Under the pieces are notes generated by a model that worked only from the letters and a program-made list of their open reading frames with translations, was not told where the DNA came from and made no database searches. Both the position numbers and the translations under genes were made by a program. From positions 124,001 to 188,000 of the IMG/VR virus record IMGVR_UViG_3300047095_000752: a stretch of DNA of 64,000 nt; one strand, written 5' to 3'. Shown here in pieces: positions 1-64,000 of this stretch; position 1 is the first letter of the stretch, and the number at the start of each line of letters is the position of its first letter.

Positions 1-499
1 CGTCAATCTGAATTGGTCTATATTCGGGTGAAATTACAGGTAATTTATTTATAAAGAAAGTTCGATCATCAACTGCTTTGTAAAGTACATCGATAATCTT
101 ATTTCGGTCTCCACCCTCTTCACCGGTCGAAAAACGTATCTTATGGATGTTGTTTACAAATGCAGTCATACCATTAATATCACCCATATCATCTTCGACT
201 AAATTATTATTCGAATCCAGTGAAAATATGGCTTCCCCAGATAATAAGTCGGGGATGCGTCTAAAGATACGCTTCTCTAAAATATCATATAGAAATGGGT
301 GAACAACATTACAGTTTAGATCAATCCAAGAATAATTAGAACGTCTCTCTTTAGATCCTTCTACCCCGAAGATAGTTTCTGAATATAAACCTTGAGGGTG
401 GAAATTCATAGACTTATCGAAGTAGATTTGATGTGATGTTATAGCTTCTAGTGCCTTCTTTTCTTTTAAAAAGACATCTACGTGAATTGGTTCGATCAT
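1..499 (-). CDS. Phage multisubunit RNA polymerase beta'-like subunit, N-terminal part (runs off the left edge; absent from the ORF track)
   Basis: Hand translation from ATG at 499 (RBS GAGG): MIEPIHVDVF...HPQGLYSETIFGVEGSKERRSNYSWIDLNCNVVHP...NKLPVISPEYRPIQID. This matches RpoC motifs GLFxExIFG, RRxxxGxIxL...H and LPVxPPxxRP. No stop before the edge. Confidence 0.85.
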   Translation of the reverse strand, partial: MIEPIHVDVFLKEKKALEAITSHQIYFDKSMNFHPQGLYSETIFGVEGSKERRSNYSWIDLNCNVVHPFLYDILEKRIFRRIPDLLSGEAIFSLDSNNNLVEDDMGDINGMTAFVNNIHKIRFSTGEEGGDRNKIIDVLYKAVDDRTFFINKLPVISPEYRPIQID

Positions 500-515
500 A
501 AAAATACCTCTAAAA

Positions 516-523
516 ATTTGTCC
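516..523 (-). promoter_or_regulatory. Candidate phage promoter motif GGACAAAT
   Basis: Same 8-mer recurs in short intergenic gaps upstream of co-oriented genes (16968, 22106, 28285, 48040, 55209; variant 13251). Confidence 0.55.
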
Positions 524-540
524 AATTAATTAAATTTTAT

Positions 541-574
541 AAAAAAACATGGTGGAAATACATATTCCACCATG
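541..574 (-). terminator. Intrinsic terminator
   Basis: CATGGTGGAA/TTCCACCATG 10-bp stem followed by a T-run on the minus strand, downstream of 593..955. Confidence 0.7.
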
Positions 575-592
575 CTTCTAATTTCTATTATA

Positions 593-955
593 TCACAGAT
601 CCTTATAGGATCCCTTAATAAAATGTTCGATTATGTTGTCTTTCATCTTGTCAAGGACTGGAAATGAGGATCGGTTCTTCTCAATCACAGTTTCCAATAT
701 CCCCAATATGACTTTATAGTCTATCTTATCTTTATCATCTTTAACATATTTATTATGGAATTCAACAAATTTTCTGATATCTTTTAAATTGTATTTTTTA
801 AGAATTTTGAAATGTCGTATGGATATGGGGTTGTGTTCTATATAAACGTCCTCATATACCGCGTATAATTCCTTCATATTTTTTATTGTTTTATATTTGA
901 CTTTGAATAGAATTAAGTCGATAAACACTTTGAGTTTATTATATTTTTCATCCAT
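593..955 (-). CDS. Hypothetical protein
   Basis: 120-aa ORF, operon-like spacing. Confidence 0.6.
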   Translation of the reverse strand: MDEKYNKLKVFIDLILFKVKYKTIKNMKELYAVYEDVYIEHNPISIRHFKILKKYNLKDIRKFVEFHNKYVKDDKDKIDYKVILGILETVIEKNRSSFPVLDKMKDNIIEHFIKGSYKDL

Positions 956-961
956 AATATA

Positions 962-1846
962 TCAGTCCGATTCGATCTTGGATTCAGGGGTGTGTCCAAT
1001 CTTGAAGAGCGAATCCATGTTGCCGCTCAGGGCGTCCAGATCAACTTTCGCGTTCTGGACATTGTCATGGATATAGTCGCCCCACGGGATTTTGCGTTTG
1101 TCGATGGACTTGAAGAAATCGATTTCGTATTCGCACCATTTCTGGTACATCGGGAAATCCGCCGCGTTGGCTTCTTCGTTCATCTGACCTTGGAAGTCCG
1201 CCATGTACAGTTCCCAAATCCGAAGGAGTTCCGTGTCCTTCAGCTTGACTATGAACAGGTCGGCTTCCTTGTCTGAGTTCATGGCGACAGCGTACAGGGA
1301 GAACAGAGTGTTCATCTGCGTGAAGGCGTACAGGAGAAGCTTGCACTGGTCCTTGGTGTACGGGAAGTGGGTCAGGTCGCCGTAACAGTCGTAGTTGGAG
1401 TCCTTGTGATCCTTCATGACATCGAAGACTTCATTCTTGAGGTTATCATAGTTCGGAAGCTTGGACAGGATCTTCCGGAAGGTGCCATCCGGATCGTCTT
1501 CAACGTCCTTGAGGAGTTCATCCATGTTGATATCGTTGACAAGGGTGTCGTGGATGTGCTGGACGAGGTTGTGATACAGACGCTGTTCAATGGTGAGTTG
1601 CTCACCACCATCTTCGGAGCATATGTTGGACATCATGGCTGTGGTGTAAAAGCGATTGATGTCAGCTTGACTGTTGAAGAATGCGATGGTGTTGACATTT
1701 CGGGCAACACGGTCGGGGGAGCCGAGTTCACCGTCGTAAAAGTCGATTCCCTTGATGTTGTGGAAGAAAACCATCCACGTCTCGGGGAGTTCAAGCGCGT
1801 CAATCCGCGCACGCATCTTCTTTGTGAGCTTTGCCATTGTTTTCAA
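962..1846 (-). CDS. Hypothetical acidic protein with atypically high GC / C-ending codons
   Basis: 294-aa ORF, AAGGA RBS; visibly higher GC than its neighbours. Confidence 0.75.
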   Translation of the reverse strand: MKTMAKLTKKMRARIDALELPETWMVFFHNIKGIDFYDGELGSPDRVARNVNTIAFFNSQADINRFYTTAMMSNICSEDGGEQLTIEQRLYHNLVQHIHDTLVNDINMDELLKDVEDDPDGTFRKILSKLPNYDNLKNEVFDVMKDHKDSNYDCYGDLTHFPYTKDQCKLLLYAFTQMNTLFSLYAVAMNSDKEADLFIVKLKDTELLRIWELYMADFQGQMNEEANAADFPMYQKWCEYEIDFFKSIDKRKIPWGDYIHDNVQNAKVDLDALSGNMDSLFKIGHTPESKIESD

Positions 1847-1885
1847 ATTCCTTTATTCACACTACGGTTTAAGAGACACAACAGT

Positions 1886-2230
1886 TTATATACTATAATA
1901 ATATTTTGCCCGTGGAACCAATTGTCTTAACATAAGCATAATGTCGACATCGTACTTATGATTCATCCCGCGAGGCTTTAAATACTTATAGAATACTAAA
2001 GAGTGGACCATACAATAATAGTCCAAACCGAATATCGGTGGCTTGCGTGATATATCAGTTTTCCAATTTAGTGTTTTAAGAATTAAAGTATTTATGAATT
2101 TTAGAAATAGCTCGTTCAATAGATTTACTACGGTATAATTTATATAGTTTAATTCTTTTGGTATTCTATTTACACGGTATGTTTTAGGAACATCTAATTG
2201 TACATTGTAGCTGTTATAAAGCATCTTCAA
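1886..2230 (-). CDS. Hypothetical protein
   Basis: ORF overlapping its neighbour in an operon. Confidence 0.45.
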   Translation of the reverse strand: MKMLYNSYNVQLDVPKTYRVNRIPKELNYINYTVVNLLNELFLKFINTLILKTLNWKTDISRKPPIFGLDYYCMVHSLVFYKYLKPRGMNHKYDVDIMLMLRQLVPRAKYYYSI

Positions 2231-2465
2231 ATACTAAAAGTTCGGTTAATATACATTTGTTGTATAAAGTGATACTATCAGTCATAGATTGTTTTGTCTT
2301 TTGGCGTGCCCATACTGTAAGTACAAGCTTCTCATACATAGATTTTTTTGGGAGATCGTTTATGTTATATTTGAATATAATTGTGAATAAATTTCGGACT
2401 AATATTAATGTATTCTCATAGAATGTATTAGTCTTCCACTTTTTTCGCAAAATGTCGATGTACAA
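2214..2465 (-). CDS. Hypothetical protein
   Basis: ORF with upstream AGGA. Confidence 0.45.
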   Translation of the reverse strand: MYIDILRKKWKTNTFYENTLILVRNLFTIIFKYNINDLPKKSMYEKLVLTVWARQKTKQSMTDSITLYNKCILTELLVFEDAL

Positions 2466-2497
2466 TCGTTATATCCTTTCTAAGTTAAAACAAATAT

Positions 2498-3934
2498 CTA
2501 TGCTGACTGCTCATCGAATTCCTTCTGAAGAGTTAGGAATGTATTATTGAGTCCATTTGCGTATAGATTGGTATAAAACTTAATCACATCATCTTCTAAA
2601 TCGCTATATGTGATCTTGTTTATATACTGCCCATCTACAATATTAATAAGATTTTTCTTAGAGGCATTTAAAATACCACATATAGGACTGATGATATCAT
2701 ATTTTAATTTTTTCGAAGATATACCGAATATAGGAGTATTATCTTTTAATATGGTTGTTATGTCCCTCAATTTGTATGAGGACCGGGAGATGACAGTGTT
2801 ACTTTTAATAGGGCACAACAACAGAAATTCTGACAATACTGGATAATCCTTACAAAGTGTATTTTTACCCAGTATGTATAACAAAGCACCAATTAAAACA
2901 ATATGCTTTGGTGGCGCTGTTTTAAGTGTGTTGTAGGGTACGTTAAATACCTTGGATATGATTGGAAGTGTGAACAGTCTCAGGGCAGGATCTAGAGTTT
3001 TGATCCCGTCGAGACGTTCCTTCATATAAATAAATTCAATATCATTAATGTCGAATTCTTCTTCTAATAACTTCATTCCAAGCTTTGCTGCTTTTGAAAT
3101 TAAATCATTACAACAATAAACGTGGAATATATCTTTATGGATAAAGGATCCGTGTACACTTTCTGAGGAAGTGTATGACTCGTCGTATATCACTTTTTCG
3201 CGATACACTTCCTTCATCATCCACTTCAGATTATCATCAATTACCTTAACAAGAAAGAACACTGGATTCTGAGTTATATCCAAAAGTGACAGGAGATTCG
3301 TCATAATGAAATTAAAGGTACTCATGCACGTCGAAGATGGATCCTCCAGAGTCCGTAATTTGATCAATTCCCACATATAGCGGTCTGTTGTTGAGGATCT
3401 AAAATTTCGAGATCGGATCAACTGAAAGATCTTATCGGTCGTGCCGTACTGGACACAATCTCTTATAAAAGAATTATATATAGTCTTATTAATATTTTCT
3501 GGTACTTTTAATTGTGTGTCGTAGGAAAATATAGAAAAAATCTTTAAGCAAGTTGAGGTTAGCGCGATGTTATACATATCGGTCTCATCGAACAATATAC
3601 TCGTCGAAGATGCCTTCTTACGGTTTACGAATGAGGCAAAATCGATCTGTTTAAGTTCAATGTATTTTTTGACCAATGCTGTTAATTCATCCGTGGAATC
3701 TCGGATAAGCTCTGAGTTATATTTAGACTCAATATACTTAGCTAAAAGATCATAATACCAATCGGAGAATTCTGGAATTAACGCTACGATATCTTGAACT
3801 GTAGTGCTAACCGTCTCGAACCGATTTGATAGGGACGACTGACCAAGTTTGATATCTAGGTTGATATCCTCACAATCTTTTTTTGTTAAGATAATATTCC
3901 AGATCCGCTTTTCTAATTGATTGAAAAAAATCAT
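2498..3934 (-). CDS. Hypothetical helical protein (likely start 3934, MIFFNQ)
   Basis: Long ORF; the upstream 3976 start overlaps a sigma70-like promoter. Confidence 0.7.
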   Translation of the reverse strand: MIFFNQLEKRIWNIILTKKDCEDINLDIKLGQSSLSNRFETVSTTVQDIVALIPEFSDWYYDLLAKYIESKYNSELIRDSTDELTALVKKYIELKQIDFASFVNRKKASSTSILFDETDMYNIALTSTCLKIFSIFSYDTQLKVPENINKTIYNSFIRDCVQYGTTDKIFQLIRSRNFRSSTTDRYMWELIKLRTLEDPSSTCMSTFNFIMTNLLSLLDITQNPVFFLVKVIDDNLKWMMKEVYREKVIYDESYTSSESVHGSFIHKDIFHVYCCNDLISKAAKLGMKLLEEEFDINDIEFIYMKERLDGIKTLDPALRLFTLPIISKVFNVPYNTLKTAPPKHIVLIGALLYILGKNTLCKDYPVLSEFLLLCPIKSNTVISRSSYKLRDITTILKDNTPIFGISSKKLKYDIISPICGILNASKKNLINIVDGQYINKITYSDLEDDVIKFYTNLYANGLNNTFLTLQKEFDEQSA

Positions 3935-3963
3935 AGTATTTTCCCATAGTATAGTGTATAATA

Positions 3964-3993
3964 ATGGTACCATCATGGGCGGTGAAATGTCAA
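3964..3993 (-). promoter_or_regulatory. Sigma70-like promoter
   Basis: TTGACA-N18-TACCAT with TG. Confidence 0.5.
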
Positions 3994-4017
3994 CAAAAAT
4001 ATAGATGAATTGTTTAA

Positions 4018-4040
4018 TTCAATAATTAATATATATAATA
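4018..4040 (-). promoter_or_regulatory. Candidate promoter motif ATTATATATATTAAWTAKTG (copy 1)
   Basis: Near-identical copies at 6072-6094, 28253-28272, 41116-41136 and 43720-43739 (plus strand). Confidence 0.55.
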
Positions 4041-4053
4041 AAAGGAAGTTATA

Positions 4054-4809
4054 ATGTCAAAAGCACACAGTCACGATTTTGTATTTAAGACATACGCAGC
4101 CGAGAACTACACGCTGGTTACTATGTATACCAATAGCCATAGTAAAGATGAATTACGTTGCCCCAAAGGGCATAAAGTAGATATGCTTTTTACAAATTTT
4201 TACAATAAAGGGTGTAGATGTCTAAAGTGTTCAGGATCTGAGAAATTTGATCATGAATTTGTATTTAATGAATATGCCAAAGAAGGGTATATTATGAAAA
4301 ATATTTATAAAAATTGTGATACACCTGATGAGTTACTTTGCCCTAGAAAACATGATGTACAAGCGCGTTTCTCGTATTTTCGGAGGGGTGACCGTTGTAG
4401 ATTTTGTAAATATGAAAATATACAGGGAGAAAATCATCCAAAATTTAATCCAGATCGAACTAGAGTGCGTAGATGTGCATATTTATCATTTAATTTAAAT
4501 AAAATTCAAATTTTACGGGATGATCCGAACTACGATCTGTATTTATCGTCGTATAATGAGGCGGAATTCCAAAGAAAACTTACTGGGAATAAATATATTA
4601 AATCCATCATGTCTGTAGATCATATATTACCACGAGTCGCTTTTATTGACAATAATTTAGATGAAATTTATGATAAAAAGGTAATTAAAAAAATCTGCAA
4701 CCTCCGTGAAAACTTACGAATAATACCAAAAGAAGAAAATGGCACTAAATCCGGCAAGTACAACCAAGATGAATTTATGAAATGGTTTATGTCTAAGATT
4801 AATACTTAA
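4054..4809 (+). CDS. Zinc-finger-repeat HNH homing endonuclease (2 repeats)
   Basis: Two CPxxH...RCxxC repeats; C-terminal DHILPR...ICNLRENLRI...N..K HNH motif. Confidence 0.8.
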   Translation: MSKAHSHDFVFKTYAAENYTLVTMYTNSHSKDELRCPKGHKVDMLFTNFYNKGCRCLKCSGSEKFDHEFVFNEYAKEGYIMKNIYKNCDTPDELLCPRKHDVQARFSYFRRGDRCRFCKYENIQGENHPKFNPDRTRVRRCAYLSFNLNKIQILRDDPNYDLYLSSYNEAEFQRKLTGNKYIKSIMSVDHILPRVAFIDNNLDEIYDKKVIKKICNLRENLRIIPKEENGTKSGKYNQDEFMKWFMSKINT

Positions 4810-5047
4810 ATTCAAACTCCAATTGTTCTTCTGTATTATATTTCATCGTATCTACACAATAATGGCAATATAAATATTTACCGATAGGCTTCCACCCAGC
4901 CCCCTCTAAAGTCTCAGTAGGATCTATTCGCTTTCCGTGTAGTTCTCCCCGGCACCCTCGGCATACAGCCCGCCATATGATTCCCCATTTCATATCAATA
5001 TCTCTATAAGTATTTAAGCATCTAACGCCTTGAATTTCGATTTGCAT
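4799..5047 (-). CDS. Small CxxC...CxxC zinc-finger protein
   Basis: CRGC and CHYC pairs. Confidence 0.55.
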   Translation of the reverse strand: MQIEIQGVRCLNTYRDIDMKWGIIWRAVCRGCRGELHGKRIDPTETLEGAGWKPIGKYLYCHYCVDTMKYNTEEQLEFEFKY

Positions 5048-5048
5048 A

Positions 5049-5267
5049 TTATATATCGATTCTTAATATTTCTATATTTTCACGATCTTTTAATGGAGGT
5101 AGTGGTATATACTGTTTTTTATTCCAACAAATACACCATTGACCTTGATGTCTATAATATACTCCGTATTCGTATTCTTTTGTATTTCGACATGCGTACA
5201 CACCGTCCTCAACTTCTTCATTAATCTTTTGCCATTTCATTCGAGTGTTCCTTTTCGTTTTGGACAA
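5049..5267 (-). CDS. Hypothetical protein (start uncertain)
   Basis: ORF abutting 4799..5047. Confidence 0.5.
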   Translation of the reverse strand: MSKTKRNTRMKWQKINEEVEDGVYACRNTKEYEYGVYYRHQGQWCICWNKKQYIPLPPLKDRENIEILRIDI

Positions 5268-5303
5268 AATATGGTATAATTATAGTTGAAAGAGGAATTT
5301 GAT

Positions 5304-6059
5304 ATGCCAGCAAAACTTAAACATGAATTCGTATTTAATGAATATGCTAAACGGGGATATACGTTACTCGACCTATATAAAAATAGTGATCATAAATCTA
5401 AAGTTATGTGCCCAAAAGGGTGTGTTACAGAAATGAGATATAATAATTTTAAATACGGTGCGGACTGCTTGTTATGTTCCGGGGTTGCCCCGTATACCCA
5501 CGAATTTATATTTAATGAATATGCCAAAGAGGGTTATGTATTAGATAGTATATATAAAAGAAATAAGCATAAAGATGACCTGATCTGCCCACGTGGACAT
5601 AAAATAAAAATGAAATATAATAATTTTCAACAAGGGGATCGGTGTAGAGATTGTAAGTATGAAGACATGAGTGGTGAAAATCATTATCGGTTTAATCATG
5701 ACCGTACACGCAAGCGCCGGACGGATTATCTTCGTTTTGATTTAAGAAGAATTAAAATTTTAAAAGATGATCCGAACTATGATACATACAAATCCGCAAA
5801 GATTAAATCCAAACTTGAAAGTAAACTTAATAATAACCCCCATGTGAAATGTAGTATGACTGTAGATCATATATTTCCACGTACAGCATTTATAGATAAT
5901 GATTTGGACTTAATTCACGATTCCAAAATTATACAAAAAATATGTAACTTACGTGAAAACTTAAGGATCTTACCAAGAGAAGAGAATGGATCCAAGGGTG
6001 GAAAATACGATCAAGAAGAGTTCATGAAATGGTTTAGTGAAATAATAAAAAAATATTGA
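5304..6059 (+). CDS. Zinc-finger-repeat HNH homing endonuclease (2 repeats)
   Basis: Paralog of 4054..4809; GAGGA RBS before ATG 5304; extended -10 TGGTATAAT upstream. Confidence 0.8.
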   Translation: MPAKLKHEFVFNEYAKRGYTLLDLYKNSDHKSKVMCPKGCVTEMRYNNFKYGADCLLCSGVAPYTHEFIFNEYAKEGYVLDSIYKRNKHKDDLICPRGHKIKMKYNNFQQGDRCRDCKYEDMSGENHYRFNHDRTRKRRTDYLRFDLRRIKILKDDPNYDTYKSAKIKSKLESKLNNNPHVKCSMTVDHIFPRTAFIDNDLDLIHDSKIIQKICNLRENLRILPREENGSKGGKYDQEEFMKWFSEIIKKY

Positions 6060-6071
6060 AACCATTATGAT

Positions 6072-6094
6072 TTCAATATTTAATATATATAATA
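6072..6094 (-). repeat. 23-bp direct repeat of 4018-4040 (1 mismatch) / promoter motif copy
   Basis: TTCAATATTTAATATATATAATA vs TTCAATAATTAATATATATAATA. Confidence 0.7.
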
Positions 6095-6106
6095 TATACA
6101 AAAAAA

Positions 6107-6640
6107 TTAGCGGCGAGTTACAGATTTTTGTCTCATATTATTGTTGACCATCGATTTAAGTAAAGCCATATTGAAGAAAGCGCCGGGGCAAGCCATGTCT
6201 TTGAAAAATGAAACCTCGGAGTGGGTTACGATATTCTTTTCCGAAATTCGAAAGGCTTTCATCATAGGGATTATAACTTTGATTGCCATGACATTATATA
6301 ATTTTCGATCTGGTTGATCGGCATTCATATTCCCCATAACGGCTATATGGATCCCTTCTTGGTGCATATCTTCCATGTCGAGGAAGGGGGCTTTAGTGAG
6401 GAGTGGTGCACAAACTATCGGATGAAACTCGTCTCCAACTTTTTCTATAACGAAATTGTATGGTAAATACATTCGATCTAATTCGTAAATTGTCTTAGCC
6501 AGTTTATTTACTTGAAATGATGGACGATCAAATACAACTGCCGCATCCGTAGGCTTAAGATCTTCTGTATGATGGATTATGATCCAATTTGGCCAAGATC
6601 TCGCATATTTATACATGTCTTGTTTTAATGACATTGCCAT
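6107..6640 (-). CDS. N-acetylmuramoyl-L-alanine amidase (Amidase_2, T7 lysozyme-like)
   Basis: IIIHHT...YNFVI...IAVMGN...THSEV...CPG zinc-ligand pattern; TAATG coupling to the upstream gene. Confidence 0.8.
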   Translation of the reverse strand: MAMSLKQDMYKYARSWPNWIIIHHTEDLKPTDAAVVFDRPSFQVNKLAKTIYELDRMYLPYNFVIEKVGDEFHPIVCAPLLTKAPFLDMEDMHQEGIHIAVMGNMNADQPDRKLYNVMAIKVIIPMMKAFRISEKNIVTHSEVSFFKDMACPGAFFNMALLKSMVNNNMRQKSVTRR

Positions 6641-7578
6641 TATCGTTCTCCCGCTGGTTTCGCTGCTTGTGCTGCCTTTGCTGGGCAACTTAGTGGGGTC
6701 TGGATGAATGAACTCTGCCCCTTGATTAATACTTTACCGCCAGTTTTGATCCCGGCTGCTTGCTTTCCTTCAATAAATACAGATGCGGAACTGGATTTCA
6801 TATTCATGGATCCTTTTGACTCAAGTGCAGCCAACCCATCTGTTTTTATATCGACTCCACCTTTAGCTTTAACTTGGAATTTACCTTCCGTCTCAAACAT
6901 TATGTCGCCTTTAAATTTACATTCTAATGTTTGTTTTTCTATATCAAAATTAATATAATCGCCCTTATGTGTTTTTATAATTAATTTTTCACTACCTTCG
7001 CGCTCGTCGATTAGGATTACAGTCTGGTTTCCATCAACCTCGTACACAGATGCCGCGTTACCTGAAGGTCCTTCTGAGTCGTCCAGCTTTCTCTTCTTAC
7101 CTGTTATCTCTACTCTCTGTTGATCCGGGGAGTCGCAAACTACAACGGATCTACCCATCCCAGATGTAATTACAGTATAAACTTTATGGGGTTCGTCTAC
7201 ATTTCGGTTAACTGCAGGTAGTGGAACCGCTTTCTCTTGCCAAGGACCTAAATAGAAGGCTCTTTCCATGTCACTATCTTCAAATTGGACTCTCACATAT
7301 GAATTCAATAATGGGATAAAAACATTAGCTGCAGCAAAGTGTGAGGAACTTTCAGGGTCGTCTTCATTGTAGCCGCCCAGTCCCATATTTGAAGGATATG
7401 CTAAAATACCATCTTTGAATTCGTCCAGTTCTTCGTGGATTTCCTTGGACATTAATTCTGGTATGTAAACTCTAACAGCGCCGTATTTATTCTTTTCCCC
7501 GTCATCATCTACATCGACTTCCGTAACGCGGGCGCGGTAGATCTTATCATACTTCTTTTCTTGCTTGGCTGGAGGCAT
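6640..7578 (-). CDS. Baseplate hub / spike protein, T4 gp5- or VgrG-like (OB fold + beta-helix)
   Basis: YRARV...GAVRVYIP...FIPLLNSYVRVQFEDSD...FYLG, followed by beta-strand repeats. Confidence 0.8.
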   Translation of the reverse strand: MPPAKQEKKYDKIYRARVTEVDVDDDGEKNKYGAVRVYIPELMSKEIHEELDEFKDGILAYPSNMGLGGYNEDDPESSSHFAAANVFIPLLNSYVRVQFEDSDMERAFYLGPWQEKAVPLPAVNRNVDEPHKVYTVITSGMGRSVVVCDSPDQQRVEITGKKRKLDDSEGPSGNAASVYEVDGNQTVILIDEREGSEKLIIKTHKGDYINFDIEKQTLECKFKGDIMFETEGKFQVKAKGGVDIKTDGLAALESKGSMNMKSSSASVFIEGKQAAGIKTGGKVLIKGQSSFIQTPLSCPAKAAQAAKPAGER

Positions 7579-7587
7579 TTTATATCC

Positions 7588-7962
7588 TTAATCGTCTTCA
7601 TGTTTTTGAGCAGCTATAACTCTATTTTGTGCAACTTGAATATTTCTTAAATATCCAAAACATACTCTACGTTCGTCAGGATCCATTATATCATCACAGC
7701 CGTGCTTGATCCATCTCTTACGCTTAACCTTATCTACAAGCTCTCTAGCAAGCATCCCACCCCCTGCAATAGCCGCTCCCATGGCAGCATACTTAATCCC
7801 AGTATTTAATTTACTTGAAACTTCTCTTGTAGCTTCTTTTGGATCTAAGTACCCAGCTTCCGCTAAATATTTATATTCTGCTACAGTTAAATTAGACATG
7901 GCTTCTTGGATTAAAGCATCTAATCTTTCTTGTAGTTTCAATAATCTTTGTATGTCATTCAT
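7588..7962 (-). CDS. Leader-bearing small virion-type protein, class A
   Basis: MNDIQRLL..ERLDALIQEA..LTVAEY..LAEAG leader; GAAIAGGG segment; GCxxIxDPxERxxC. Confidence 0.7.
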   Translation of the reverse strand: MNDIQRLLKLQERLDALIQEAMSNLTVAEYKYLAEAGYLDPKEATREVSSKLNTGIKYAAMGAAIAGGGMLARELVDKVKRKRWIKHGCDDIMDPDERRVCFGYLRNIQVAQNRVIAAQKHEDD

Positions 7963-7977
7963 AATACAATTTCCTTA

Positions 7978-8247
7978 CTATCTTTTTAATAATGGAGGTC
8001 CGGTTGGTAACTGATTTTTAAGTCTTTGTTGATGTCTTTCTTCTACTGCTTTTTGTTTCTTTTCAATCTCTTTTTCAAATTGATATATAATTTGTTTACG
8101 TCTTAAATCTCTATCTCGAATAGCTTTACGTGTAGCAGCAATTGAAGCACCCGCCATAAGACCAGCACCAATTCCCGCTGCAGCTTTAAGTCCGGCTTTA
8201 ACTCCGGATTCAATTAATTTATTTTTAGCATTAGTTAAAATACTCAT
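7978..8247 (-). CDS. Leader-bearing small protein, class B
   Basis: MSILTN...LIE leader; Ala/Gly hydrophobic segment; basic tail. Confidence 0.7.
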   Translation of the reverse strand: MSILTNAKNKLIESGVKAGLKAAAGIGAGLMAGASIAATRKAIRDRDLRRKQIIYQFEKEIEKKQKAVEERHQQRLKNQLPTGPPLLKR

Positions 8248-8251
8248 TTAA

Positions 8252-8668
8252 TTAACCCTTATTCAGATATGAATCGACCATATCCTTACCACGATTTGCT
8301 AAGCCTTTAGCACGGTCGACCACATCTTGTGTAAAGGTTGTCTTTCTTGTACTCTTCATCCAGTTTATACACTGTTTATATTCCGGTGTATTTCTTCCAT
8401 ATTTTCTATGGCATGTATTGTATATACCGCTTAGGTCGGCATTTCGATTCATTAACTTTGTATCTTGTCTATCATCATACCTCCCCTTAGCCCACCCACC
8501 AGCCATTAAAGTAGGTACGACGGCTGCAGTGCCCTTCCAGAATTTTTTAGTTTTTGCTAAATCTATACCAGATCTGACCAGTTGTCCGGCGTGTCTACCA
8601 ATAGTTCCGGCTAGACCTTCATTTAAAAATTCTTCTAAATTTTTATTCGAATTATTTAAAATACTCAT
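8252..8668 (-). CDS. Leader-bearing small protein, class B
   Basis: MSILNNS...FLNE; CHRKYG...YKQC. Confidence 0.7.
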   Translation of the reverse strand: MSILNNSNKNLEEFLNEGLAGTIGRHAGQLVRSGIDLAKTKKFWKGTAAVVPTLMAGGWAKGRYDDRQDTKLMNRNADLSGIYNTCHRKYGRNTPEYKQCINWMKSTRKTTFTQDVVDRAKGLANRGKDMVDSYLNKG

Positions 8669-8688
8669 ATTATCAATACCTTTATTTA

Positions 8689-9216
8689 TTACTTATTGTC
8701 ATAATACATAAAAGAGCTATCACTACCTAACGCAGCCGCCCCTACATTTAGAGCGCCATTTATAGTGGCTAATCTAGCGAACTTTTTTAGTTGTTGATTT
8801 CTGTACTGTCTCTTCGCTTCTTCCTTCTCTGCTTTCAGTCTTGCTAATTCTTTATCCTTAGCACCATTTCGGATTTTATCTTCAACTCTGTCGATCTTTC
8901 TCTTTAAATCTCCAGATCCTTTTTGAACATAGGCGGCGGCAACACATCGGTTATATGATCTAGTTCCCTTTTCACCAACTGCTAAACAGTCAATAATTGG
9001 ATTTCTAATTTTTCCATCTTTACCACCGGCTTTGTTTAGGCGCATTTTATCACCAATTTTATTTCTAGCTACATTACCAGCACCAAGTCCGGTAATGACA
9101 CCTGCTGTAAGTGCTTTATTATTTTTAACTGCGTTTAAAGCCGTACCAATTGATTTACTTAATACACTTTCTTTTAACAATTGTAGTTCATGATTAGATT
9201 TATTCAAAATGCTCAT
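8689..9216 (-). CDS. Leader-bearing small protein, class B
   Basis: MSILNKS...LLKE; C-x13-C motif. Confidence 0.7.
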   Translation of the reverse strand: MSILNKSNHELQLLKESVLSKSIGTALNAVKNNKALTAGVITGLGAGNVARNKIGDKMRLNKAGGKDGKIRNPIIDCLAVGEKGTRSYNRCVAAAYVQKGSGDLKRKIDRVEDKIRNGAKDKELARLKAEKEEAKRQYRNQQLKKFARLATINGALNVGAAALGSDSSFMYYDNK

Positions 9217-9229
9217 AATATAGATCCCT

Positions 9230-9622
9230 TTATTTTTCGATTAAATTATTTATTTTTGATTTCAACTGATCTTTATACGCCAGACTTTTATTATAAGCAA
9301 ATCTACCTCGATCTGTTACGTCATTTGCGATATTGTATTTTGGGTTCAGTTTAAATTTATCAACACACGATTTGTACTTTGGTGTACCAGATCCATATCT
9401 ATTGGAACATGCTGTGTATATACCATTTGACTTAGCGTCCTTATTTAGTTTTCTTGTTTTTCGGGTTAAAATATGATTTGCAAGGATAGCGTCGATAGAT
9501 ATAGCTGATGCTAAATTTTTTCGTCTGTATTTATAGAAGGTTGCTGCGGCTTTTCTAGCCATAGATCCTTTAGATTCATAAAAGAAATTTAATTTTTTTA
9601 TAGATTCAGTTAAAATACTCAT
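9230..9622 (-). CDS. Leader-bearing small protein, class B
   Basis: MSILTES...FFYE; CSNRYG...YKSC. Confidence 0.7.
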   Translation of the reverse strand: MSILTESIKKLNFFYESKGSMARKAAATFYKYRRKNLASAISIDAILANHILTRKTRKLNKDAKSNGIYTACSNRYGSGTPKYKSCVDKFKLNPKYNIANDVTDRGRFAYNKSLAYKDQLKSKINNLIEK

Positions 9623-10425
9623 TAGTCTAAACTCGGTTTATATAGCTTTTCATTTATTTTATCGCCTATTTTGTCTTTAAGGCTTCGTGCTCGATTTGCA
9701 ATTGAATTTGGATCTATACCATATCTCTTATTTAATTTATCGACACATTTTGAATGTGATTTGCTTCCATCTTTATACACTTTAGAGCAAGCTACTTTTG
9801 GGTCTTTACCGCCAAATCTTACTGTTAATGAGTTCATAGCCGCATTTGAGGCAAGACCTGCACCGGCAGCCCCACCCGTGAACACTGCTGTATCTCTTAA
9901 TTCCTTTATACCTCGATTGTTCTTATATTTTTTGGCAGCATTTATATGTTTATTGAATTGAATGTCATCCATGGTACCTCGGAGTCCATCTCTCAGACTA
10001 CCTATGTCTTTGTCTACTAAATCACGAAACGCCTGACGATCTGTCTTATTTTTAGGATCTAATTTTTTTAACTTTTCTATTTTTCCGATGGCCATGTCGC
10101 GGTCATATTTCATATCAAAATTTTTGACTTGTTCTGGGATTTTAGCTTTTCTTGAAACAACATTATAAAAATTAATTTTATTATTATATCGGCGAGAGGC
10201 ACGACTGGCACGCTTAACTTTTGCAGCATCTATTGCGACTTTATTAAATTTGGAGGAAAGAAAGCTATTAATTCTATTCTTGGCTCGGTTTAGAGTCAGA
10301 GGTTTTTTATTCTTCTTTACTATATTCCCTGCTGCCTTAGCTGCGTCAATAACATCAGTATAATCTACATCAACTAGGTTCGCCAATTGCTTACCTACAG
10401 CCGTTTTAAAAGTTTCATTAATCAT
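9622..10425 (-). CDS. Basic protein of the same family (minimal MINE leader)
   Basis: GGAAGAGLA segment; CSKVYK...HSKC. Confidence 0.65.
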   Translation of the reverse strand: MINETFKTAVGKQLANLVDVDYTDVIDAAKAAGNIVKKNKKPLTLNRAKNRINSFLSSKFNKVAIDAAKVKRASRASRRYNNKINFYNVVSRKAKIPEQVKNFDMKYDRDMAIGKIEKLKKLDPKNKTDRQAFRDLVDKDIGSLRDGLRGTMDDIQFNKHINAAKKYKNNRGIKELRDTAVFTGGAAGAGLASNAAMNSLTVRFGGKDPKVACSKVYKDGSKSHSKCVDKLNKRYGIDPNSIANRARSLKDKIGDKINEKLYKPSLD

Positions 10426-10481
10426 TTTATTTTCCTTTTAGTAATTATATTCTATGATAAGATATATATTAATATTTAAGT

Positions 10482-11129
10482 CTACTGTATTCCTAATCTT
10501 TCTTTAAGCTTTTGTAGTCTGGTCTTCGGCGCTGGCTTTGGTTGGAGAGCACGATTTACGGCATATCCACCACCAGCGGCGGCTGCACCACCGGCTGCTA
10601 TACCAGCACCAATCTTAGCTTGTCTACGCGCTTGTGCTACGGCGGACTGTGATGCTGTAAGTGCGGGAGCGGCTTCGTCGGCAGCTTTTAAAGATAGAGC
10701 GGATCGTGCGTCTCTGGACTTATTTTTCCAATTACGTTTTGCCCACGGTCCAACTACTTCAGCATAAGTATTGGCACCACTGGCTTCACGTGAAGCCTTT
10801 TTAATATCTTTAAGCCTCATACCACCCGGCTTGGTACCGAATTGTTTTATCTTTTCACCTTTTTCAATTGCCGCCTTTAGGGTACTTTGATTCTTTTTAT
10901 CACCCATCACATTAACGCCGAATCGTCTTACAGCCTGTCCGGCGCGAGTACCAACAGCAGCCTTACCAAGTCCTACTATAGTATCATATCCGGTTTTAAA
11001 CTTATTTTCAGTTAAAATACCAGCTTCATGTAACTGTACAAATTCACTTACGGTCAATTCGTTCGTGGCTTCTTCAATTAAACTTGCTAACTGTTCTCTC
11101 ATTTCTAACATTTCTAATAATTCGTTCAT
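10482..11129 (-). CDS. Leader-bearing small protein, class A
   Basis: MNELLEMLE...LTVSEF..LHEAGILTE; IGAGIAAGGAAAAGGG. Confidence 0.75.
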   Translation of the reverse strand: MNELLEMLEMREQLASLIEEATNELTVSEFVQLHEAGILTENKFKTGYDTIVGLGKAAVGTRAGQAVRRFGVNVMGDKKNQSTLKAAIEKGEKIKQFGTKPGGMRLKDIKKASREASGANTYAEVVGPWAKRNWKNKSRDARSALSLKAADEAAPALTASQSAVAQARRQAKIGAGIAAGGAAAAGGGYAVNRALQPKPAPKTRLQKLKERLGIQ

Positions 11130-11134
11130 TTTAT

Positions 11135-12010
11135 TTAACCTTTCTTAGCATTTTGTAATGCGATAAATACCATCTTCTCGTAAAGACCTTTATTGATCTT
11201 TCTAAAGAATGATGAAAAAACGGAACTACCCGACACTGATGATGCGACCAATGTTGCAAATAATCTCGATCCATCTTCATAAGCTGGTAGACTTGATAAC
11301 CCAGAGCTATTAATAATAGTCTGTGAAAATAAATTTTCGGAAATAGGAATAATATTATTTTTTCTAAGTGCTGTTAAAAATCCAATCATAGATGATAAAT
11401 CAAAATTCAAATTCAATTCTGATGCTGATTGTGCATAATATCTATTTGCAAGTTTATTTATAACACCTTGATTTATATCTCCGCCCATAATACCAGAATG
11501 AACATACAATCCAATTAACACTTGTAGGTTAGGAATCAAATATTTATACGAGCCTTGAAGACCATGTTTCTTAGAATAAAATTTCATGAATGCGGATATG
11601 TAGAAATTTGCGATATGAATGTCAATATCTTTTTCGAATGGCTTACGTTTAATATAAGATTGTAAAGTTATAGCGTAAAGGAACATGGAATAAATATCAG
11701 GAGAACTATAATCAGATACATACTGACTAGGTAATACAGATAGATTTACAACAGGTATAAAGTCACGAGTTACAAAGCCGGGTAGAGGATATTCGGGCAT
11801 TCTAACTACAAGGCATTTATCCATATTTTCGATCACATATGAACCACCACCATGTGCTCTAGCATAACCTTTGGTTAATACTTTAATATGGTGGTTATCA
11901 TCAGCATCTACTTCGAATGCCTTGATTGTATTAGCGGCTACCGGTGATATGTTATATACTTGGTGTCCACTTTTATCTTTGATTAATTCAAAAGATTCTT
12001 TAATTCTCAT
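11135..12010 (-). CDS. Hypothetical protein (virion region)
   Basis: 291-aa ORF with RBS. Confidence 0.65.
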   Translation of the reverse strand: MRIKESFELIKDKSGHQVYNISPVAANTIKAFEVDADDNHHIKVLTKGYARAHGGGSYVIENMDKCLVVRMPEYPLPGFVTRDFIPVVNLSVLPSQYVSDYSSPDIYSMFLYAITLQSYIKRKPFEKDIDIHIANFYISAFMKFYSKKHGLQGSYKYLIPNLQVLIGLYVHSGIMGGDINQGVINKLANRYYAQSASELNLNFDLSSMIGFLTALRKNNIIPISENLFSQTIINSSGLSSLPAYEDGSRLFATLVASSVSGSSVFSSFFRKINKGLYEKMVFIALQNAKKG

Positions 12011-12070
12011 TTTATATGTTCCTTAGATCAAATTAATTCATAATAGAATTTTATAATATTACTAAATTAT

Positions 12071-12562
12071 TTATTCCCAATAGTCATCGGGAACGTTCTT
12101 TTTTGGTACTCTTCTCGACATGTGTCTATTTATATCATCTTGAAAACTACTGTATATATCCAACTTCTTTCGGGTGCTTCTGGGTTTCGTACTACGGGCA
12201 CCGTGTATCATATTATCATCAAGATTTTTATGAATTAGTCCTTGAATTTTTTCTTTTCTTAGATGTGCTGGTGTAGATCTTAATTCATCTTTCATATCTC
12301 TAAATTTATTGGCGGACATTCCCCACCGTTTATATGTTTTTACTACATCCTCAGCTTGCTCTTCCGGTGTCGTAAAGAAATTCGCAGCCAAACGCCGACT
12401 CGTCGCTTGAGGGGTACGTTTTAGCTGTTCCCGGTTTGAGGACTTTGCAAATTTAATAAGATCTGATGGCGTTCCAGATTTTGATGCCTTCTTTAAAATC
12501 TTTTTTAATATACCTTCTTTAAATAATTGAAGGGTATTTTCGGATTCTGTTAATATACTCAT
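12071..12562 (-). CDS. Leader-bearing basic protein, class B
   Basis: MSILTES...LFKE. Confidence 0.7.
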   Translation of the reverse strand: MSILTESENTLQLFKEGILKKILKKASKSGTPSDLIKFAKSSNREQLKRTPQATSRRLAANFFTTPEEQAEDVVKTYKRWGMSANKFRDMKDELRSTPAHLRKEKIQGLIHKNLDDNMIHGARSTKPRSTRKKLDIYSSFQDDINRHMSRRVPKKNVPDDYWE

Positions 12563-12566
12563 TATA

Positions 12567-13220
12567 CTATCCTTTAGATGTAATAGATTTAATCTTAGCT
12601 TTAATTCTGTTAATTGGCTTTGCAGCTTCTGCGGCTTTAGCCATCATTTGTTGGTTGCGTTCATTACGATTTTGATTGGACTTCTTAACGCCAGCCCCTA
12701 CAACTGTACCACCAACTGCTGTCGCTCCCGCGTGTGTAGCTAATGTTTTTCTAGATTGATTTACATTCTTTTTAATTCTACGTAGTTTACCGGCCGCGAT
12801 ATATTTATCGGCTTCAGGTCCGGACATCTGAGAAAAATGTTTAGTTTCACTCTGGTCAATACCAGCAGCCTTCATGCTACGATCTGCTTTAGCGATTTTA
12901 CGCTTCAACTGGGCTTGCTTGAGTTTATCTCCACCCATTACATTTTTTGCGAATTTGGTGGTGACTCTTTTTGTATCTTTACCAAACCCAATAGCTTTTT
13001 GACCTGTCTTTGAGGCGGCAACTTTTTGACCAAAACTAGAACCAGCAATACGCTTGCTTAATTTTGATAAAGCTCCAATACCATTCTTAATATTAAGTTC
13101 GTTTAGTACACCACTTTCGGTTAACATTTGAACTTCATTCATAGTAAGATTATCAACGGATTCTTCAATCAATTGATCTAATTTCTTCTTCATTTCTAAC
13201 ATTTCTAATAAGTCGTTCAT
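12567..13220 (-). CDS. Leader-bearing small protein, class A
   Basis: MNDLLEMLE...LTMNEV..LTESGVLNE; shares NVMGxxK with 10482..11129. Confidence 0.75.
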   Translation of the reverse strand: MNDLLEMLEMKKKLDQLIEESVDNLTMNEVQMLTESGVLNELNIKNGIGALSKLSKRIAGSSFGQKVAASKTGQKAIGFGKDTKRVTTKFAKNVMGGDKLKQAQLKRKIAKADRSMKAAGIDQSETKHFSQMSGPEADKYIAAGKLRRIKKNVNQSRKTLATHAGATAVGGTVVGAGVKKSNQNRNERNQQMMAKAAEAAKPINRIKAKIKSITSKG

Positions 13221-13265
13221 AGTATAAATTCTCCTTGTTATTTATTATATATTTGTCGAAACTTT

Positions 13266-13367
13266 TTATAGAGCGAATGAATTAACAAACGCAATAATTA
13301 AAGTTACTACATCATTAATAAAACTATTTAACAGTACTTCTAATTGGCTTAATAATAAATCAAACAT
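13266..13367 (-). CDS. 33-aa hydrophobic peptide (below the ORF track cut-off)
   Basis: MFDLLLSQLEVLLNSFINDVVTLIIAFVNSFAL*; AAGGA RBS. Confidence 0.55.
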   Translation of the reverse strand: MFDLLLSQLEVLLNSFINDVVTLIIAFVNSFAL

Positions 13368-13533
13368 GTTTTTTATCCTTTTTGGGTTGGGTTTGGTTGA
13401 GTTTAAGTGAGTATTTTATATTTAATCTTATAAACCTAATAAATTATTACGTTTATATGACATTTTAGATTTGCGACTTCCTTCTTGTTCGTATTTGATA
13501 TATGTTACTTTGTCGATGGTACCTCCCCGTCAG

Positions 13534-14073
13534 CTAGACCTGTGGTACGCCGGGTTCCAGCGGTGCTCCGTTCCCATCTTCCGGCGCACCTTCCGACGGT
13601 TCGTTGTACTGACTTTCGTCAATCGCTTGGTTAAGTTCACCTGTGGTGTACCGCATCTTGAGTCCATCGATGATGTAGCGCAACGACTTAGGCGTCGGTT
13701 TCACCACCGGATCCACGGCGGGGGGTGCGGTATAATATAATCCATTGATCTCCCACTGCTGCTTGCTCGGATTCCAGACTTCCTCTTCCCTCCGACCATA
13801 GAACCAGCGGGTCGGTATACCCCACTTGCCACCACTGGATGATCGGTATGCGCCATCCCAGTACCAGACGATGAGAGGACCATTTTTATATTCTGCCCAA
13901 ATCGGCCACTTTTTCTCGGCTAGACTATCGGGTCTGTCTGGAGTGTTCGTTCGCCAGTCGTAACCACCCACATTGAGGTAAGGAGCGACTGTTCCATATT
14001 GGTCCTGAGCGCCGCCGACGCTATATCTTAATCGTGTTATCATTTTATTCCTTCTACACCGATGGAACACCAT
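13534..14073 (-). CDS. Trp/Gly-rich hypothetical protein, high GC (start may be MITR)
   Basis: ORF with visibly elevated GC. Confidence 0.6.
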   Translation of the reverse strand: MVFHRCRRNKMITRLRYSVGGAQDQYGTVAPYLNVGGYDWRTNTPDRPDSLAEKKWPIWAEYKNGPLIVWYWDGAYRSSSGGKWGIPTRWFYGRREEEVWNPSKQQWEINGLYYTAPPAVDPVVKPTPKSLRYIIDGLKMRYTTGELNQAIDESQYNEPSEGAPEDGNGAPLEPGVPQV

Positions 14074-14099
14074 CTTATATTAAATATATACTATTATAA

Positions 14100-14438
14100 T
14101 TAATATTTGCCGCGCCGGGTCGATGGAGATGATAACGTATCACCTTTCGGTCCAGCCCACAAATCTTTACAAGCCCAATATGCGGCAGAAAATCTATCTT
14201 TCTGCTGATCACATTTATGTCTTGCTCTAAATGACTTTCTTGCTACGTCACTGTAGTTGTGACCATATCCCGTAGCGCCATAATGAATTAACTTCTCACG
14301 ACCACCTTCACAGACCTTGACCATTTTCTTCTTACCGGGTCTGGTTGAATTCATTGGTTTATTACAGGGCATTTTACTTTTATCGCTATTTTCTTTTAAT
14401 ATTGATTCTAAAAATAATTTACAGTCGCGTATTAACAT
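14100..14438 (-). CDS. Small basic protein with KSFRARHxC...AAYW motif (widespread in large viruses)
   Basis: PGKKKMV...IHYG..GY...RKSFRARHKC...SAAYWAC. Confidence 0.6.
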   Translation of the reverse strand: MLIRDCKLFLESILKENSDKSKMPCNKPMNSTRPGKKKMVKVCEGGREKLIHYGATGYGHNYSDVARKSFRARHKCDQQKDRFSAAYWACKDLWAGPKGDTLSSPSTRRGKY

Positions 14439-14449
14439 TTTTATATTCC

Positions 14450-15325
14450 TTACACCGAAGGTATTCCATCAGCGATTCGGTATGTGATTGATACCGGATA
14501 AGTTATTGTAAGTCTAGATCCAACCCTGAGTTGTGTCGCCATATTTGATAGTAATGATGAATTTTCAGAATTTGCTATAATATCAGATGTCTTCCAACTA
14601 ATTCTTTGATGCTTAGCTTGACTATTATAAACTAAAGTATAGTCGTAATTGTATTTTTGTTGAATTGAGAAATTATTAAGTTTAATTGATATACCAGACG
14701 GATTTGAAGGTTCTCTTAGTAAGTCTACGTATTTATTGGCTAGATCGGTAGATGTTAATATTTTAATTTCAGTCTTCTCGGTATTGTATATCCCGAGTAT
14801 CTGGGGTTGACCGAATCCTAACAATTGTTTCTCAGCGTCCAGTCTTTCCATTTCCATTTTATCTAATGGGTATTTTTTATAATATTGATTTATTTTAGTA
14901 TCTGATAATACAGTTTCTTTTAGTGGGATTATATTTTTATCAACTTGTCTATCACTAAATAATTGAAATATTGATGTATACGGCGGCACTAAAATAGTTT
15001 CAAAATCAACAAAATCTTCTCTCGAACTAACATTGTTGACATATAAGATTAAAGGCCAATATATGGTAGTATTATAATAATCAAAACTAACATAGTCTGG
15101 TCTCATATACCAACGTGAACGAAACGCAACTTCTTCACTTGAGTTTAGTAAGATGAAGAAGTTGCGATCAAAAGTTAATATATCAAAAGCTGGGAATTTA
15201 ACTTCAATATTGTTTTCAGTATCAACATCTATATATCTATTTCTAAAATTATCAATATCTGTTGCTAATTTTGAATTTCTAGATGCTTCTGTTCTAATTG
15301 AAGATTCTATTGGTTTAAGGGACAT
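14450..15325 (-). CDS. Baseplate wedge protein, gp53/LysM-like
   Basis: RPDYVSFDYYNTTIYWPLILYVNN motif. Confidence 0.65.
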   Translation of the reverse strand: MSLKPIESSIRTEASRNSKLATDIDNFRNRYIDVDTENNIEVKFPAFDILTFDRNFFILLNSSEEVAFRSRWYMRPDYVSFDYYNTTIYWPLILYVNNVSSREDFVDFETILVPPYTSIFQLFSDRQVDKNIIPLKETVLSDTKINQYYKKYPLDKMEMERLDAEKQLLGFGQPQILGIYNTEKTEIKILTSTDLANKYVDLLREPSNPSGISIKLNNFSIQQKYNYDYTLVYNSQAKHQRISWKTSDIIANSENSSLLSNMATQLRVGSRLTITYPVSITYRIADGIPSV

Positions 15326-15356
15326 TATACGTTACCTTATATATTATACTTCCTTA

Positions 15357-15671
15357 TTATACGTTGGAAATTTTTGACTTACAATAATTAAGCATTTTAG
15401 GATCATTCTTGTATCTAAAATTGCACAACGCCAATTTACCTTTATTTACTATACTTGATATCCCCGTAGGTTGTACATTTAACATTTTTGTAGTTTTAAC
15501 CGGAGTTGCTTTTGGGTTGTATGGCATTTTTGTATATTTTGGAGTTGCTTCGCCTCGTTTACCTAACATATTAGTTATAAAGGATTCTGATAAACCTAAT
15601 TTATTTATTTTCTTGTTTATTAGATTGTCTAATTCTTGCTTAGCTTCTAATAATTCTAATATATCATTCAT
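15357..15671 (-). CDS. Leader-bearing small protein, class A (short)
   Basis: MNDILELLEAKQELD...LSE; CNFRYK...NYC. Confidence 0.7.
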   Translation of the reverse strand: MNDILELLEAKQELDNLINKKINKLGLSESFITNMLGKRGEATPKYTKMPYNPKATPVKTTKMLNVQPTGISSIVNKGKLALCNFRYKNDPKMLNYCKSKISNV

Positions 15672-15691
15672 TTATAGGATCCTTTAAGTTT

Positions 15692-16234
15692 CTAACTATA
15701 TATAATATCATCGACTTTAGTTTTGATTTTTTCTCTAATTTTTTGTAGTTCTGGTTTATTTGCTTCAGCTTTTGCGGCGGCAGAATCTCTTCTTTTATTT
15801 TGAATTGATTTTCCTGCAATGGCTGCGGGCACGGAAGATGTACCGATTACCTTGGCTGCTCGTTCGAGTCCAATATCTTTACGAACCGCTTTTTTATTCC
15901 AATTTAACATAGCACGCATATAATCTAGATTTTTCATCCCCTCAAACCCCTCTTCGGGATCTAAGTCTATTCCATACCCATCTAAAGTTTTGACTCTTTT
16001 ATTTAATTTTTGAGCTAATTCAGCGGGTTTTGGTTTTAGAAATCCGGTTGAAACTCCAATTTTACGAATTAATTTTTTAGTATTAATTATATTATCTTTA
16101 GTTATCTTAATTTCGGTTAAAATACCATTTTCTTGTAAATAATTAAATTCGTTTACCGTAAGATCCCGAACAGCTTCTTGAATTAATTCATCGAGTTTTT
16201 CTTTGGTTTGCAACATTTCTAATAGATCATTCAT
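15692..16234 (-). CDS. Leader-bearing small protein, class A
   Basis: MNDLLEMLQ...LTVNEF..LQENGILTE. Confidence 0.75.
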   Translation of the reverse strand: MNDLLEMLQTKEKLDELIQEAVRDLTVNEFNYLQENGILTEIKITKDNIINTKKLIRKIGVSTGFLKPKPAELAQKLNKRVKTLDGYGIDLDPEEGFEGMKNLDYMRAMLNWNKKAVRKDIGLERAAKVIGTSSVPAAIAGKSIQNKRRDSAAAKAEANKPELQKIREKIKTKVDDIIYS

Positions 16235-16315
16235 ATTATAGTCCTTTAAATTCTAAACTAAAGTGTATGATAACACATTTTATAAATATTAGTTACGTTA
16301 AAGTTTTTTATGAAA

Positions 16316-16909
16316 TTACATTCTATCTTTTACAATATCTTTTAGCTTGGTTAATTTTCCGGCTTTTGCGGCAGCATAAAGTTTTTGAGCGCATGCCTTT
16401 ACTTCTTCAGGCTTTGAATATCTAGATTTACACGCAGTTACAGCATTACCGGTTTCTTTGTACACAGATAGCATACTACGATTTTTAACCTTATTGTTTG
16501 CGAATTGACCGGTCTTATACGCGGCGGTACCAGCCGCTGCAGTAGTTGCTAGTCTAACGGGGCGTTCAGTTGCTTTAACTATGCCCTTCTGATTTTTATA
16601 TGCATTTCTAAACATATCTTTCATTACGGCAGGCGCAATTACCTTTCCGAGTGCGTCCTTTTGTGAACGCGCCGCCTGTTTAGCGACTCTATTTACCATT
16701 TGAACTCGTTCTGCTGGAGTCATTTTTAAAATTCCAGTTGCAGTCCCAACACGCCGTAAAATTTTTGATAAAGGTTTCGTCGCAGCTTCATTCAGTACGC
16801 CAGATTCTTGAAGTGTCTGGAATTCACCTACAGTAAGTTCACCTACAGCTTCTTGGATCAGATTGTCAAGATCCTGCTGCATCTCTAAAAGTTCGATTAA
16901 TTCATTCAT
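16316..16909 (-). CDS. Leader-bearing small protein, class A
   Basis: MNELIELLE...LTVGEF..LQESGVLNE; CKSRY...KAC. Confidence 0.75.
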   Translation of the reverse strand: MNELIELLEMQQDLDNLIQEAVGELTVGEFQTLQESGVLNEAATKPLSKILRRVGTATGILKMTPAERVQMVNRVAKQAARSQKDALGKVIAPAVMKDMFRNAYKNQKGIVKATERPVRLATTAAAGTAAYKTGQFANNKVKNRSMLSVYKETGNAVTACKSRYSKPEEVKACAQKLYAAAKAGKLTKLKDIVKDRM

Positions 16910-16978
16910 TGTAATATCCTTTCAATGTTATTAGAATTAAATGGTTTACGTAAAATTCTTTACATATATTTGTCCGGT

Positions 16979-17515
16979 TTACCCTATATATCTATTAGCT
17001 TTATCTTTGGCTTTATCAAATATAGATTTATTTTTTAAAATCTCAGCTTCTTTTTTCTTTTTCAATTGATCGTGCTTAAGTTTACCATAAACTCCAAGAG
17101 TCACACCAACCCCAGCCGTTGTATAAGGGCGAGCTTTCATATTCTTGGGTAAATCTTTTATATTTTTCTTACCAGTTTTAATAGAATCTATAACTTCAGC
17201 TTTAATATCACCTTTAAATTTAGCTATATCAGCGGCATCTTTACCTTTTAATAAGGTATGTCTTTTGTCAATAGCATCATCAATGGCGTTAATAACAAAT
17301 CGGGTGGCTTTAGTTCCGGTCTGTAATACCTTCTTAGATACATTTCGGTTCGCGGATTTAGCATATGTACCGGCGAGCTTAAGTCCGGTCATTCCAAACT
17401 TAGCTAAATTTTCATTTAATATATTGAATTCATTGACAGTTAAATTGTTGATATGATTCTCGATTAACATATCAACTTCTTGTTTTGCTTCTAATAATTC
17501 TAATAAGTTATTCAT
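16979..17515 (-). CDS. Leader-bearing small protein, class A (start 17515)
   Basis: MNNLLELLEAKQE...LTVNEF..LNE; AAGGA RBS. Confidence 0.75.
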   Translation of the reverse strand: MNNLLELLEAKQEVDMLIENHINNLTVNEFNILNENLAKFGMTGLKLAGTYAKSANRNVSKKVLQTGTKATRFVINAIDDAIDKRHTLLKGKDAADIAKFKGDIKAEVIDSIKTGKKNIKDLPKNMKARPYTTAGVGVTLGVYGKLKHDQLKKKKEAEILKNKSIFDKAKDKANRYIG

Positions 17516-17531
17516 TATGTTATAATCCTTT

Positions 17532-18062
17532 TTATATATGGACATGTTTCCATGATTTATTTAATATTATATTTGATATACTTCTTGTATTTACATTAAA
17601 CATTTTTGAAAGATCAGACTGATTAAAAATTTGGTTTTTACCGTAAAATCTAATTTTCTTAACTTGTATTTCAGTTAATTTAGATCTGGCGTTATTTTCA
17701 CCTTTACTTGTTCTTAATTCATTGTCATATGCGTGTTGTATATTTTCGCTTCTAGTGCACCACTCTAAATTGTCTATATGGTTATTTTCTTTATTACCAT
17801 CTATATGATTAACTTCATCATAATAACTTTTCACATCCAATTTAAATGTAAGCATTACTAGTCGGTGATTTGTATATGATTTTCCTTTTTTATTTTTACT
17901 TAAATCTACTTGATGATATCCGTATCGATTTTTAAATGATTTCAGTATAAGTTCTCTATTTCTTTGAAAACTTTTAACTCTACCTAAATTGCTTATTTGG
18001 TAAAGCCCTTCATATTCTGGTATATCTTTCCAAACTTCTGTAGTCAATGTAACTAACTCCAT
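17532..18062 (-). CDS. NUMOD4-HNH homing endonuclease
   Basis: EVWKDIPEYEGLYQISNLGRVKS (NUMOD4); HRLV...VNHIDGNKENN..DNLEWCT.SEN. Confidence 0.92.
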   Translation of the reverse strand: MELVTLTTEVWKDIPEYEGLYQISNLGRVKSFQRNRELILKSFKNRYGYHQVDLSKNKKGKSYTNHRLVMLTFKLDVKSYYDEVNHIDGNKENNHIDNLEWCTRSENIQHAYDNELRTSKGENNARSKLTEIQVKKIRFYGKNQIFNQSDLSKMFNVNTRSISNIILNKSWKHVHI

Positions 18063-18758
18063 TTACAGTTCAGGTTTATCCGAACCTTCTTTTTTCCAAC
18101 TGTATTTAAATTTATCATAACCGCAGTTAGACCAGTTGATCTTTAGCTTTTCCAATATAGGATCCAAATCGTCCGCTTCTAAATAATGACCATATGTTTG
18201 AACGAAGTATCCCATATCACCTTGACATAATTCAATGGGTAAGTTAATTGCCGCATTGTGGTACATCTCGTGGATCGACTTCAGCAGAACAATAAAGGGA
18301 ACTCTCATCTTATAGTGCATTTCCATCACTTCATCGATGATATCAATTGAAGAGAATTCTTTCTTACTTATGACGTGTTTCATTATAACCGCTTTAACTA
18401 TAACGTACAATGCGGCAGGGTGGTGGTGGATATCGCTCTTAGCGTTAACGTGACTCTCCCCCGTGATCTGGCATTCCGTCATTTCCATCACATTACGAAT
18501 GTAGTCCGTCCACTCCCCATACTCCGGGCACATCCGGATCATACTTTCACATTTCTTTATAAACTTATTTAATTCTTTATCGTCTGAAATTTCATCCCGT
18601 TTATATCTTAATGTATATTCGGAATTCTCGGAATGAAGTTTATTATTATCTTCGTCATAAGTTACGATATTAACTTCCGTTTTAACGGTGGATGCTTCTT
18701 CGAATAATGAATTTATCCGAGCATCAATATCATCGTCTGCTACAGCCATGAAACCCAT
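18063..18758 (-). CDS. Hypothetical protein with HNH-like motif
   Basis: CQITG...DIHHHP...L..S.HEMYH. Confidence 0.5.
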   Translation of the reverse strand: MGFMAVADDDIDARINSLFEEASTVKTEVNIVTYDEDNNKLHSENSEYTLRYKRDEISDDKELNKFIKKCESMIRMCPEYGEWTDYIRNVMEMTECQITGESHVNAKSDIHHHPAALYVIVKAVIMKHVISKKEFSSIDIIDEVMEMHYKMRVPFIVLLKSIHEMYHNAAINLPIELCQGDMGYFVQTYGHYLEADDLDPILEKLKINWSNCGYDKFKYSWKKEGSDKPEL

Positions 18759-18765
18759 CTGATAC

Positions 18766-18996
18766 CTACCTTTTCTTCTTTCTTAACTTTTCTTTCATTT
18801 TGTACATATACATGTCGCATTTAAAGCGTTCATTTGGATCGTCGATGCTAGTACAACCATTCTTAATCCAACCGGCTCTCTTCTTACTACGAGTGAGATA
18901 TTCAATACCACCAATAGCAGATATAGTGGCAAGACCAATACTAACTAGGGCTTGATCGCTAATTTCTTTTAAAAATTGTTTATGTAAATAATTCAT
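18766..18996 (-). CDS. Leader-bearing small protein, class C
   Basis: MNYLHK..LKE; hydrophobic segment; WIKNGCTSIDDPNERFKC, shared with 7588..7962. Confidence 0.65.
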   Translation of the reverse strand: MNYLHKQFLKEISDQALVSIGLATISAIGGIEYLTRSKKRAGWIKNGCTSIDDPNERFKCDMYMYKMKEKLRKKKR

Positions 18997-19002
18997 AATT
19001 CG

Positions 19003-19788
19003 TTATCCAGTAATCGAATCGATTGTTTGTCTTATCTTAGAAGTCTTATACTTAGCATATAATCTATTTTGACACTTTTTAATGTCTTCTGGTGAATTAT
19101 ATGATTGTTTACATGCCTTTACAGCATTTTGTAGTTTCTCATATGTGTATTCACTTTGTTTCGTCTTTAGTGCTTTGTTTGCGGTGATTGCCGTAGCTCC
19201 GGCACCGGTTGCTAATCCACCACTAACAACATTGTCAATCATATCAATTTTTCGTAATTTCTTTGCACGTTCGGCTGCGGTGCCACGTAAATTATTAAGC
19301 TTATCACCTACACCCTTTGTAGATGTATTAAAATTATTTACAATCGTATCCATACCTGCCTGACGGCGTTTTAATAGATCTTCTGCGTCTTTAGCCTTAC
19401 TTAATATGGCAGCTTCGGTCTCTTTCCACTTGGCTTTTTGCTGAGCGGATGCATTAGGCTTGCGAGCAGGGGACTTTGCCCATCTACGTTCAAGTTCGTC
19501 TTGTACGGCTTTAATATCCTGTTGTGGACCTACGCTGCGCTTCTGAATAGCGTCGAGTGCGCTTTCAACCTTAGCTTTTTTAGCAACTTGAGTTTTACGA
19601 ATACCAATAGAGGGCTTGAGTAAATCACCATATCTATCTTTAAGTTTAGTAAAGTCGATGTGTCCCTTTTTCATAGATGCTAGTTTATTTGGTACGTATC
19701 TTATTACTTTACCTAAATTTTCTAATGTCTTAGATTTAGCACCCTCTTCGAGGATAGCTTCAATTAACGCTTTGTGTTGGTAATTCAT
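19003..19788 (-). CDS. Leader-bearing basic protein, class C
   Basis: MNYQHK...ILEE; GGLATGAGA; CKQSY...KKC. Confidence 0.7.
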   Translation of the reverse strand: MNYQHKALIEAILEEGAKSKTLENLGKVIRYVPNKLASMKKGHIDFTKLKDRYGDLLKPSIGIRKTQVAKKAKVESALDAIQKRSVGPQQDIKAVQDELERRWAKSPARKPNASAQQKAKWKETEAAILSKAKDAEDLLKRRQAGMDTIVNNFNTSTKGVGDKLNNLRGTAAERAKKLRKIDMIDNVVSGGLATGAGATAITANKALKTKQSEYTYEKLQNAVKACKQSYNSPEDIKKCQNRLYAKYKTSKIRQTIDSITG

Positions 19789-19791
19789 ATC

Positions 19792-21276
19792 TTAAGACCT
19801 CGTTAATAAATCGTTAACTTTATGATATACGGATGCATAATTACTAGATTCGACAACCGCAGATCTGATATTTGACTGCTTAGCGGCAGTTTCTTTAGAC
19901 CACGCACTTGCACGTGAGGCTTCACTGTAATCCAGTACGTCTTTAAGATTTAATACCTTCTTAAGATAATCAAATGGAATTTCTTGACAGTGATTTAAAC
20001 GAGGAGTACAAAAATAAGCAGACTCTTTAGTTTCATTTGTAATAACTAAATCACCAAAAACATATTTTGTAAGCTTACGATAGTTATTGACGATATCCAT
20101 TAAAGCTTCGTTACGATCTAAGTCATAAGAAGATAAAATAATCATTGTGCTCCAAGAGCTTGAATCTTTACTTGTGAACTTCTTGGCGAGAGTTGTGGTA
20201 TTTGTAAGTTCGTCTCTGGTTGGTGAAAACATGATTGCTTCAGAGGCTTCATTTGGATCGATGTAATCACCTTTATTAATAGCTCTGCGCTTAGTAAACC
20301 AAATTTTAGTATTAACTTTACGGAAAGCATTTTTAAATTGACGTTCAAACCAATTCATATTTTTGGCTTCATTTAGAAGTTTAATAATAGAAGTAACATC
20401 ATCAATAATATAAGGTACGCACTTGACCCCTACTCTTATCATCTTTTGTTCGGAGTTTTCAATACCACTATAAAGAGGAATTTCAAGGATCGTAGGTTCT
20501 AATGAAATTTGATTGAAGAATTGAATACCAGTAGGTTGTTCAACTGAATCTAAACTTCCAAATGAACTTGGCCTGTGTGTATCTAACTCAGCGGAGTGGG
20601 CGCGACGACCCTTTTTAATAGCAGTTTTACGATCTTTGAGTTCAGCAGATATCTTCTTGGTAGTAACATCGCTCTGTCGAGCAGCGCCGAAGTTCTTTGC
20701 TATATTTGATTTATCTAGTCTACTCAGAGCTTCCGTGGCATCTTTATTAGCTTTACTACCGGCGGGTGCATTGATTCCCGCTATTATTTGTGCGGGGGTT
20801 ATACCAAGCGTATGTAGTTGGGGTGCGATGCCAGATACGATTTTAGCAGACTGTGCCTGTGTTCTTGGGTCTAAATTTGGGTGTGACATTTTTGGGTTAT
20901 TTGGATCTTTACCCTGAGACACTGAAGAGTGATATCTGAATAAATTTTTCAAATCTTCCACATCTTCGGAACTGTTATTGGACCACATATCTTCTTTGTC
21001 AGCACCATTCGCTTCGCTTATAAATCTACCAATATTACACATTGAAGAAATTTGTTCGTTGATTACACTATCAGAAATAATAGTTACGGGAATATCAACG
21101 CCCTCTTTATTTACAGACCAAGAACCGATACGACTGTATTTCTTCATGGCTGCATTTTTGAACAAGGCGGCGTTGTTTAAAAGAATGTTTCTTTCAATAA
21201 GTTTTGAAAGTGCGGGAATTAGTTTCTCGTTCACTTGAGGTGAAACCATCGCAGGTACTATGAATAAAGCTTCCAT
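19792..21276 (-). CDS. Hypothetical protein, probably structural
   Basis: 494-aa ORF in the virion operon; internal INE/ISE motifs. Confidence 0.6.
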   Translation of the reverse strand: MEALFIVPAMVSPQVNEKLIPALSKLIERNILLNNAALFKNAAMKKYSRIGSWSVNKEGVDIPVTIISDSVINEQISSMCNIGRFISEANGADKEDMWSNNSSEDVEDLKNLFRYHSSVSQGKDPNNPKMSHPNLDPRTQAQSAKIVSGIAPQLHTLGITPAQIIAGINAPAGSKANKDATEALSRLDKSNIAKNFGAARQSDVTTKKISAELKDRKTAIKKGRRAHSAELDTHRPSSFGSLDSVEQPTGIQFFNQISLEPTILEIPLYSGIENSEQKMIRVGVKCVPYIIDDVTSIIKLLNEAKNMNWFERQFKNAFRKVNTKIWFTKRRAINKGDYIDPNEASEAIMFSPTRDELTNTTTLAKKFTSKDSSSWSTMIILSSYDLDRNEALMDIVNNYRKLTKYVFGDLVITNETKESAYFCTPRLNHCQEIPFDYLKKVLNLKDVLDYSEASRASAWSKETAAKQSNIRSAVVESSNYASVYHKVNDLLTRS

Positions 21277-21295
21277 TGTAGATTAATACTCCTAT

Positions 21296-21529
21296 CTAAA
21301 TTATCCAAGGTATATCATCACCCGCATATTTAAATACGAAATCCTTTTCAGTTCTGAATCTGCTAGGTTTCATTTCAGGTTTTGGGGTTAGATCTTCAGT
21401 TATTGTTATTTTATCTTGTTTTGGTGTTGTATTTACAATATTTATGGTTTCTTTTTTTGTTGGAGTTTTTTCACCGTTTAAGTTTATAACATCACCAACA
21501 TCAAAGAATTTTGGGGCTTGTCTAAACAT
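21296..21529 (-). CDS. Hypothetical protein
   Basis: Translationally coupled ORF. Confidence 0.5.
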   Translation of the reverse strand: MFRQAPKFFDVGDVINLNGEKTPTKKETINIVNTTPKQDKITITEDLTPKPEMKPSRFRTEKDFVFKYAGDDIPWII

Positions 21530-22065
21530 TACCCTAAAGCTAGAGTGATTAAATCATTTCTAAATGAACGGTGAGCATTTAGAAGAATTTCGCCATGTTG
21601 ACTTTTAAACAGCTTTTGATCTGCGTTTGAAAGTGCGGTTTCTAACATGAGCATGTCAAGAGCGGTCTCTAAAAAGGTCTTAATTACAACCTTCTTGGCG
21701 ACTTCACGACGGTCCATCTTAGTATTTTCAGATAAGATAGAATCCACTTCGTAGTTGATTTCAGTCAGAACTTCAGCATTCTTGAGTACGTTCTGGGTCT
21801 CAACAAACACATCAAGTCCAAGTTGGTAAGAGTGCTTATTGATCTCAGGTACTCCACCTTTGTATGTATTTTCGGATATATGCTCTGCCATTTTATATAC
21901 TTCATAAAGATTTAATAGCATAGCATTTTTGATCTTTTTATATTGGTTTAGGTTGGTTTCAGACAGGCACGTAGAGGGTCTTGAACCGGGAAATAAAATT
22001 ACATCTATAGCAACAATATTCTCTAACATAGCGATTTTACGCTGCTTGCAAATGGGACAACTCAT
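21529..22065 (-). CDS. Hypothetical protein, probably structural
   Basis: Strong AAGGAG RBS; GGACAAAT motif upstream (22106-22113). Confidence 0.65.
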   Translation of the reverse strand: MSCPICKQRKIAMLENIVAIDVILFPGSRPSTCLSETNLNQYKKIKNAMLLNLYEVYKMAEHISENTYKGGVPEINKHSYQLGLDVFVETQNVLKNAEVLTEINYEVDSILSENTKMDRREVAKKVVIKTFLETALDMLMLETALSNADQKLFKSQHGEILLNAHRSFRNDLITLALG

Positions 22066-22128
22066 TTCAAATCTCCTTTATTTTTTAGTAATTTGAATTA
22101 TAACAATTTGTCCCGATAAATATTATAC

Positions 22129-22160
22129 AAAAAAATAACCCCAGCAAATACCGGGGTTAT
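22129..22160 (-). terminator. Intrinsic terminator
   Basis: ATAACCCC/GGGGTTAT stem plus T-run. Confidence 0.65.
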
Positions 22161-22172
22161 AAATATACGTAT

Positions 22173-23316
22173 TCAGAATATTTTATAAAATGTTCGGGAT
22201 GAATAACAGGGTCGTGTACCAATCCAGCCGGGACCTGCTTGCCCTTTATATAAATACCAAAATTTATTATCGAAAAACCTACATAAAATTTCAAGTCGAT
22301 CTGTAAACATTTTTGGGCTTATTCTTGGTGGTTGTTCATCTGTAACCCCAGTGTCAAATGCTATCACCGATGTGTCATGTATTATCATCGGAGTGCTCAT
22401 CTGTATACCTCCCCAATCCACAAATGGTATCATGATTGGTATGTCTATAATTATAGTAGGTTTATTAAATTTATTTTTTAATTTTTTAAACAATCTGAAT
22501 ATATCAAATATTATATCTATAAATCTACACGTCATCCTCAACGTTACACGTATATAATCTATTAATCCGGAATAGCTAGAAGTCATATATACTCGTAAAC
22601 ATTGGTATCGTGATCTATTGTAATACGATCAATGGATGTTATTTTTTTGTAGATTTTTATTAATTTATTTGTAAATCGACTTGTATTATAAAAGTTTTGT
22701 TCTCGGTGGGTATCGTACGTCTTAATGATACCGCCGTCCCTATATGTCTGCCTTGGATCTATGGTTATTTTAGACAGATTGAATGTATTGATGGTATACC
22801 CCCAACCGCTAGTTTCGAAATTTATAAAAATTCGAAATGTTGATAAATATTTGTATTGTTTTATAAAGCCCTCGGCGTAGTCTTCTGGTAAAAACAATAG
22901 ATTTAATCGGGTGATTAATTTAGTGATAATAGTTAAAGAATTTACTGCTTGACGACCTGCATCGTTTAGATTGAGTATAGAATTCATACTACAGTTAGAC
23001 CTTTTATATAACACGTTGAATCCTTATTTACTTCTTGAAGGAATCCTGTGTACTTATATAAAAATACCCGGATAAGCCCGCTACCATACGCCCATATAAG
23101 TGGTATAAATATAATGGCGACCGTATGACACCTCCGTGGGACTGGTCTATATTCTGGTAATTCATAAACAATCTTAAAATCAGATCTAGATCGTCGTTCT
23201 AGTTCGTTATATGCTTTATAGAATATACAATTAAAAAAGTGTAAAATTGTATCTTTAAGTTTAACTAAAAGCTCATATGTACCCCTCGAACTCCACTTCC
23301 CAATTTCGAATTTCAT
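22173..23316 (-). CDS. Three small overlapping hypothetical ORFs (22173-22586, 22583-23014, 22984-23316)
   Basis: Coupled ORFs with no recognisable motif. Confidence 0.45.
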
Positions 23317-24167
23317 ATTTTATATTTTTCAAGTACTTTATCTATTTCATTTATGATCTGGTTTGACAGTTTTGATTTCTTCATAGTACCATAATGCTCC
23401 TCTAAACAATTTTTCAATAGTTTTCGTATAGCTTTATGTTTCACATCTGAATTGATTTTAATATCACTTGGGCACATCGTTTCAACTCGTTGCTTCAATG
23501 TTTCGAAGTGAGATTGTAGTTCGGCGAAGTTGATTTCACCTTTGATTATATCCATATGCAACTCGTTGTCCGACAATAAATCGATGGAATGATATGTACA
23601 CCATTCTACAGCTTGATTCATAAGCCGAACACTATTTACCGCTAATTCAGGATCGAAGTTATGATTTTGAAGTTTTATTGTTTTCTTATTTCTTTTTCGA
23701 GTAGGCATAGTCACATTGTATGAATTGGAGGGTTCACGAAATGTTAATAACTTGTTGAATAGTTTTATCGAATGTTCATAGTACGCATGGTAAATAGTTG
23801 GTCCTACAAACAAATCCCGGTTTTCTATAATTAAATCAAATATTTTAGATCTGTTTTCAATTAATGAATCTTCGGTATACAACGAATCTATAGCATTTGT
23901 ATTTCTGTTTTTACACATAACCATAAAATTAATAAAATTGTGTAGGATTGTAGTGCTCGTGTCGTCCGTCTCGGTTATACAATCCGTTGTCCTCGGACTT
24001 GGGTCGTAACCGTGGATGTAAGCTAAGTTGTTGGTTAAATATATGTCTTCATACTGAGGCATATAAAATCCGAATTTTTGTATTTTTATAGCTTTATGTG
24101 TAATTCCGTATGCGATTGGCCATAACTGTGTTTTAAATCCGACTTCCAATTCAATTTTCTTTTGCAT
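23313..24167 (-). CDS. Degenerate Pol-beta-superfamily nucleotidyltransferase (paralog of 63409..64000)
   Basis: NTNAIDSLY ~ NPNMIDSLF; FDPELAVNSVRL ~ FDTKFAYHIVRL; LLKNCLEEHYG ~ LLLNCLEAHYG; GS..DxD motif not seen. Confidence 0.65.
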   Translation of the reverse strand: MQKKIELEVGFKTQLWPIAYGITHKAIKIQKFGFYMPQYEDIYLTNNLAYIHGYDPSPRTTDCITETDDTSTTILHNFINFMVMCKNRNTNAIDSLYTEDSLIENRSKIFDLIIENRDLFVGPTIYHAYYEHSIKLFNKLLTFREPSNSYNVTMPTRKRNKKTIKLQNHNFDPELAVNSVRLMNQAVEWCTYHSIDLLSDNELHMDIIKGEINFAELQSHFETLKQRVETMCPSDIKINSDVKHKAIRKLLKNCLEEHYGTMKKSKLSNQIINEIDKVLEKYKI

Positions 24168-26208
24168 TAAAACCCTTTCTGAAGCTTACATGTGGCGCGA
24201 ATTTCATTCTATACTGGAATGTTATTATTCTTATATCTTTACATCCTTCGTAATACCCCAGTCCCATCATAGATGCGACTACATAGGGGACAGATTCAAG
24301 TTTACCATCTTCGAATATAATAATGTCTGCTCGCAATATTTTGTTAGATTTTGTATTCTGTTGTTTAACCATAGAACTTAATAGTTTTAGATATAACCTT
24401 CTCATACACGTTATAATATCAAGTGTCATTGATTCTAATTTGTATCTCATATTATATAACCATATGTCTTACATAAAGGCGAAACATTCCGATGTAGATT
24501 TAAAGCGTTGTCAATATAAGAAACCATATTATCAATCGTTATTAACTTTTTATCGTGTATATACAATAGTCTTGTTGGTGAGAATTCTCTGCGCGGATGA
24601 TGTTGTTTTAATATACGGTCATATAGTTTAGTTATAAGTCCTTTAATTTCTATGAAGTTATATATAAGTTTGCCTCTAAGATAATAAATCACGACCCATG
24701 TAGATATGTTGATACAATAGCGTCCAACATCTCAACTAATAGTTTTCCTTTCATTTCAATCGATTTAGCGGACTTAAAATTAGGATCGATATTTTCAATA
24801 TGGTTGCTATTCATGATGGAATTCAATACGTGTAATACTCTGGCTTGTTCTTTGATGTTGTGATGATTTCCAACAACTGGATTTGAGTATACATTATATT
24901 CGGTTACGGTGCGGGCGTCTATATCAACTACTTCATATACATAAAGTTTATTCATAACATTTTTATAAAATGTATTTTCTTTTTCGGAATATGCTCGCAG
25001 GAGTCGGATAGATTGCTCAATTAGCTTAACATTAGTTTTTACAATCTTATGGAATTTTTTGAATTCTTGCTTTTCATCATCGGTGAAATATTTAGACTTA
25101 TTGATTTTAGTACGATCTTTACTTGTACTGTAAAGGTAATGGGTGATGTACGACTTAATCTTGTTTTTACTTTCGGGGGTACCGGGCATGGCAGAAGGTT
25201 CCTTTAAAAAAGAAAGATGACGTAAAGTATAGAAATCAAGAGTGGGATTAGTATTATTAATTTTAACATTTCTACCTTAAATTTATATTTAGATGCATTA
25301 GACTCATTTACATTTCTTTCTATTCTTTCGTCTATCTTTTTGATTGCTTTATTTCGTATATCAATAGATATCCGGATATAGTAGTTGGACCCTTCGCTTA
25401 GATTTGAAGCTATGACTTTTATTTTATCGAGTGTTTCTGAGAATTCCTCATGTAGCATAGAGGGATCATCTAAAGAATCTAATAAATTATTACACACATT
25501 TAGTTGTATTCTTAAATCTAACTCCCGAATCTTGCTAAAATCATCTCCTATAATTTCCATATATAATTCTTATATTGTTTTATTTCTTCGACTAGAAGCG
25601 GTTCGTCCTTACAATGAAATGTTACATTTGTATGTTTATTGATTATATCTTTAAATGCTATACGTAAGAAAGAACTGTTATAACCAATTAAGCCGTCCAA
25701 ATCTATACAAACACAACGAGATGGATTATCAAGAAATATTATTTTTGTTAAAAAATAATTGAATGTTTTTGCGTCTTGATCGTTTAATATAACTGTTTCG
25801 ACATCATTGTATATATCTTCGAAGAATTCTTTAACACTTATGGTAATTTTATCTTGTGTCATGTAATCTATTTGTTTTAATACTCGATCTAAACTTCTAG
25901 AGGTGGATATATAACCCACCCCTAGAAGCAAGATCAAACCGGTGAATAAACACCCAATAATTAACATTATATGATTAGTCTTTCATGCGAGCCTCTTTAG
26001 CGATAGCTTCGGAGACCTCCACGCTTTTCTGGATTCCAATCTTGGTGGCGGAATCAATTGCGATGAACATGAATTCACGGGGATTGTAGTCAGGGTGTTC
26101 TGCGATGAGTTCGGAGAACATGGTGTCCAACTGGAGTGAGAGTTTAGCTCCGTCTTCGTTGTGAGCGGAGGTGGCGGGGTTGAACAGGGGCTTAAGCTTC
26201 GTAGCCAT
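24151..26208 (-). CDS. Run of small hypothetical ORFs (24151-24450, 24447-24692, 24689-25189, 25204-25560, 25548-25967, 25975-26208)
   Basis: Coupled ORFs. 25204 has a C-terminal TM; 25548 has an N-terminal TM plus a STAS-like IDLDGLIGYNSSFL..AF segment; 25975 is higher GC. Confidence 0.5.
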
Positions 26209-26223
26209 TCTTAGTTTCCTTTG

Positions 26224-26550
26224 TTAGATGGGGTTTATTTTAACGCCGTACTTTTTGGCAAGGTCTTGACACTTGGGGCAGGGGTCTATGGGTAATAGAC
26301 CGCCTTTCTTATTGACTCTTATAATATAAATCGCATATAGGGCAGGTCCCGCCTTCTTTATGACTTCTTCTTCCGCGTGTACACCACCTGATTTTCGTAC
26401 AAATCGGGGCTTATTGTGTGATATGTATATTACTTCCCCTTTTCGATTAATTCCTATTGCTGATATTTTAAATCTACATACCGACTTATTTGCTTTTTTT
26501 ATAGCTTTAAATAGCTGTTGATTTTTTTTAAATTTCATATGTTGGATCAT
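26224..26550 (-). CDS. Zinc-dependent cytidine/dCMP deaminase-fold protein
   Basis: HAEE ... PCPKC signature. Confidence 0.8.
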   Translation of the reverse strand: MIQHMKFKKNQQLFKAIKKANKSVCRFKISAIGINRKGEVIYISHNKPRFVRKSGGVHAEEEVIKKAGPALYAIYIIRVNKKGGLLPIDPCPKCQDLAKKYGVKINPI

Positions 26551-27199
26551 TTATATTAGTAATTCGGTTCTTAGCTAATTCTATAATGTAATCCATTGGA
26601 TCGAAGTCTATTCGGTTTGTCGCGTTGTGGTACGTGTACGTCGGATCTATCTTGTACAATGGAGTGCCGCGCAGTAGACAATATAAAATATGATGTTGTC
26701 TGTACATTAACTTATATTCGTATATATGATCATAACATGATAACAAAGATCTATTGTATTTTGATATATAGTCGTCCGGTTTATTGTACCACAACGATTG
26801 ATATTCAGATGCGTTGTAATCGTTTGAGTTTGTATTATGAGTTTTACTGAAATTAGTTTTAAATGTTATCGCCGGTTTAAACACTCTATTCTCATATAAA
26901 TCCGCTGTGTAAGAATTATATAAAGAATAGTGCACGTTGGTTTCGTCAAAGTAATTGTCTCTAACGGTTGTCTTTATTTTATTATATTTTTTCCTGAATA
27001 TACGAATTATATATAGATCATATTTTAATACCCTATAAAGATTATCTACCAAAACCGCTTGGAAAGGATCTGTCATGAAATCCCTCCGTAAAACCCCCGG
27101 CTCACCCGGTTTAAGATTATAGTGGTATTTTATATAGTCTAATATCTGATTGTCATCTAAATTGAATTCAACTTCTTTATCTACATTTACAACTTCCAC
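26528..27199 (-). CDS. Hypothetical protein
   Basis: ORF with RQHHILYCLLRG.P...I motif typical of phage proteins. Confidence 0.55.
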   Translation of the reverse strand: MEVVNVDKEVEFNLDDNQILDYIKYHYNLKPGEPGVLRRDFMTDPFQAVLVDNLYRVLKYDLYIIRIFRKKYNKIKTTVRDNYFDETNVHYSLYNSYTADLYENRVFKPAITFKTNFSKTHNTNSNDYNASEYQSLWYNKPDDYISKYNRSLLSCYDHIYEYKLMYRQHHILYCLLRGTPLYKIDPTYTYHNATNRIDFDPMDYIIELAKNRITNINDPTYEI

Positions 27200-27259
27200 T
27201 AGCGATTCCTTTGGTCTATGATCTTAAATAATTCCATGATAGGAATATAAGTAATTATG

Positions 27260-27706
27260 TTATTTAACTTCAATTTTTATAGTATTGTCTTTGATTTCTT
27301 TTTGGCTGAATCCTAAGTATAGAATACCGTTATCCAGACTGTTTAACGACGGCTTATCAGCAACGTAGTTCGAGTTAATTTTAACTGTATAGTAATACTC
27401 TTTTGGTTTTGTCGATTCTTTAGAGTTGTAGTGTGGATTCGATACTATACCACGTACACTCAATTGATGATTCGATTTATTATATTGTACCGAGATGTCT
27501 TCTTTACGCACACCGGGTAACTCAAATGCGTACATGAGTTGTTTAGTGCCTTCACAAAAAGCCGTGGTGACGCCGTCTGGGTTGTAAACGTCTCCGTTTA
27601 ACACCGACTCTGGATTTGTGAACCACGCATCGAAACGGTCTAATTGGTTGAACATATCCTTTACTGGATTTAAATTTTTATGACGATTGTAAATATCTAC
27701 CCACAT
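27260..27706 (-). CDS. Small heat-shock protein (Hsp20 / alpha-crystallin)
   Basis: ELPGVRKEDISV...LSVRG...LDNGILYL. Confidence 0.88.
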   Translation of the reverse strand: MWVDIYNRHKNLNPVKDMFNQLDRFDAWFTNPESVLNGDVYNPDGVTTAFCEGTKQLMYAFELPGVRKEDISVQYNKSNHQLSVRGIVSNPHYNSKESTKPKEYYYTVKINSNYVADKPSLNSLDNGILYLGFSQKEIKDNTIKIEVK

Positions 27707-27785
27707 GATTATATCTCCTTTTTGGTTGGGTTTTAAAGTTAAACTAAAATTACAGCTTCCAGATGTTGGAAGCTGTATACATTAT

Positions 27786-27905
27786 AGCATTTGCCGTGCC
27801 AAAATGCAAATTTAGTTGTAACATGTTGATATAATTAGACTTATGATTTTTCTATATATTTGTGGATATAATATTCGCTCTATATTGAAACGGCAACTGT
27901 TTCAA
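27786..27905 (-). promoter_or_regulatory. Sigma54 promoter with IHF site and palindromic UAS upstream of hsp20
   Basis: TGGCACGGCAAATGCT (GG-N10-GC) at 27786-27801; TATCAAcatgTTA (WATCAANNNNTTR) at 27819-27831; TTGAAAC-N7-GTTTCAA at 27885-27905. Confidence 0.7.
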
Positions 27906-27915
27906 GGTGAAACGG

Positions 27916-28224
27916 TTAGTTTTTAAATTCTTTTACAATCTTATTGAATTTTCGGTTTATGGATCTTTGGTTTTCAGATTTAAATAATACTATCTCTTTT
28001 ATCTTTTTTACTACGGTTTTATCTACATGCTTTTGTTTTTTGTTTTTTACTTTTATATTAAAATTCCCAATAAAAGAATTTATTTTAGACTGTTTGTTGA
28101 GGGTGCAGACTGATATTGATACTGAGTACTTAAACTCTGAATCCGCCACACATTCGGGTAATTCCGTTATACTTAATATCTCATACTCTACATTAATTTG
28201 CTCTCTCATAGTACAAATCCTCAT
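27916..28224 (-). CDS. Hypothetical protein
   Basis: ORF preceded by both recurrent motifs. Confidence 0.5.
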   Translation of the reverse strand: MRICTMREQINVEYEILSITELPECVADSEFKYSVSISVCTLNKQSKINSFIGNFNIKVKNKKQKHVDKTVVKKIKEIVLFKSENQRSINRKFNKIVKEFKN

Positions 28225-28291
28225 ATTAAAAAAATAAATATATTTCTATACTCAATATTTAATATATATAATGTCTTTATATAAATTTGTC

Positions 28292-28678
28292 CTACGATTT
28301 GGCTTTGTAGTACTTTATACCAAGTTTGTCTAGCTCCGATTTTAACAATTGAATTCGCTCTTCGGAACTACTACAACAATCATTCTTTGTAATTGTATTT
28401 GAAACTCGGGTTGAATTCCAACCATATACTTTTCGCATTATACTAAGTGTGGTCATCTTTTGCTTTGAATTTTTATTTTCACACAGATTATATGTTATAC
28501 CATCGTCACCCTTTGGTTCCGAGTTTCTCAATATTGACTTTGATATTCCAGCTTTATTTATTAAAAACCCAACTAGACATTGACAGTCATCTTTATCGCA
28601 GAAGCTGCCTTTTATAAGCTTATCAGGTAACTGAACACGGGACGGCTTCTTGAGTGTGGGGGCTTTGACTGTTTTCAT
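28292..28678 (-). CDS. Hypothetical protein
   Basis: AAGGA RBS; CQCLVG motif. Confidence 0.55.
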   Translation of the reverse strand: MKTVKAPTLKKPSRVQLPDKLIKGSFCDKDDCQCLVGFLINKAGISKSILRNSEPKGDDGITYNLCENKNSKQKMTTLSIMRKVYGWNSTRVSNTITKNDCCSSSEERIQLLKSELDKLGIKYYKAKS

Positions 28679-29624
28679 TTTCGTATTCCTTTAGTCTAAG
28701 GTTAAACCAAGTGAGAAATTCATCTTGGTTGTATTTGGCTCTCTTGTCTGAGTTCTCGGTTCTTGTGATTATTCTTAAGTTTTCTCTTAAGTTGCAAATG
28801 GATTTGATTATGGCTTTATCATATTTTATGTCAAAATCGTTATCAACGAAAGCCGCTCGCGGAAATATATGATCCACTTCGTAAATATTTCTGAGATCGT
28901 GACGATGCTTTCTATTGTGTTTTGCTAGATATTTATTATTTAAAAAATCATTGTAGTTTGGATCATCTGATAGAATGTGAATTTGACTGTGGTGAAATGA
29001 TAAAAATTTTCGGCGAATATCTCTGGTCCGATCTATATTCCATCTCGTGTGGTTTTCACCTGATATACTTTTATAAAAACATTCTCTACATTTATAACCA
29101 TATTGAAAATCCCCAAATGTACGTTCAGATTTATGACCAGCCGGGCATTTCATTTCAAGTTTTGTATTAGCGTTTTTATATTCAGTGCTTAATAGAATAT
29201 AACCTGTAGATTCGATTGTTGATTTAACGTGTTCATATGAATGTTTTACTAAACCTGCGCATATCTTACATCTATTATTGTTATCTTTAAAACTATTAAA
29301 TATAACATCGTATGTATGATCTTTTGGGCATTTAACTGTTAATTTACTACAATTATTTTCATACACTCCCGATATATATTTATAACCTTTTGACTCTATA
29401 TAATTTATAACATCGTTTATATCTAATTTTCGTTTATTTAAACTGCATTGTTTACATCTACGTCCCGCTTTAAAATTGTTGTATATGGAGTAAAATATAT
29501 GATCATCGGGACATTTAATCTTTAGTTTATCACTATTTTTGGTATATGTTTTACTTAGTAGTTTATACCCGCTTTCTTTTTCAATTTCATTTTTAACATA
29601 TTCGTATTCTAATTTCTTAGGCAT
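28623..29624 (-). CDS. Zinc-finger-repeat HNH homing endonuclease (3 repeats)
   Basis: Three CPxxH..RCxxC repeats; DHIFPR...ICNLRENLRI. Confidence 0.8.
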   Translation of the reverse strand: MPKKLEYEYVKNEIEKESGYKLLSKTYTKNSDKLKIKCPDDHIFYSIYNNFKAGRRCKQCSLNKRKLDINDVINYIESKGYKYISGVYENNCSKLTVKCPKDHTYDVIFNSFKDNNNRCKICAGLVKHSYEHVKSTIESTGYILLSTEYKNANTKLEMKCPAGHKSERTFGDFQYGYKCRECFYKSISGENHTRWNIDRTRDIRRKFLSFHHSQIHILSDDPNYNDFLNNKYLAKHNRKHRHDLRNIYEVDHIFPRAAFVDNDFDIKYDKAIIKSICNLRENLRIITRTENSDKRAKYNQDEFLTWFNLRLKEYENENSQSPHTQEAVPCSVT

Positions 29625-31967
29625 TTATATCACTCCGTTGTCACTCAGATAATCTCCGATCAAGATGAACATACTGTCAGTATCGCCGTATGCAACATAT
29701 GGTAGATCGGAATTCTCAAAGTGTTCGATGTAGGATGTTTTAATAGTTGAATCATCCGTCTGTAAATAATTTGAAAGATGATATACGGAAAATTTAAGGG
29801 CTTCTTGACCTGTGCTGGTGATCGCTTTCGCCATATCTAGATTGTACATACGGAAAAATGGCAACCCCAGGATCCCATAAATGCTATTGCTGACAATTTT
29901 ATAACTGCTCTGTTTATTATCAAATTGCTTTAATTCTACCTTCATCCGCTCCTTAGTCACAGGATCCAGATCCGTATTTGTATTAATTTCTTGTCTAAGA
30001 TCGCCTAATTTCTTTTTATAAAGATCGCGCTGATCGCCCAAGTGAGTTAACACTTCGTGGAAGAATGATAGCTCAACTTCATGTTGAACAAAAAGGCATC
30101 CATTAATCGTTATAATATAATCATTCTTTACTATGAATTCTTCAAACTCAGCCGGAGTTAAATATATATCTTCGCTGGATCTAAGGATCGGATTAAGTGT
30201 AACCTTAATTTGATCCGGTAGTTGTGATTTTTTATATAGATATGAATATGCGTCTTTTTCTGACACTTTACCTTTGTATGTATTAGGTCCTATATTCATA
30301 GATTGAATTATTGATGGATACAGTGATTTAAAGTCAAAATCGACAACCCACTGGTGAACACCTACCTTTGGTTCCAGTACATATGCCCCTGAGAATGTCG
30401 CGTGATTTTGTTTTATTGAATTTCTGCATACTAAATTCTTATCCTTAGCGAACTTCAATAGAATTGGATCAACAAGACCAGATGTGGTCTCAGCCCGTCT
30501 CCAAGTACTACTACAAGTCTTTATAAGTTCAAATCGCAAATCTATATGGTGGAGAGCGTCTTCAAGTTCAGATAGCAGTACAGTATCAACCCCAGAATAT
30601 AATATAAACTTAACAAGATCACTTTCGTACATAGTATTAATGGTACCTTCAAAAGCGACTTTACCTTCACCCAGTACCTTCTGTGATATATTATTTAATT
30701 TATAACTTTCTTCTACATTTTGCGTAAGTTTTTTATATATTGCTAATTGGTCTACCATATATAGACCATATACTGTCGTCCCATAATATTCACTTATGTC
30801 AACATCAGCAAGTCCGATTGGAGACAATGAATCTACATCCAATCCCAATTTATGCATGCGATTTACTGTATAGGGCACATCGAATAGCTCTGAATTCCAC
30901 CCCGCCCAAACATCAGGATCGAGTTCTTTTGCTTTTTCTATAAATGCCGTTATAAGATCAGCTTCTGAGTCAAAAATCTTTATAATATATTCATTAATCT
31001 CTGGGAACACGCTTAAATTATCATATAAGCTCTTATGCCCTTTATTGTATGATGTTGTGTCCATTTCAGGTAGTTGTAGAATATAGACGTGTGTAGCCCC
31101 ATCACTGTCCAGTTTAAAAGATATCGAGTTAATCGGGAACTCAGCTTCAAGAGCGAATGGAAATGCTTTATGTTGTCCGGTATACACTTCAATATCCCAG
31201 TATAGTATCTTTAATTTATACTGGCATTCCGGTTCAGTTCTATTGTAATAATAGTCAATAGAATGTTTAATATCCGGTTTAACATCTTCTTCGTACATCG
31301 CTGTAGTTGGGAGAAGTCCAACTTTGGTTGTATGTAACTGTACGTCGGATACCTTCTTTATTATATCACTGTCTCTAATGTCCATAGGTACTGAATAGAA
31401 ATAAGTATCTTTTGAATTTACTGTGTGGTATTTTTTAGTTCCATTTGCATCTCTAAACACATATAGAATCTTACTTTTAAACTTATTGTATTGTATGTCA
31501 ATTAATATGTGATTTGAATCGTAACACCAATCGGGTAGTTTAAACGAGTGACATTTTGCTTCTTCATTTGTAACGACTGTGTTTATACTCTTTTCTCTAT
31601 TTTTAAAGTATAATTTAGATATGGTAGTAAATTGCTCTTCTACGAACGAATAGAAAAAGTCCAATTCACTACATACCTCGTCTAGATCATAAGTGATCAT
31701 CAACTTTATATCTTTATATTTAATACCTTTACCTACAACAGACTCAAACTTATCACCCAACTCGTCGTTAAACGTTTTCGTCACACCCTCCCCCATAATT
31801 ACAGTGAGTGTAGCATCTGTAGCTTTGATGTGATCTTCGGTTAGCTTACTTGTTGGATATATTTTATGATCTATCTTATCGAAGTTGTTAGTCTTCAAGA
31901 TCTTTTTGAATAACTTATTTTTTATAGTTTCTTGATTTGCATAAATTGCAATTGGAATTGAAGCCAC
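29625..31967 (-). CDS. Family B DNA polymerase, N-terminal subunit (UDG-like domain, 3'-5' exonuclease, palm motifs A-C)
   Basis: WDIEV (ExoI), GWNSELFD (ExoII), YSGVD (ExoIII), DFKSLYPS (A), KIVSNSIYG (B), YGDTDS (C); stop 15 aa after DTDS. Confidence 0.92.
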   Translation of the reverse strand: MASIPIAIYANQETIKNKLFKKILKTNNFDKIDHKIYPTSKLTEDHIKATDATLTVIMGEGVTKTFNDELGDKFESVVGKGIKYKDIKLMITYDLDEVCSELDFFYSFVEEQFTTISKLYFKNREKSINTVVTNEEAKCHSFKLPDWCYDSNHILIDIQYNKFKSKILYVFRDANGTKKYHTVNSKDTYFYSVPMDIRDSDIIKKVSDVQLHTTKVGLLPTTAMYEEDVKPDIKHSIDYYYNRTEPECQYKLKILYWDIEVYTGQHKAFPFALEAEFPINSISFKLDSDGATHVYILQLPEMDTTSYNKGHKSLYDNLSVFPEINEYIIKIFDSEADLITAFIEKAKELDPDVWAGWNSELFDVPYTVNRMHKLGLDVDSLSPIGLADVDISEYYGTTVYGLYMVDQLAIYKKLTQNVEESYKLNNISQKVLGEGKVAFEGTINTMYESDLVKFILYSGVDTVLLSELEDALHHIDLRFELIKTCSSTWRRAETTSGLVDPILLKFAKDKNLVCRNSIKQNHATFSGAYVLEPKVGVHQWVVDFDFKSLYPSIIQSMNIGPNTYKGKVSEKDAYSYLYKKSQLPDQIKVTLNPILRSSEDIYLTPAEFEEFIVKNDYIITINGCLFVQHEVELSFFHEVLTHLGDQRDLYKKKLGDLRQEINTNTDLDPVTKERMKVELKQFDNKQSSYKIVSNSIYGILGLPFFRMYNLDMAKAITSTGQEALKFSVYHLSNYLQTDDSTIKTSYIEHFENSDLPYVAYGDTDSMFILIGDYLSDNGVI

Positions 31968-31984
31968 GTGAAGTACCTTTTGGT

Positions 31985-33113
31985 TTATCTTTTAAATGCA
32001 GTTCTACGAATCAATCGAGTTGTATTTTTTCTGCTTACAAAATCATTTTCTGGAATCATATGATATAAATCTAAAAGAGACATACTCGCAAATTTACTAA
32101 ATAAAACTTTAAACATAGAATTTAAAATATAATCAAATCCATCGAGTCTTTCATAGGGTCTCTTTATGAATTTTGTTTTTTTATTATCATTTTTACAAAT
32201 AATAAATACGAATGAGAAAAAGTCAACTAATACACTATGTATAGCATCATGAATTAATAATGTAGTATAATATTCTATGTTTAGGTGATATCTAAATTTA
32301 GGCATAATTAAATACATGGGGTTGTAATAGTTTTCTTTTTTGTTCACTTTATAACCCTTACATTTTCATGATAGCGGTTGAATAGTTCTGAGTTACTACA
32401 GTAGTTGTGGTTATAATTTATTGTGAAGGATCTTCGGAAATTAGATCTGATCCCTAAGTCTAAAATTTTAACCGTGAACTTGAATTTCAGTCTGTTGAAA
32501 TCCAGATGTACGGTATAATAATCATTTCCTAATATTATAGCTATAAGTTTGGATAATTTTTTAACTTCTATTTGTTCCAACATATATGATATATAATATA
32601 TATTACTCCCGATATATCGAATTGATATTGGTGGTATAACTATTACACCGTGTGCCATAAATGCTCGTACTGATAATGGGTATATGACATTTGCTTAAAT
32701 TCAGTTCTTCTAAATTTATTTGAAGTTTTATCTTGTACAAGTATAGAACCATAAAACCAACATATCGCACGTAGATTGGCTGCGATTGGATAATGTATAT
32801 ATAAGGATAACTGAGTCAGGCATCCATAATATATATGCTTATCACTTTCGTTTCGGATACCATTTATTTTAAGTGTATTTTCGTTTTTCTTTCTGCGATA
32901 TCTTGGGATTATTATATTTGCATTCTTTCTTAGTGTAACCGACAACAATCCTTGAATGACACACATGGTCCTACCAAGTCCTTGTTGAAGTGTTTTTATT
33001 TTACCTTTATTCCCATATGAGATATCTTGATGTTGGTCGTGGATTTTATAATGATCTATATTTGGAAAGAATAAAAATAAAAATGGACTTTTACTTCTCT
33101 TTCTTATACTCAT
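31985..33113 (-). CDS. Three small hypothetical ORFs (31985-32347, 32344-32658, 32643-33113)
   Basis: Coupled ORFs between the two polymerase genes. Confidence 0.45.
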
Positions 33114-33445
33114 AGCAGTTTTATAAAGTTGGGGTTATTTTTTATTAGGGCGAGTAACGAATGTGATAATACTTCGATCATTTGCTCATAGAAGGAGTCG
33201 TCATCCTCGTCTAGGTTTAGACCGGCTTGAATCAGTATAGCGTGAAGGATCTCGTGTAAAATTGTAACTTCCATTTTACCTTTAGCTAAGGAACGTTTTA
33301 TAACGAGTTTTAAATTCTCATTATCTGTGTACGCAGAATAGTCGCCATCCGGGGTCATTTTTGGCTCATCTTCAAATACAATCTGATAGGTTAATGGTGA
33401 TATATATATTTCTTTTAGATCTGTTATTTTTTTGGCATCGGACAC
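33110..33445 (-). CDS. HExxH zinc metallopeptidase-like protein (ImmA/IrrE-like)
   Basis: TILHEILHAI ... EQMIE. Confidence 0.65.
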   Translation of the reverse strand: MSDAKKITDLKEIYISPLTYQIVFEDEPKMTPDGDYSAYTDNENLKLVIKRSLAKGKMEVTILHEILHAILIQAGLNLDEDDDSFYEQMIEVLSHSLLALIKNNPNFIKLL

Positions 33446-34404
33446 TGTGTTGACCTCTCGGTTGTATCGGTTGTATTATATTCATTTATCTTTTCATTAA
33501 ACCAAGCCATAAATTCTTCTTGGTTGTATTTACCACCTTTAGTGTTGTTATCTTTTTCGTGTATTATTCTTAAGTTTTCTCGTAGGTTGCAGATCTCTTT
33601 TATTATAGCCGGATCGTATATATTATCTAAGTTGTTATCAATAAATGCTATTCTCGGTTGAATGTGATCTACCGTATAATCAGATCTGTCCCATATATTA
33701 CTTGATGTCTTGGCGAGTTTTTGAGATTGGACGTGATTGTTGTAATTCGGATCATCATTTAATATATGTATTTTTTTATAATCAAACGATAAATATTTAG
33801 TTCTAGTTTGTCGGGTCCGGTCAGTCATCCAACGAACGTTATTTTCACCAGACTTATTTTCATAGGAACATTCCCTACACCTAACATCATTATTTTTAAA
33901 ATTATCAAAGATCATTTCTATTTTATGATTTTTAGGGCACAGTAGTTCGTCTTTATTTTTACAGCCTTTATATTCGGAAATTAACGTATAGCCATGATCT
34001 TTATAATAATTAAATACAAAATCATGACTATATTGCATTTTTATCTTATGACATTCTATACATCTACGTCGAGTCCTAAAATGGCTAAAACTCATTTCTA
34101 TTTTATGACCTTTCGGACATATCAATTCATCTTTTGTCATACACCCTTTATATTTAGAATTTAATGTATACCCACGTTTTTTATAATAATTTTCTACATA
34201 ACTTTCATCAGTTCTTTTATTTATATTTGAACATTCTCTACACTTGTGTCCGTTTTTAAAACTATTGAATAGCATTTCTATTTTATGATTTTTAGGACAT
34301 AATAATGTATTTTTTGTACGGGTATTAACATATTGTGTAAGTAATGTGTATCCACGTTCTGCATAATAATTAAATACGAATTCATGTGTTAATTTGTTTG
34401 GCAT
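33424..34404 (-). CDS. Zinc-finger-repeat HNH homing endonuclease (3 repeats)
   Basis: Three CPKxH repeats; DHIQPR...ICNLRENLRI. Confidence 0.8.
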   Translation of the reverse strand: MPNKLTHEFVFNYYAERGYTLLTQYVNTRTKNTLLCPKNHKIEMLFNSFKNGHKCRECSNINKRTDESYVENYYKKRGYTLNSKYKGCMTKDELICPKGHKIEMSFSHFRTRRRCIECHKIKMQYSHDFVFNYYKDHGYTLISEYKGCKNKDELLCPKNHKIEMIFDNFKNNDVRCRECSYENKSGENNVRWMTDRTRQTRTKYLSFDYKKIHILNDDPNYNNHVQSQKLAKTSSNIWDRSDYTVDHIQPRIAFIDNNLDNIYDPAIIKEICNLRENLRIIHEKDNNTKGGKYNQEEFMAWFNEKINEYNTTDTTERSTQCPMPKK

Positions 34405-34429
34405 AACTTTTCCTACATTATAGTTTAGT

Positions 34430-35206
34430 TTATTGAAATACTTGATCCATAGAATTTATGTTGTTTTGAATAAGAGCAAGAAGTACTTCCTTTACTCTGT
34501 CCGTCCATACGAATCGCAATTGTTCTGCCACGTTACATACATAATAGTCGGGTAACGATTCCTCTTCTGCGGGTAGGACCATATATTTCTGCTTAGATCC
34601 AATTAAATGCATGTTATCCAGAATACGCTGAGGTGCTTTCATTGGGTCGATCCCATTTATCCGGAAAAGATAACCTTTTGTACCGGGCGCAAAAGTTCGA
34701 TACTCTAGCATATTCCATAAGATCATCGCTTGTACCTGATACGGTGGCTTTCCCTTATATTCAGAAAGTGGCTTCGAAAAGTTCACGGATCCAGCAATCA
34801 ACTTAGAATTTTGATTACATAATTGTATAACTTCTTTTTCCGTGTCGACAATAAATTGCTTAATTTCATTTATGTTGATCTTCTCTACTTTCAAGATCAT
34901 ATCTAAGAGAGCTTGTACCTTTTCTTTGGTGTAAACCGGAAAGTTAGAGCGACGAATCACAAGTCCTTTTAGGTCGAATTCGGATACAGTTTTACCTTCT
35001 TTATTTTTTATAAAAAGACCATATTTCTTTTTTGTAAAGAATACCGCATTACTTGCCAATACTTCTTGTTTCAATTTTAGAGCATTATATTTGGGATTGG
35101 CTCGGTGCATCCTTATGAATTCGGGTAGTAGATCTTTATTTAAAATGTCTTCTAGCTTATGACACTCTTTTAAAACAATCTGTATAAGTTCTTCTTCGGT
35201 TTTCAT
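34430..35206 (-). CDS. Family B DNA polymerase, C-terminal subunit (rest of palm + thumb)
   Basis: LKQEV...FFTKKKYGL...KGLVIRRS (KKrY and KGxxxxRS motifs). Confidence 0.88.
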   Translation of the reverse strand: MKTEEELIQIVLKECHKLEDILNKDLLPEFIRMHRANPKYNALKLKQEVLASNAVFFTKKKYGLFIKNKEGKTVSEFDLKGLVIRRSNFPVYTKEKVQALLDMILKVEKININEIKQFIVDTEKEVIQLCNQNSKLIAGSVNFSKPLSEYKGKPPYQVQAMILWNMLEYRTFAPGTKGYLFRINGIDPMKAPQRILDNMHLIGSKQKYMVLPAEEESLPDYYVCNVAEQLRFVWTDRVKEVLLALIQNNINSMDQVFQ

Positions 35207-35670
35207 CTAAAAAGTTTCTTTTCAGCGATTGTTATTTTCTTTTTGGTTGGTTTTTTATTAGTCAACATATCTATAAGAGCTTTATTCTTTTCTTTTTCTG
35301 CAATCTTCATTAAAAGATCTATTTCATATTTTTTAAGTAGTGGGAATTTATCTTGAAGATCCTTGTATTCATATTTCTCTTTTTTCATATTTACATAGGA
35401 TAAAGTCCAAGGCGTTAATCTATTCTTTGTAGCTAGTTGTTTCAATTCTTTAAAGAAGCTCATTTTATATGGTTGTAAATTTTTATCATACAAATTATAT
35501 TTATTATATAGATCATTTAAGTATATAGTTATATCCGAGTTGATACAAGTAAACATTGCCAAAGCACTTACAATGTAAATAGCCTTGGTAATGTCTGGAT
35601 CTAATTCGGATTTCATATCACCGTCGCATAACCACTGTTTAAAAGTGTTATACGGACTTACTGGTGCCAT
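35203..35670 (-). CDS. Hypothetical protein, possibly a clamp-loader small subunit (gp62-like)
   Basis: Size, helical character and position next to the polymerase only. Confidence 0.3.
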   Translation of the reverse strand: MAPVSPYNTFKQWLCDGDMKSELDPDITKAIYIVSALAMFTCINSDITIYLNDLYNKYNLYDKNLQPYKMSFFKELKQLATKNRLTPWTLSYVNMKKEKYEYKDLQDKFPLLKKYEIDLLMKIAEKEKNKALIDMLTNKKPTKKKITIAEKKLFR

Positions 35671-36020
35671 TACGATACCTCTCGTCGTTGATTTTCAATT
35701 CGTTTATTATTCTGAGCGTTAAGAAATTTTTCGTGATTCAGTGAGTCTTTTCTAAAATTCAATAATACCTGTCTTAAATAAATCGATTGCTTTCTTACGC
35801 TTAGGGGTAATCGGTTCTTATTAGTAGTTGAAGCTTTCTCTGCTAAGTTTATTAATTTCCCGAATTCTTTCTTAAGATTTTCGAGAGAGTCTCTATAAAG
35901 CCGGTTTGTTTCAATATTGTTATTTATATCATTATAACAAACTTCGCACAAGGCTACACTTTTATCATCAAACATATACGACGTTTTTGATGGTTTAAAA
36001 CAATGAATACATTGATTCAT
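35670..36020 (-). CDS. CxxC-CxxC protein with a basic C-terminal helix
   Basis: CIHC/CEVC; VRKQS..LRQ.L..FRK.S resembles Hc1-like small proteins. Confidence 0.45.
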   Translation of the reverse strand: MNQCIHCFKPSKTSYMFDDKSVALCEVCYNDINNNIETNRLYRDSLENLKKEFGKLINLAEKASTTNKNRLPLSVRKQSIYLRQVLLNFRKDSLNHEKFLNAQNNKRIENQRREVS

Positions 36021-36031
36021 AATTTTAGCCT

Positions 36032-36892
36032 TTATGTTGGTGTTGGGGGGTGGGTATAGATTTCGGATTGTGATATTATCATACCTTTAGATCTATAAAA
36101 CATAGTTATATCATCCGGCATTTTATTGTTCGTGAATATATTCCACTGCTTATGTTTTTCATTAGAGTTCGTTACATCTATACATGTGTAGGTTCTATCT
36201 TTCAACCCTAATTTCATAGTTTTAAATTTGTAAATAACAGTTTCGGAATCATGTTCTATATAACCAACCACTGCACAGTTTCTATATTTTGATGTGGACT
36301 TCATATAATAATTTGAAATGTTATTATCATCAGATGCATAACTTTGATCTCGACTTCGAGACCCACACTCTACATATGCCCAAATAGGTTTATCTAATTT
36401 AAATATCCCATTTATAGATTTGTTATTTAATTCAAAATACAAAACACAGTGTAAATATACATGATTTGACTCCATGTTGTATACATATGGGGTCAATCTT
36501 AAATTTATCTTTATATCACCCTCTCGCATTTGTTCAGATGTCGAGGCTTGTCTATGTGGAGGGTAAACCTGACTCGCCAAATCATACGGTGTACTTGAAA
36601 TTTCAATACCTGCATTTTTTTGATCTGATGTAAATGCTGGGATTCGGCATCGTAAAAAGTATAATACTTTTCTTGAAAGTTGAACGGACTGATACATTGT
36701 GATATTGATGATTTTATGATATAAAGAATACGCTAAATCAAATTTTACGATACATGGTAGTATCGTTTTGTTGATTGCATATATTAACTTTAAATTATTT
36801 TTTATTCGATTGGATACAACAGCTTCTGACCCGAGTGAATATGAATATTCATCGTTGTTGTAGGAATCTTCTCTTGACCTCATATACGACAT
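36032..36892 (-). CDS. Hypothetical protein
   Basis: 286-aa ORF. Confidence 0.55.
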   Translation of the reverse strand: MSYMRSREDSYNNDEYSYSLGSEAVVSNRIKNNLKLIYAINKTILPCIVKFDLAYSLYHKIINITMYQSVQLSRKVLYFLRCRIPAFTSDQKNAGIEISSTPYDLASQVYPPHRQASTSEQMREGDIKINLRLTPYVYNMESNHVYLHCVLYFELNNKSINGIFKLDKPIWAYVECGSRSRDQSYASDDNNISNYYMKSTSKYRNCAVVGYIEHDSETVIYKFKTMKLGLKDRTYTCIDVTNSNEKHKQWNIFTNNKMPDDITMFYRSKGMIISQSEIYTHPPTPT

Positions 36893-37097
36893 GGCGCAAT
36901 ACTTTTCCTTTTTCGAAGTTGTTCTGAGCGGGTGGTAGAAAGCGATAATACTTAATCAATTGTTCATCAGTTGCATTTCGTACCTCATCGATTGTAGGAA
37001 AAGTTGCCTTCCAATCGAATCGCCCATAGTTAAACTTCTTGTAGGTGGAATTTGTATTGTCGGTTGATGTTTGCTCTGTCATTTTTGTGTTCTCCAT
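36849..37097 (-). CDS. Hypothetical protein
   Basis: ORF with YYRFLP motif. Confidence 0.5.
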   Translation of the reverse strand: MENTKMTEQTSTDNTNSTYKKFNYGRFDWKATFPTIDEVRNATDEQLIKYYRFLPPAQNNFEKGKVLRHVVYEVKRRFLQQR

Positions 37098-37137
37098 CGC
37101 TGAAGTTAAGGTTTAAGGTTATATCTACATTATACTG

Positions 37138-38490
37138 TTAATTTGTTGTTTTGTCAACCTTTTTAATCTGTTCTTCGAATGTATTGACTACGGATTCGGG
37201 ACTTATATGCTGTGTGCAACCGGGTAGTAAATTACTAACTCGGAATGGACATCTATGTTCCTTACTATTCAAATAACAGGGGTAAAAGCCACACTCATTG
37301 TTCCATGTATCGTCTGGATTCAGCCCCTGTACGGTTTCGTATCCACCAACCACATTGTATGCTGGGTAGGGTCCACAAATCGTCACAGCGGGCTTCCCGA
37401 GCGCCCCGGAAATATGGGCAAAGGAAGAGTCAATCGTAATCCCACCAACGCACGCGGAATAGATTGCAATTGCTTTTGTGATTGTATCGGACACGGCAGC
37501 AAGATTGAGTATATTATCACGATTTTCGATAAATGACTTATTTGACAACTGTGGGCTTAATATTGCGTTTGTACCTTTATTTTTAATATCAATATAATTT
37601 AAAGTATTAACGATAAAATTATTAACTTCAGGTTGCCTCTTAATATTATCAATAATACCAACCTTATATCCCCGCCCAATCAGAAGGCGACAAATCTCAG
37701 CCCATTTTTCATCTGGGTAGGCACGTAGATTTGATGTCGATGTCATATGTAGCAACACTGTATTATTTGGAATCAGTAACTTCATAGATTTCATTAAAAT
37801 GTGATTTGGAATTAATTTTGAAATGTAATCTTTTGAATCATATGTGAATTTACAAACGTCTCGATAAACATCATAATAATTCTGCTTCTGAGCAGCTTCA
37901 CAATTTTCAATGGCACCAATAAATGTAAGGTGATAATCATGAGCCATCATAAGCTTGGCGTCTAGAGGGAAGGGTACGACATTGTCAACGATACCCGGAG
38001 GGAAGTTGCTAAACAGTTCCATAAAGGCTGGCTTCGTAGAATATGTAATTTTACAGGAAGGCCATCGGTCTTTAATATGCTTGAGTACACTCTGGGATAC
38101 AATCAAGTCACCCAACCCACCCATACGCATTACAAGTAGAGATTTGTTGGTTAGGTCTTGACCCATATATCGGTTACATATATCTTCGAACTTAAGCTTA
38201 GATGGTTTTAAACATTTCTTTGTATCACCCTTTGTCTTATATCCATCCATAAAAATTGAAAGTGGGAGAACGTAATTATTTCCCGACTTCATTTGATATA
38301 CGTCGTCGAATGTAAAATCGCGAGTCACTCTTGCGATTGTCATTGCCGTGGGTGCTTCAAGAAGTTCTTGTATATTTTTAAACTTACGATCCGTCACATA
38401 ATTTTCAAGTCCAAATTTCTTAACCACATCTTTTGTTAACTTGAATTTCTTATGTGCATCTTTATATGAATTTAGATTTTTCTTCGCCAT
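37138..38490 (-). CDS. Glycosyltransferase family 9 (heptosyltransferase-like); likely start MAKK at 38490
   Basis: RMGGLGDLI; ITIDSSFAHISGALGKPAVTICGP; C-terminal CxPC...C...C. Confidence 0.85.
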   Translation of the reverse strand: MAKKNLNSYKDAHKKFKLTKDVVKKFGLENYVTDRKFKNIQELLEAPTAMTIARVTRDFTFDDVYQMKSGNNYVLPLSIFMDGYKTKGDTKKCLKPSKLKFEDICNRYMGQDLTNKSLLVMRMGGLGDLIVSQSVLKHIKDRWPSCKITYSTKPAFMELFSNFPPGIVDNVVPFPLDAKLMMAHDYHLTFIGAIENCEAAQKQNYYDVYRDVCKFTYDSKDYISKLIPNHILMKSMKLLIPNNTVLLHMTSTSNLRAYPDEKWAEICRLLIGRGYKVGIIDNIKRQPEVNNFIVNTLNYIDIKNKGTNAILSPQLSNKSFIENRDNILNLAAVSDTITKAIAIYSACVGGITIDSSFAHISGALGKPAVTICGPYPAYNVVGGYETVQGLNPDDTWNNECGFYPCYLNSKEHRCPFRVSNLLPGCTQHISPESVVNTFEEQIKKVDKTTN

Positions 38491-38564
38491 GCCTTTAGTC
38501 CTCTGCGGTGATTGTTTCGGTTTGTGAGTGTATGATATCACACAAAACTTTTTTTTTCAATACC

Positions 38565-39395
38565 GGACAGATTTATGTAAACCACTCGGGGGAGGAACGA
38601 AGAGGGGGGTTAGGGGGGTGATGAAAGGAGGGGGCAAAACTAATTGAAATCGGAAGAATAGGAAATTGTAATTTATGGAACGAAGTGGAATAAATTAGAA
38701 TTTCTGTAGAAAGATCATGAAAATATAAAAACAGAAAGATCAAAAATAAAATTGTAATAAATAGAGAAATATATTGAATATGTGAAACTACTAAAATATA
38801 AAGAAATAGATCTAAGTAAAAATTAAAAGTGAAACTTTAAAATTTACTTGCTAAAAAGTTTAGATCGAAATTAATAAAAAAGATCAAGTAAATGGAATAA
38901 ATTAAAACTTCAATATTATTTTCAAGTGGGAACTCCTTTTTTGGATTTCCCATCTTTTAATTAATATTTCCGAATTTCAATATGAAATAATTTTACAATA
39001 TTGTTTTCAAGCGTAAGCTTTTAAATAATATTGTTTTTTATTTTTAATAAAATTTATTTATTGAGATTTTATTTTAAAGATCAGATATAAGATCAGGAAT
39101 ACTGTTTACGAATATTAATTTAAAATCCAGAGTCATACTCCCATTTCATTCCCGTATGACTCTGGACATATTGAGATATAATATACAATCTTCTTATAAT
39201 ATGTACTATATAATATTATATCTATAACTTTTTTGTAAAATATCTCAATTATCTCAATTTAGTATATAAAGTATTGATATTGAAAGAGTTACAAAACTTG
39301 AGATAAGGTTGAGTAGTTGAGATGTAGCGGAAAAATTCAGGGACTGTAATTTTTCCATAGCTTAAATTATAATAAAACTTGAATTTTGACCTATT
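38565..39395. other. Long non-coding region, candidate replication origin
   Basis: No ORF of 60 aa or more. G-tracts 38588-38634; A-rich strand-biased tract with 7 AGATC; 16-bp direct repeat 38911/38996; 13-bp hairpin 39126-39166; TTGAGAT repeats; IHF consensus 39267-39279. Confidence 0.6.
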
Positions 39396-40930
39396 TAAAT
39401 TACAAGTGGACTCAAATCCGCTTGAGATGATGTGTGGAGGTTAGGATCCAATTTAAACTTTGTGGTGTGTCCGAATTTTGAGAAAGAAACAGTCCACCCA
39501 TTCATTTCCAGTACATCAGTGTTTTCTTTTAATCTTCTGGCGAATACTCTTGGTTTTAATTTATTTGAATATGCTGTATTGGACTCCAATATTTTGATAA
39601 TTTCAGTCGGAGTACCTTCAATATAATTATATCCAATTTTATTAAAATCAAATTCTATAATCGATTGTATCAGTGGATCTAGATCCGTAAGGTTTTGCAG
39701 TTGAGAATTTACAATTGTTTTAATTATAGTAGAAATGTTAAATGTAGAATCAGTCGGTATTAAATGTTGAAGTAATTCACCAAATCTTGTAAATCTATAT
39801 TTCTCGGTAAATTTAATATTATTTGTATTCTTTAAAAATGATTGTGCTTCGTAAGCTAATTCCGATAATATATTACTTCTATTATCTAATATAAATTTTA
39901 TTAATAATTCTTCAGGTATTGAATAATCTATTCTATCTTCAAAGAATATTGGGAGGACTCTATCCTTGATATCCTCCCGCTTAGCGAAGTTCGCATTCCT
40001 CGTAGTTATAATCATAGATGATACAATTTGTTTTTTATGAGTTTTAGAATCTGAGAATAAAATTCGCTCACCAAGTTCACCACCAGTTGCAGCCAATGTC
40101 ATTGTGTCTGGAAACCAACTCGGCGGTTTTGAATCTAAGTTATCTATAGCGTAAACAAAATTCTCAGTTATACAAGCCATCAGACTTCTTTTATTATCTG
40201 GAAAAATTGAAACATTACTTCTCTCGCCCATGAATAATTTTATGATAGCTTTTGAAGTTAATGTCTTACCCGAACTTTTATTTCCGTAAAATAATAAAAT
40301 TGGTAGTGGTTTTATTTTTAATAGAGTACCTACAATCCAAGACTTCAACACATATTTTTGAATCTCTCCGGTGTAGATATAAGTACCATCTGGAATAAGG
40401 ACATTTATATTAAAAGCGTCGGTACATGAATATACAGAATTACAATTAGAAGGTTCCCAATCGGGAAGTGTATAGTCGCCATCAAAATATATATCGCTGT
40501 ATCCATTTTTAACTTTAATTAGATTATCATGTTCGTCGAAAGTCACTATATGTTTATCGCCACAACTTACATATAATTTATTATTAAAGATACAAGTGAA
40601 TTTATGTAAAGTTATAATTCGGTCACTTAGTAGTATCTTGTCTTTTATATAATTGAATAATTCTTTTGAAAATTTGTTTTGAAAAAAATCAACTCCGAAG
40701 GTTACATTAAACAGAGATTGAATTTCCTGATATGATGCGTCGAACTGGACGACTTCCCCGGATGGTAGGTGTATATATGGCACATACTTTTCTTTTTCGT
40801 TTATAACTTTAAATACATGATTACCTTCATATAGTATGTTAAATATAGTTTCTTTTATTTTTATTAGAGCCTTTGGATTTTTCTTTCTTTTATTTAGAAA
40901 CGAAAAAATCAACTTTTGAATTGAGTCCAT
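39395..40930 (-). CDS. P-loop replication ATPase / helicase-like protein with C-terminal wHTH
   Basis: Walker A GNKSSGKT; YAIDNLD; ATGG..xERILFSD; ITT; DIKDR. Confidence 0.7.
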   Translation of the reverse strand: MDSIQKLIFSFLNKRKKNPKALIKIKETIFNILYEGNHVFKVINEKEKYVPYIHLPSGEVVQFDASYQEIQSLFNVTFGVDFFQNKFSKELFNYIKDKILLSDRIITLHKFTCIFNNKLYVSCGDKHIVTFDEHDNLIKVKNGYSDIYFDGDYTLPDWEPSNCNSVYSCTDAFNINVLIPDGTYIYTGEIQKYVLKSWIVGTLLKIKPLPILLFYGNKSSGKTLTSKAIIKLFMGERSNVSIFPDNKRSLMACITENFVYAIDNLDSKPPSWFPDTMTLAATGGELGERILFSDSKTHKKQIVSSMIITTRNANFAKREDIKDRVLPIFFEDRIDYSIPEELLIKFILDNRSNILSELAYEAQSFLKNTNNIKFTEKYRFTRFGELLQHLIPTDSTFNISTIIKTIVNSQLQNLTDLDPLIQSIIEFDFNKIGYNYIEGTPTEIIKILESNTAYSNKLKPRVFARRLKENTDVLEMNGWTVSFSKFGHTTKFKLDPNLHTSSQADLSPLVI

Positions 40931-40953
40931 AAAAGGTTTCCTTGTTTGAAAAT

Positions 40954-40977
40954 GCCGCCCGGTAAGTTCCGGGCGGC
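40954..40977 (-). terminator. GC-rich hairpin (terminator or attenuator) upstream of the ATPase gene
   Basis: GCCGCCCGG-N6-CCGGGCGGC. Confidence 0.55.
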
Positions 40978-40991
40978 GATTAATTCGTTTA

Positions 40992-41087
40992 TCAGTCGTC
41001 TGTGTAGTCGTCTCCTATGGAACGAGCTACTGTTATAAGGAGGACCACAAAAATGAAAAACGCAAATAAAACATTAACCAATTCCAT
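40992..41087 (-). CDS. 31-aa single-pass membrane peptide (not in the ORF track)
   Basis: MELVNVLFAFFIFVVLLITVARSIGDDYTDD*; GGAG RBS. Confidence 0.55.
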   Translation of the reverse strand: MELVNVLFAFFIFVVLLITVARSIGDDYTDD

Positions 41088-41141
41088 TACTTCACTCCCG
41101 AGTTAAAGTTTAGATTCAATAATTAATATATATAATCGGGT

Positions 41142-41170
41142 TTGACTTTAGACCAAAAGGGTGGTATCAT
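41142..41170 (+). promoter_or_regulatory. Sigma70-like promoter
   Basis: TTGACT-N17-TATCAT with TGG. Confidence 0.55.
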
Positions 41171-41200
41171 TTAGATACAAACCACAACGGAGTTTCTTTT

Positions 41201-43147
41201 ATGAAAATCGAACAAGAGTTCAATTGGTATTCCAACACGGTATATGAATATTTCGATAATGTTCAAAATTCAAAACTATCATTTCATCTAGAATCTGGAT
41301 TATCTAAAAATGACACTGGAATGATGAATTATACAAATACAAGACTATCCGTTAAAATTAAAGATAATCAGATTAATCAAAAGGTTGAGTTTGAGCTTAG
41401 CTTTGATGACGTATACATATTAAATACAATTATAGGGTCCATATCCAAAACCCCCGGTAAACCACCAATTCCAATTAATTCATACACGAAAAATAAACAA
41501 AGACAATTAGTCGTGTATGAACCGTCTCCCGGCTTATTTAATTTAAGCATAACAGATAATAGTACAATCGCTAAGACATTGGTAGTCGCTTTTAAAAAGG
41601 TGACCCTTGCGGCTATGAATGATGTAATCTCCCAGTTAAAATCCAATTGGCTTATACTGTCATCAAATGCACAATCAATTGTAACTACCCATAGCGTCCT
41701 TAATCATCTAGAAGCTATTGATAAACATATAACAGAATCTAATGTAATTGCTTTACATAATACAAATAACGTAAAACAACCTACAGCCATCCGCCGTGTA
41801 GATCCGGTTACATCGGTGGTTGCCCCTCCTGTAGTACATATAGATAATGAATTTGAACCAGACCTTGAAATGGAGACTTCCGAATATGAAGACATAGACT
41901 CAACTCCCGTATTTGATATCGATACCAGTGGGGCGAGTGAAGCTGAAACTGATCCACCGGTCGGGTTTGTACTTGATGATAATGTCCTTAGTTCAGTGTC
42001 CCTGACCGCTGCTGGGGAGTCTGGTACAACAGACTACACTAAACGACCAAAGCAAGTCATAACCCCTCGTCCGTTTATCAATAATTTTATCGAATGGAAT
42101 TTGGATAATATTTATCAATGGGTTACCGGATTTGTATATTGTGATCAGAATTCAGATCAACTGACATTAACGCCACTGGACCTTATATTAACTAAATCTA
42201 TTGGAAAACATAAATATGAATTTTTAACTAACAATCCCCATCATTATGAATTTGAATATCACATTTTAGATGTCATTAAAAAGGCTATGAAGTCTTATGT
42301 GGAAACTGGTAAGACTAAGACAACCGTAAATTATTATGTAGATACTAATACAATTGATAAAAATAATGATATAGATTTATGGAATTTCACGGTAGATCTA
42401 ACAGTATTAATTAATGTCTTCAAAATATTCTTGATAAATGTAAATCAACTTAATCTTAAGTCTGAAGAAAGTCTTGAAAAGACATTCAATGTAAAGATGG
42501 CATATATATTCTTAGACACCATCGCATGTACATTTTTATCAAAAATAAACCATGAAGATACAGAACAATTTACGTCAGACTCAATTAATGTATTCCAGCA
42601 GATGTCAGATCGTGGTTCGTTTGATTCTATATTGAATACATACTCAGCATTATCAATGGGTGGAAAACTCCAACTGAACATAAGCATGTTCAAGGCTTGC
42701 GCGGACAAATTCTTAGAAATACAGTCTAATAAAGACAAAGTATGTATAGACACTTTAAATATTGGTATAAATGGTATAGAACATATACGTGAAAAATTAG
42801 AGACAGTTATACAAAAGCCGAAGAAAGTAAAATCACCTCAAGTTAAATTATTCTGTAAGTATTTGAAAAATAATGACTTAGACGACTCTAACTATAAAGA
42901 TTGCTACGAATTATTAGAATTCGACATGACGGAAGAAACCAACACTGATATTATAAAGGTATACGGTATTCTACGTATGAACCCAAATATAACTAAAATG
43001 ATCCAGTTAGAAAATCACATTGATTCTAAAGAACAAGTAGAAGAAACCCCCACAGTTCCTGAACCAACTCAAAAGTCTGAGCATGAAGTATTCGATATCT
43101 GGGATATTGACGACTCCGACGAATCCCTTTTCAACTTGGAAGATTAA
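41201..43147 (+). CDS. Hypothetical protein with acidic linker and acidic C-terminus
   Basis: 648-aa ORF. Confidence 0.7.
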   Translation: MKIEQEFNWYSNTVYEYFDNVQNSKLSFHLESGLSKNDTGMMNYTNTRLSVKIKDNQINQKVEFELSFDDVYILNTIIGSISKTPGKPPIPINSYTKNKQRQLVVYEPSPGLFNLSITDNSTIAKTLVVAFKKVTLAAMNDVISQLKSNWLILSSNAQSIVTTHSVLNHLEAIDKHITESNVIALHNTNNVKQPTAIRRVDPVTSVVAPPVVHIDNEFEPDLEMETSEYEDIDSTPVFDIDTSGASEAETDPPVGFVLDDNVLSSVSLTAAGESGTTDYTKRPKQVITPRPFINNFIEWNLDNIYQWVTGFVYCDQNSDQLTLTPLDLILTKSIGKHKYEFLTNNPHHYEFEYHILDVIKKAMKSYVETGKTKTTVNYYVDTNTIDKNNDIDLWNFTVDLTVLINVFKIFLINVNQLNLKSEESLEKTFNVKMAYIFLDTIACTFLSKINHEDTEQFTSDSINVFQQMSDRGSFDSILNTYSALSMGGKLQLNISMFKACADKFLEIQSNKDKVCIDTLNIGINGIEHIREKLETVIQKPKKVKSPQVKLFCKYLKNNDLDDSNYKDCYELLEFDMTEETNTDIIKVYGILRMNPNITKMIQLENHIDSKEQVEETPTVPEPTQKSEHEVFDIWDIDDSDESLFNLED

Positions 43148-43152
43148 CTTTT

Positions 43153-43719
43153 ATGACAAACCAGCACACAACAACTGAAAATCCAATCGTAGTAAAAAAT
43201 CAAGACAACAACTATTATAACCGAACTGTAACACTTGGATTTCAATGTGTTCCAAATAGTTCACACTATTATATTGACATTTTTTTAAATAAGAATAATA
43301 ATCTATTTAATTTCAATTATGACCTCTTACCGGGGTATCAAATCAATGTCATCCGAAATCTTGACAATAGTTTTTTTGTAAAAAAATATTTGACTACACA
43401 ATCCGTTCTCGACTCACACACTACGATCCGAGTTGGTCCTGATAAGGGAACAAAGATTAAACTAGATGGGCGTTGTATCTTGAACGGCAATGGCGATCCA
43501 AAGCTTGATACATGCTACAAATTTATGTCAGAAAAATTAACATTTGGTAAAGATAATAACCTATCATATATTGGATATGGTATTAAAGACTACAAAGACG
43601 ACTATTCATTCATATATGTAACCCGCACTAAATTTTATAAAAATACAAATACCCGTAAGTTCCGCACTGCAGGTATTGAAATTCGGAGAATCGATTCTTC
43701 GTTACAACTAGGCGACTAG
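43153..43719 (+). CDS. Hypothetical protein
   Basis: 188-aa ORF. Confidence 0.55.
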   Translation: MTNQHTTTENPIVVKNQDNNYYNRTVTLGFQCVPNSSHYYIDIFLNKNNNLFNFNYDLLPGYQINVIRNLDNSFFVKKYLTTQSVLDSHTTIRVGPDKGTKIKLDGRCILNGNGDPKLDTCYKFMSEKLTFGKDNNLSYIGYGIKDYKDDYSFIYVTRTKFYKNTNTRKFRTAGIEIRRIDSSLQLGD

Positions 43720-43804
43720 ATTATATATATTAAATAGTGTACCAATTAATAGTTGGATCTTTTTTTAAAGGTCCAATTATTTTTTATAAGAGGATATAAA
43801 ATAA

Positions 43805-45019
43805 ATGGCAAACATGCAACCACTGGTTCAAACGTCCCCACACCATGTAACTTACCTCAATTCTATTTTTAGTAGTTTTATTTCAGGGCTTGGTGATTAT
43901 GTTCGATCCGATCTATTTCCACGAGCGAAAGATACCATCATCTCAACACACACCAAAGCCGTTGAGATGGTCCGTACGAGAAAGAATTTAGCCAATGAGA
44001 ACTGGAGTCCTAAGTTCCCATTCTTGGTCGTACAACCCAATATGGATATAAAGCCTGAGCCGCTATTAGGGCGGTTATACCACTCATATCCAAACTACTA
44101 TTCAAGATTCGCTTCTAAATTATATGCGCCCCGCATGTACGAAGATGACGATGTGTACATAGCACCTGTACTTAATAGATATGTCGGTAGTATGGATTGT
44201 ATTGCATGGTGCTCATCTATTTACGAAGCTATTGATTTGAGACTCGGTGTGTTCCAGATGTTCGGCGGCGAGGGCGTTTATATCCAACCTCGAAATTTAG
44301 ACTGCCTTTTAATTATTCCGGAATTCTTAGAAAATTATACATATGAGAATAAATACACCGAAGAGACCAAAGTATTAGACTGGTCATCATCACAGTCATC
44401 TCAGGTATTAATTAGAAATATTAATAAGAATCAATTATGTGCCCCCATTACACTCAGACCAATTATCAAGTTACTGTCAATAGATGACAGTTACGACTCT
44501 TATGGTGGTAGTGGAGATACAATTACAGACCACCGAGTGTCTATTCAAATAGAGTGGGAATGTAATATTCCAACTCACCTTGTTATGATCGAAAAGAAAA
44601 TGCCCAGACCAAGCATACCGATTTCTTTTGAAACTAGTTATAAATATAAATTTGTAAGAGATCCATTGACCGATGAACTGTTGAAATTACCCGATGAAAT
44701 GTTTAATACATCGGTGGTGGATTTAGATAGTACCTCAGTTGAAAAGAAATTTCTTGAGTACAATAAACTTGAAAATTATATTATAACCGACGAGGACATC
44801 GTTAAATTCGCAAATAATGAAAACGTATACGTCACACCAAATACTGTAATAACAGACTCTAGATTCCTACGAGTACATGGTAAGTATGGATTCTTACGTG
44901 AACCGATTCACTATGATGTAAAGTCCGACGGGCGCATTGTACTTTTTGGTCAGAATATGAAATCCTTACTTGAAGATGATATATTAACTTTTGTGTTTTA
45001 TCTCGCCAATGAAATTTAA
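43805..45019 (+). CDS. Hypothetical protein, possibly tail completion / neck
   Basis: 404-aa ORF with RBS; function inferred from composition only. Confidence 0.5.
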   Translation: MANMQPLVQTSPHHVTYLNSIFSSFISGLGDYVRSDLFPRAKDTIISTHTKAVEMVRTRKNLANENWSPKFPFLVVQPNMDIKPEPLLGRLYHSYPNYYSRFASKLYAPRMYEDDDVYIAPVLNRYVGSMDCIAWCSSIYEAIDLRLGVFQMFGGEGVYIQPRNLDCLLIIPEFLENYTYENKYTEETKVLDWSSSQSSQVLIRNINKNQLCAPITLRPIIKLLSIDDSYDSYGGSGDTITDHRVSIQIEWECNIPTHLVMIEKKMPRPSIPISFETSYKYKFVRDPLTDELLKLPDEMFNTSVVDLDSTSVEKKFLEYNKLENYIITDEDIVKFANNENVYVTPNTVITDSRFLRVHGKYGFLREPIHYDVKSDGRIVLFGQNMKSLLEDDILTFVFYLANEI

Positions 45020-45027
45020 CTTACCAG

Positions 45028-45057
45028 TTGACAAACTACACAGCTATCATGTACAAT
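45028..45057 (+). promoter_or_regulatory. Sigma70-like promoter
   Basis: TTGACA-N18-TACAAT. Confidence 0.55.
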
Positions 45058-45097
45058 ACCTTTGCTAGCAACAAACCTTTAACCAAAAGGAAACTAA

Positions 45098-46087
45098 ATG
45101 CCTGACCTTATTCGGGATAAAATGTGGGTCGAGAAATATCGACCACGCGACCTGAAGGACTTAATCCTTCCGGATAATATGAAATCATTTTTTGAAAATT
45201 GTATAGCAAATAAATCGATACCAAATTTAATATTACATGGTCGCCCCGGAACGGGTAAGACTACATTAGCTCAAATATTAATTGATAATATAGTTGGTAC
45301 ATCCAGCGAAGACAGAGAATATAATTTACTACAATTGAATGGAAGTTTAAATACCGGTGTAGATACTGCCAGAAATCTTATAACCGGATTCATTAAGATT
45401 CCCGCCCTTAATGAATCACAATTGAAAATTATACATATTGACGAGGCAGACTACACATCCAGCGCGTTGCAAGCTGCCTTAAGAAATATAATTGAAGAGA
45501 GTGCATCTTCATGTCGATTTATTTTTACACTAAATTCTAAACATAAGATTATGGAAGCCTTATTTTCTCGTTGCCAATCGTTCGAATTTAAGAAAACCAT
45601 ATCTAAAGAATATATCCTAAAACATATAGCAAATATACTAAAAATTGAAACTGGTCTTGAAAATAAAGATAGTATTATCTCAGAACATATTAAAAGATCA
45701 TACCCAGATATTAGACGAATTATAAACGATGTCCAACAGACTGTTGTAGACAATGTAATATCAGAAGAAATAGTAATACAACATACATTTGAAGATGACA
45801 TTATAAATAATATTAAAGAATTTGGTAAATATGTAAAATTGAATGATAAAGTTGGATTGACATCCAAAATAAAAGAAATTGAAAAACTATTAAATGATAA
45901 TGATATAGATTATATTAATATATACGAAAAATTGTTCGAAGATGAGGGGATAAGCTTCGCATCAAAGATATTAGTAAGCGAACATTGTAATAAACATCAA
46001 GATACATTAGTACCTAATATGAACTTTATAGCAATGCTTTATAAAATAATCGAAACTATGTATAAAAAATTAAAACTGATATCATAA
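45098..46087 (+). CDS. Clamp loader AAA+ subunit (RFC small / T4 gp44-like)
   Basis: WVEKYRP, GRPGTGKTT, IDEAD, QAALR, SRC, PDIRR. Confidence 0.93.
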   Translation: MPDLIRDKMWVEKYRPRDLKDLILPDNMKSFFENCIANKSIPNLILHGRPGTGKTTLAQILIDNIVGTSSEDREYNLLQLNGSLNTGVDTARNLITGFIKIPALNESQLKIIHIDEADYTSSALQAALRNIIEESASSCRFIFTLNSKHKIMEALFSRCQSFEFKKTISKEYILKHIANILKIETGLENKDSIISEHIKRSYPDIRRIINDVQQTVVDNVISEEIVIQHTFEDDIINNIKEFGKYVKLNDKVGLTSKIKEIEKLLNDNDIDYINIYEKLFEDEGISFASKILVSEHCNKHQDTLVPNMNFIAMLYKIIETMYKKLKLIS

Positions 46088-47070
46088 TGAAAGATAAAGA
46101 AATATTACGGCAAGACCTGACTGCAAAGACGGGTCTTGCCTATTTTAACTCTATGGAGTTGATTACATTCTGCCCCCGATGTGAAAAAGATAGATTCCAC
46201 GGCGGACGTAGTCACGGTCACCTGTATATAAGTATAAACGACCCAATATTCAAATGTTTCCGGTGTGACTTTAAAGGCTTTATATATAAGTTATTTAAAG
46301 AACTTCAGTTAGATATAAACAAATATTATGATTTAGATACATTAAAGATCAACTGGTCTAAGACAGACTCAGACCGATTTGTCGATAAAGAGTATAATAC
46401 AGGAGTATTAGTACCGGTAATTAATAAAGATTTCTATACCGATAAGCTGAATTATATAAAGAGCCGAATTCCAAATTACGATGAAGAAATATTATCAAAC
46501 AACATTGTGTTTAATATAAAAGAATTCATAAGCTTAAATAAAATCAATATTGATAAAGAACAATCATTTATAGATTTCTTAGAGTCTAACTTCGTGGGAT
46601 TCCTATCAGCTAGAAAATCTCAGCTTATATGTCGTAATATAGATACAACCTCACAGTTCAGATACTTTAAAATCAAACTGTTAGATATATACTTTAAAGA
46701 TTTTTACGCTAAGCCGCTTGATTTATACAGTAATAAGGTTGTATTATGTGAAGGTGTATTTGATTTACATAACATTATAGCAAATGACAGAACTAAACCT
46801 ATAATCAAGAATTCGGCTATAATAGCGACAGCCTTAAACAATGATTATAAAAATACATTGATATCCGTACTAGATTATGTTAAAATTCCATTTGCAGATG
46901 TTATAATCTTTAGTGACGCCGACTTAAAAGAAGCGGACTATATGCCCATATACTTCAATAATGCTGCAAAGTCTGTTACCCTCTACTACAATTCTTTAAA
47001 TAAGGATTTTGGTACTCACTTAATAGACCCAGTTAAAATACCGATTACAAAATATATAAAAAGGAAATAA
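46087..47070 (+). CDS. DNA primase (T4 gp61-like; zinc finger + TOPRIM)
   Basis: CPRC..HLY..CFRC; LCEGVFD; FSDAD. Confidence 0.8.
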   Translation: MKDKEILRQDLTAKTGLAYFNSMELITFCPRCEKDRFHGGRSHGHLYISINDPIFKCFRCDFKGFIYKLFKELQLDINKYYDLDTLKINWSKTDSDRFVDKEYNTGVLVPVINKDFYTDKLNYIKSRIPNYDEEILSNNIVFNIKEFISLNKINIDKEQSFIDFLESNFVGFLSARKSQLICRNIDTTSQFRYFKIKLLDIYFKDFYAKPLDLYSNKVVLCEGVFDLHNIIANDRTKPIIKNSAIIATALNNDYKNTLISVLDYVKIPFADVIIFSDADLKEADYMPIYFNNAAKSVTLYYNSLNKDFGTHLIDPVKIPITKYIKRK

Positions 47071-47076
47071 TACATC

Positions 47077-47490
47077 ATGGCTAAACCAAAGAAGGTATTA
47101 AAATGTAAGAAATCCAAGATTAAGTCCATTGTGGATGAAATGACGGTATCAGATACATTAGATGTAGCCCGTGATGAATTCGATATGTATTCCAATGTGA
47201 TTAAGGGAAAGAAGACCAAATCCTTTAAGCACATTGGAAATTTTTATTTTTTTCATACAATAAAAAATGAAACTCCGAAATTAATGTTATTTTGTGTCTT
47301 GGAATTTCCTATGGATAAAAAAGACTCAATTGAACTTAATGAGAAGGTTATAAGCGTAATAGACTTCTTGGAAAAGATTTTTATTGAAGTCACTGTAGAG
47401 AATATAGTAAAATACAATAAGTATGAAACTGAACAACATCTGGTGTTCTTGAAAATTTTAGTTGACCCATCACATTTAAACGAGGATTAA
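47077..47490 (+). CDS. Hypothetical protein
   Basis: ORF with RBS. Confidence 0.55.
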   Translation: MAKPKKVLKCKKSKIKSIVDEMTVSDTLDVARDEFDMYSNVIKGKKTKSFKHIGNFYFFHTIKNETPKLMLFCVLEFPMDKKDSIELNEKVISVIDFLEKIFIEVTVENIVKYNKYETEQHLVFLKILVDPSHLNED

Positions 47491-47493
47491 GAA

Positions 47494-48030
47494 ATGAAAA
47501 AAGAAAAAGTATATTTGATTCAAATTTGGTACGCAAATCAGGTTCTAAATAAGATCTCAACAAGCGATATGAGTATTGCTGCTGGATTTAATGTCCTTAA
47601 GTTGAAGGAAACTATTTCCCGCGAGTTCGCACTGGTTGAACAACAGCGAGTAGCTCTACTGAAGAAGTACGGTGCCGGAGACGGTGTACCTCTTCCAGAA
47701 GAATTTATTAATGAGTTTACTTCTAAATTTAATGATTTCCTAGTCTCAAATCAAACTGAAATTTATGTCAATAAGATTAAGCTTAGTGCTATTATTAATG
47801 AAAATATTAGACTTACACCGGACGAACTGGCTACGGCTGGCTTTATTATTGATAATGATATCGATCAAGCCGAACCAGAAGAAGAACCCGAAACCCCAGT
47901 CGATGAAGTCACTCCCGAAGTCGTAGACGATGAAGGTAGGTCCCCGGCAATTAAGTCTAAAACTAAGATTAAAGCAAATCTAACGGTCGTAAACACGGAT
48001 GATGTCAAAGATCAAGTATTACTCGAATAA
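47494..48030 (+). CDS. Hypothetical phage protein with acidic tail
   Basis: R..LLKKYG motif. Confidence 0.55.
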   Translation: MKKEKVYLIQIWYANQVLNKISTSDMSIAAGFNVLKLKETISREFALVEQQRVALLKKYGAGDGVPLPEEFINEFTSKFNDFLVSNQTEIYVNKIKLSAIINENIRLTPDELATAGFIIDNDIDQAEPEEEPETPVDEVTPEVVDDEGRSPAIKSKTKIKANLTVVNTDDVKDQVLLE

Positions 48031-48070
48031 AGAAATGGGGGACAAATGATTGTAACATAAGGAATTTTTT

Positions 48071-48784
48071 ATGCCCTGCGATCACACATCCCAAATAGAT
48101 AGATTCTTAGTAAGAAGAAAAGTCTCCGGACCAATGGATAGCTCCTCGTTATTAAACGGGGAGTTTGCTTTTGGGAATACGGAAAAATGTTTATACGTTA
48201 AAGATGCCACTTCATCTACCGTATATCAATTTGGAAAAATAAGCGACTCTCTTACTGTAAATGCAAACTCAGTTTGGTCAAGCACTTATACAAAAGATTA
48301 CATCGATGCCGCCGTTTCAAAGCCAAAAACAATACTACTAACGGCGGGCGGGTTAAACCCTACCCAAACTAGCGGATGTACCGTCCCATACGTAGCAACT
48401 GATAATACAATTCCTAAAGTTTTTGTAGATTTCACATCTGGTACATATGGGTTTTGGAACATCTCTATCCCTACCGATTACACCGGTTCTCTGTCTAAAA
48501 TTTCGATTATATACAGCGGACCCGCATCGGCGTGTACTTGGGAAGTTCAAGCCCGAATATTGACAGACAACGACGCTATCAACTCAGGTGGATCGTGGAG
48601 TACAGCACAGTCTATAAGCGACACTCCGGCTAACGCAGATCGATTAGAGATTGCGGACTTGGCAGGGAATATCAATATGCTCGGGTCTGCAGCAAATGCA
48701 AATAAATTTGTATGTATTCGACTTAATTTGGCATCGGGTACTGGTACTTATAAATTACTACAATTGAAATTAGAATATTATTAA
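48071..48784 (+). CDS. Tail-fibre-associated structural protein
   Basis: LLNGEFAF...LYVKD N-terminal motif; VWSSTYT; GGACAAAT upstream. Confidence 0.55.
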   Translation: MPCDHTSQIDRFLVRRKVSGPMDSSSLLNGEFAFGNTEKCLYVKDATSSTVYQFGKISDSLTVNANSVWSSTYTKDYIDAAVSKPKTILLTAGGLNPTQTSGCTVPYVATDNTIPKVFVDFTSGTYGFWNISIPTDYTGSLSKISIIYSGPASACTWEVQARILTDNDAINSGGSWSTAQSISDTPANADRLEIADLAGNINMLGSAANANKFVCIRLNLASGTGTYKLLQLKLEYY

Positions 48785-48793
48785 AAGGTTTAT

Positions 48794-49798
48794 ATGAGTA
48801 ATACAAGATATAACATACAAACAGCAACCGAAGTGTTTAAACAATATGGTTTAGAATTACTCGAAACTGAATATAAAAATTTAGACGTACGAATGAAGTA
48901 TAAATGCTTAACATGTCATTATGTGGGGGATAAGCCTTTATATGATGTTTTAAGATTTAAATCTGGATGTAAAAGTTGTAATTTAAATAAATTATACGAA
49001 TCAAAGAAATATACCATAGATTTTGCGAGAGACAGTTTTTTAAAAAATGGGTTGATTCTATTAGATGATGTATATATAAATAATCAGACTCCTATGAAAT
49101 TTGAATGTGCAACGTGTTGTAATTCAGGTCAAAATAATTTAGCAAATATATTAAATCAAGGTCAAGGGTGTAAAAAATGTAAAGATGAGGCGTCAGCCTC
49201 CAAAAAACGATTCAATATAGAATATGCTAAAACTGTATATTTAGAAAAAAATTTAGAACTCCTTGAAAATGTTTATATAAATAGTAACACAAAAATGAAA
49301 TATCGGTGTTTGATTTGTAATTATATAGGACAAAATAGTTTAGGTAGTATGGATGATAAAAGCCGTGGGTGTAGAGAATGTCATTATAGAAATATGTGCG
49401 GTAAAAATCATTGGGCGTGGAATCCCAAAAAAACTGAATTGAATGAAATGATTAGAGTAAAAAGATCTAAACATTGGGTTATAAAACATATGACTGATGA
49501 TCCGTTGTATAATGAATGGTTATTAGGGTATGACACTTATGAAATTCACCACACTCCTCAAATTAATGACTGGAGTTCGTATTTAATTGAAAATAACCTA
49601 ACTGATAATAATGAAATTATAATGTATGTAAGAGAGACTGCAAATACTAGAGAAAGACTTAGTATAGTTCCGACTAAAATTCATAAATCCATGCATAAAA
49701 ATAGAAGTTATAAGTTCAATAAAGAAAAATTCGAAAAATTTTTAGAAGAAAATGATATAGGAGTATTAGATTATGCCAATCGAAGTCCCATACAATGA
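48794..49798 (+). CDS. Zinc-finger-repeat HNH-like endonuclease (3 CxxC-type repeats)
   Basis: GLELLE..Y...MKYKC..C...GC..C repeats; KHMxDDP; EIHH...N...L...H. Confidence 0.7.
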   Translation: MSNTRYNIQTATEVFKQYGLELLETEYKNLDVRMKYKCLTCHYVGDKPLYDVLRFKSGCKSCNLNKLYESKKYTIDFARDSFLKNGLILLDDVYINNQTPMKFECATCCNSGQNNLANILNQGQGCKKCKDEASASKKRFNIEYAKTVYLEKNLELLENVYINSNTKMKYRCLICNYIGQNSLGSMDDKSRGCRECHYRNMCGKNHWAWNPKKTELNEMIRVKRSKHWVIKHMTDDPLYNEWLLGYDTYEIHHTPQINDWSSYLIENNLTDNNEIIMYVRETANTRERLSIVPTKIHKSMHKNRSYKFNKEKFEKFLEENDIGVLDYANRSPIQ

Positions 49799-50281
49799 AT
49801 TTGTATATTCAAAAGACGAGATCGATGCCCTACTAGGAGTCAAGGCGGATAAGGTACCGGGTGCAGTAGGTAATAACATCGCCGGTTTAACTGCATCGCA
49901 AGGGAACCTTCTCGATACAGGATTCGACATATGTGATCTATCAATCGGGGCGGTTATAGACGCAGGTACATTCTAATGGCTAACCGAACCGATATAACCC
50001 GTAATCATAAAGGTTATGGAGTTAATATAAGATCAAATAAACCTTGGCAACATAATGATGTATATTCATACGATCCGTTACCAATAACAATACCAGATCG
50101 AACAATGATTACATACAGGGTCGAAGAATTCGATCCATTAGTAATAAATAAAGCGACTAAAACAGGTGAGACCACTCAAGGTAATATAGCACTATTATCG
50201 GATAATGAGGGGGATCTCGTAGACTCGGGTGTGCACCCTAGCGATTTGGTCGTATGTGTAATAGACTGTGGAGAATTTTAA
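49773..50281 (+). CDS. Two small related structural proteins (49773-49976, 49976-50281)
   Basis: Shared KA.K...NIA.L...G.L.D.G and C-terminal ID(A/C)G(T/E)F motif typical of tail-fibre proteins. Confidence 0.55.
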
Positions 50282-51058
50282 ATGCATATTAAAAAGGGAA
50301 TCGAATTATATAATAAAAATAAGAATTACTATTTATCACTTACAGACGTAAATAATAAAGAAGAAATATTAGCCAGCGGACCTTTAGATTTAAAAAAAGG
50401 AATCAAGCTCCATCAAGATATGACAATAGAAGGCGTATTGAGCGTACAATACGAGTTAGAAGTAGGTAACAGAAATAATAGAGTAACTGAAGATGGAAAA
50501 TTATTAACATCTCAGTTGTCAAACAAAAACTTTTCGGATGGTACTTTAGTCGGATTTAACAATTCTCTAAGTCAAGCTATACAGCCCCGTGAACACATGT
50601 ACATACAGTCGTCTGGAAATTCCCGTATAAAACATAATGACATTGTATATCAAGCAGACGAATTCCCACCAGAAGATATGGGTATTAATTATACGTTTAC
50701 CTTACCTTCTTTTTTTATAAATAATATTTTGGACATAACGTTTTATTTTATAAATCCCTCTGAACATAGCTTAGACACTGTGGAATTTACATATAATATA
50801 GTATCACCAGAACACGGGATACAAACAGACTTTAGTAAAATTGTATTTAAGAAAAAAGGTTTTGTGTCTACACCTAGCTTTAGAAATAAAGTTGCAAACA
50901 ATGATTCGGTAGATTTAAGTAATTCACTTTTAAGTCTACAATTAAAACGAAACAAAGGAGTTGGTAGTTCGGACTCTGTTGATCGATCAGTTTATTTCAT
51001 AGGGATGAATATCGAACATCATATCAATTATTATAAAGGAATTAGATATAATGAATAA
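50282..51058 (+). CDS. Hypothetical structural protein
   Basis: 258-aa ORF; beta-rich C-terminus resembling 48071..48784. Confidence 0.5.
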   Translation: MHIKKGIELYNKNKNYYLSLTDVNNKEEILASGPLDLKKGIKLHQDMTIEGVLSVQYELEVGNRNNRVTEDGKLLTSQLSNKNFSDGTLVGFNNSLSQAIQPREHMYIQSSGNSRIKHNDIVYQADEFPPEDMGINYTFTLPSFFINNILDITFYFINPSEHSLDTVEFTYNIVSPEHGIQTDFSKIVFKKKGFVSTPSFRNKVANNDSVDLSNSLLSLQLKRNKGVGSSDSVDRSVYFIGMNIEHHINYYKGIRYNE

Positions 51059-51365
51059 TAATAAGGGTATGCCGAAGGATACAGATTCCGATTGGAATAC
51101 GTATAGATTGTATGTATTAGATTACATAAAGAAATTAGTAACATCAATGGAAGACTGTGAAAAGAAAATTGGGAATATTCAACTAGAAAACGTAACGAAG
51201 ATATACGAGACTAAAGAAGAATTCCAAGCTCAACTTCAAGAATTAGCAACAACCGTTCTAAAGCTACAAATTCGGGTAGGACTAATACTAACCGGATTGA
51301 CCGTAATTATCACCTTACTGTTCAATGTGGTTTCAAAATATTTATTAGCATATATAGAAAAATAA
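51051..51365 (+). CDS. Coiled-coil + C-terminal TM protein (holin / XhlA-like)
   Basis: Architecture and position. Confidence 0.5.
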   Translation: MNNNKGMPKDTDSDWNTYRLYVLDYIKKLVTSMEDCEKKIGNIQLENVTKIYETKEEFQAQLQELATTVLKLQIRVGLILTGLTVIITLLFNVVSKYLLAYIEK

Positions 51366-51376
51366 AGGAGACGGTA

Positions 51377-51940
51377 ATGATGTTGCTCACATTAGAAAGG
51401 ATTGCAACCAATATATTCATAGGGAGTGTAGCGGACCCAATTCTAACAAAACTTGAAAACCCTGTAAATAACTATGAAAAAGAAAAAAGTGAGATTATAG
51501 AAAAAATTCGATCCAGCCAAAGGGTGACCGAGTCTCAGTTTAGTAGAAATCGTAAATTCCTCCAAAAATTGGAGGACATGGCAATGGATTTGAAAAAACG
51601 AATTGGACCGATAGACGACAGTTTAGAAGCATTTAAAGACTCAGATAATATGGTTGTGTTATACGATCATAAATTTAACATTTTGAAATATAATAATTCG
51701 TTTAAAGATGAATTTTGGGTGGATGACATAAAGAATTCGGGGATATTTAAATCATTTATTAGAAAGGGGTCTAAAGAAAACATATTATACGAGACAATAA
51801 CTATTTATAAAAAACAAATTAAATATGAAGCCGAATTTGAAACAACTATAAATAATAATAAATATCACGTCATTACAAAACCTATTTATGATGAATTTCA
51901 CCACTTCGACTTCTTCTTAAGGATATATACAAAACTATAA
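51377..51940 (+). CDS. Coiled-coil + PAS-domain protein
   Basis: DNMVVLYDHKFNILKYNNSF ... VITKPIYDE (PAS/PAC pattern). Confidence 0.55.
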   Translation: MMLLTLERIATNIFIGSVADPILTKLENPVNNYEKEKSEIIEKIRSSQRVTESQFSRNRKFLQKLEDMAMDLKKRIGPIDDSLEAFKDSDNMVVLYDHKFNILKYNNSFKDEFWVDDIKNSGIFKSFIRKGSKENILYETITIYKKQIKYEAEFETTINNNKYHVITKPIYDEFHHFDFFLRIYTKL

Positions 51941-51952
51941 GGAGATGGTATA

Positions 51953-52339
51953 ATGTTAACAGAATCTCAGATTACAATGCTTAAAAAGCAAAAAGAATTT
52001 TCTATATTCAACACTCCAATCCTCAATTCTTTTTTTGGATTTTGGTTATATATTATTAAAAAGATTATATTCGCGTGCACTTCAGTAAAAGTATGGGCAT
52101 TAGTAGGATTCAGTTGGATCAACGCATGGCTCTTGGTACAGGGGTATCTCGAATCATCCGGTTTCGCTGCGATCCAGATCTCCTTAATTACAACCACATT
52201 AGTTGCCCGCGAATTTTCTAAAAGTGCAAATAATTCTATAGTTGAAAAAATTCAAAATATGCCTATTGTAGAAAAGTTGACCGAAGCTGCAGGATTTGGA
52301 ACTCAAGATAAAACTCTAGGGACTGAACTGGAAGATTAA
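51953..52339 (+). CDS. Multi-pass membrane protein, holin candidate
   Basis: 2-3 hydrophobic segments; S.K.W motif; charged C-terminus. Confidence 0.55.
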   Translation: MLTESQITMLKKQKEFSIFNTPILNSFFGFWLYIIKKIIFACTSVKVWALVGFSWINAWLLVQGYLESSGFAAIQISLITTTLVAREFSKSANNSIVEKIQNMPIVEKLTEAAGFGTQDKTLGTELED

Positions 52340-52343
52340 GTCT

Positions 52344-53267
52344 ATGCCTAAAATAATAACACATAACGAAGTGTTTGAATATTACAAAAAAGAAGGTTAT
52401 GTTTTAGAATCTATATATAGAGGCTGTAAGTATAAAGACGAACTTATTTGCCCAGAAGGTCATAAGATTGAAATGACTTTTAATAACTTTAAAAGTTATG
52501 GTAAAAAGACGGGTAAAAGATGTGGTGAATGTTTCGGAACTGAAAAATATTCGCAAGAATATGTATTCAATTATTATAAAAAATATGGATATACACTAAG
52601 ATCTATCTATAAAAACAATCACACTAAAGACGAGTTAACATGCCCGGATAATCACAAAGTTGACATGTTATTTGATAATTTCAAAAATAAAGGCAGTCGT
52701 TGTGTAAAATGTTCCGGTGTTGAAAAATTTACTCAAGAATATGTATTTAATTATTATAAGAATGAAGGATATACATTAACAAGCATTTATAATGGGTGCG
52801 AGTCTAAAGATGAATTGATATGCCCCGAAGGTCACAAGATAGATATGCTTTTCAATAACTTCAAAAATAAAGATAGTAGATGTAAAGAATGTTATATAGA
52901 AAATAATAGGGGTGAAAACCATCCAAACTTTAACCCAAATAGAGAAGAACTTTTATTAAATCATAGATTAAGAACAAGTAAAAAGAATCCATGGATTAAA
53001 AAACATATGAAAGATGACCCAAATTATAACAATTGGATATTAGACTCAAAGCAATTTGTAGTAGATCATATAATACCGGTAAAGTTATTTTGTAAATTAT
53101 ATAATGAATATAATTTAGATGAATATAAACTTAGAAAAGCAATTAATAAAATAGACAATCTACAATTATTAACAATAGAACAAAATTCAAATAAACACGC
53201 CAAAGGTTGTATAAATGAAGCCAAGGAATATTTAATTAAAAACAATATACAATTAATCAACACATAA
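52344..53267 (+). CDS. Zinc-finger-repeat HNH homing endonuclease (3 repeats)
   Basis: Three CPxxH repeats; DHIIP...NKIDNLQLL...NSNK. Confidence 0.8.
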   Translation: MPKIITHNEVFEYYKKEGYVLESIYRGCKYKDELICPEGHKIEMTFNNFKSYGKKTGKRCGECFGTEKYSQEYVFNYYKKYGYTLRSIYKNNHTKDELTCPDNHKVDMLFDNFKNKGSRCVKCSGVEKFTQEYVFNYYKNEGYTLTSIYNGCESKDELICPEGHKIDMLFNNFKNKDSRCKECYIENNRGENHPNFNPNREELLLNHRLRTSKKNPWIKKHMKDDPNYNNWILDSKQFVVDHIIPVKLFCKLYNEYNLDEYKLRKAINKIDNLQLLTIEQNSNKHAKGCINEAKEYLIKNNIQLINT

Positions 53268-53278
53268 GGAGAAATACC

Positions 53279-53749
53279 ATGGATGAATTAGAACAAATCC
53301 CCGTAGATGAAGTAGTCCAACAAGGAGTAGATGGTGGTGCAAGCTTTGACGGTATATTTGATGGTATAATGGGATTAGCTGGCAGTAGCGGTATGGTCGG
53401 CGTTGTAATTGTAGCCGTACTCGGACTTATAGCTTTCCTAAAATTTGGTAAAAAGACTAAACAATTAAATAAGATTCAAAAAGAAGATGTTAAAGTATAT
53501 AAAGAAAATAAAAAAGAGTCTTTAAAAGAAATTAAACAAATAGATAAAAAAGCAGAAGATATTATAAACAAAATTGTAAAGAATAGCGAAGAAGAAGATG
53601 ACATTGAAATGGAAATTGCAACGGGTATAATTGACGTTGTAGATGAAATTGAAGAGATAAAGAAAGATCCAACCCGCCGGACCATACCTTCCGCTAATGA
53701 ACGACTGAGAATCGCCCTACAAAAGGCGAAAGAACGTAGAGGACACTAA
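53279..53749 (+). CDS. TM + coiled-coil protein, i-spanin-like
   Basis: Single TM followed by a charged coiled coil; upstream of a lipoprotein gene. Confidence 0.5.
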   Translation: MDELEQIPVDEVVQQGVDGGASFDGIFDGIMGLAGSSGMVGVVIVAVLGLIAFLKFGKKTKQLNKIQKEDVKVYKENKKESLKEIKQIDKKAEDIINKIVKNSEEEDDIEMEIATGIIDVVDEIEEIKKDPTRRTIPSANERLRIALQKAKERRGH

Positions 53750-53751
53750 TT

Positions 53752-54306
53752 ATGTACAAGCACACAATACTTTTAATTACAATTATGGTTGCACTTATGG
53801 GTTGTGCTTCCGATGGACAGGATGCTTTAGAAACGTACAAGTCACCTGAGATTACCTTTGAACCCACTTTAGAATATTCTCTAGACACTTCAAAGCTAGA
53901 CGATCTACATGAAGAGACTTTGAGTGGTTTACTCGATGCTCCTATTTATGCGAATATCACCGATGATGGTACTATGAGTTTAACTTTTGATGATACTGAG
54001 GCGAACGCCGTCTTACTTTACAGTGAAGATTATAGTAAGATCGCTGATCTTGCAGAAATCACCGAAGGTTATAGAAATATTGTTATGAGTCAAGTCGAAC
54101 TAATTAAGGTTAAGGATTCTACGATTCAAGCTTTACAACAATTAGTATTACTCCAGCAAAGTTCGAAAGAGATCTACAAGGAAAATTTCGTATTGGCGGA
54201 CAAGCTGTATAGGGCTGAACATAAGCTTAGGATGCGAGAAAAGGTATACGGAGAGATCAGGTTTTTTAGCACAATACTTGGCATTATAGCTGTTGGTGTT
54301 ATTTAA
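53752..54306 (+). CDS. Lipoprotein with C-terminal TM, spanin-like
   Basis: Signal peptide with lipobox LMGC; C-terminal FFSTILGIIAVGVI. Confidence 0.6.
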   Translation: MYKHTILLITIMVALMGCASDGQDALETYKSPEITFEPTLEYSLDTSKLDDLHEETLSGLLDAPIYANITDDGTMSLTFDDTEANAVLLYSEDYSKIADLAEITEGYRNIVMSQVELIKVKDSTIQALQQLVLLQQSSKEIYKENFVLADKLYRAEHKLRMREKVYGEIRFFSTILGIIAVGVI

Positions 54307-55073
54307 TGTCTCATAATAAATTACCATATGAAGAAGTTTATAAGGTCTTTAAAGATCAAGGCTGCGAATTATTAGGAAGAGAATACATTAATAAAAAAAC
54401 TTTAATGAAATATAGATGTAAGTGTGGTATTGAAGGTAAGATACGATTAAATAATTTTAAAGATGGTCAACGATGTCAAACGTGCCGATGTGATAGAAAA
54501 TCTAAATATGAAGACGCCTATAAGTGTTTCAAAGATCAAGGTTGCGAATTATTAGAAAATGAATATACATATATATCATCTAAATCTAAACTTAAATACA
54601 AATGTGAATGTGGTTTTCCCAGTATAATACGATTAGATGCTTTTAAGGGCGGGTCTCGATGTAAAGAATGTCAAAGATCAAATAGGATAGGTGAAAAAAA
54701 TTCAAATTATAAAACAGATAGGACACGAAAGCGGCGCGGAGATTTATTAAAATTTGACTACAAACATGAAATTATATTAAGTGATGATCCAATGTATAAC
54801 TTATATATAGCATCTAAACAAATATTCACACAAACAAAAAAATCTAAATATGGAGCTAAGCCTAAATATTCTATCGATCATATACAACCAAGAATTGCCT
54901 TTATCGATAATGATCTAGATAATATTCATGGTACAAAAATAATTAAGAAGATCTGTAACCTTCGTGAAAATCTTAGAATAATCCCAAAAGAAGAAAATGG
55001 ATCTAAAGGCGGCAAATACATCCAAGAAGAATTCATGGCTTGGTTCAATGATAAAATAAAGGAGTATGAATAA
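54306..55073 (+). CDS. Zinc-finger-repeat HNH homing endonuclease (2 CxCG-type repeats)
   Basis: FKDQGCELL..EY...KY.C.CG repeats; DHIQPR...ICNLRENLRI. Confidence 0.8.
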   Translation: MSHNKLPYEEVYKVFKDQGCELLGREYINKKTLMKYRCKCGIEGKIRLNNFKDGQRCQTCRCDRKSKYEDAYKCFKDQGCELLENEYTYISSKSKLKYKCECGFPSIIRLDAFKGGSRCKECQRSNRIGEKNSNYKTDRTRKRRGDLLKFDYKHEIILSDDPMYNLYIASKQIFTQTKKSKYGAKPKYSIDHIQPRIAFIDNDLDNIHGTKIIKKICNLRENLRIIPKEENGSKGGKYIQEEFMAWFNDKIKEYE

Positions 55074-55207
55074 TGGGTAGCATTGAAGTTCTAAAGAATA
55101 TAGTCTCAAAACAAGCAAATATAGATAATGAGGTTGATCCTAAACTTCTACCCAAAGAAAAAGGGTGTGGATGTCAGCATAAGAAGCTTATAATGACAGA
55201 AAAGTAA
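55073..55207 (+). CDS. 44-aa peptide with GCGC motif (not in the ORF track)
   Basis: MGSIEVLKNIVSKQANIDNEVDPKLLPKEKGCGCQHKKLIMTEK*; AAGGAG RBS. Confidence 0.45.
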   Translation: MGSIEVLKNIVSKQANIDNEVDPKLLPKEKGCGCQHKKLIMTEK

Positions 55208-55239
55208 GGGACAAATTTAAAATAAATAGGAATTATATT

Positions 55240-55647
55240 ATGAACTCTGTGTGTAAGAAAGTTATATACGAAAAATATATTGTGAATGAATTTAGTCTGA
55301 CCGGTGCTATGCAAGGCGCAGAAAATTTCATTTCGAAGAATAGTAATGTCATCGGTCTTGGAATGCCAGCCGTTGGTGCGGGACTCTCCATGGCAATTTC
55401 GGCAAAAGACGCTATACAGCGTAAGATGATGGAACACAAGTGGAAGCGTAAAGGATGTGACCAAGAGATCAACCCTCAGCTAAAACAGCAATGCGAAGTT
55501 CGCCAAAGAAATATGCTTATAGCATCAATCGGAAAAGAAAAGGGTCGCTGCAGAGGAGCCAAAGATCCACAAGCATGTATGGCTCAAATTGATCAAAGAA
55601 TCAGTACCCTACGTGGACAGAACGCTCAAGAGTACTCAGGAGAATAA
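55240..55647 (+). CDS. Leader-bearing small protein (outlier of the array family)
   Basis: ..IVNE leader; GLGMPAVGAGL; GC...C and C..AKDPQAC; GGACAAAT upstream. Confidence 0.65.
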   Translation: MNSVCKKVIYEKYIVNEFSLTGAMQGAENFISKNSNVIGLGMPAVGAGLSMAISAKDAIQRKMMEHKWKRKGCDQEINPQLKQQCEVRQRNMLIASIGKEKGRCRGAKDPQACMAQIDQRISTLRGQNAQEYSGE

Positions 55648-55648
55648 T

Positions 55649-56008
55649 ATGCTTCATCATCACAAACAACGTATCTCGGAGAGTCTTGCCGTTGTCGGTG
55701 GAATGGCTGCAGCGGCTGCTATGGGTGCTTTAGCCGCTAAGGGTCTCTCGTCCTTCCGTAGCCGTTACATGTCCTGTAAATCGATTGAGGACCCCTACCA
55801 GAGAGATATGTGTACTGTTCGTATCCTTGACTCAATGATTGAGAATATGATGGAACTTCGTGGTAGTTGTGATAATACAGCAGACCCCGCCGCCTGTAAA
55901 TTAGAATTAGCTTATAAGATCGATAAGTTAACCGCGAAGAAAGCCAGACTCCAACAGGGTGTAAACCGTAAGCACCGCGCAAGAATAATTGATAGAGAAA
56001 CGAGTTAA
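55649..56008 (+). CDS. Leader-bearing small protein (start 55649)
   Basis: MLHHHKQRISE; VGGMAAAAAMGALAA; CKSIEDPYQRDMC; CDNTADPAAC. Confidence 0.65.
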   Translation: MLHHHKQRISESLAVVGGMAAAAAMGALAAKGLSSFRSRYMSCKSIEDPYQRDMCTVRILDSMIENMMELRGSCDNTADPAACKLELAYKIDKLTAKKARLQQGVNRKHRARIIDRETS

Positions 56009-56025
56009 ATTATAAAATCATTTAT

Positions 56026-56068
56026 AAAAAAATAAATCCCGATCCATTAAGTTGGATCGGGATTTTTT
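56026..56068. terminator. Bidirectional intrinsic terminator between convergent blocks
   Basis: AAATCCCGATCCA/TGGATCGGGATTT stem with A- and T-runs on both sides. Confidence 0.8.
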
Positions 56069-56101
56069 CATGTTATTAATATTTAGTCGCTATAATATAG
56101 G

Positions 56102-56512
56102 CTAACGCATTTCCTTCATGTGTACATGGTCGTCGTTGGGACCAAAGTGCTTAAGGGGGTGATCTCCGCATACGTACTCGGCTAGAGAAATTGCTGCCGC
56201 ATCGACTAAGTGTTCTGTGTTACCATCTTCAAGATACATTTGAAGGCGGTCTATTATACTACTCACACGTTTATATGAAGGTCGATCTGAATCTTTTAGA
56301 AGCCCGTAACGAAAACTACCGACAATAAGCCTGTTACGCATTAGTTGTTCAAATGTATCATCCCATTCAGATTTCTTTAATTCATCTAATGGTGGTAGAG
56401 TTTTAATCTTATTTTCTTTATATTTTTTACCGGCGAGTTCAAACCAAAGCTCTTTCAAAAATGGACAGTTAGACATAAGGTTCTCTCGTAGTTGACTAAT
56501 AGTTGATATCAT
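56102..56512 (-). CDS. Hypothetical protein, possibly a dNTP diphosphohydrolase-like helical fold
   Basis: G..RYG...S...RL..Y...G..EHL.DAA pattern. Confidence 0.35.
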   Translation of the reverse strand: MISTISQLRENLMSNCPFLKELWFELAGKKYKENKIKTLPPLDELKKSEWDDTFEQLMRNRLIVGSFRYGLLKDSDRPSYKRVSSIIDRLQMYLEDGNTEHLVDAAAISLAEYVCGDHPLKHFGPNDDHVHMKEMR

Positions 56513-56547
56513 CCTAATTGTATCATACTTAAGCTATATTGGCAAAC

Positions 56548-58081
56548 TCATTTAACCTGTTTCATATATTGGTTCAAAGTCCGGATTAACACATCTTCTA
56601 AAATATATGGGTCTAATCCGTTAAAATTATATCCTTCGGACTTACACATACAATCATACTTATCGTTATAATAAGTGAATACAATTGGTTTGTTATATAT
56701 GTTTAATTCTTCTTGTAAAATTTTACCCAAACATTGTTTCAATATTGTTATATCAAGTTCACATCGTCTATTGAATAGGTATTTAAGTTCACCATTCTCA
56801 TACCGTATCATAATCGCATTATTAAATCGTTCTAAAAATTTAGTACACACCCCATCAATATGCTCGACCAGCGTATCAAATCCTCGTTTTTCTATTTCTA
56901 AACGATTGGATTTTTGATATAAACCATCTAGTGGATTATCCATATTCAGTTTCCTTTTCTAAAAAACTATTTAATATATCTGCTAATTCTAAATAATATC
57001 GGTTTGAAATCTGATATTTATTGTAATTATCATAATAAACAATATTTGGTCCGAGTGGATCTATTCTGAAGTTACTGTTAGACATTAAATACTCACCAAG
57101 TCTTCTACTTGTACCTTCGTATAAAGGGCTTAATGACAACAATACAGAAAAATGATGGGGCATAGTTAAAGCTATATAATGTGTGTATTTTTTATTAAAG
57201 TTATCTACGGCGGATACTAAACATTCAATGGCGTTTAGATCTGCCTTTAAACTCGATATATAAGATTCTACAGTTAAATTAAATGCATATGGAGTTTCAG
57301 TCTTAGATTCAATAAGTCGATCTAGAGTCGAGGGCTGGTTTATTATTGGCTTAGGGTTTTTATTTATTACTATCGTGGTTGACATTGTTTAGACTTTTTA
57401 GTTTTCATATCATAAAAAATATTTAAGCACTTTATTAAGTTGTCATACATATCAGTATAAACATGTGGTATCTCATATGCCATCCCGGATGTAATACCCT
57501 TTTCTTTAGTTATGATATGTCCGTATTCACCATATCTTAAATCTATATAATGATATTTATTATTATTTTTATTTTCTCTAAAAATTTTATTTAATAATTT
57601 GATATTTTCATTTTCGGCGGATTTATGTAAATAAAAAACAATTGGACAACAATGAAAATCTTCGGGATCGTTATAGTCATAATTTCGGCAAGATAATATA
57701 AATCTGGGAAATTTTTTATTAAATTTATCTAAATCTTTTATAATATTTTCTAAGATTCTTTTATTTTCAGATAACTCTTTTATTTCATCTTCGAATTCTT
57801 GTATTACATCTATTATTTCTTTAATGGACTTACTTGGCATATATTAGTTCTTTCGGTTTTCCGTGAATACAACCAAAATCTGGACCTGTCTTAAAATGTG
57901 CGCTATATCCATCCGAATCACAATACATCAACGAATCTGGTTTAGATTCTTCGATGTTTGGATCATATAGGAATTTATCACCATCTAATAAACAATCGTA
58001 ATAATAATCCGATCTATATCCTTCTAGGTGGCTGTTATCATCATCGGAATACCAATATTTACATTCTTTACAAGTTATCAT
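56548..58081 (-). CDS. Four small hypothetical ORFs (56548-56943, 56936-57385, 57370-57840, 57830-58081)
   Basis: Coupled ORFs. The first three share a coiled-coil then FN..F pattern; the last has CKECKYW...T.PDFGC..G. Confidence 0.5.
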
Positions 58082-58100
58082 TTTAACATCCTTTCTAAGT

Positions 58101-58133
58101 AAAAAAAGACCCACCATATATTTTGGTGGGTCT
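58101..58133 (-). terminator. Intrinsic terminator
   Basis: AGACCCACCA/TGGTGGGTCT stem plus T-run. Confidence 0.7.
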
Positions 58134-58143
58134 ACTAAATATA

Positions 58144-58572
58144 CTACGCACGATAGGTTTTTCTTTTATTAAATGAAAATCTTGGTATGAAATTTTTAAA
58201 AGTAAATTGTCTACCAATCCAGTTTAAATTACATATTGAAAATATCAATGATCCAAGTATAGTAACAAGAGATTGAACAACACGAAGTCGGTATGGGTAT
58301 ACAACCCATTTTAGGGCGGCTAGGTGGGGTAGACCATAAGACATGACCCACCCTCTTCTCCAGTCTTTACAATTGAATTCTCTATTATAATGATTCCAAC
58401 CATTTGCTATTGATATATCGGGAGACTGATAATCCATCCAAACCGCGTCCCTGTGAACTCCACCCTTACGATGAACAGAGTGCAGACCGCGCCGACAATA
58501 TAAATAACCACGAAATGGATAGAATAGCACATGTGTTCTGAGTTTTGTTGTCAATTTTATATTGAACTCCAA
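58144..58572 (-). CDS. Hypothetical protein
   Basis: ORF; start uncertain. Confidence 0.4.
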   Translation of the reverse strand: MEFNIKLTTKLRTHVLFYPFRGYLYCRRGLHSVHRKGGVHRDAVWMDYQSPDISIANGWNHYNREFNCKDWRRGWVMSYGLPHLAALKWVVYPYRLRVVQSLVTILGSLIFSICNLNWIGRQFTFKNFIPRFSFNKRKTYRA

Positions 58573-58585
58573 ATAAGGGTTTGAT

Positions 58586-60187
58586 TTATAATGTTTGGTT
58601 TATAAGGTAGCGACCACAATCCCATATTTTAACGGTATATTCTTTTGAGTACTTACTATATCTATTGCTAAAATTGTCATCTATATAATAAAAGTCTGGT
58701 TCAATGCTTGTAGAAATTTCGCATTGAGAATCTAATTTAAAATATCGCTTATTTATTAAAACTGGCATTCCAATACCCCAAATATAATCTATAACAGAAT
58801 GGTCTAGTTTAGTTCCACACCTCATGACAATATTATCCTTTATCAGTACCACAAATACAAGTTCATCATTATAATAATATCCAACATTAGTATCAGACTT
58901 AGTATATCCTTCTATGTGATTTTTATTTAAGAATTTTCGGGATATTCTTTTATTAATATATCTCATGTCACACTCATTGAAATCTATAATTTTGTTTAGA
59001 TTTAATTTTTCTTTTATTATTGACTGGATGATGTCGGATTTATATATCCATTCATCCTCAAATATATGTAATAAGTCAATACCTTTATTAAGACATAGAT
59101 TCGTTTTGTTTAAGTGGTATTGAGAGTCTTTACCTTGGAGTTCAGAATGCCAATACAATCCGTTAAATTCTATAGCTAAGTTATAGTCGGGTAAATAGAT
59201 ATCAAGTTCGAGAGGTGATATTATAGATCGATTTGAAGTTGATATGTTATAATCTATAGGTAAAATGGATTTAATAAAATCAACAATTTCGTTTTCATAT
59301 TTTGATGTATATGGTAGTGGATCGCATACATAGCATCTTGGTATTCGACCATTATCTAAATGATCTTCGAAGGTTGTGTTACAATCGTTACATTGAAATC
59401 TATATTTCTCATTTTTGACTCCATTGTAATTATATAAATTAAATAATGGAGTCAAAGATTTAAACTTATGTGAATTTAATATTTTATTGAATTTACGAGC
59501 TAATGATTTTTTTCTAAGTTTAGTCTTTCCTAAATCCGTTTTTAAATAATGTATTTCACCATAACGTTTTATGTTTGTTTCCTTTATTTTTTGTTTTACC
59601 GTATCACTTTGAAAAGTATATTTTACACCATACTTCTCTAAATTTGTTTTTTTGATATTATTTTGTATGGTTGGATTATTAAATGGGTTTTCAAATCCAT
59701 GTTGCTTTAAATTGGTTTGTTTAATTTGTTCTAAAATAATATCGGATTTGAGTGGGTTATCCACGCCATATTTTTTAAAGCACGTAGTTTTAATTTTCTC
59801 TCTACACTCATTATTTTCTTTCGAAAGAAATTCTTCAACCCCATATCTTTCTAAATTAGTTTTCTTTATTTTATCTCGTATTTGTTTAATTTGTGTTATA
59901 TACTCAACTCCGTATTTTTCTAAATTAGTTTTCTTTGTTTTTTCAGTTCTTTTTTGTATAAATTCTGGATCTTTAAACTTACACTTCGTCGAACAATAAA
60001 TATAAAACCCCTTAGCTAGATTTTTAAATTTTAATTTGTTATTACAAACCCTACAGTTAAGTTTTACATTAGGATTTATATATTTTATATAGAATTCTTC
60101 TTTAGAAGCTTCAGGATGAATTTTTGATAAGTGTGTCGATAATTGATTTATATTTGAATACTTTTTATCACATAGGCTGCAATCCAT
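58586..60187 (-). CDS. Homing endonuclease, PD-(D/E)XK/Vsr-like (Hef-type) with KxTNLEKYGV repeats
   Basis: Six K.T....(Y/H)G repeats; ELDIYLPDYNLAIEFNGLYWHS; HIFEDEW. Confidence 0.85.
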   Translation of the reverse strand: MDCSLCDKKYSNINQLSTHLSKIHPEASKEEFYIKYINPNVKLNCRVCNNKLKFKNLAKGFYIYCSTKCKFKDPEFIQKRTEKTKKTNLEKYGVEYITQIKQIRDKIKKTNLERYGVEEFLSKENNECREKIKTTCFKKYGVDNPLKSDIILEQIKQTNLKQHGFENPFNNPTIQNNIKKTNLEKYGVKYTFQSDTVKQKIKETNIKRYGEIHYLKTDLGKTKLRKKSLARKFNKILNSHKFKSLTPLFNLYNYNGVKNEKYRFQCNDCNTTFEDHLDNGRIPRCYVCDPLPYTSKYENEIVDFIKSILPIDYNISTSNRSIISPLELDIYLPDYNLAIEFNGLYWHSELQGKDSQYHLNKTNLCLNKGIDLLHIFEDEWIYKSDIIQSIIKEKLNLNKIIDFNECDMRYINKRISRKFLNKNHIEGYTKSDTNVGYYYNDELVFVVLIKDNIVMRCGTKLDHSVIDYIWGIGMPVLINKRYFKLDSQCEISTSIEPDFYYIDDNFSNRYSKYSKEYTVKIWDCGRYLINQTL

Positions 60188-60255
60188 TTATAATCCTAAA
60201 AATAATTCGTTATATTAAAATTAATATAACGAATTATTACGTTGTTGGTTTCATA

Positions 60256-61035
60256 TTAGATCTTGTGGTTCTCGAAGGTCCATTCCCCGTCTTCATTCCG
60301 ACTCATATCTTGATAAATGTTTGGAAACTCTTCCTTAAGTAAAGTAGCAATTTTATCAAATACAACTCGAATTTCTATCTCAGCGTGTTTGGATGTACGA
60401 AGCTCGATGACATGTCGTAGAGTCCGGTGATTGGCGGTGAAGACCATCTTACACATCTTACCTGTAGGGGCAATGCGTCGGAATGCGGAAGTTAAAATCT
60501 TCTTAGTATCAAAGTCTTTAATATTATCAATGTCATATATTTTTTCGAGTTCTTTAATTGATTTTTCAACACTTAGAACCGCATCTTGAAATACTTTATA
60601 TGCTTCTTCGTTATCTTTAATAATATCTGGAGCATACATAGAAATATCGTCGCAACGAATGTATCGATCTGATGACTGTGCATAGGCGGTTCCTGCCCTA
60701 TGCCGGACTAACTCATGAGTAGCTACACGAGATAGCTCCAACAGAAATCCGACGTTACAATGCTCTAGAACTGAACCGTGCCCGGATTTAAGAATGTTAT
60801 TGATATAGATATCATTACCTTCTCTTACACGAGAAATATTCTTATTTTCAAATGTACCATCTTCTTTAGACCACGATTCATAGCAATTTCTACCGGCAAA
60901 TTCAATTAATGATTCGGCACAGGTAACACCAAGTGCTGGTTTCCATGCGATTTCATTGTCGCTAAGATAATCCCACAGTCCTGATGTAATTTGAGTCTTT
61001 GAAATGATATACACTTTGGGGTCTGTAATTCTCAT
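60256..61035 (-). CDS. thyX: FAD-dependent thymidylate synthase
   Basis: GHGSVLEH; SRVATHELVRHR...AQSSDRY; N.R.LRH..ELR....AE.EIR. Confidence 0.93.
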   Translation of the reverse strand: MRITDPKVYIISKTQITSGLWDYLSDNEIAWKPALGVTCAESLIEFAGRNCYESWSKEDGTFENKNISRVREGNDIYINNILKSGHGSVLEHCNVGFLLELSRVATHELVRHRAGTAYAQSSDRYIRCDDISMYAPDIIKDNEEAYKVFQDAVLSVEKSIKELEKIYDIDNIKDFDTKKILTSAFRRIAPTGKMCKMVFTANHRTLRHVIELRTSKHAEIEIRVVFDKIATLLKEEFPNIYQDMSRNEDGEWTFENHKI

Positions 61036-61092
61036 TGAAATTCCTTTGTTGCGGTTTCGGTTGGATTATTATATCATACGAATTTCAAGGCA

Positions 61093-61906
61093 TCAATACT
61101 TCTTACCATAATATATAGACTGTTCACGTTCATGCCGAATTTTAAAATCTATTAGAATGTTACTTATTATATTCCACATCATACTATGCAGATTTAAATC
61201 CTCTAATTCTTCATTCACAATATTACCATCACTGACGCTTAGAAGATCTGTACCATCCAATGTAAACCTCACTGCTAGACCTAATAGTGTTGGAATACCA
61301 TAAAATTTAATATGTTTAGTGGGAGCTTGAATATACACGTCCCCTAATTTCATGTTCATCTTATCATTTGGGCTGGTGTTATGTATTGGTACCGTCGCTG
61401 TATAAATATTAGGATAAACTTGAACCTCATTAAAAGTACAATTTACAAATATATCACCTTCTTTATAATTTAATATATCATCATTTGTTAATATTTTATT
61501 CGTGGTTATATACATAACAAACCTCCAGTTAGGTGAAAGAGTAACTAAACTTTATAAGGTTTTTATCAAATTCTTCAGATCTATACAAATAAGCGAAGTT
61601 ATCTAATTCATTCTTAAACTTATCAAATCCCATATCATCCAATATATAATCGAGTCTAGTACATATATCATACATATTTTGATTATATTTAACATTACCA
61701 TCCCTTGGTTTATCTCTTGGTGATAGACCTCTCGGACCTAAAGTCATACGATAGGTTTGATCTTTAAATACATTTATAATATGACCGAGATTATCATCCT
61801 TTGTAATTTGGGAGGTTACCGAAACCATTTCGATAGAATAATACCACGTGTATTCTAATTGGGTATATCCTAAATCATGTAAATTTTTTGGTTGAGCGCC
61901 TTGCAT
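61093..61906 (-). CDS. Two hypothetical ORFs (61093-61515, 61529-61906)
   Basis: ORFs in an operon. Confidence 0.5.
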
Positions 61907-62561
61907 TATTCAAGTCCTTTAGTTGTATATATCGACATACTGTTAGATTCCTGTTGAGAGCATAGGGTACAGTTAAACTACCCCTAGACTGCATAGCAAC
62001 TAAATCTAAATTAATCATACCAGCATTTCGAGTTGACGGCTTTTCATTTATAGCATATATACCTTGAAATTTAGATGTCAACTCACTCTTAGTTATAGCT
62101 AATGCTTGTTTATAAGACTGAGAGTTTATATCAACTCTAAAGTGATATCCAGTAGAACTAATTGTAACATAGCACTTATATCTATTATATAATTGAAATA
62201 GATCCGTTACACATTTCTTTAAATCTTTTTCTGTAATCTTATTAGATCTACTGTCTATGTCAATTATTTTTTGTCGGAGAGTCTGACCGGGATATTCACT
62301 TTCGACAGATATGGAAACTGTGTAGCCAGTTATAATATCTTCATAGTTATCTTTATTTAATATTATAGCCGAATCTTTATATTTACGAACTACGGTGAAG
62401 GAATCGTGTGTATCGTATTTATTAAACAGTAAAACTTTTCTGTAATTACACTCCTTAAGTATTTTGTCTTTGTTTGAAATGTAATACTCGTACAACTCAC
62501 CTGTAGTCGTACGAGTATTACCAACTGTTATTGTCTTGTCTGGTTCCGATGGTTGCGGCAT
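61875..62561 (-). CDS. Archaeo-eukaryotic primase / LigD-polymerase-like protein
   Basis: T.G.L..YY; IIDID; SSTGYH; RGSLTVPYAL. Confidence 0.65.
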   Translation of the reverse strand: MPQPSEPDKTITVGNTRTTTGELYEYYISNKDKILKECNYRKVLLFNKYDTHDSFTVVRKYKDSAIILNKDNYEDIITGYTVSISVESEYPGQTLRQKIIDIDSRSNKITEKDLKKCVTDLFQLYNRYKCYVTISSTGYHFRVDINSQSYKQALAITKSELTSKFQGIYAINEKPSTRNAGMINLDLVAMQSRGSLTVPYALNRNLTVCRYIQLKDLNNARRSTKKFT

Positions 62562-62569
62562 AATATCTC

Positions 62570-63412
62570 CTAGCCTCTATAACGATGATAATGCATTTCT
62601 ATATATTTACCGTTTTTCAATTCTCGTCTTGTTGATTGATGTAGAACACGAAGAGTATTCCCATTCAAGTTAGACTTTGTATGTAGTTTATGGTTTATTT
62701 TATTTTTAAACCCTATATTATACATAAGTTTTTTAGACATGAATCTATTTTTAGTTTCTAAAAATCTTTTAATAACATAGGGGCTTATGGAATACATCCA
62801 CTGGTCGGACATTGGTAGATACTCACATGCACACCAATTATAAAGATTATCGTAAAAATATGACTTTAAACTTTTATTACATTTTATATATTGTAACATA
62901 TTTAGACGTGGTCGATATAAGATTAAATTTGTAAGCAGAGAGTAATTTATCATAGATTTTACTAAATACATTCTGGTTAAGTCGGACATATCTAAGGTTC
63001 AACCATCAAGAATTTTTTGAAATATTTATTACCTCGATATAAGTCGAACCAATGCCCATTAACAAAGCCAAATATAGAAATGTATAGTAAATTAGTATAA
63101 AATGCGAATGTATTATATGTATCGTATTCAAATATGAAAATTCTAAATATACGCCTAATGCCGGACCAACAACGTGTAATTTTATCTATAATCATGACAT
63201 TTAACCCAATCGTCTGAAAAGAATTTTTTGAAATACACAGTACTATCGTATAACTCTTTCCATTGGTCATTAATGAAACCATACAATGTGATGAAGGTCA
63301 TATTTGCATATACTGTAAATGTATAAAATGAATTACGAATCTGGTTTCCTATAAAACATGTAAATATGCGTCTAATTATACCCATACATATTCGGATGTT
63401 CGTTTCAATCAT
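62570..63412 (-). CDS. Three small hypothetical ORFs; 62992-63282 and 63182-63412 are tandem paralogs
   Basis: Shared IRRIF..FI...F..Y.N...I...GF.N..W..LY....YFKKF. Confidence 0.55.
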
Positions 63413-64000
63413 ACATTGAACCTATCTATAACTTTTTGCATTTCAGATAATATGGATTCTGCTTTGGTGTTGCGAGGTACCATTTTATCTAAAGATCCAT
63501 AGTGGGCTTCAAGGCAATTCAATAGAAGTTCCTTAATTGGTTCATACTGTATGTCGTGAGGGAGAGAAGTAGTTTCATATAGTGTCTGGAGTGTCTTTTC
63601 TTTTTCATAAAAATGATTTTCAACTTGATCTAAGTTCCACTCTCCCGCGCGTATTGACTTCCACCGTTCTCGATCCCGTTGCATGTCCATATCACCAAAT
63701 TGTAATAATTGTTCAGCATAATCTATTAGTCGAACGATGTGATATGCGAATTTAGTATCAAATCCGTATTTATCTATTAATTCTTTTCTTTTACCGGAAT
63801 TTGGATCTTTATTTTTCAATTTTCGTAATTGAGAATACGCATAGCCTTTGTAAGTGTGCCAGAGCTTAGAACATAAGAACTTATGTCTATTATTACGAAC
63901 CATCTCACCGATCTTGGTCATATGGCATATACAATTATCAGGAACAAATAAACTGTCGATCATATTTGGATTATTATTTACACATAAATCAAAATACTTT
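63409..64000 (-). CDS. Pol-beta-superfamily nucleotidyltransferase, C-terminal part (starts beyond the right edge)
   Basis: Frame open to the edge (KYFDLCVNNNPNMIDSLF); YKGYAYSQL; R.ELI.KYGFDTKFAYH.VRL; IRAGEW. Confidence 0.8.
   Translation of the reverse strand, partial: KYFDLCVNNNPNMIDSLFVPDNCICHMTKIGEMVRNNRHKFLCSKLWHTYKGYAYSQLRKLKNKDPNSGKRKELIDKYGFDTKFAYHIVRLIDYAEQLLQFGDMDMQRDRERWKSIRAGEWNLDQVENHFYEKEKTLQTLYETTSLPHDIQYEPIKELLLNCLEAHYGSLDKMVPRNTKAESILSEMQKVIDRFNV

What the first reader, a model, noticed from the sequence alone, without database searches (positions are those of the whole stretch)
38565..38900. Promoter-like motif pointing into a four-tract G-quadruplex: a possible R-loop/G4-primed origin or ncRNA
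Seen: GGACAGAT (one mismatch to the GGACAAAT motif) at 38565 points into non-coding DNA. About 15 nt later come G5-G6-G6-G5 tracts (38588-38634), extreme for this AT-rich genome, then ~270 nt of purine/A-rich, strand-biased sequence with repeated AGATC. Known: T4 origins are primed by persistent R-loops, and the mitochondrial CSB2 G-tract stabilises a primer RNA through a hybrid G-quadruplex. Inference: the phage RNAP makes a G4-stabilised primer here, or this is a structured non-coding RNA.
Basis: partly seen in the sequence, partly recalled or inferred. Interest (0 to 1): 0.7.

Follow-up and report, generated by a model that had tools for sequence, protein, structure and literature searches.

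The report
G-rich RNA gene beside phage origin
In an uncultivated freshwater jumbo phage, a phage-type late promoter fires straight into four conserved runs of G and a ~380-base non-coding, A-rich transcription unit that lies in the most AT-rich stretch of the genome, next to a unique cluster of repeats and a replicative helicase gene. It is probably an RNA made at the phage's replication origin, a kind of origin not yet described in phages.

Summary
GGACAGAT (38565) fits the genome's dominant promoter motif, which has the layout of the AR9 non-virion RNA polymerase late promoter. The predicted start is G38577. The G5-G6-G6-G5 block (38588-38634) is unique in the 245-kb genome.

Six syntenic metagenomic relatives keep three things: the promoter, at least the central G-tract pair, and an intrinsic terminator 280-380 nt downstream. 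The first ~175 nt are better conserved than the flanking genes. A hairpin (38661-38705) keeps pairing through compensatory changes. So this is a conserved non-coding transcription unit.

The context looks like an origin:
- The unit overlaps the most AT-rich stretch of the genome.
- It points at the only TTGAGAT repeat cluster.
- That cluster lies directly downstream of a D5/SF3-type helicase gene, inside the replication gene module.

My best reading (0.4) is an origin-associated transcript whose G clusters start a persistent RNA:DNA hybrid or hybrid G-quadruplex. A free-standing regulatory RNA is nearly as likely (0.35). Transcription, G4 or R-loop formation and the replication start site are all untested. 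Three relatives keep only two G tracts, and one keeps the repeats without the RNA unit.

The parts
37138..38490 (-). Flanking gene: 450-aa glycosyltransferase-family-9-like protein. Its ATG is at 38490.
   Evidence: ORF list; Pfam PF01075, E 2.6e-6; homologs P0001-P0013.
38532..38560 (-). Sigma-70-like promoter (TTGAAA, 17 nt, TG-n-TATCAT) for the GT9-like gene, back to back with the late-type promoter.
   Evidence: Consensus scan. The same TTGAAAAAA...TG.TATNAT layout stands upstream of the GT9 gene in L229. This is a consensus match only.
38565..38581 (+). Late-type phage promoter GGACAGATTTATGTAAA. The predicted start is G38577.
   Evidence: Motif statistics. The layout GACA-N6-T-R(+1) equals the AR9 nvRNAP late consensus A(-11)ACA-N6-T-A/G(+1) (PMC7598289). 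It is kept in the relatives as GGACAAAT, GGACAGAT, AGACAAAT or CGACAAAT at constant spacing.
38588..38634 (+). G5-N11-G6-N3-G6-N11-G5 block on the non-template strand, at +12 to +58 of the predicted RNA.
   Evidence: It is identical in L017, has three loop substitutions and one extra G in L019, and keeps the same tract pattern with different loops in L024. Only the central pair is kept in L021, L023, L228 and L227.
38661..38705 (+). Hairpin 1: a 15-bp stem with a conserved 13-nt loop, GGAACGAAGUGGA (38677-38689).
   Evidence: z = -4.9. All 7 differences between the window and L019 lie in the stem and keep pairing, with 3 double changes. Two G.U pairs fit only the + strand. Equivalent hairpins with other stems occur in L024, L023, L228 and L021.
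38706..38925 (+). A-rich body of the unit with AAGATC boxes (38711, 38736, 38880). The part from 38775 to 38900 is variable and carries an 80-nt indel in relatives.
   Evidence: The 38797-38876 deletion variant appears in L017 and in contigs of runs X24-X26.
38926..38958 (+). Intrinsic terminator: a stem at 38926-38953 followed by CUUUU.
   Evidence: Fold, z = -3.6. A terminator hairpin plus T-run of different sequence stands at the matching place in all six relatives.
38690..39389 (.). The most AT-rich stretch of the whole genome (GC 16.5-21.4% at the 200, 400 and 700 bp scales). Candidate DNA-unwinding region.
39126..39166 (.). Hairpin 2: a perfect 13-bp stem with a conserved 15-nt loop (GGGAAUGAAAUGGGA when read on the minus strand).
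   Evidence: z -6 to -8. In L019 the stem differs (ATGGAATGATAC/GTATCATTCCAT) but the loop differs at only one base. A similar stem-loop occurs in L229.
39061..39428 (.). TTGAGAT repeat (iteron) cluster: 7 exact copies and 1 variant. The core is an inverted set, ATCTCAA-tt-ATCTCAA (39242-39257), about 40 bp, then TTGAGAT-aagg-TTGAGTA-g-TTGAGAT (39298-39323).
   Evidence: Seven of the 47 genome copies fall within 362 bp (P about 1e-12). The cluster is kept in L017, L019, L021, L024, L228 and L229.
39395..40930 (-). Flanking gene: 511-aa D5/SF3-type helicase with an invariant GxxxxGKT Walker A. Candidate self-loading initiator.
   Evidence: Atlas structural matches to the helicase halves of primase-helicases, TM 0.7-0.8. 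AlphaFold model, pLDDT 75. Foldseek matches to ASFV PrimPol, MPXV E5, NrS-1 CTR and SCCmec Cch, E 7e-9 to 2e-6. Alignment A3. Neither Pfam nor a PDB sequence search recognises it.

Best explanation
The finding is the 5' end of a conserved, non-coding transcription unit that sits in the probable replication origin of a jumbo phage encoding its own multisubunit RNA polymerases.

Supported by comparison:
- The unit has a late-type phage promoter with a predicted start at G38577.
- Four G tracts lie on the non-template strand at +12 to +58.
- A hairpin with a conserved purine loop follows, then an A-rich body and an intrinsic terminator at 38926-38958.
- The unit overlaps the most AT-rich stretch of the genome.
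- It is aimed at the genome's only TTGAGAT repeat cluster, which lies directly downstream of a D5/SF3 helicase gene.

Inferred mechanism:
- The phage RNA polymerase transcribes into the easily melted region.
- The G clusters close to the 5' end let the nascent RNA re-anneal to the C-rich template, or form a DNA:RNA hybrid G-quadruplex with the displaced strand.
- This anchors a persistent R-loop, which the purine-rich RNA extends.
- The opened DNA then helps the helicase to load at the repeats, or the RNA 3' end primes leading-strand synthesis.
For: Promoter class:
- The motif precedes virion structural genes, RNA polymerase beta and beta-prime genes and, in a one-mismatch copy (GAACAAAT), an endolysin gene.
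- It has the AR9 late-promoter layout.

Selection:
- 38550-38750 is 98-100% identical to L017 and 82-92% identical to L019. The flanking coding DNA is 80-88% and 70-78% identical.
- The G tracts are invariant while the loop sequences change in L024.

RNA unit:
- A terminator stands 280-380 nt downstream in all 7 sequences.
- The hairpin shows covariation.
- The RNA is 8% C, so the G tracts have no Watson-Crick partner in group A.

Origin context:
- Lowest GC of the genome.
- Unique iteron cluster.
- SF3 helicase fold.
- The DNA polymerase lies on one side and the clamp loader and primase on the other.
- The main divergent strand switch is at 40930/41201, and a local minimum of cumulative GC skew lies nearby.

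Precedents:
- A hybrid G4 needs only two non-template G tracts (PMC3664831).
- CSB II primer formation in mitochondria (PMC3488243, PMC4176368).
- AR9 nvRNAP can start from single-stranded promoters, with no known role for that ability (PMC7598289).
Against: - No transcript, R-loop, G4 or initiation site has been observed.
- The promoter class precedes late-type genes, whereas origin firing is expected early.
- A conserved intrinsic terminator stops the unit about 170 bp before hairpin 2 and about 210-280 bp before the repeats, apart from an outlying copy at 39061.
- Relative L229 keeps the repeats, a hairpin-2-like stem-loop and the GT9 promoter but has no RNA unit. The RNA is therefore not an obligatory origin part.
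- Group B relatives have two G tracts, not four, and only a weak purine bias (0.55-0.60).
- The global minimum of cumulative GC skew lies elsewhere, near 205-210 kb.
- No RNase H1 gene was found in the genome, which is 78% complete.
- The helicase was not detected in more distant relatives or in AR9.
Confidence: 0.4

Rival explanations
1. This is a free-standing, trans-acting structured ncRNA of about 300-380 nt made late by the phage RNA polymerase. The 5' G tracts fold into an RNA G-quadruplex, or bind a protein, and stabilise the RNA or give it its activity. The conserved hairpin loop is a binding site. Its position beside the origin-like region is incidental, as for a cassette inserted into a large intergenic region.
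For: - The promoter and terminator are conserved while the middle is variable and full of indels.
- Hairpin 1 shows covariation and has a conserved loop.
- The promoter is of the late class.
- L229 lacks the unit but keeps the repeats, so the two are separable.
- With the G4 option, the predicted energy falls from -58.6 to -80.5 kcal/mol.
- Contigs of four RNA-labelled runs cover about 38616-38952, and two of them end exactly at the terminator. This is weak evidence.
Against: - No Rfam family matches, and no target or partner can be named.
- The four-tract G4 is not conserved in group B.
- This reading does not explain why the unit coincides with the genome's AT-richness extreme, nor why it points at the repeats in all 7 loci. 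Those loci were, however, found through synteny.
Confidence: 0.35
2. This is a DNA-level cis element. The G/C tracts act as duplex or folded DNA. They could be a protein-binding site of the origin or promoter region. They could also be a template-strand G4 roadblock or insulator between the helicase gene and the divergent GT9 operon. The RNA would be a by-product.
For: - The central G5/6-N2-5-G5/6 pair is the only part of the block shared by all relatives, whatever flanks it.
- It lies 105-170 bp upstream of the GT9 start codon in every locus.
- It sits back to back with a sigma-70-like promoter.
Against: - The late promoter, terminator and hairpin are co-conserved with it.
- The two G.U pairs in hairpin 1 fit only the + strand.
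- The distance to the GT9 start varies as much as the distance to the promoter does.
Confidence: 0.15
3. The block is a leader or ribosome-binding region for a tiny peptide, or simply chance composition.
For: - GGAGG-like Shine-Dalgarno strings lie within the block.
- A short ORF follows it (UUG-AAA-UCG-GAA-GAA-UAG). L019 has an AUG-started 11-codon ORF at the same place.
Against: - The peptide length and sequence are not conserved.
- Group B has no start codon at a usable spacing.
- Chance is excluded by the statistics and by the conservation.
Confidence: 0.03

Closest known systems
Phage T4 origins ori(uvsY)/oriF and ori(34)/oriG: a promoter plus a downstream unwinding element, with a persistent R-loop as primer
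   Same: A promoter fires directly into an exceptionally AT-rich, easily unwound stretch inside a phage with a T4-type DNA polymerase and clamp loader. The RNA would be purine-rich.
   Different: - The promoter is of the AR9-like multisubunit phage polymerase type and of the late class, not a MotA-dependent middle promoter.
- G-tract clusters, an intrinsic terminator, an iteron array and an SF3 helicase gene are present here and absent from the T4 origins.
- Nothing has been tested experimentally.
Mitochondrial LSP - CSB II - OH: a G-quadruplex or hybrid G4 that stabilises the R-loop and forms the primer (PMC3488243, PMC4176368)
   Same: G tracts on the non-template strand lie downstream of a promoter at a putative origin. 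As few as two tracts suffice for a hybrid G4 (PMC3664831), which would fit both groups of relatives.
   Different: - The G block starts about 12 nt from the start site, not about 100 nt.
- The tracts are G5-6 with long purine loops.
- There is no evidence of premature termination at the block, and the conserved terminator is about 320 nt further on.
- The polymerase is multisubunit rather than single-subunit.
ColE1 RNA II primer
   Same: A structured, promoter-defined RNA of several hundred nt. In ColE1 a G-rich segment pairs with a C-run of the template to start a persistent hybrid at the origin.
   Different: There is no RNA I-type antisense partner, no evidence of RNase H processing, and no sequence or Rfam similarity.
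SaPI/PICI and SCCmec replicons: a self-loading SF3 helicase (Rep, Cch) with iterons flanking an AT-rich region next to its gene (PMC9371898)
   Same: The helicase fold matches Cch and D5-type helicases. Short repeats in inverted sets lie immediately downstream of the helicase gene, next to AT-rich DNA.
   Different: - This is a 245-kb lytic-type jumbo phage, not a satellite.
- The repeat sequence is different.
- Binding is untested.
- A promoter-driven G-rich RNA unit is not part of the SaPI origins.
AR9 non-virion RNA polymerase late promoters (PMC7598289, PMC5312081)
   Same: The layout (A/G)ACA-N6-T-R(+1) is the same. The motif precedes virion and virion-polymerase genes. The genome encodes beta and beta-prime-like subunits.
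   Different: - The motif is longer here (GGACAAAT...TRTAAA).
- The proteins are only 23-30% identical to those of the AR9 group.
- Uracil DNA is unknown for this phage.
- AR9 itself has no paired G5 tracts and no homolog of the helicase.

Membership tests
AR9-type nvRNAP late promoter | (A/G)ACA at -11 to -8, six free bases, T at -1, purine at +1 | tested here: met
   In 19 intergenic GGACAAAT sites, position 12 is T in 15 of 19 and position 13 is a purine in 19 of 19. The finding's site reads GACA-GATTTA-T-G. The consensus is taken from PMC7598289.
AR9-type nvRNAP late promoter | Precedes late genes (virion, virion RNA polymerase, lysis) in a genome encoding multisubunit phage RNA polymerases | tested here: met
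   Downstream genes include a tail-tube-like protein, a virion structural protein, RNA polymerase beta and beta-prime genes and, after a one-mismatch copy, an endolysin gene.
AR9-type nvRNAP late promoter | Recognised by the phage polymerase on the template strand, with a mapped start site | not testable with these tools
   No host, enzyme or 5'-end data are available.
Intramolecular G-quadruplex motif | Four G tracts of at least 3 with loops of 1-7 nt | tested here: not met
   The loops are 11, 3 and 11 nt. The strict pattern finds only a different site in the genome.
Intramolecular G-quadruplex motif | Four G tracts with loops up to 12 nt and a high G4Hunter score | tested here: met
   (score 1.96, top of the genome). 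With the G4 option the fold places a G4 here in the window, L017, L019 and L024.
Intramolecular G-quadruplex motif | All four tracts conserved in relatives | tested here: inconclusive
   Four tracts are kept in the window, L017, L019 and L024 with changed loops. Only two tracts are present in L021, L023, L228 and L227.
Co-transcriptional DNA:RNA hybrid G-quadruplex | At least two G tracts on the non-template strand downstream of the start site | tested here: met
   This holds for all 8 loci (same calls). The criterion is taken from PMC3664831.
Co-transcriptional DNA:RNA hybrid G-quadruplex | The structure forms during transcription | not testable with these tools
   This needs in vitro transcription and structure probing.
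R-loop-primed origin (T4 oriF/oriG type) | A promoter immediately upstream of a DNA-unwinding element | tested here: met
   The promoter is at 38565, and 38690-39389 is the lowest-GC stretch of the genome.
R-loop-primed origin (T4 oriF/oriG type) | A persistent RNA:DNA hybrid, with replication starting at it | not testable with these tools
   Only Logan contigs were available, so no read-depth profile or DRIP data exist.
Iteron origin served by a self-loading SF3 helicase | An SF3/D5-type helicase encoded next to the repeats | tested here: met
   The evidence is the fold only. Sequence profiles do not detect the family.
Iteron origin served by a self-loading SF3 helicase | Clustered short repeats, unique in the genome, beside AT-rich DNA | tested here: met
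   The repeats are conserved in relatives.
Iteron origin served by a self-loading SF3 helicase | The helicase binds the repeats | not testable with these tools
   The protein-DNA job in complex prediction was not folded. This is no evidence either way.
Independent ncRNA gene | A conserved promoter and intrinsic terminator bracketing non-coding sequence | tested here: met
   There is no conserved ORF.
Independent ncRNA gene | Secondary structure supported by covariation | tested here: met
   Hairpin 1 keeps 15 of 15 pairs, with 3 double changes between the two distinct sequences. The power is low: 64 of 500 shuffles reach the same value. Hairpins at the same position with unrelated stems occur in 4 more relatives.
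Independent ncRNA gene | The transcript is observed | tested here: inconclusive
   Four RNA-labelled wastewater runs hold contigs over about 38616-38952. They are flagged as probably DNA, and they were selected through this very stretch.
Any Rfam family | A covariance-model match | tested here: not met
   No match at E up to 1 in 38000-40000.

The most novel reading that the evidence does not exclude
This would be the first bacteriophage replication origin of the G-quadruplex/R-loop kind. A phage-encoded multisubunit RNA polymerase of the AR9 type can start from single-stranded promoters. Here it would make a G-tract-anchored RNA that stays hybridised in the genome's most AT-rich region. That RNA would open or prime the origin for an adjacent self-loading SF3 helicase.
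Probability: 0.25. Interest if true: 0.85.

Novelty: new variant of a known kind. Interest (0 to 1): 0.6.

Why it matters
To my knowledge, the replication origins of jumbo phages that encode their own multisubunit RNA polymerases have not been mapped. [quoted passage not shown]

This locus offers a compact candidate of about 900 bp that can be tested. It contains a promoter, G tracts, an unwinding region, repeats and a helicase gene. If the G-rich RNA works at the origin, it would carry the mitochondrial CSB II, ColE1 and T4 principle of RNA-primed or RNA-opened origins over to a new polymerase and a new virus group. It would also give a natural bacterial-virus model for hybrid G-quadruplexes.

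If it is instead a free ncRNA, it is a new conserved phage RNA family with an unusual 5' G-tract domain.

Tried and rejected
- Rfam: no family matches.
- Near-identical DNA in the phage collection: none.
- Close-relative scans of IMG/VR with three proteins: nothing found.
- Exact and loose G-tract patterns in IMG/VR: only chance matches. A hit resembling group B (L231) lies inside a 251-aa ORF, and L232 is an ordinary GC hairpin.
- More distant GT9 homolog loci (35% identity or less): another gene sits upstream and the element is absent.
- Helicase homolog: not found in two larger related records or in AR9. AR9 has no paired G5 tracts.
- A second G cluster at genome 219,332 is GC-rich and looks like coding DNA. 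GGGGGTAGGGG at genome 60,312 is one arm of a terminator hairpin.
- DGR template repeat or another internal repeat: the region matches only itself in the genome.
- GATC enrichment as such is not significant.
- CsrA-type GGA sponge: I counted 10 GGA in 382 nt. By my own estimate this is close to what the base composition predicts.
- GC skew: ambiguous, because it follows gene orientation.
- RNA-labelled runs: inconclusive.
- The global MAFFT alignment of the seven units misaligns the two groups, so I compared the modules separately.

Full report
**What the window is.** The window is bases 124,001-188,000 of a 245,225-bp IMG/VR virus record (34.8% GC, estimated 78% complete). Near-identical DNA occurs in many lake-water metagenomes. 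The genome has the following features:
- A T4-like family-B DNA polymerase interrupted by HNH endonuclease genes, plus a clamp loader and a primase-like gene.
- Beta and beta-prime-like subunits of multisubunit RNA polymerases.
- Only 23-30% amino-acid identity to known RNA-polymerase-encoding jumbo phages such as Staphylococcus S6/SA1, Listeria LPJP1, Yersinia phiR1-37 and YerA41.

**The observation.** The finding lies in a 904-bp intergenic region (38491-39394). This region separates two minus-strand genes: a glycosyltransferase-9-like gene (37138-38490) and a 511-aa gene (39395-40930).
- Four of the genome's 61 runs of five or more G fall within 47 bp here. This is the highest G4Hunter 50-nt window of the genome.
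- The next 320 nt are 70% purine on the + strand, in the top 0.01% of windows.
- GATC itself is not enriched. AAGATC occurs 5 times, always on the + strand.

**The promoter motif.**
- GGACAAAT is the most enriched 8-mer upstream of genes, at 22-fold.
- Nineteen of its 22 copies are intergenic, co-oriented with the next gene and 24-322 nt (15 of them within 81 nt) upstream of its start codon.
- Downstream of the 8-mer, position 12 is T in 15 of 19 sites, position 13 is a purine in 19 of 19, and TAAA tends to follow.
- Read as GACA-N6-T-R, this is the layout of the late promoter of the AR9 non-virion RNA polymerase, A(-11)ACA-N6-T-A/G(+1) (PMC7598289).
- The genes behind the motif include a tail-tube-like protein, a virion structural protein and RNA polymerase beta and beta-prime genes. 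A one-mismatch copy (GAACAAAT) precedes an endolysin gene. It is therefore a late-type class.
- The finding's copy, GGACAGATTTATGTAAA, deviates only at position 6 and meets all the downstream preferences. The predicted start is G38577.
- The same G variant precedes an isolated + strand gene at window 24288. It also heads the homologous unit in relative L227.

**Relatives.** Proteins 31-95% (GT9) and 51-90% (helicase) identical to the two flanking genes exist in metagenomes. Their contigs gave six syntenic intergenic regions and two partial ones.
- All six complete regions start with the promoter motif, as GGACAAAT, AGACAAAT, CGACAAAT or GGACCAAAT.
- All end with an intrinsic terminator 280-380 nt downstream. 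The terminator sequences are unrelated.
- Group A (window, L017, L019, L024) has G5-N11/12-G6-N2/3-G6-N11/12-G5. The block is identical in L017. L019 shows three loop substitutions and one added G. L024 keeps the tract pattern, but all three loops are different purine-rich sequences.
- Group B (L021, L023, L228 and the partial L227) keeps only the central G5/6-N2-5-G5/6 pair. It is flanked by mirror-image pyrimidine tracts that can pair with the G tracts.
- In a sliding comparison, 38550-38750 is the best-conserved part of the locus. It is 98-100% identical to L017 and 82-92% identical to L019. The adjacent coding DNA is 80-88% and 70-78% identical.
- The 3' half of the unit is variable and carries an 80-nt indel.

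**RNA structure.**
- The group A RNAs contain 8-9% C, so the G tracts have no Watson-Crick partners. With the G-quadruplex option, the minimum free energy falls from -58.6 to -80.5 kcal/mol.
- Hairpin 1 (38661-38705) has a 13-nt loop, GGAACGAAGUGGA. All seven differences between the window and L019 lie in the stem and preserve pairing. There are three double changes and one U-A to U.G change.
- Two wobble pairs fit only the + strand.
- Hairpins with similar purine-rich CGAAG loops but unrelated stems stand at the same place in L024, L023, L228 and L021. Most have z-scores of -4 to -6.
- A covariance model built from group A finds the L023 hairpin at E about 0.1.
- With so few distinct sequences, the formal covariation statistics are weak (64 of 500 shuffles).

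**Context: an origin-like region.**
- The 511-aa neighbour is not recognised by Pfam, PHROGs or PDB sequence profiles. It has an invariant Walker A motif.
- Its predicted fold (pLDDT 75) matches D5/SF3 helicases: ASFV PrimPol, MPXV E5, the NrS-1 C-terminal region and SCCmec Cch, with E from 7e-9 to 2e-6.
- Directly downstream of this gene lies the genome's only cluster of TTGAGAT repeats. Seven of the 47 genome copies fall within 362 bp (P about 1e-12). The core is an inverted arrangement.
- The repeats are conserved in L017, L019, L021, L024, L228 and L229.
- Between the repeats and the G tracts lies the most AT-rich 200, 400 and 700 bp of the whole genome, at GC 16.5-21.4%.
- That stretch holds a second hairpin (39126-39166) whose loop is conserved while its stem co-varies in L019.
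- The locus sits between the DNA polymerase and the clamp loader and primase genes. It is 1.5 kb from the main divergent strand switch.
- Cumulative GC skew has a local minimum here but not the global one.
- The phage encodes two Dam-like methyltransferases. No RNase H1 was found.
- This is the architecture of iteron origins served by self-loading SF3 helicases, as in SaPI Rep and SCCmec Cch (PMC9371898). A promoter that fires into the unwinding region is added to it.

**Transcription evidence.** The only RNA-labelled runs that hold the stretch are four wastewater 'RNA-Seq cDNA' libraries carrying a relative.
- Each has a contig that begins just 3' of, or within, the G block (38616-38652).
- In two runs the contig ends exactly at the terminator (38951 and 38952).
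- Depths are 3-10. Scattered coding pieces have depths of 2-14, or up to 36 in X23.
- The tool flags three of the four runs (X24-X26) as probably DNA. They were also found through this very conserved stretch. I therefore count this evidence as inconclusive.

**Interpretation.** What the comparison shows is a conserved non-coding transcription unit with a selected G-tract domain at its 5' end, embedded in an origin-like region. The following two readings go beyond that and are inference.
- My preferred reading (0.4) is that the transcript acts at the origin. G clusters on the non-template strand just after the start site are the classical nucleation sites for R-loops and for DNA:RNA hybrid G-quadruplexes. 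These need only two tracts (PMC3664831), which would cover both groups of relatives. The purine-rich RNA and the extremely AT-rich duplex would favour a persistent hybrid. Such a hybrid could open the region for the helicase or provide a primer, as at the T4 origins oriF and oriG, in ColE1 and at mitochondrial CSB II.
- Against this reading stand five points: the late promoter class, the conserved terminator before the repeats, L229 (repeats without the unit), the two-tract relatives, and the lack of any direct data.
- A free trans-acting ncRNA is almost as likely (0.35). A purely DNA-level role is possible (0.15).

**Verdict.** I rate the element a new variant of a known kind, meaning transcription-activated or RNA-primed origins, or else a new phage ncRNA family. 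Interest is 0.6.

Noticed in passing
window 28623-35206: The family-B DNA polymerase gene is in pieces (29625-31967 and 34430-35206), interleaved with HNH or homing-endonuclease genes (28623-29624 and 33424-34404). More HNH genes lie at 48794-49798 and 58586-60187.
   Followed up: partly
window 24288 (genome 148288): A second GGACAGAT variant sits 35 nt upstream of an isolated + strand 102-aa ORF inside a long minus-strand block. So the G variant of the promoter is probably functional elsewhere too.
   Followed up: partly
window 38677-38689, 38594-38602 and 39139-39153: The loop of hairpin 1 (GGAACGAAGUGGA, + strand) resembles the loop of hairpin 2 read on the minus strand (GGGAAUGAAAUGGGA). 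GGAACGAAG is also repeated between the first two G tracts. This may be a shared binding motif on opposite strands flanking the AT-rich core.
   Followed up: no
L229:4534-4824: This relative has the TTGAGAT/ATCTCAA repeats, a stem-loop like hairpin 2 and the GT9 promoter in only 292 bp, with no G-rich RNA unit. The unit therefore behaves as a cassette of about 560 bp that was either inserted or lost.
   Followed up: partly
L021, L023, L228 (for example L023:2100-2150, minus strand): In group B relatives the two G tracts are flanked by a near-perfect mirror repeat of pyrimidine tracts (CCUUUUCUUUAUUAAGA | AGAUUAAUUUCUUUUGG). I have no explanation for it.
   Followed up: no
genome 92188-92949 (-) and 199134-199874 (+), outside the window: The phage encodes two D12-class (Dam-like) N6-adenine methyltransferases. 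This may bear on the AAGATC boxes in the AT-rich region.
   Followed up: partly
window 38582-38734: In one lake metagenome (X3) the assembled contigs break on both sides of the G-tract block (at 38581 and 38735). In the RNA-labelled runs no contig crosses the block. This may be a sequencing or assembly problem with the G tracts and is not a finding in itself.
   Followed up: no
window 37138-38490: A heptosyltransferase-like (GT9) gene is conserved inside the replication module, between the DNA polymerase and the helicase. Its role in a phage is unclear.
   Followed up: no
window 38643-38657: The box AAUUGAAAUC just after the last G tract is kept in L017 and L024. A short ORF starts here, with UUG in the window and AUG in L019, but its length and sequence are not conserved.
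   Followed up: partly

What the first reader, a model, noticed from the sequence alone, without database searches (positions are those of the whole stretch)
38900..39430. Iteron-like TTGAGAT repeats arranged symmetrically around an IHF site next to a replication ATPase gene
Seen: TTGAGAT at 39061, 39171, 39298, 39317 and 39422 (variant at 39309), and inverted ATCTCAA at 39242 and 39251. The inverted pair and the 39298-39323 cluster flank a perfect IHF consensus (39267-39279). Also present are a 13-bp stem hairpin (39126-39166), an AAGC-GTAA-GCTT mini-hairpin (~39009) and a 16-bp direct repeat (38911, 38996). The adjacent gene encodes a P-loop ATPase with a wHTH, and the main strand switch is ~2 kb away. 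Inference: an initiator-plus-origin module of plasmid/lambda style in a phage with an otherwise T4-like replisome.
Basis: partly seen in the sequence, partly recalled or inferred. Interest (0 to 1): 0.65.

Follow-up and report, generated by a model that had tools for sequence, protein, structure and literature searches.

The report
Helicase-initiator gene with its replication origin
Just downstream of a helicase gene, an uncultured 245-kb lake-water phage carries a conserved array of TTGAGAT sites laid out like the replication origins of staphylococcal pathogenicity islands, which makes it a good but untested candidate origin; the proposed IHF site is no better than chance.

Summary
Seven of the 47 TTGAGAT/ATCTCAA copies in the 245-kb contig lie in 368 bp (window 39061-39428). 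This is the strongest local 7-mer cluster in the contig. Six copies lie in the 904-bp non-coding gap, where shuffles give 0.24.

The array is conserved in six further metagenomic lineages whose adjacent protein is only 51-90% identical. The order is: hairpin T1, left set (reverse), a 39-41 bp spacer, a tandem pair (forward), a 53-65 bp stretch of 84-91% A+T, one reverse copy, then hairpin T2. The sequence between the sites is otherwise hardly alignable.

The adjacent 511-aa protein matches no Pfam, PHROG, NCBIfam or PDB sequence. Its model is a D5/SF3-type helicase, closest to the SaPI5 primase-helicase (Z 16.4), with a C-terminal winged-helix-like domain. SaPI Rep proteins bind short iterons placed immediately downstream of rep, in opposite orientation around an A+T-rich centre. 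That is the design seen here.

I read the locus as a self-loading helicase-initiator with its own origin: a new member of a known kind, of SaPI/P4 type rather than lambda type. The IHF match is at chance level. The mini-hairpin and the 16-bp repeat are strain-specific. Binding and origin firing are untested.

The parts
39395..40930 (-). Gene for a 511-aa SF3 (D5/Rep-type) helicase, the proposed initiator (P0001). N-terminal domain 1-170; ATPase core about 200-340 with Walker A 216-223, Walker B 260-266 and motif C 307-312; C-terminal winged-helix-like domain about 437-496 with the invariant basic helix KPRVxxRxxKEN at 459-470.
   Evidence: motifs. (fold: SaPI5 primase-helicase 7om0 Z 16.4; MPXV E5/vaccinia D5 Z about 14; PriRep1 7pds 11.3; Cch 5dgk 10.9). 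(C-terminal domain). No Pfam, PHROG, NCBIfam or PDB sequence hit.
39422..39428 (+). TTGAGAT copy inside the 3' end of the helicase gene. Kept in L001, absent in the more distant relatives.
39329..39356 (-). Hairpin T1 (GGAAAAATT / AATTTTTCC, 10-nt loop), just after the helicase stop codon and before the first site. Every relative has a hairpin here, with stronger GC stems and T runs in L004, L005, L006 and L008.
   Evidence: read from the sequences.
39298..39323 (+). Left set of sites: TTGAGAT at 39298 and 39317, with the variant TTGAGTA at 39309. These read as ATCTCAA in the orientation of the helicase gene.
   Evidence: The set is kept in L003, L004 and L005; one exact copy remains in L001 and L006.
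39258..39297 (.). Spacer 1: 40 bp, 80% A+T. Its length is 39-41 bp in all seven genomes, while its sequence is not conserved. It holds the IHF-consensus match at 39267-39279.
39242..39257 (-). Central tandem pair TTGAGAT-AA-TTGAGAT, read on the - strand. It is the most conserved element of the array. All relatives have it, separated by 1-2 nt; L008 uses TGGAGAT.
39178..39241 (.). Spacer 2: 64 bp, 88% A+T (53-65 bp and 84-91% A+T in the relatives). It is flanked by sites pointing in opposite directions and is the proposed melting region.
39171..39177 (+). Right-hand single site. In this genome and in L001 it also reads as a -35 hexamer, with TATAAT 18 bp downstream on the + strand.
39126..39166 (-). 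Hairpin T2: 13-14 bp stem, 15-nt loop GGGAATGAAATGGGA, followed by a T run on the - strand. It bounds the array.
   Evidence: 6 pairs changed on both sides between this genome and L003, no break in the 13 core pairs, loop 14/15 conserved. L004, L005 and L008 have unrelated GC hairpins at the same position.
39078..39096 (+). Two AAGATCA heptamers (GATC sites) just beyond T2. They belong to a second repeat family: 5 copies in the gap, the others at about 38712, 38737 and 38881.
   Evidence: Kept in L001 and L003 only.
39061..39067 (+). Distal TTGAGAT copy beyond T2. It abuts the most A+T-rich tract.
   Evidence: Kept in L001; a copy at a similar offset exists in L004.
39019..39078 (.). The most A+T-rich 60-bp stretch of the whole 245-kb contig (95% A+T). 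The gap also holds the top 100-, 200- and 400-bp windows.
   Evidence: The tract is partly made of a strain-specific insertion, and the extreme is not shared by L003-L006.
38897..39034 (.). Most of this segment is absent from the 90%-identical relative L001, so it is not a conserved part of the module.
   Evidence: D1, D4, I4.

Best explanation
The locus is a replication-initiation module: a gene for a self-loading SF3 helicase-initiator, followed directly by that protein's own origin.

Proposed mechanism, all inferred:
1. The C-terminal winged-helix domain of the 511-aa protein reads the heptamer TTGAGAT; an extended site of roughly aaTTGAGATat is suggested by the flanks.
2. The sites form blocks that point in opposite directions: three, two and one copies.
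3. Protein bound on both sides of an A+T-rich spacer therefore assembles as two oppositely oriented rings.
4. The rings melt the 53-65 bp stretch of 84-91% A+T, and/or the 39-41 bp spacer.
5. The helicase then either drives the first forks itself or hands the bubble to the phage's T4-type replisome (DnaB-like helicase, primase-like protein, clamp loader, PolB).
6. Hairpins T1 and T2 bound the array and probably insulate it from, or tune, transcription coming out of the helicase gene.

Shown here: the enrichment of the sites, their conservation, the fixed spacing, the adjacency to the gene, and the fold of the protein.

Inferred only: binding, melting and origin firing.
For: 1. Clustering. Seven of 47 copies in the contig lie in 368 bp. 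Six lie in the gap against 0.24 expected, and 1 of 2000 shuffles reaches that for any comparable 7-mer. It is the top 7-mer cluster of the contig.

2. Phylogenetic footprint. In L001, L003, L004, L005, L006 and L008, whose proteins are 90, 64, 53, 51, 52 and 52% identical, the same heptamer recurs directly downstream of the homologous gene. Order and orientation are the same. Spacer 1 is always 39-41 bp, while the surrounding DNA is hardly alignable.

3. The protein. It has Walker A, Walker B and SF3 motif C. The Foldseek hits are D5/E5, ASFV PrimPol, NrS-1 and Cch helicases. The best VIA-align hit is the SaPI5 primase-helicase: Z 16.4, 373 residues aligned, model 1-490 against chain 317-750, which includes the C-terminal domain.

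4. The C-terminal domain alone. Its topology is strand-helix-helix-helix-strand-strand, and most of its structural matches are winged-helix DNA binders: CtsR-DNA, RctB, and the winged helices of ORC, MCM8 and Cdt1. The basic helix 459-470 and the wing residues are invariant in all 10 homologues, in step with the invariant DNA heptamer.

5. The known design matches. SaPI Reps bind 5-6 nt iterons through a C-terminal winged helix. There are 6-12 iterons immediately downstream of rep, an A+T-rich centre, and at least 2 iterons on each side pointing in opposite directions (PMC9371898). The pRN1 origin also lies directly downstream of its SF3-helicase replication gene, next to a terminator (PMC4234260).

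6. Context. The gene sits at the junction of two divergent replication operons (clamp loader, primase-like protein, PolB). The gap holds the most A+T-rich DNA of the contig.
Against: There is no experimental evidence of binding or of origin activity.

The protein has no detectable sequence homology to any characterised initiator; the link rests on a predicted fold (mean pLDDT 75).

The C-terminal domain matches are weak (Z at most 5.8, Foldseek E at least 0.06).

Cumulative GC skew gives no clean origin signal; it follows gene orientation.

One relative, L007, has a convergent gene instead of the array within the 467 bp available.

The extreme A+T richness is not shared by all relatives.

The phage already has a DnaB-like helicase, so the SF3 protein could have another DNA job.

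The contig is about 78% complete by CheckV, so other clusters could exist on the missing part.
Confidence: 0.65

Rival explanations
1. The sites are operators or promoter elements. TTGAGAT would be bound by a transcription factor, or used as a -35-like hexamer, to control a short transcript made between hairpins T1 and T2 or an antisense RNA against the 3' end of the helicase gene. No role in replication is implied.
For: TTGAGA is 5/6 of the sigma-70 -35 hexamer. The copy at 39171 has a perfect TATAAT 18 bp downstream, an 11/12 match, and this is kept in L001. Terminator-like hairpins on both sides would frame a small transcription unit. T2 has a conserved loop and a covarying stem.
Against: Only 3 of the 38 sites scored in seven genomes have a -10 partner of at least 5/6 at 16-18 bp. 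The downstream gene has its own conserved promoter several hundred bp away, at 38560-38532. There is no Rfam match. The sequence between the central pair and T2 is poorly conserved apart from the site itself. Opposed blocks with a fixed 39-41 bp spacer are not a usual operator layout. The motif is not spread over other promoters of the contig.
Confidence: 0.15
2. The array is a DNA-packaging recognition site of the cosB/pac type, that is, small-terminase binding sites around a bend site.
For: Repeated short sites in both orientations around an IHF-consensus match recall lambda cosB (my own knowledge, not tested here). GATC heptamers nearby recall P1 pac (my own knowledge).
Against: The array travels with the helicase gene in every lineage that has it, inside the replication gene cluster. 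The IHF match is at chance level and is not conserved. The GATC heptamers are confined to one sub-clade. The contigs laid on the stretch showed no pile-up of molecule ends, but contigs cannot show ends.
Confidence: 0.04
3. The repeats are a chance or compositional product of a long A+T-rich intergenic spacer and have no function.
For: The gap is A+T-rich, and pure A/T 7-mers also reach 6 copies in it.
Against: Shuffles give 0.24 copies of this 7-mer against 6 observed; any 7-mer with at least 2 G/C reaches 6 in only 1 of 2000 shuffles. Number, order, orientation and spacing are retained in lineages whose flanking protein is only about 51-64% identical.
Confidence: 0.02

Closest known systems
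SaPI Rep / PriRep self-loading helicase-initiators and their ori (Staphylococcus aureus pathogenicity islands; PDB 7om0, 7ola, 7pds; PMC9371898)
   Same: It is the best structural match of the whole protein: Z 16.4 over 373 residues, C-terminal domain included. Both have an SF3-type ATPase and a C-terminal winged helix. In both, short repeats lie immediately downstream of the gene, in blocks of opposite orientation around A+T-rich DNA, 6-8 copies here against 6-12 there.
   Different: There is no detectable sequence similarity. There is no primase domain and no adjacent pri gene; a primase-like ORF lies about 5 kb away in the divergent operon. The repeat is a heptamer rather than a penta- or hexamer, laid out as three, two and one copies with a rigid 39-41 bp spacer. 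The module sits in a jumbo phage of at least 245 kb with its own PolB, clamp loader and DnaB-like helicase, not in a 15-kb satellite. The array is framed by two hairpins.
Phage P4 alpha protein with ori/crr (my own knowledge; not tested here)
   Same: An SF3 helicase with a C-terminal winged-helix origin-binding domain that reads short repeated sites in the phage's own origin.
   Different: P4 alpha carries a primase domain. Its ori and crr are two separated clusters of octamer repeats.
pRN1 ORF904 replication protein and its downstream origin (PMC4234260)
   Same: The replication protein contains an SF3 helicase and a winged helix. The origin lies within 166 bp directly downstream of the gene, next to a putative terminator, and a stem-loop is essential.
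   Different: The pRN1 origin is defined by a 100-nt stem-loop, not by an iteron array. ORF904 has a prim-pol domain. It is an archaeal plasmid.
Origins of eukaryotic-virus SF3 initiators: papillomavirus E1, SV40 large T antigen, AAV Rep (origin layouts from my own knowledge)
   Same: The ATPase core matches E1 and AAV Rep at Z 9-10. In those origins, short sites arranged as inverted blocks direct the assembly of two opposed hexamers beside A+T-rich DNA.
   Different: Those initiators bind the origin through an N-terminal HUH-like origin-binding domain, not a C-terminal winged helix. The site sequences and spacing are unrelated.
   Same: Repeated initiator sites next to A+T-rich DNA and close to the initiator gene.
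   Different: Those initiators are not helicases. Their sites are 17-22 bp direct repeats. The lambda origin lies inside the O gene and needs a separate helicase loader. None of this fits the protein found here.

Membership tests
SaPI-type Rep-ori module (self-loading SF3 helicase-initiator plus downstream iteron origin) | SF3/AAA+ ATPase core with Walker A, Walker B and motif C | tested here: met
   GNKSSGKT 216-223, YAIDNLD 260-266, IITTRN 307-312. The fold matches D5/E5, PrimPol, NrS-1, Cch, E1 and Rep helicases.
SaPI-type Rep-ori module (self-loading SF3 helicase-initiator plus downstream iteron origin) | C-terminal winged-helix DNA-binding domain | tested here: inconclusive
   The topology is strand-helix-helix-helix-strand-strand. 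The whole-protein alignment to SaPI5 runs through residue 490. The domain alone matches mostly winged-helix proteins, but weakly (Z at most 5.8, E at least 0.06).
SaPI-type Rep-ori module (self-loading SF3 helicase-initiator plus downstream iteron origin) | Multiple short iterons immediately downstream of the rep reading frame | tested here: met
   Six exact copies plus one variant lie within 334 bp after the stop codon, and one more lies in the last 33 bp of the gene. The same holds in 6 relatives.
SaPI-type Rep-ori module (self-loading SF3 helicase-initiator plus downstream iteron origin) | At least two iterons on each side of an A+T-rich region, pointing in opposite directions | tested here: met
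   Left set (2 exact copies plus 1 variant) against the central pair, across a 40-bp spacer of 80% A+T. Central pair against one copy, across 64 bp of 88% A+T. Strictly, only the first spacer has 2 or more copies on both sides.
SaPI-type Rep-ori module (self-loading SF3 helicase-initiator plus downstream iteron origin) | Sequence homology to a characterised Rep family | tested here: not met
   No Pfam, PHROG, NCBIfam or PDB sequence hit for the protein or for a profile of 10 homologues. No tblastn hit in 50,697 phage records.
SaPI-type Rep-ori module (self-loading SF3 helicase-initiator plus downstream iteron origin) | Specific, ATP-independent binding of Rep to its own iterons, and melting of the origin | not testable with these tools
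   This needs EMSA or footprinting and a melting assay.
SaPI-type Rep-ori module (self-loading SF3 helicase-initiator plus downstream iteron origin) | The fragment supports Rep-dependent replication | not testable with these tools
   This needs a replication assay or marker-frequency data. Only assembled contigs of lake metagenomes were available.
   The window holds 12 matches against 10.3 expected. The site has one mismatch in L003, lies on the other strand in L005, and is absent in L004 and L006. The contig has no HU/IHF-family gene.
T4-type R-loop origin (promoter plus unwinding element) | A conserved promoter firing into an A+T-rich unwinding element | tested here: inconclusive
   One strong sigma-70-like site (39171-39200, + strand) occurs in this genome and in L001 only; there is no consistent -10 in the other lineages.

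The most novel reading that the evidence does not exclude
The array is the primary origin of a lineage of freshwater jumbo phages that encode their own multisubunit RNA polymerase. A primase-less, SaPI-like self-loading SF3 helicase recognises and melts it, then hands over to a T4-type replisome (DnaB-like helicase, PolB, clamp loader). As far as I know, no phage has been shown to use such a hybrid initiation scheme. The covarying hairpin T2, with its conserved 15-nt loop, would be part of the origin as a loading or priming signal, as the stem-loop is in pRN1, rather than a mere terminator.
Probability: 0.25. Interest if true: 0.6.

Novelty: new member of a known kind. Interest (0 to 1): 0.45.

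Why it matters
As far as I know, origins of replication are essentially unmapped in jumbo phages, and in uncultured phages generally. This locus gives a precise hypothesis that can be tested with synthetic parts, without a host:
- a defined 7-bp site;
- a defined array of about 170 bp (window 39171-39323, plus hairpins);
- a defined protein domain (residues about 425-500).

It also adds a protein family that sequence searches do not link to any known family, but whose predicted fold is that of the self-loading SF3 helicase-initiators. And it shows the layout of gene, then opposed short repeats around A+T-rich DNA, in a large lytic-type phage genome, not only in small satellites and plasmids. 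The rigid 39-41 bp spacer is a geometric constraint that structural work on double-hexamer assembly could use.

Tried and rejected
1. IHF site: the consensus is at chance frequency and is not conserved. Rejected as a feature.

2. TTGAGAT as a family of -35 hexamers: only 3 of 38 sites have a plausible -10. Rejected as the general explanation.

3. Known RNA families, tRNAs and consensus terminators in 38300-39700: none found. Small ORFs in the gap do not keep their frame in L003.

4. GC skew as an origin signal: the cumulative skew follows gene orientation, with its minimum at contig position 207 kb. Uninformative.

5. Relatives in annotated phages (blastn and tblastn) and in IMG/VR or JGI metagenomes by protein: none.

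6. DNA-pattern scans for the central pair (8 viral contigs) and for site, spacer and pair together (50 metagenome contigs). All hits are unrelated: coding regions of one well-sampled gene, tandem repeats, or other intergenic repeats. None has a relative of the helicase.

7. Sequencing runs: only DNA runs from lake-water metagenomes, stored as contigs, and no RNA. Laying four of them on 38300-39700 gave short, low-depth pieces identical to the window and no usable variation, ends or depth.

8. Second mini-cluster: 3 copies in 52 bp at contig positions 53577-53628. It lies inside the RNA polymerase beta-like gene and is treated as probable chance (rough p about 0.002). I could not check it in relatives.

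9. Complement of the T2 loop elsewhere in the contig, as an antisense target: no convincing match.

10. An early note that GATC is 2.7-fold enriched genome-wide was a double count of a palindrome. The true figure is 1063 copies, observed/expected 1.14.

11. The fold search had already placed the protein, and no claim here rests on the absence of distant relatives.
Full report
**What the window is**

The window is positions 124001-188000 of a single 245,225-bp virus contig with 34.8% G+C. IMG/VR classes it as linear, and CheckV puts it at about 78% complete. The same sequence occurs in many lake-water metagenomes.

The contig encodes these replication and transcription functions:
- a family-B DNA polymerase only about 28% identical to those of T4-like phages, split into two genes (29625-31967 and 34430-35206);
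- a gp44-like clamp-loader ATPase (45098-46087);
- a weakly primase-like ORF (46087-47070);
- a DnaB-like helicase (contig 233320-234132);
- a multisubunit RNA polymerase beta-like subunit (contig 51497-54286).

Most other proteins that I scanned have no Pfam family.

**The observation**

TTGAGAT or its complement occurs 12 times in the window and 47 times in the contig; 7 of these lie in 39061-39428. The feature sits in a gap between two genes on the - strand:
- Upstream is the helicase gene, 39395-40930.
- Downstream is a GT9/heptosyltransferase-like gene. Its real start is probably the ATG at 38490. It is preceded by AGAGGA and by a conserved TTGAAA-17-TATCAT promoter.

Within this 904-bp gap (74% A+T) the heptamer occurs 6 times. 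Dinucleotide shuffles give 0.24 copies. Any 7-mer with at least two G/C reached 6 copies in only 1 of 2000 shuffles. A de novo scan ranks this locus first in the contig for local 7-mer repetition.

The IHF consensus match at 39267-39279 is real, but the window has 12 such matches against 10.3 expected.

**Comparative evidence**

The word search found nine homologues of the adjacent protein, 51-90% identical and all from metagenomes. Eight loci could be fetched. Gene order is conserved in the longer loci, and a long non-coding gap follows the helicase gene in most.

In seven genomes (this one plus L001, L003, L004, L005, L006 and L008) the same heptamer recurs just after the stop codon. Read in the orientation of the helicase gene, the order is:
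1. a hairpin, T1;
2. a left set of ATCTCAA copies, with a CTCAA variant between them;
3. a spacer of 39-41 bp whose length, but not sequence, is kept;
4. a tandem pair, TTGAGAT-a(a)-TTGAGAT, followed by ATTTT;
5. 53-65 bp of 84-91% A+T;
6. a single ATCTCAA (not found in L006);
7. a second hairpin, T2.

L008 uses TGGAGAT in the pair. Outside these elements the DNA of the more distant relatives barely aligns, so the heptamers stand out as a phylogenetic footprint. L007 has a convergent gene in place of the array within the 467 bp available.

**The hairpins**

T2 (39126-39166) shows six base pairs changed on both sides between this genome and L003. None of the 13 core pairs is broken, and the loop is 14/15 conserved. 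L004, L005 and L008 have unrelated GC-rich hairpins with T runs at the same position.

This pattern fits a terminator-like boundary element. The conserved 15-nt loop in one sub-clade remains unexplained; no complementary target was found in the contig.

**Features that are not conserved**

The gap holds the most A+T-rich 60-, 100-, 200- and 400-bp windows of the contig. This extreme is partly due to that insertion and is not shared by L003-L006.

A second repeat, AAGATCA (a GATC site), occurs five times in the gap. All copies are in one orientation. It is kept only in the sub-clade of this genome, L001 and L003.

**The protein**

No Pfam, PHROG, NCBIfam or PDB sequence match was found, either for the single protein or for a profile of ten homologues.

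The sequence has Walker A, Walker B and the SF3 motif C. An AlphaFold model (pLDDT 75) matches D5/E5, ASFV PrimPol, NrS-1 and SCCmec Cch helicases by Foldseek. In the VIA-align second look, the best match is the SaPI5 primase-helicase: Z 16.4, 373 residues, model 1-490 on chain 317-750. There is no primase domain.

The last 70 or so residues have winged-helix topology. Folded alone (pLDDT 82), this domain mostly matches winged-helix proteins, but weakly: CtsR-DNA Z 5.8, RctB 5.2, and the winged helices of ORC, MCM8 and Cdt1 at about 4.5. Its basic helix KPRVxxRxxKEN and the wing residues are invariant in all ten homologues. That invariance parallels the invariance of the heptamer.

**Interpretation**

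SaPI Rep proteins are self-loading helicases. Their C-terminal winged helix binds 5-6 nt iterons. Six to twelve iterons lie immediately downstream of rep, around an A+T-rich centre, with at least two iterons on each side pointing in opposite directions (PMC9371898). The pRN1 origin also lies directly downstream of its SF3-helicase gene, next to a terminator (PMC4234260).

The locus here has the same design. I therefore read it as an initiator-helicase gene with its own origin, at confidence 0.65.

It is a functional and structural analogue, not a sequence-level member, of the SaPI Rep families.

The main rival is an operator or promoter array for a small transcript. It is weakened because only 3 of 38 sites have a usable -10 partner, and because the downstream gene has its own distant promoter. 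Packaging-site and chance explanations fit poorly.

**Limits**

Nothing here shows binding, melting or initiation. GC skew is uninformative. No RNA data or raw reads were available. The contig is incomplete. Searches for the module outside this family returned only unrelated sequences.

Noticed in passing
window 29625-31967(-) and 34430-35206(-), with 31985-34404 between them: The family-B DNA polymerase is split into two genes. The exonuclease and N-terminal polymerase part lies downstream, and the C-terminal part lies upstream on the same strand. About 2.5 kb of small ORFs separates them, including an HNH endonuclease (33424-34404, phrog_559). CapR-domain ORFs occur at 33424-34404, 28623-29624 and 48794-49798. 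L003 has an extra HNH/NUMOD4 gene at a different spot. This suggests homing-endonuclease traffic in the replication cluster.
   Followed up: partly
window about 38585-38645 (G runs on +, C runs on -), with GGAACGAAG(A/T)GG at 38594 and 38677: A conserved C-rich tract with 4 runs of C5-6 on the transcribed strand lies just upstream of the TTGAAA-17-TATCAT promoter of the glycosyltransferase-like gene. It is kept in L001 and L003. L004, L005 and L008 keep 2 runs plus the motif AAATTTGTC. A short ORF over it does not keep its frame. Function unknown.
   Followed up: partly
window 38928-38951: A second small hairpin (GGGAACTCC-T6-GGATTTCCC), kept in L001 and L003 with changed stem bases (TGGAATTCC..GGAATTCCA; GGAAATTCC..GGAATTTCC). 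It is terminator-like on either strand.
   Followed up: no
window 38712-39096 (AAGATCA at about 38712, 38737, 38881, 39078, 39090): A second repeat family that contains GATC. There are five copies in the gap against 85 in the whole contig on both strands. All seven GATC sites of the gap read WAGATC on the + strand. On the other strand they read GATCT followed by T-rich DNA, which recalls the oriC 13-mers (my own knowledge). It is kept only in the sub-clade of this genome, L001 and L003. The contig encodes two Dam-like D12 methyltransferases (contig 92188-92949 and 199134-199874).
   Followed up: partly
whole contig (G000): GGCC is strongly avoided: 38 copies against 248 expected from a second-order Markov model (observed/expected 0.15). 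Other 4-bp palindromes are near expectation. This suggests pressure from a GGCC-specific restriction system in the host.
   Followed up: no
G000:C1:51497-54286(-), with TTGAGAT copies at 53577, 53590 and 53622: The contig encodes a multisubunit RNA polymerase beta-like subunit (Rpb2 domains 3 and 6), as jumbo phages with their own RNA polymerases do. This gene holds the only other tight group of TTGAGAT copies (3 in 52 bp), which is probably chance. The contig gave no tubulin match; the gp23 search also found nothing, but its controls were silent.
   Followed up: partly
window 40950-41200: The divergent control region upstream of the helicase gene has a GC-rich hairpin (GCCGCCCGG-N6-CCGGGCGGC, about 40953-40977) only about 20 nt upstream of the helicase start codon. 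It also has a 17-codon ORF with a strong AGGAGG site on the + strand, and a TTGACT-17-TATCAT promoter for the 648-aa gene.
   Followed up: no
window 41201-43147(+): The 648-aa product of the divergent neighbouring gene has no family. Its first 150 or so residues resemble Whirly/PurA-type single-strand DNA-binding folds in the ESM Atlas (feature score 0.77; TM 0.57-0.64 normalised to the hit). This is only a lead that it may be the phage SSB.
   Followed up: partly
window 37138-38490(-): The gene downstream of the array is a GT9 heptosyltransferase-like glycosyltransferase sitting inside the replication cluster. It is syntenic in most relatives. Whether it modifies DNA or a surface sugar is open.
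   Followed up: no
L020, L030, L033, L046, L055, L066 (JGI metagenome contigs): An unrelated intergenic element in other contigs repeats TTGAGATatTTGAGAT...ATCTCAA with a period of about 77 bp. It was found by the pattern scan, has no relative of the helicase nearby, and may be another repeat-based element that uses the same heptamer.
   Followed up: no
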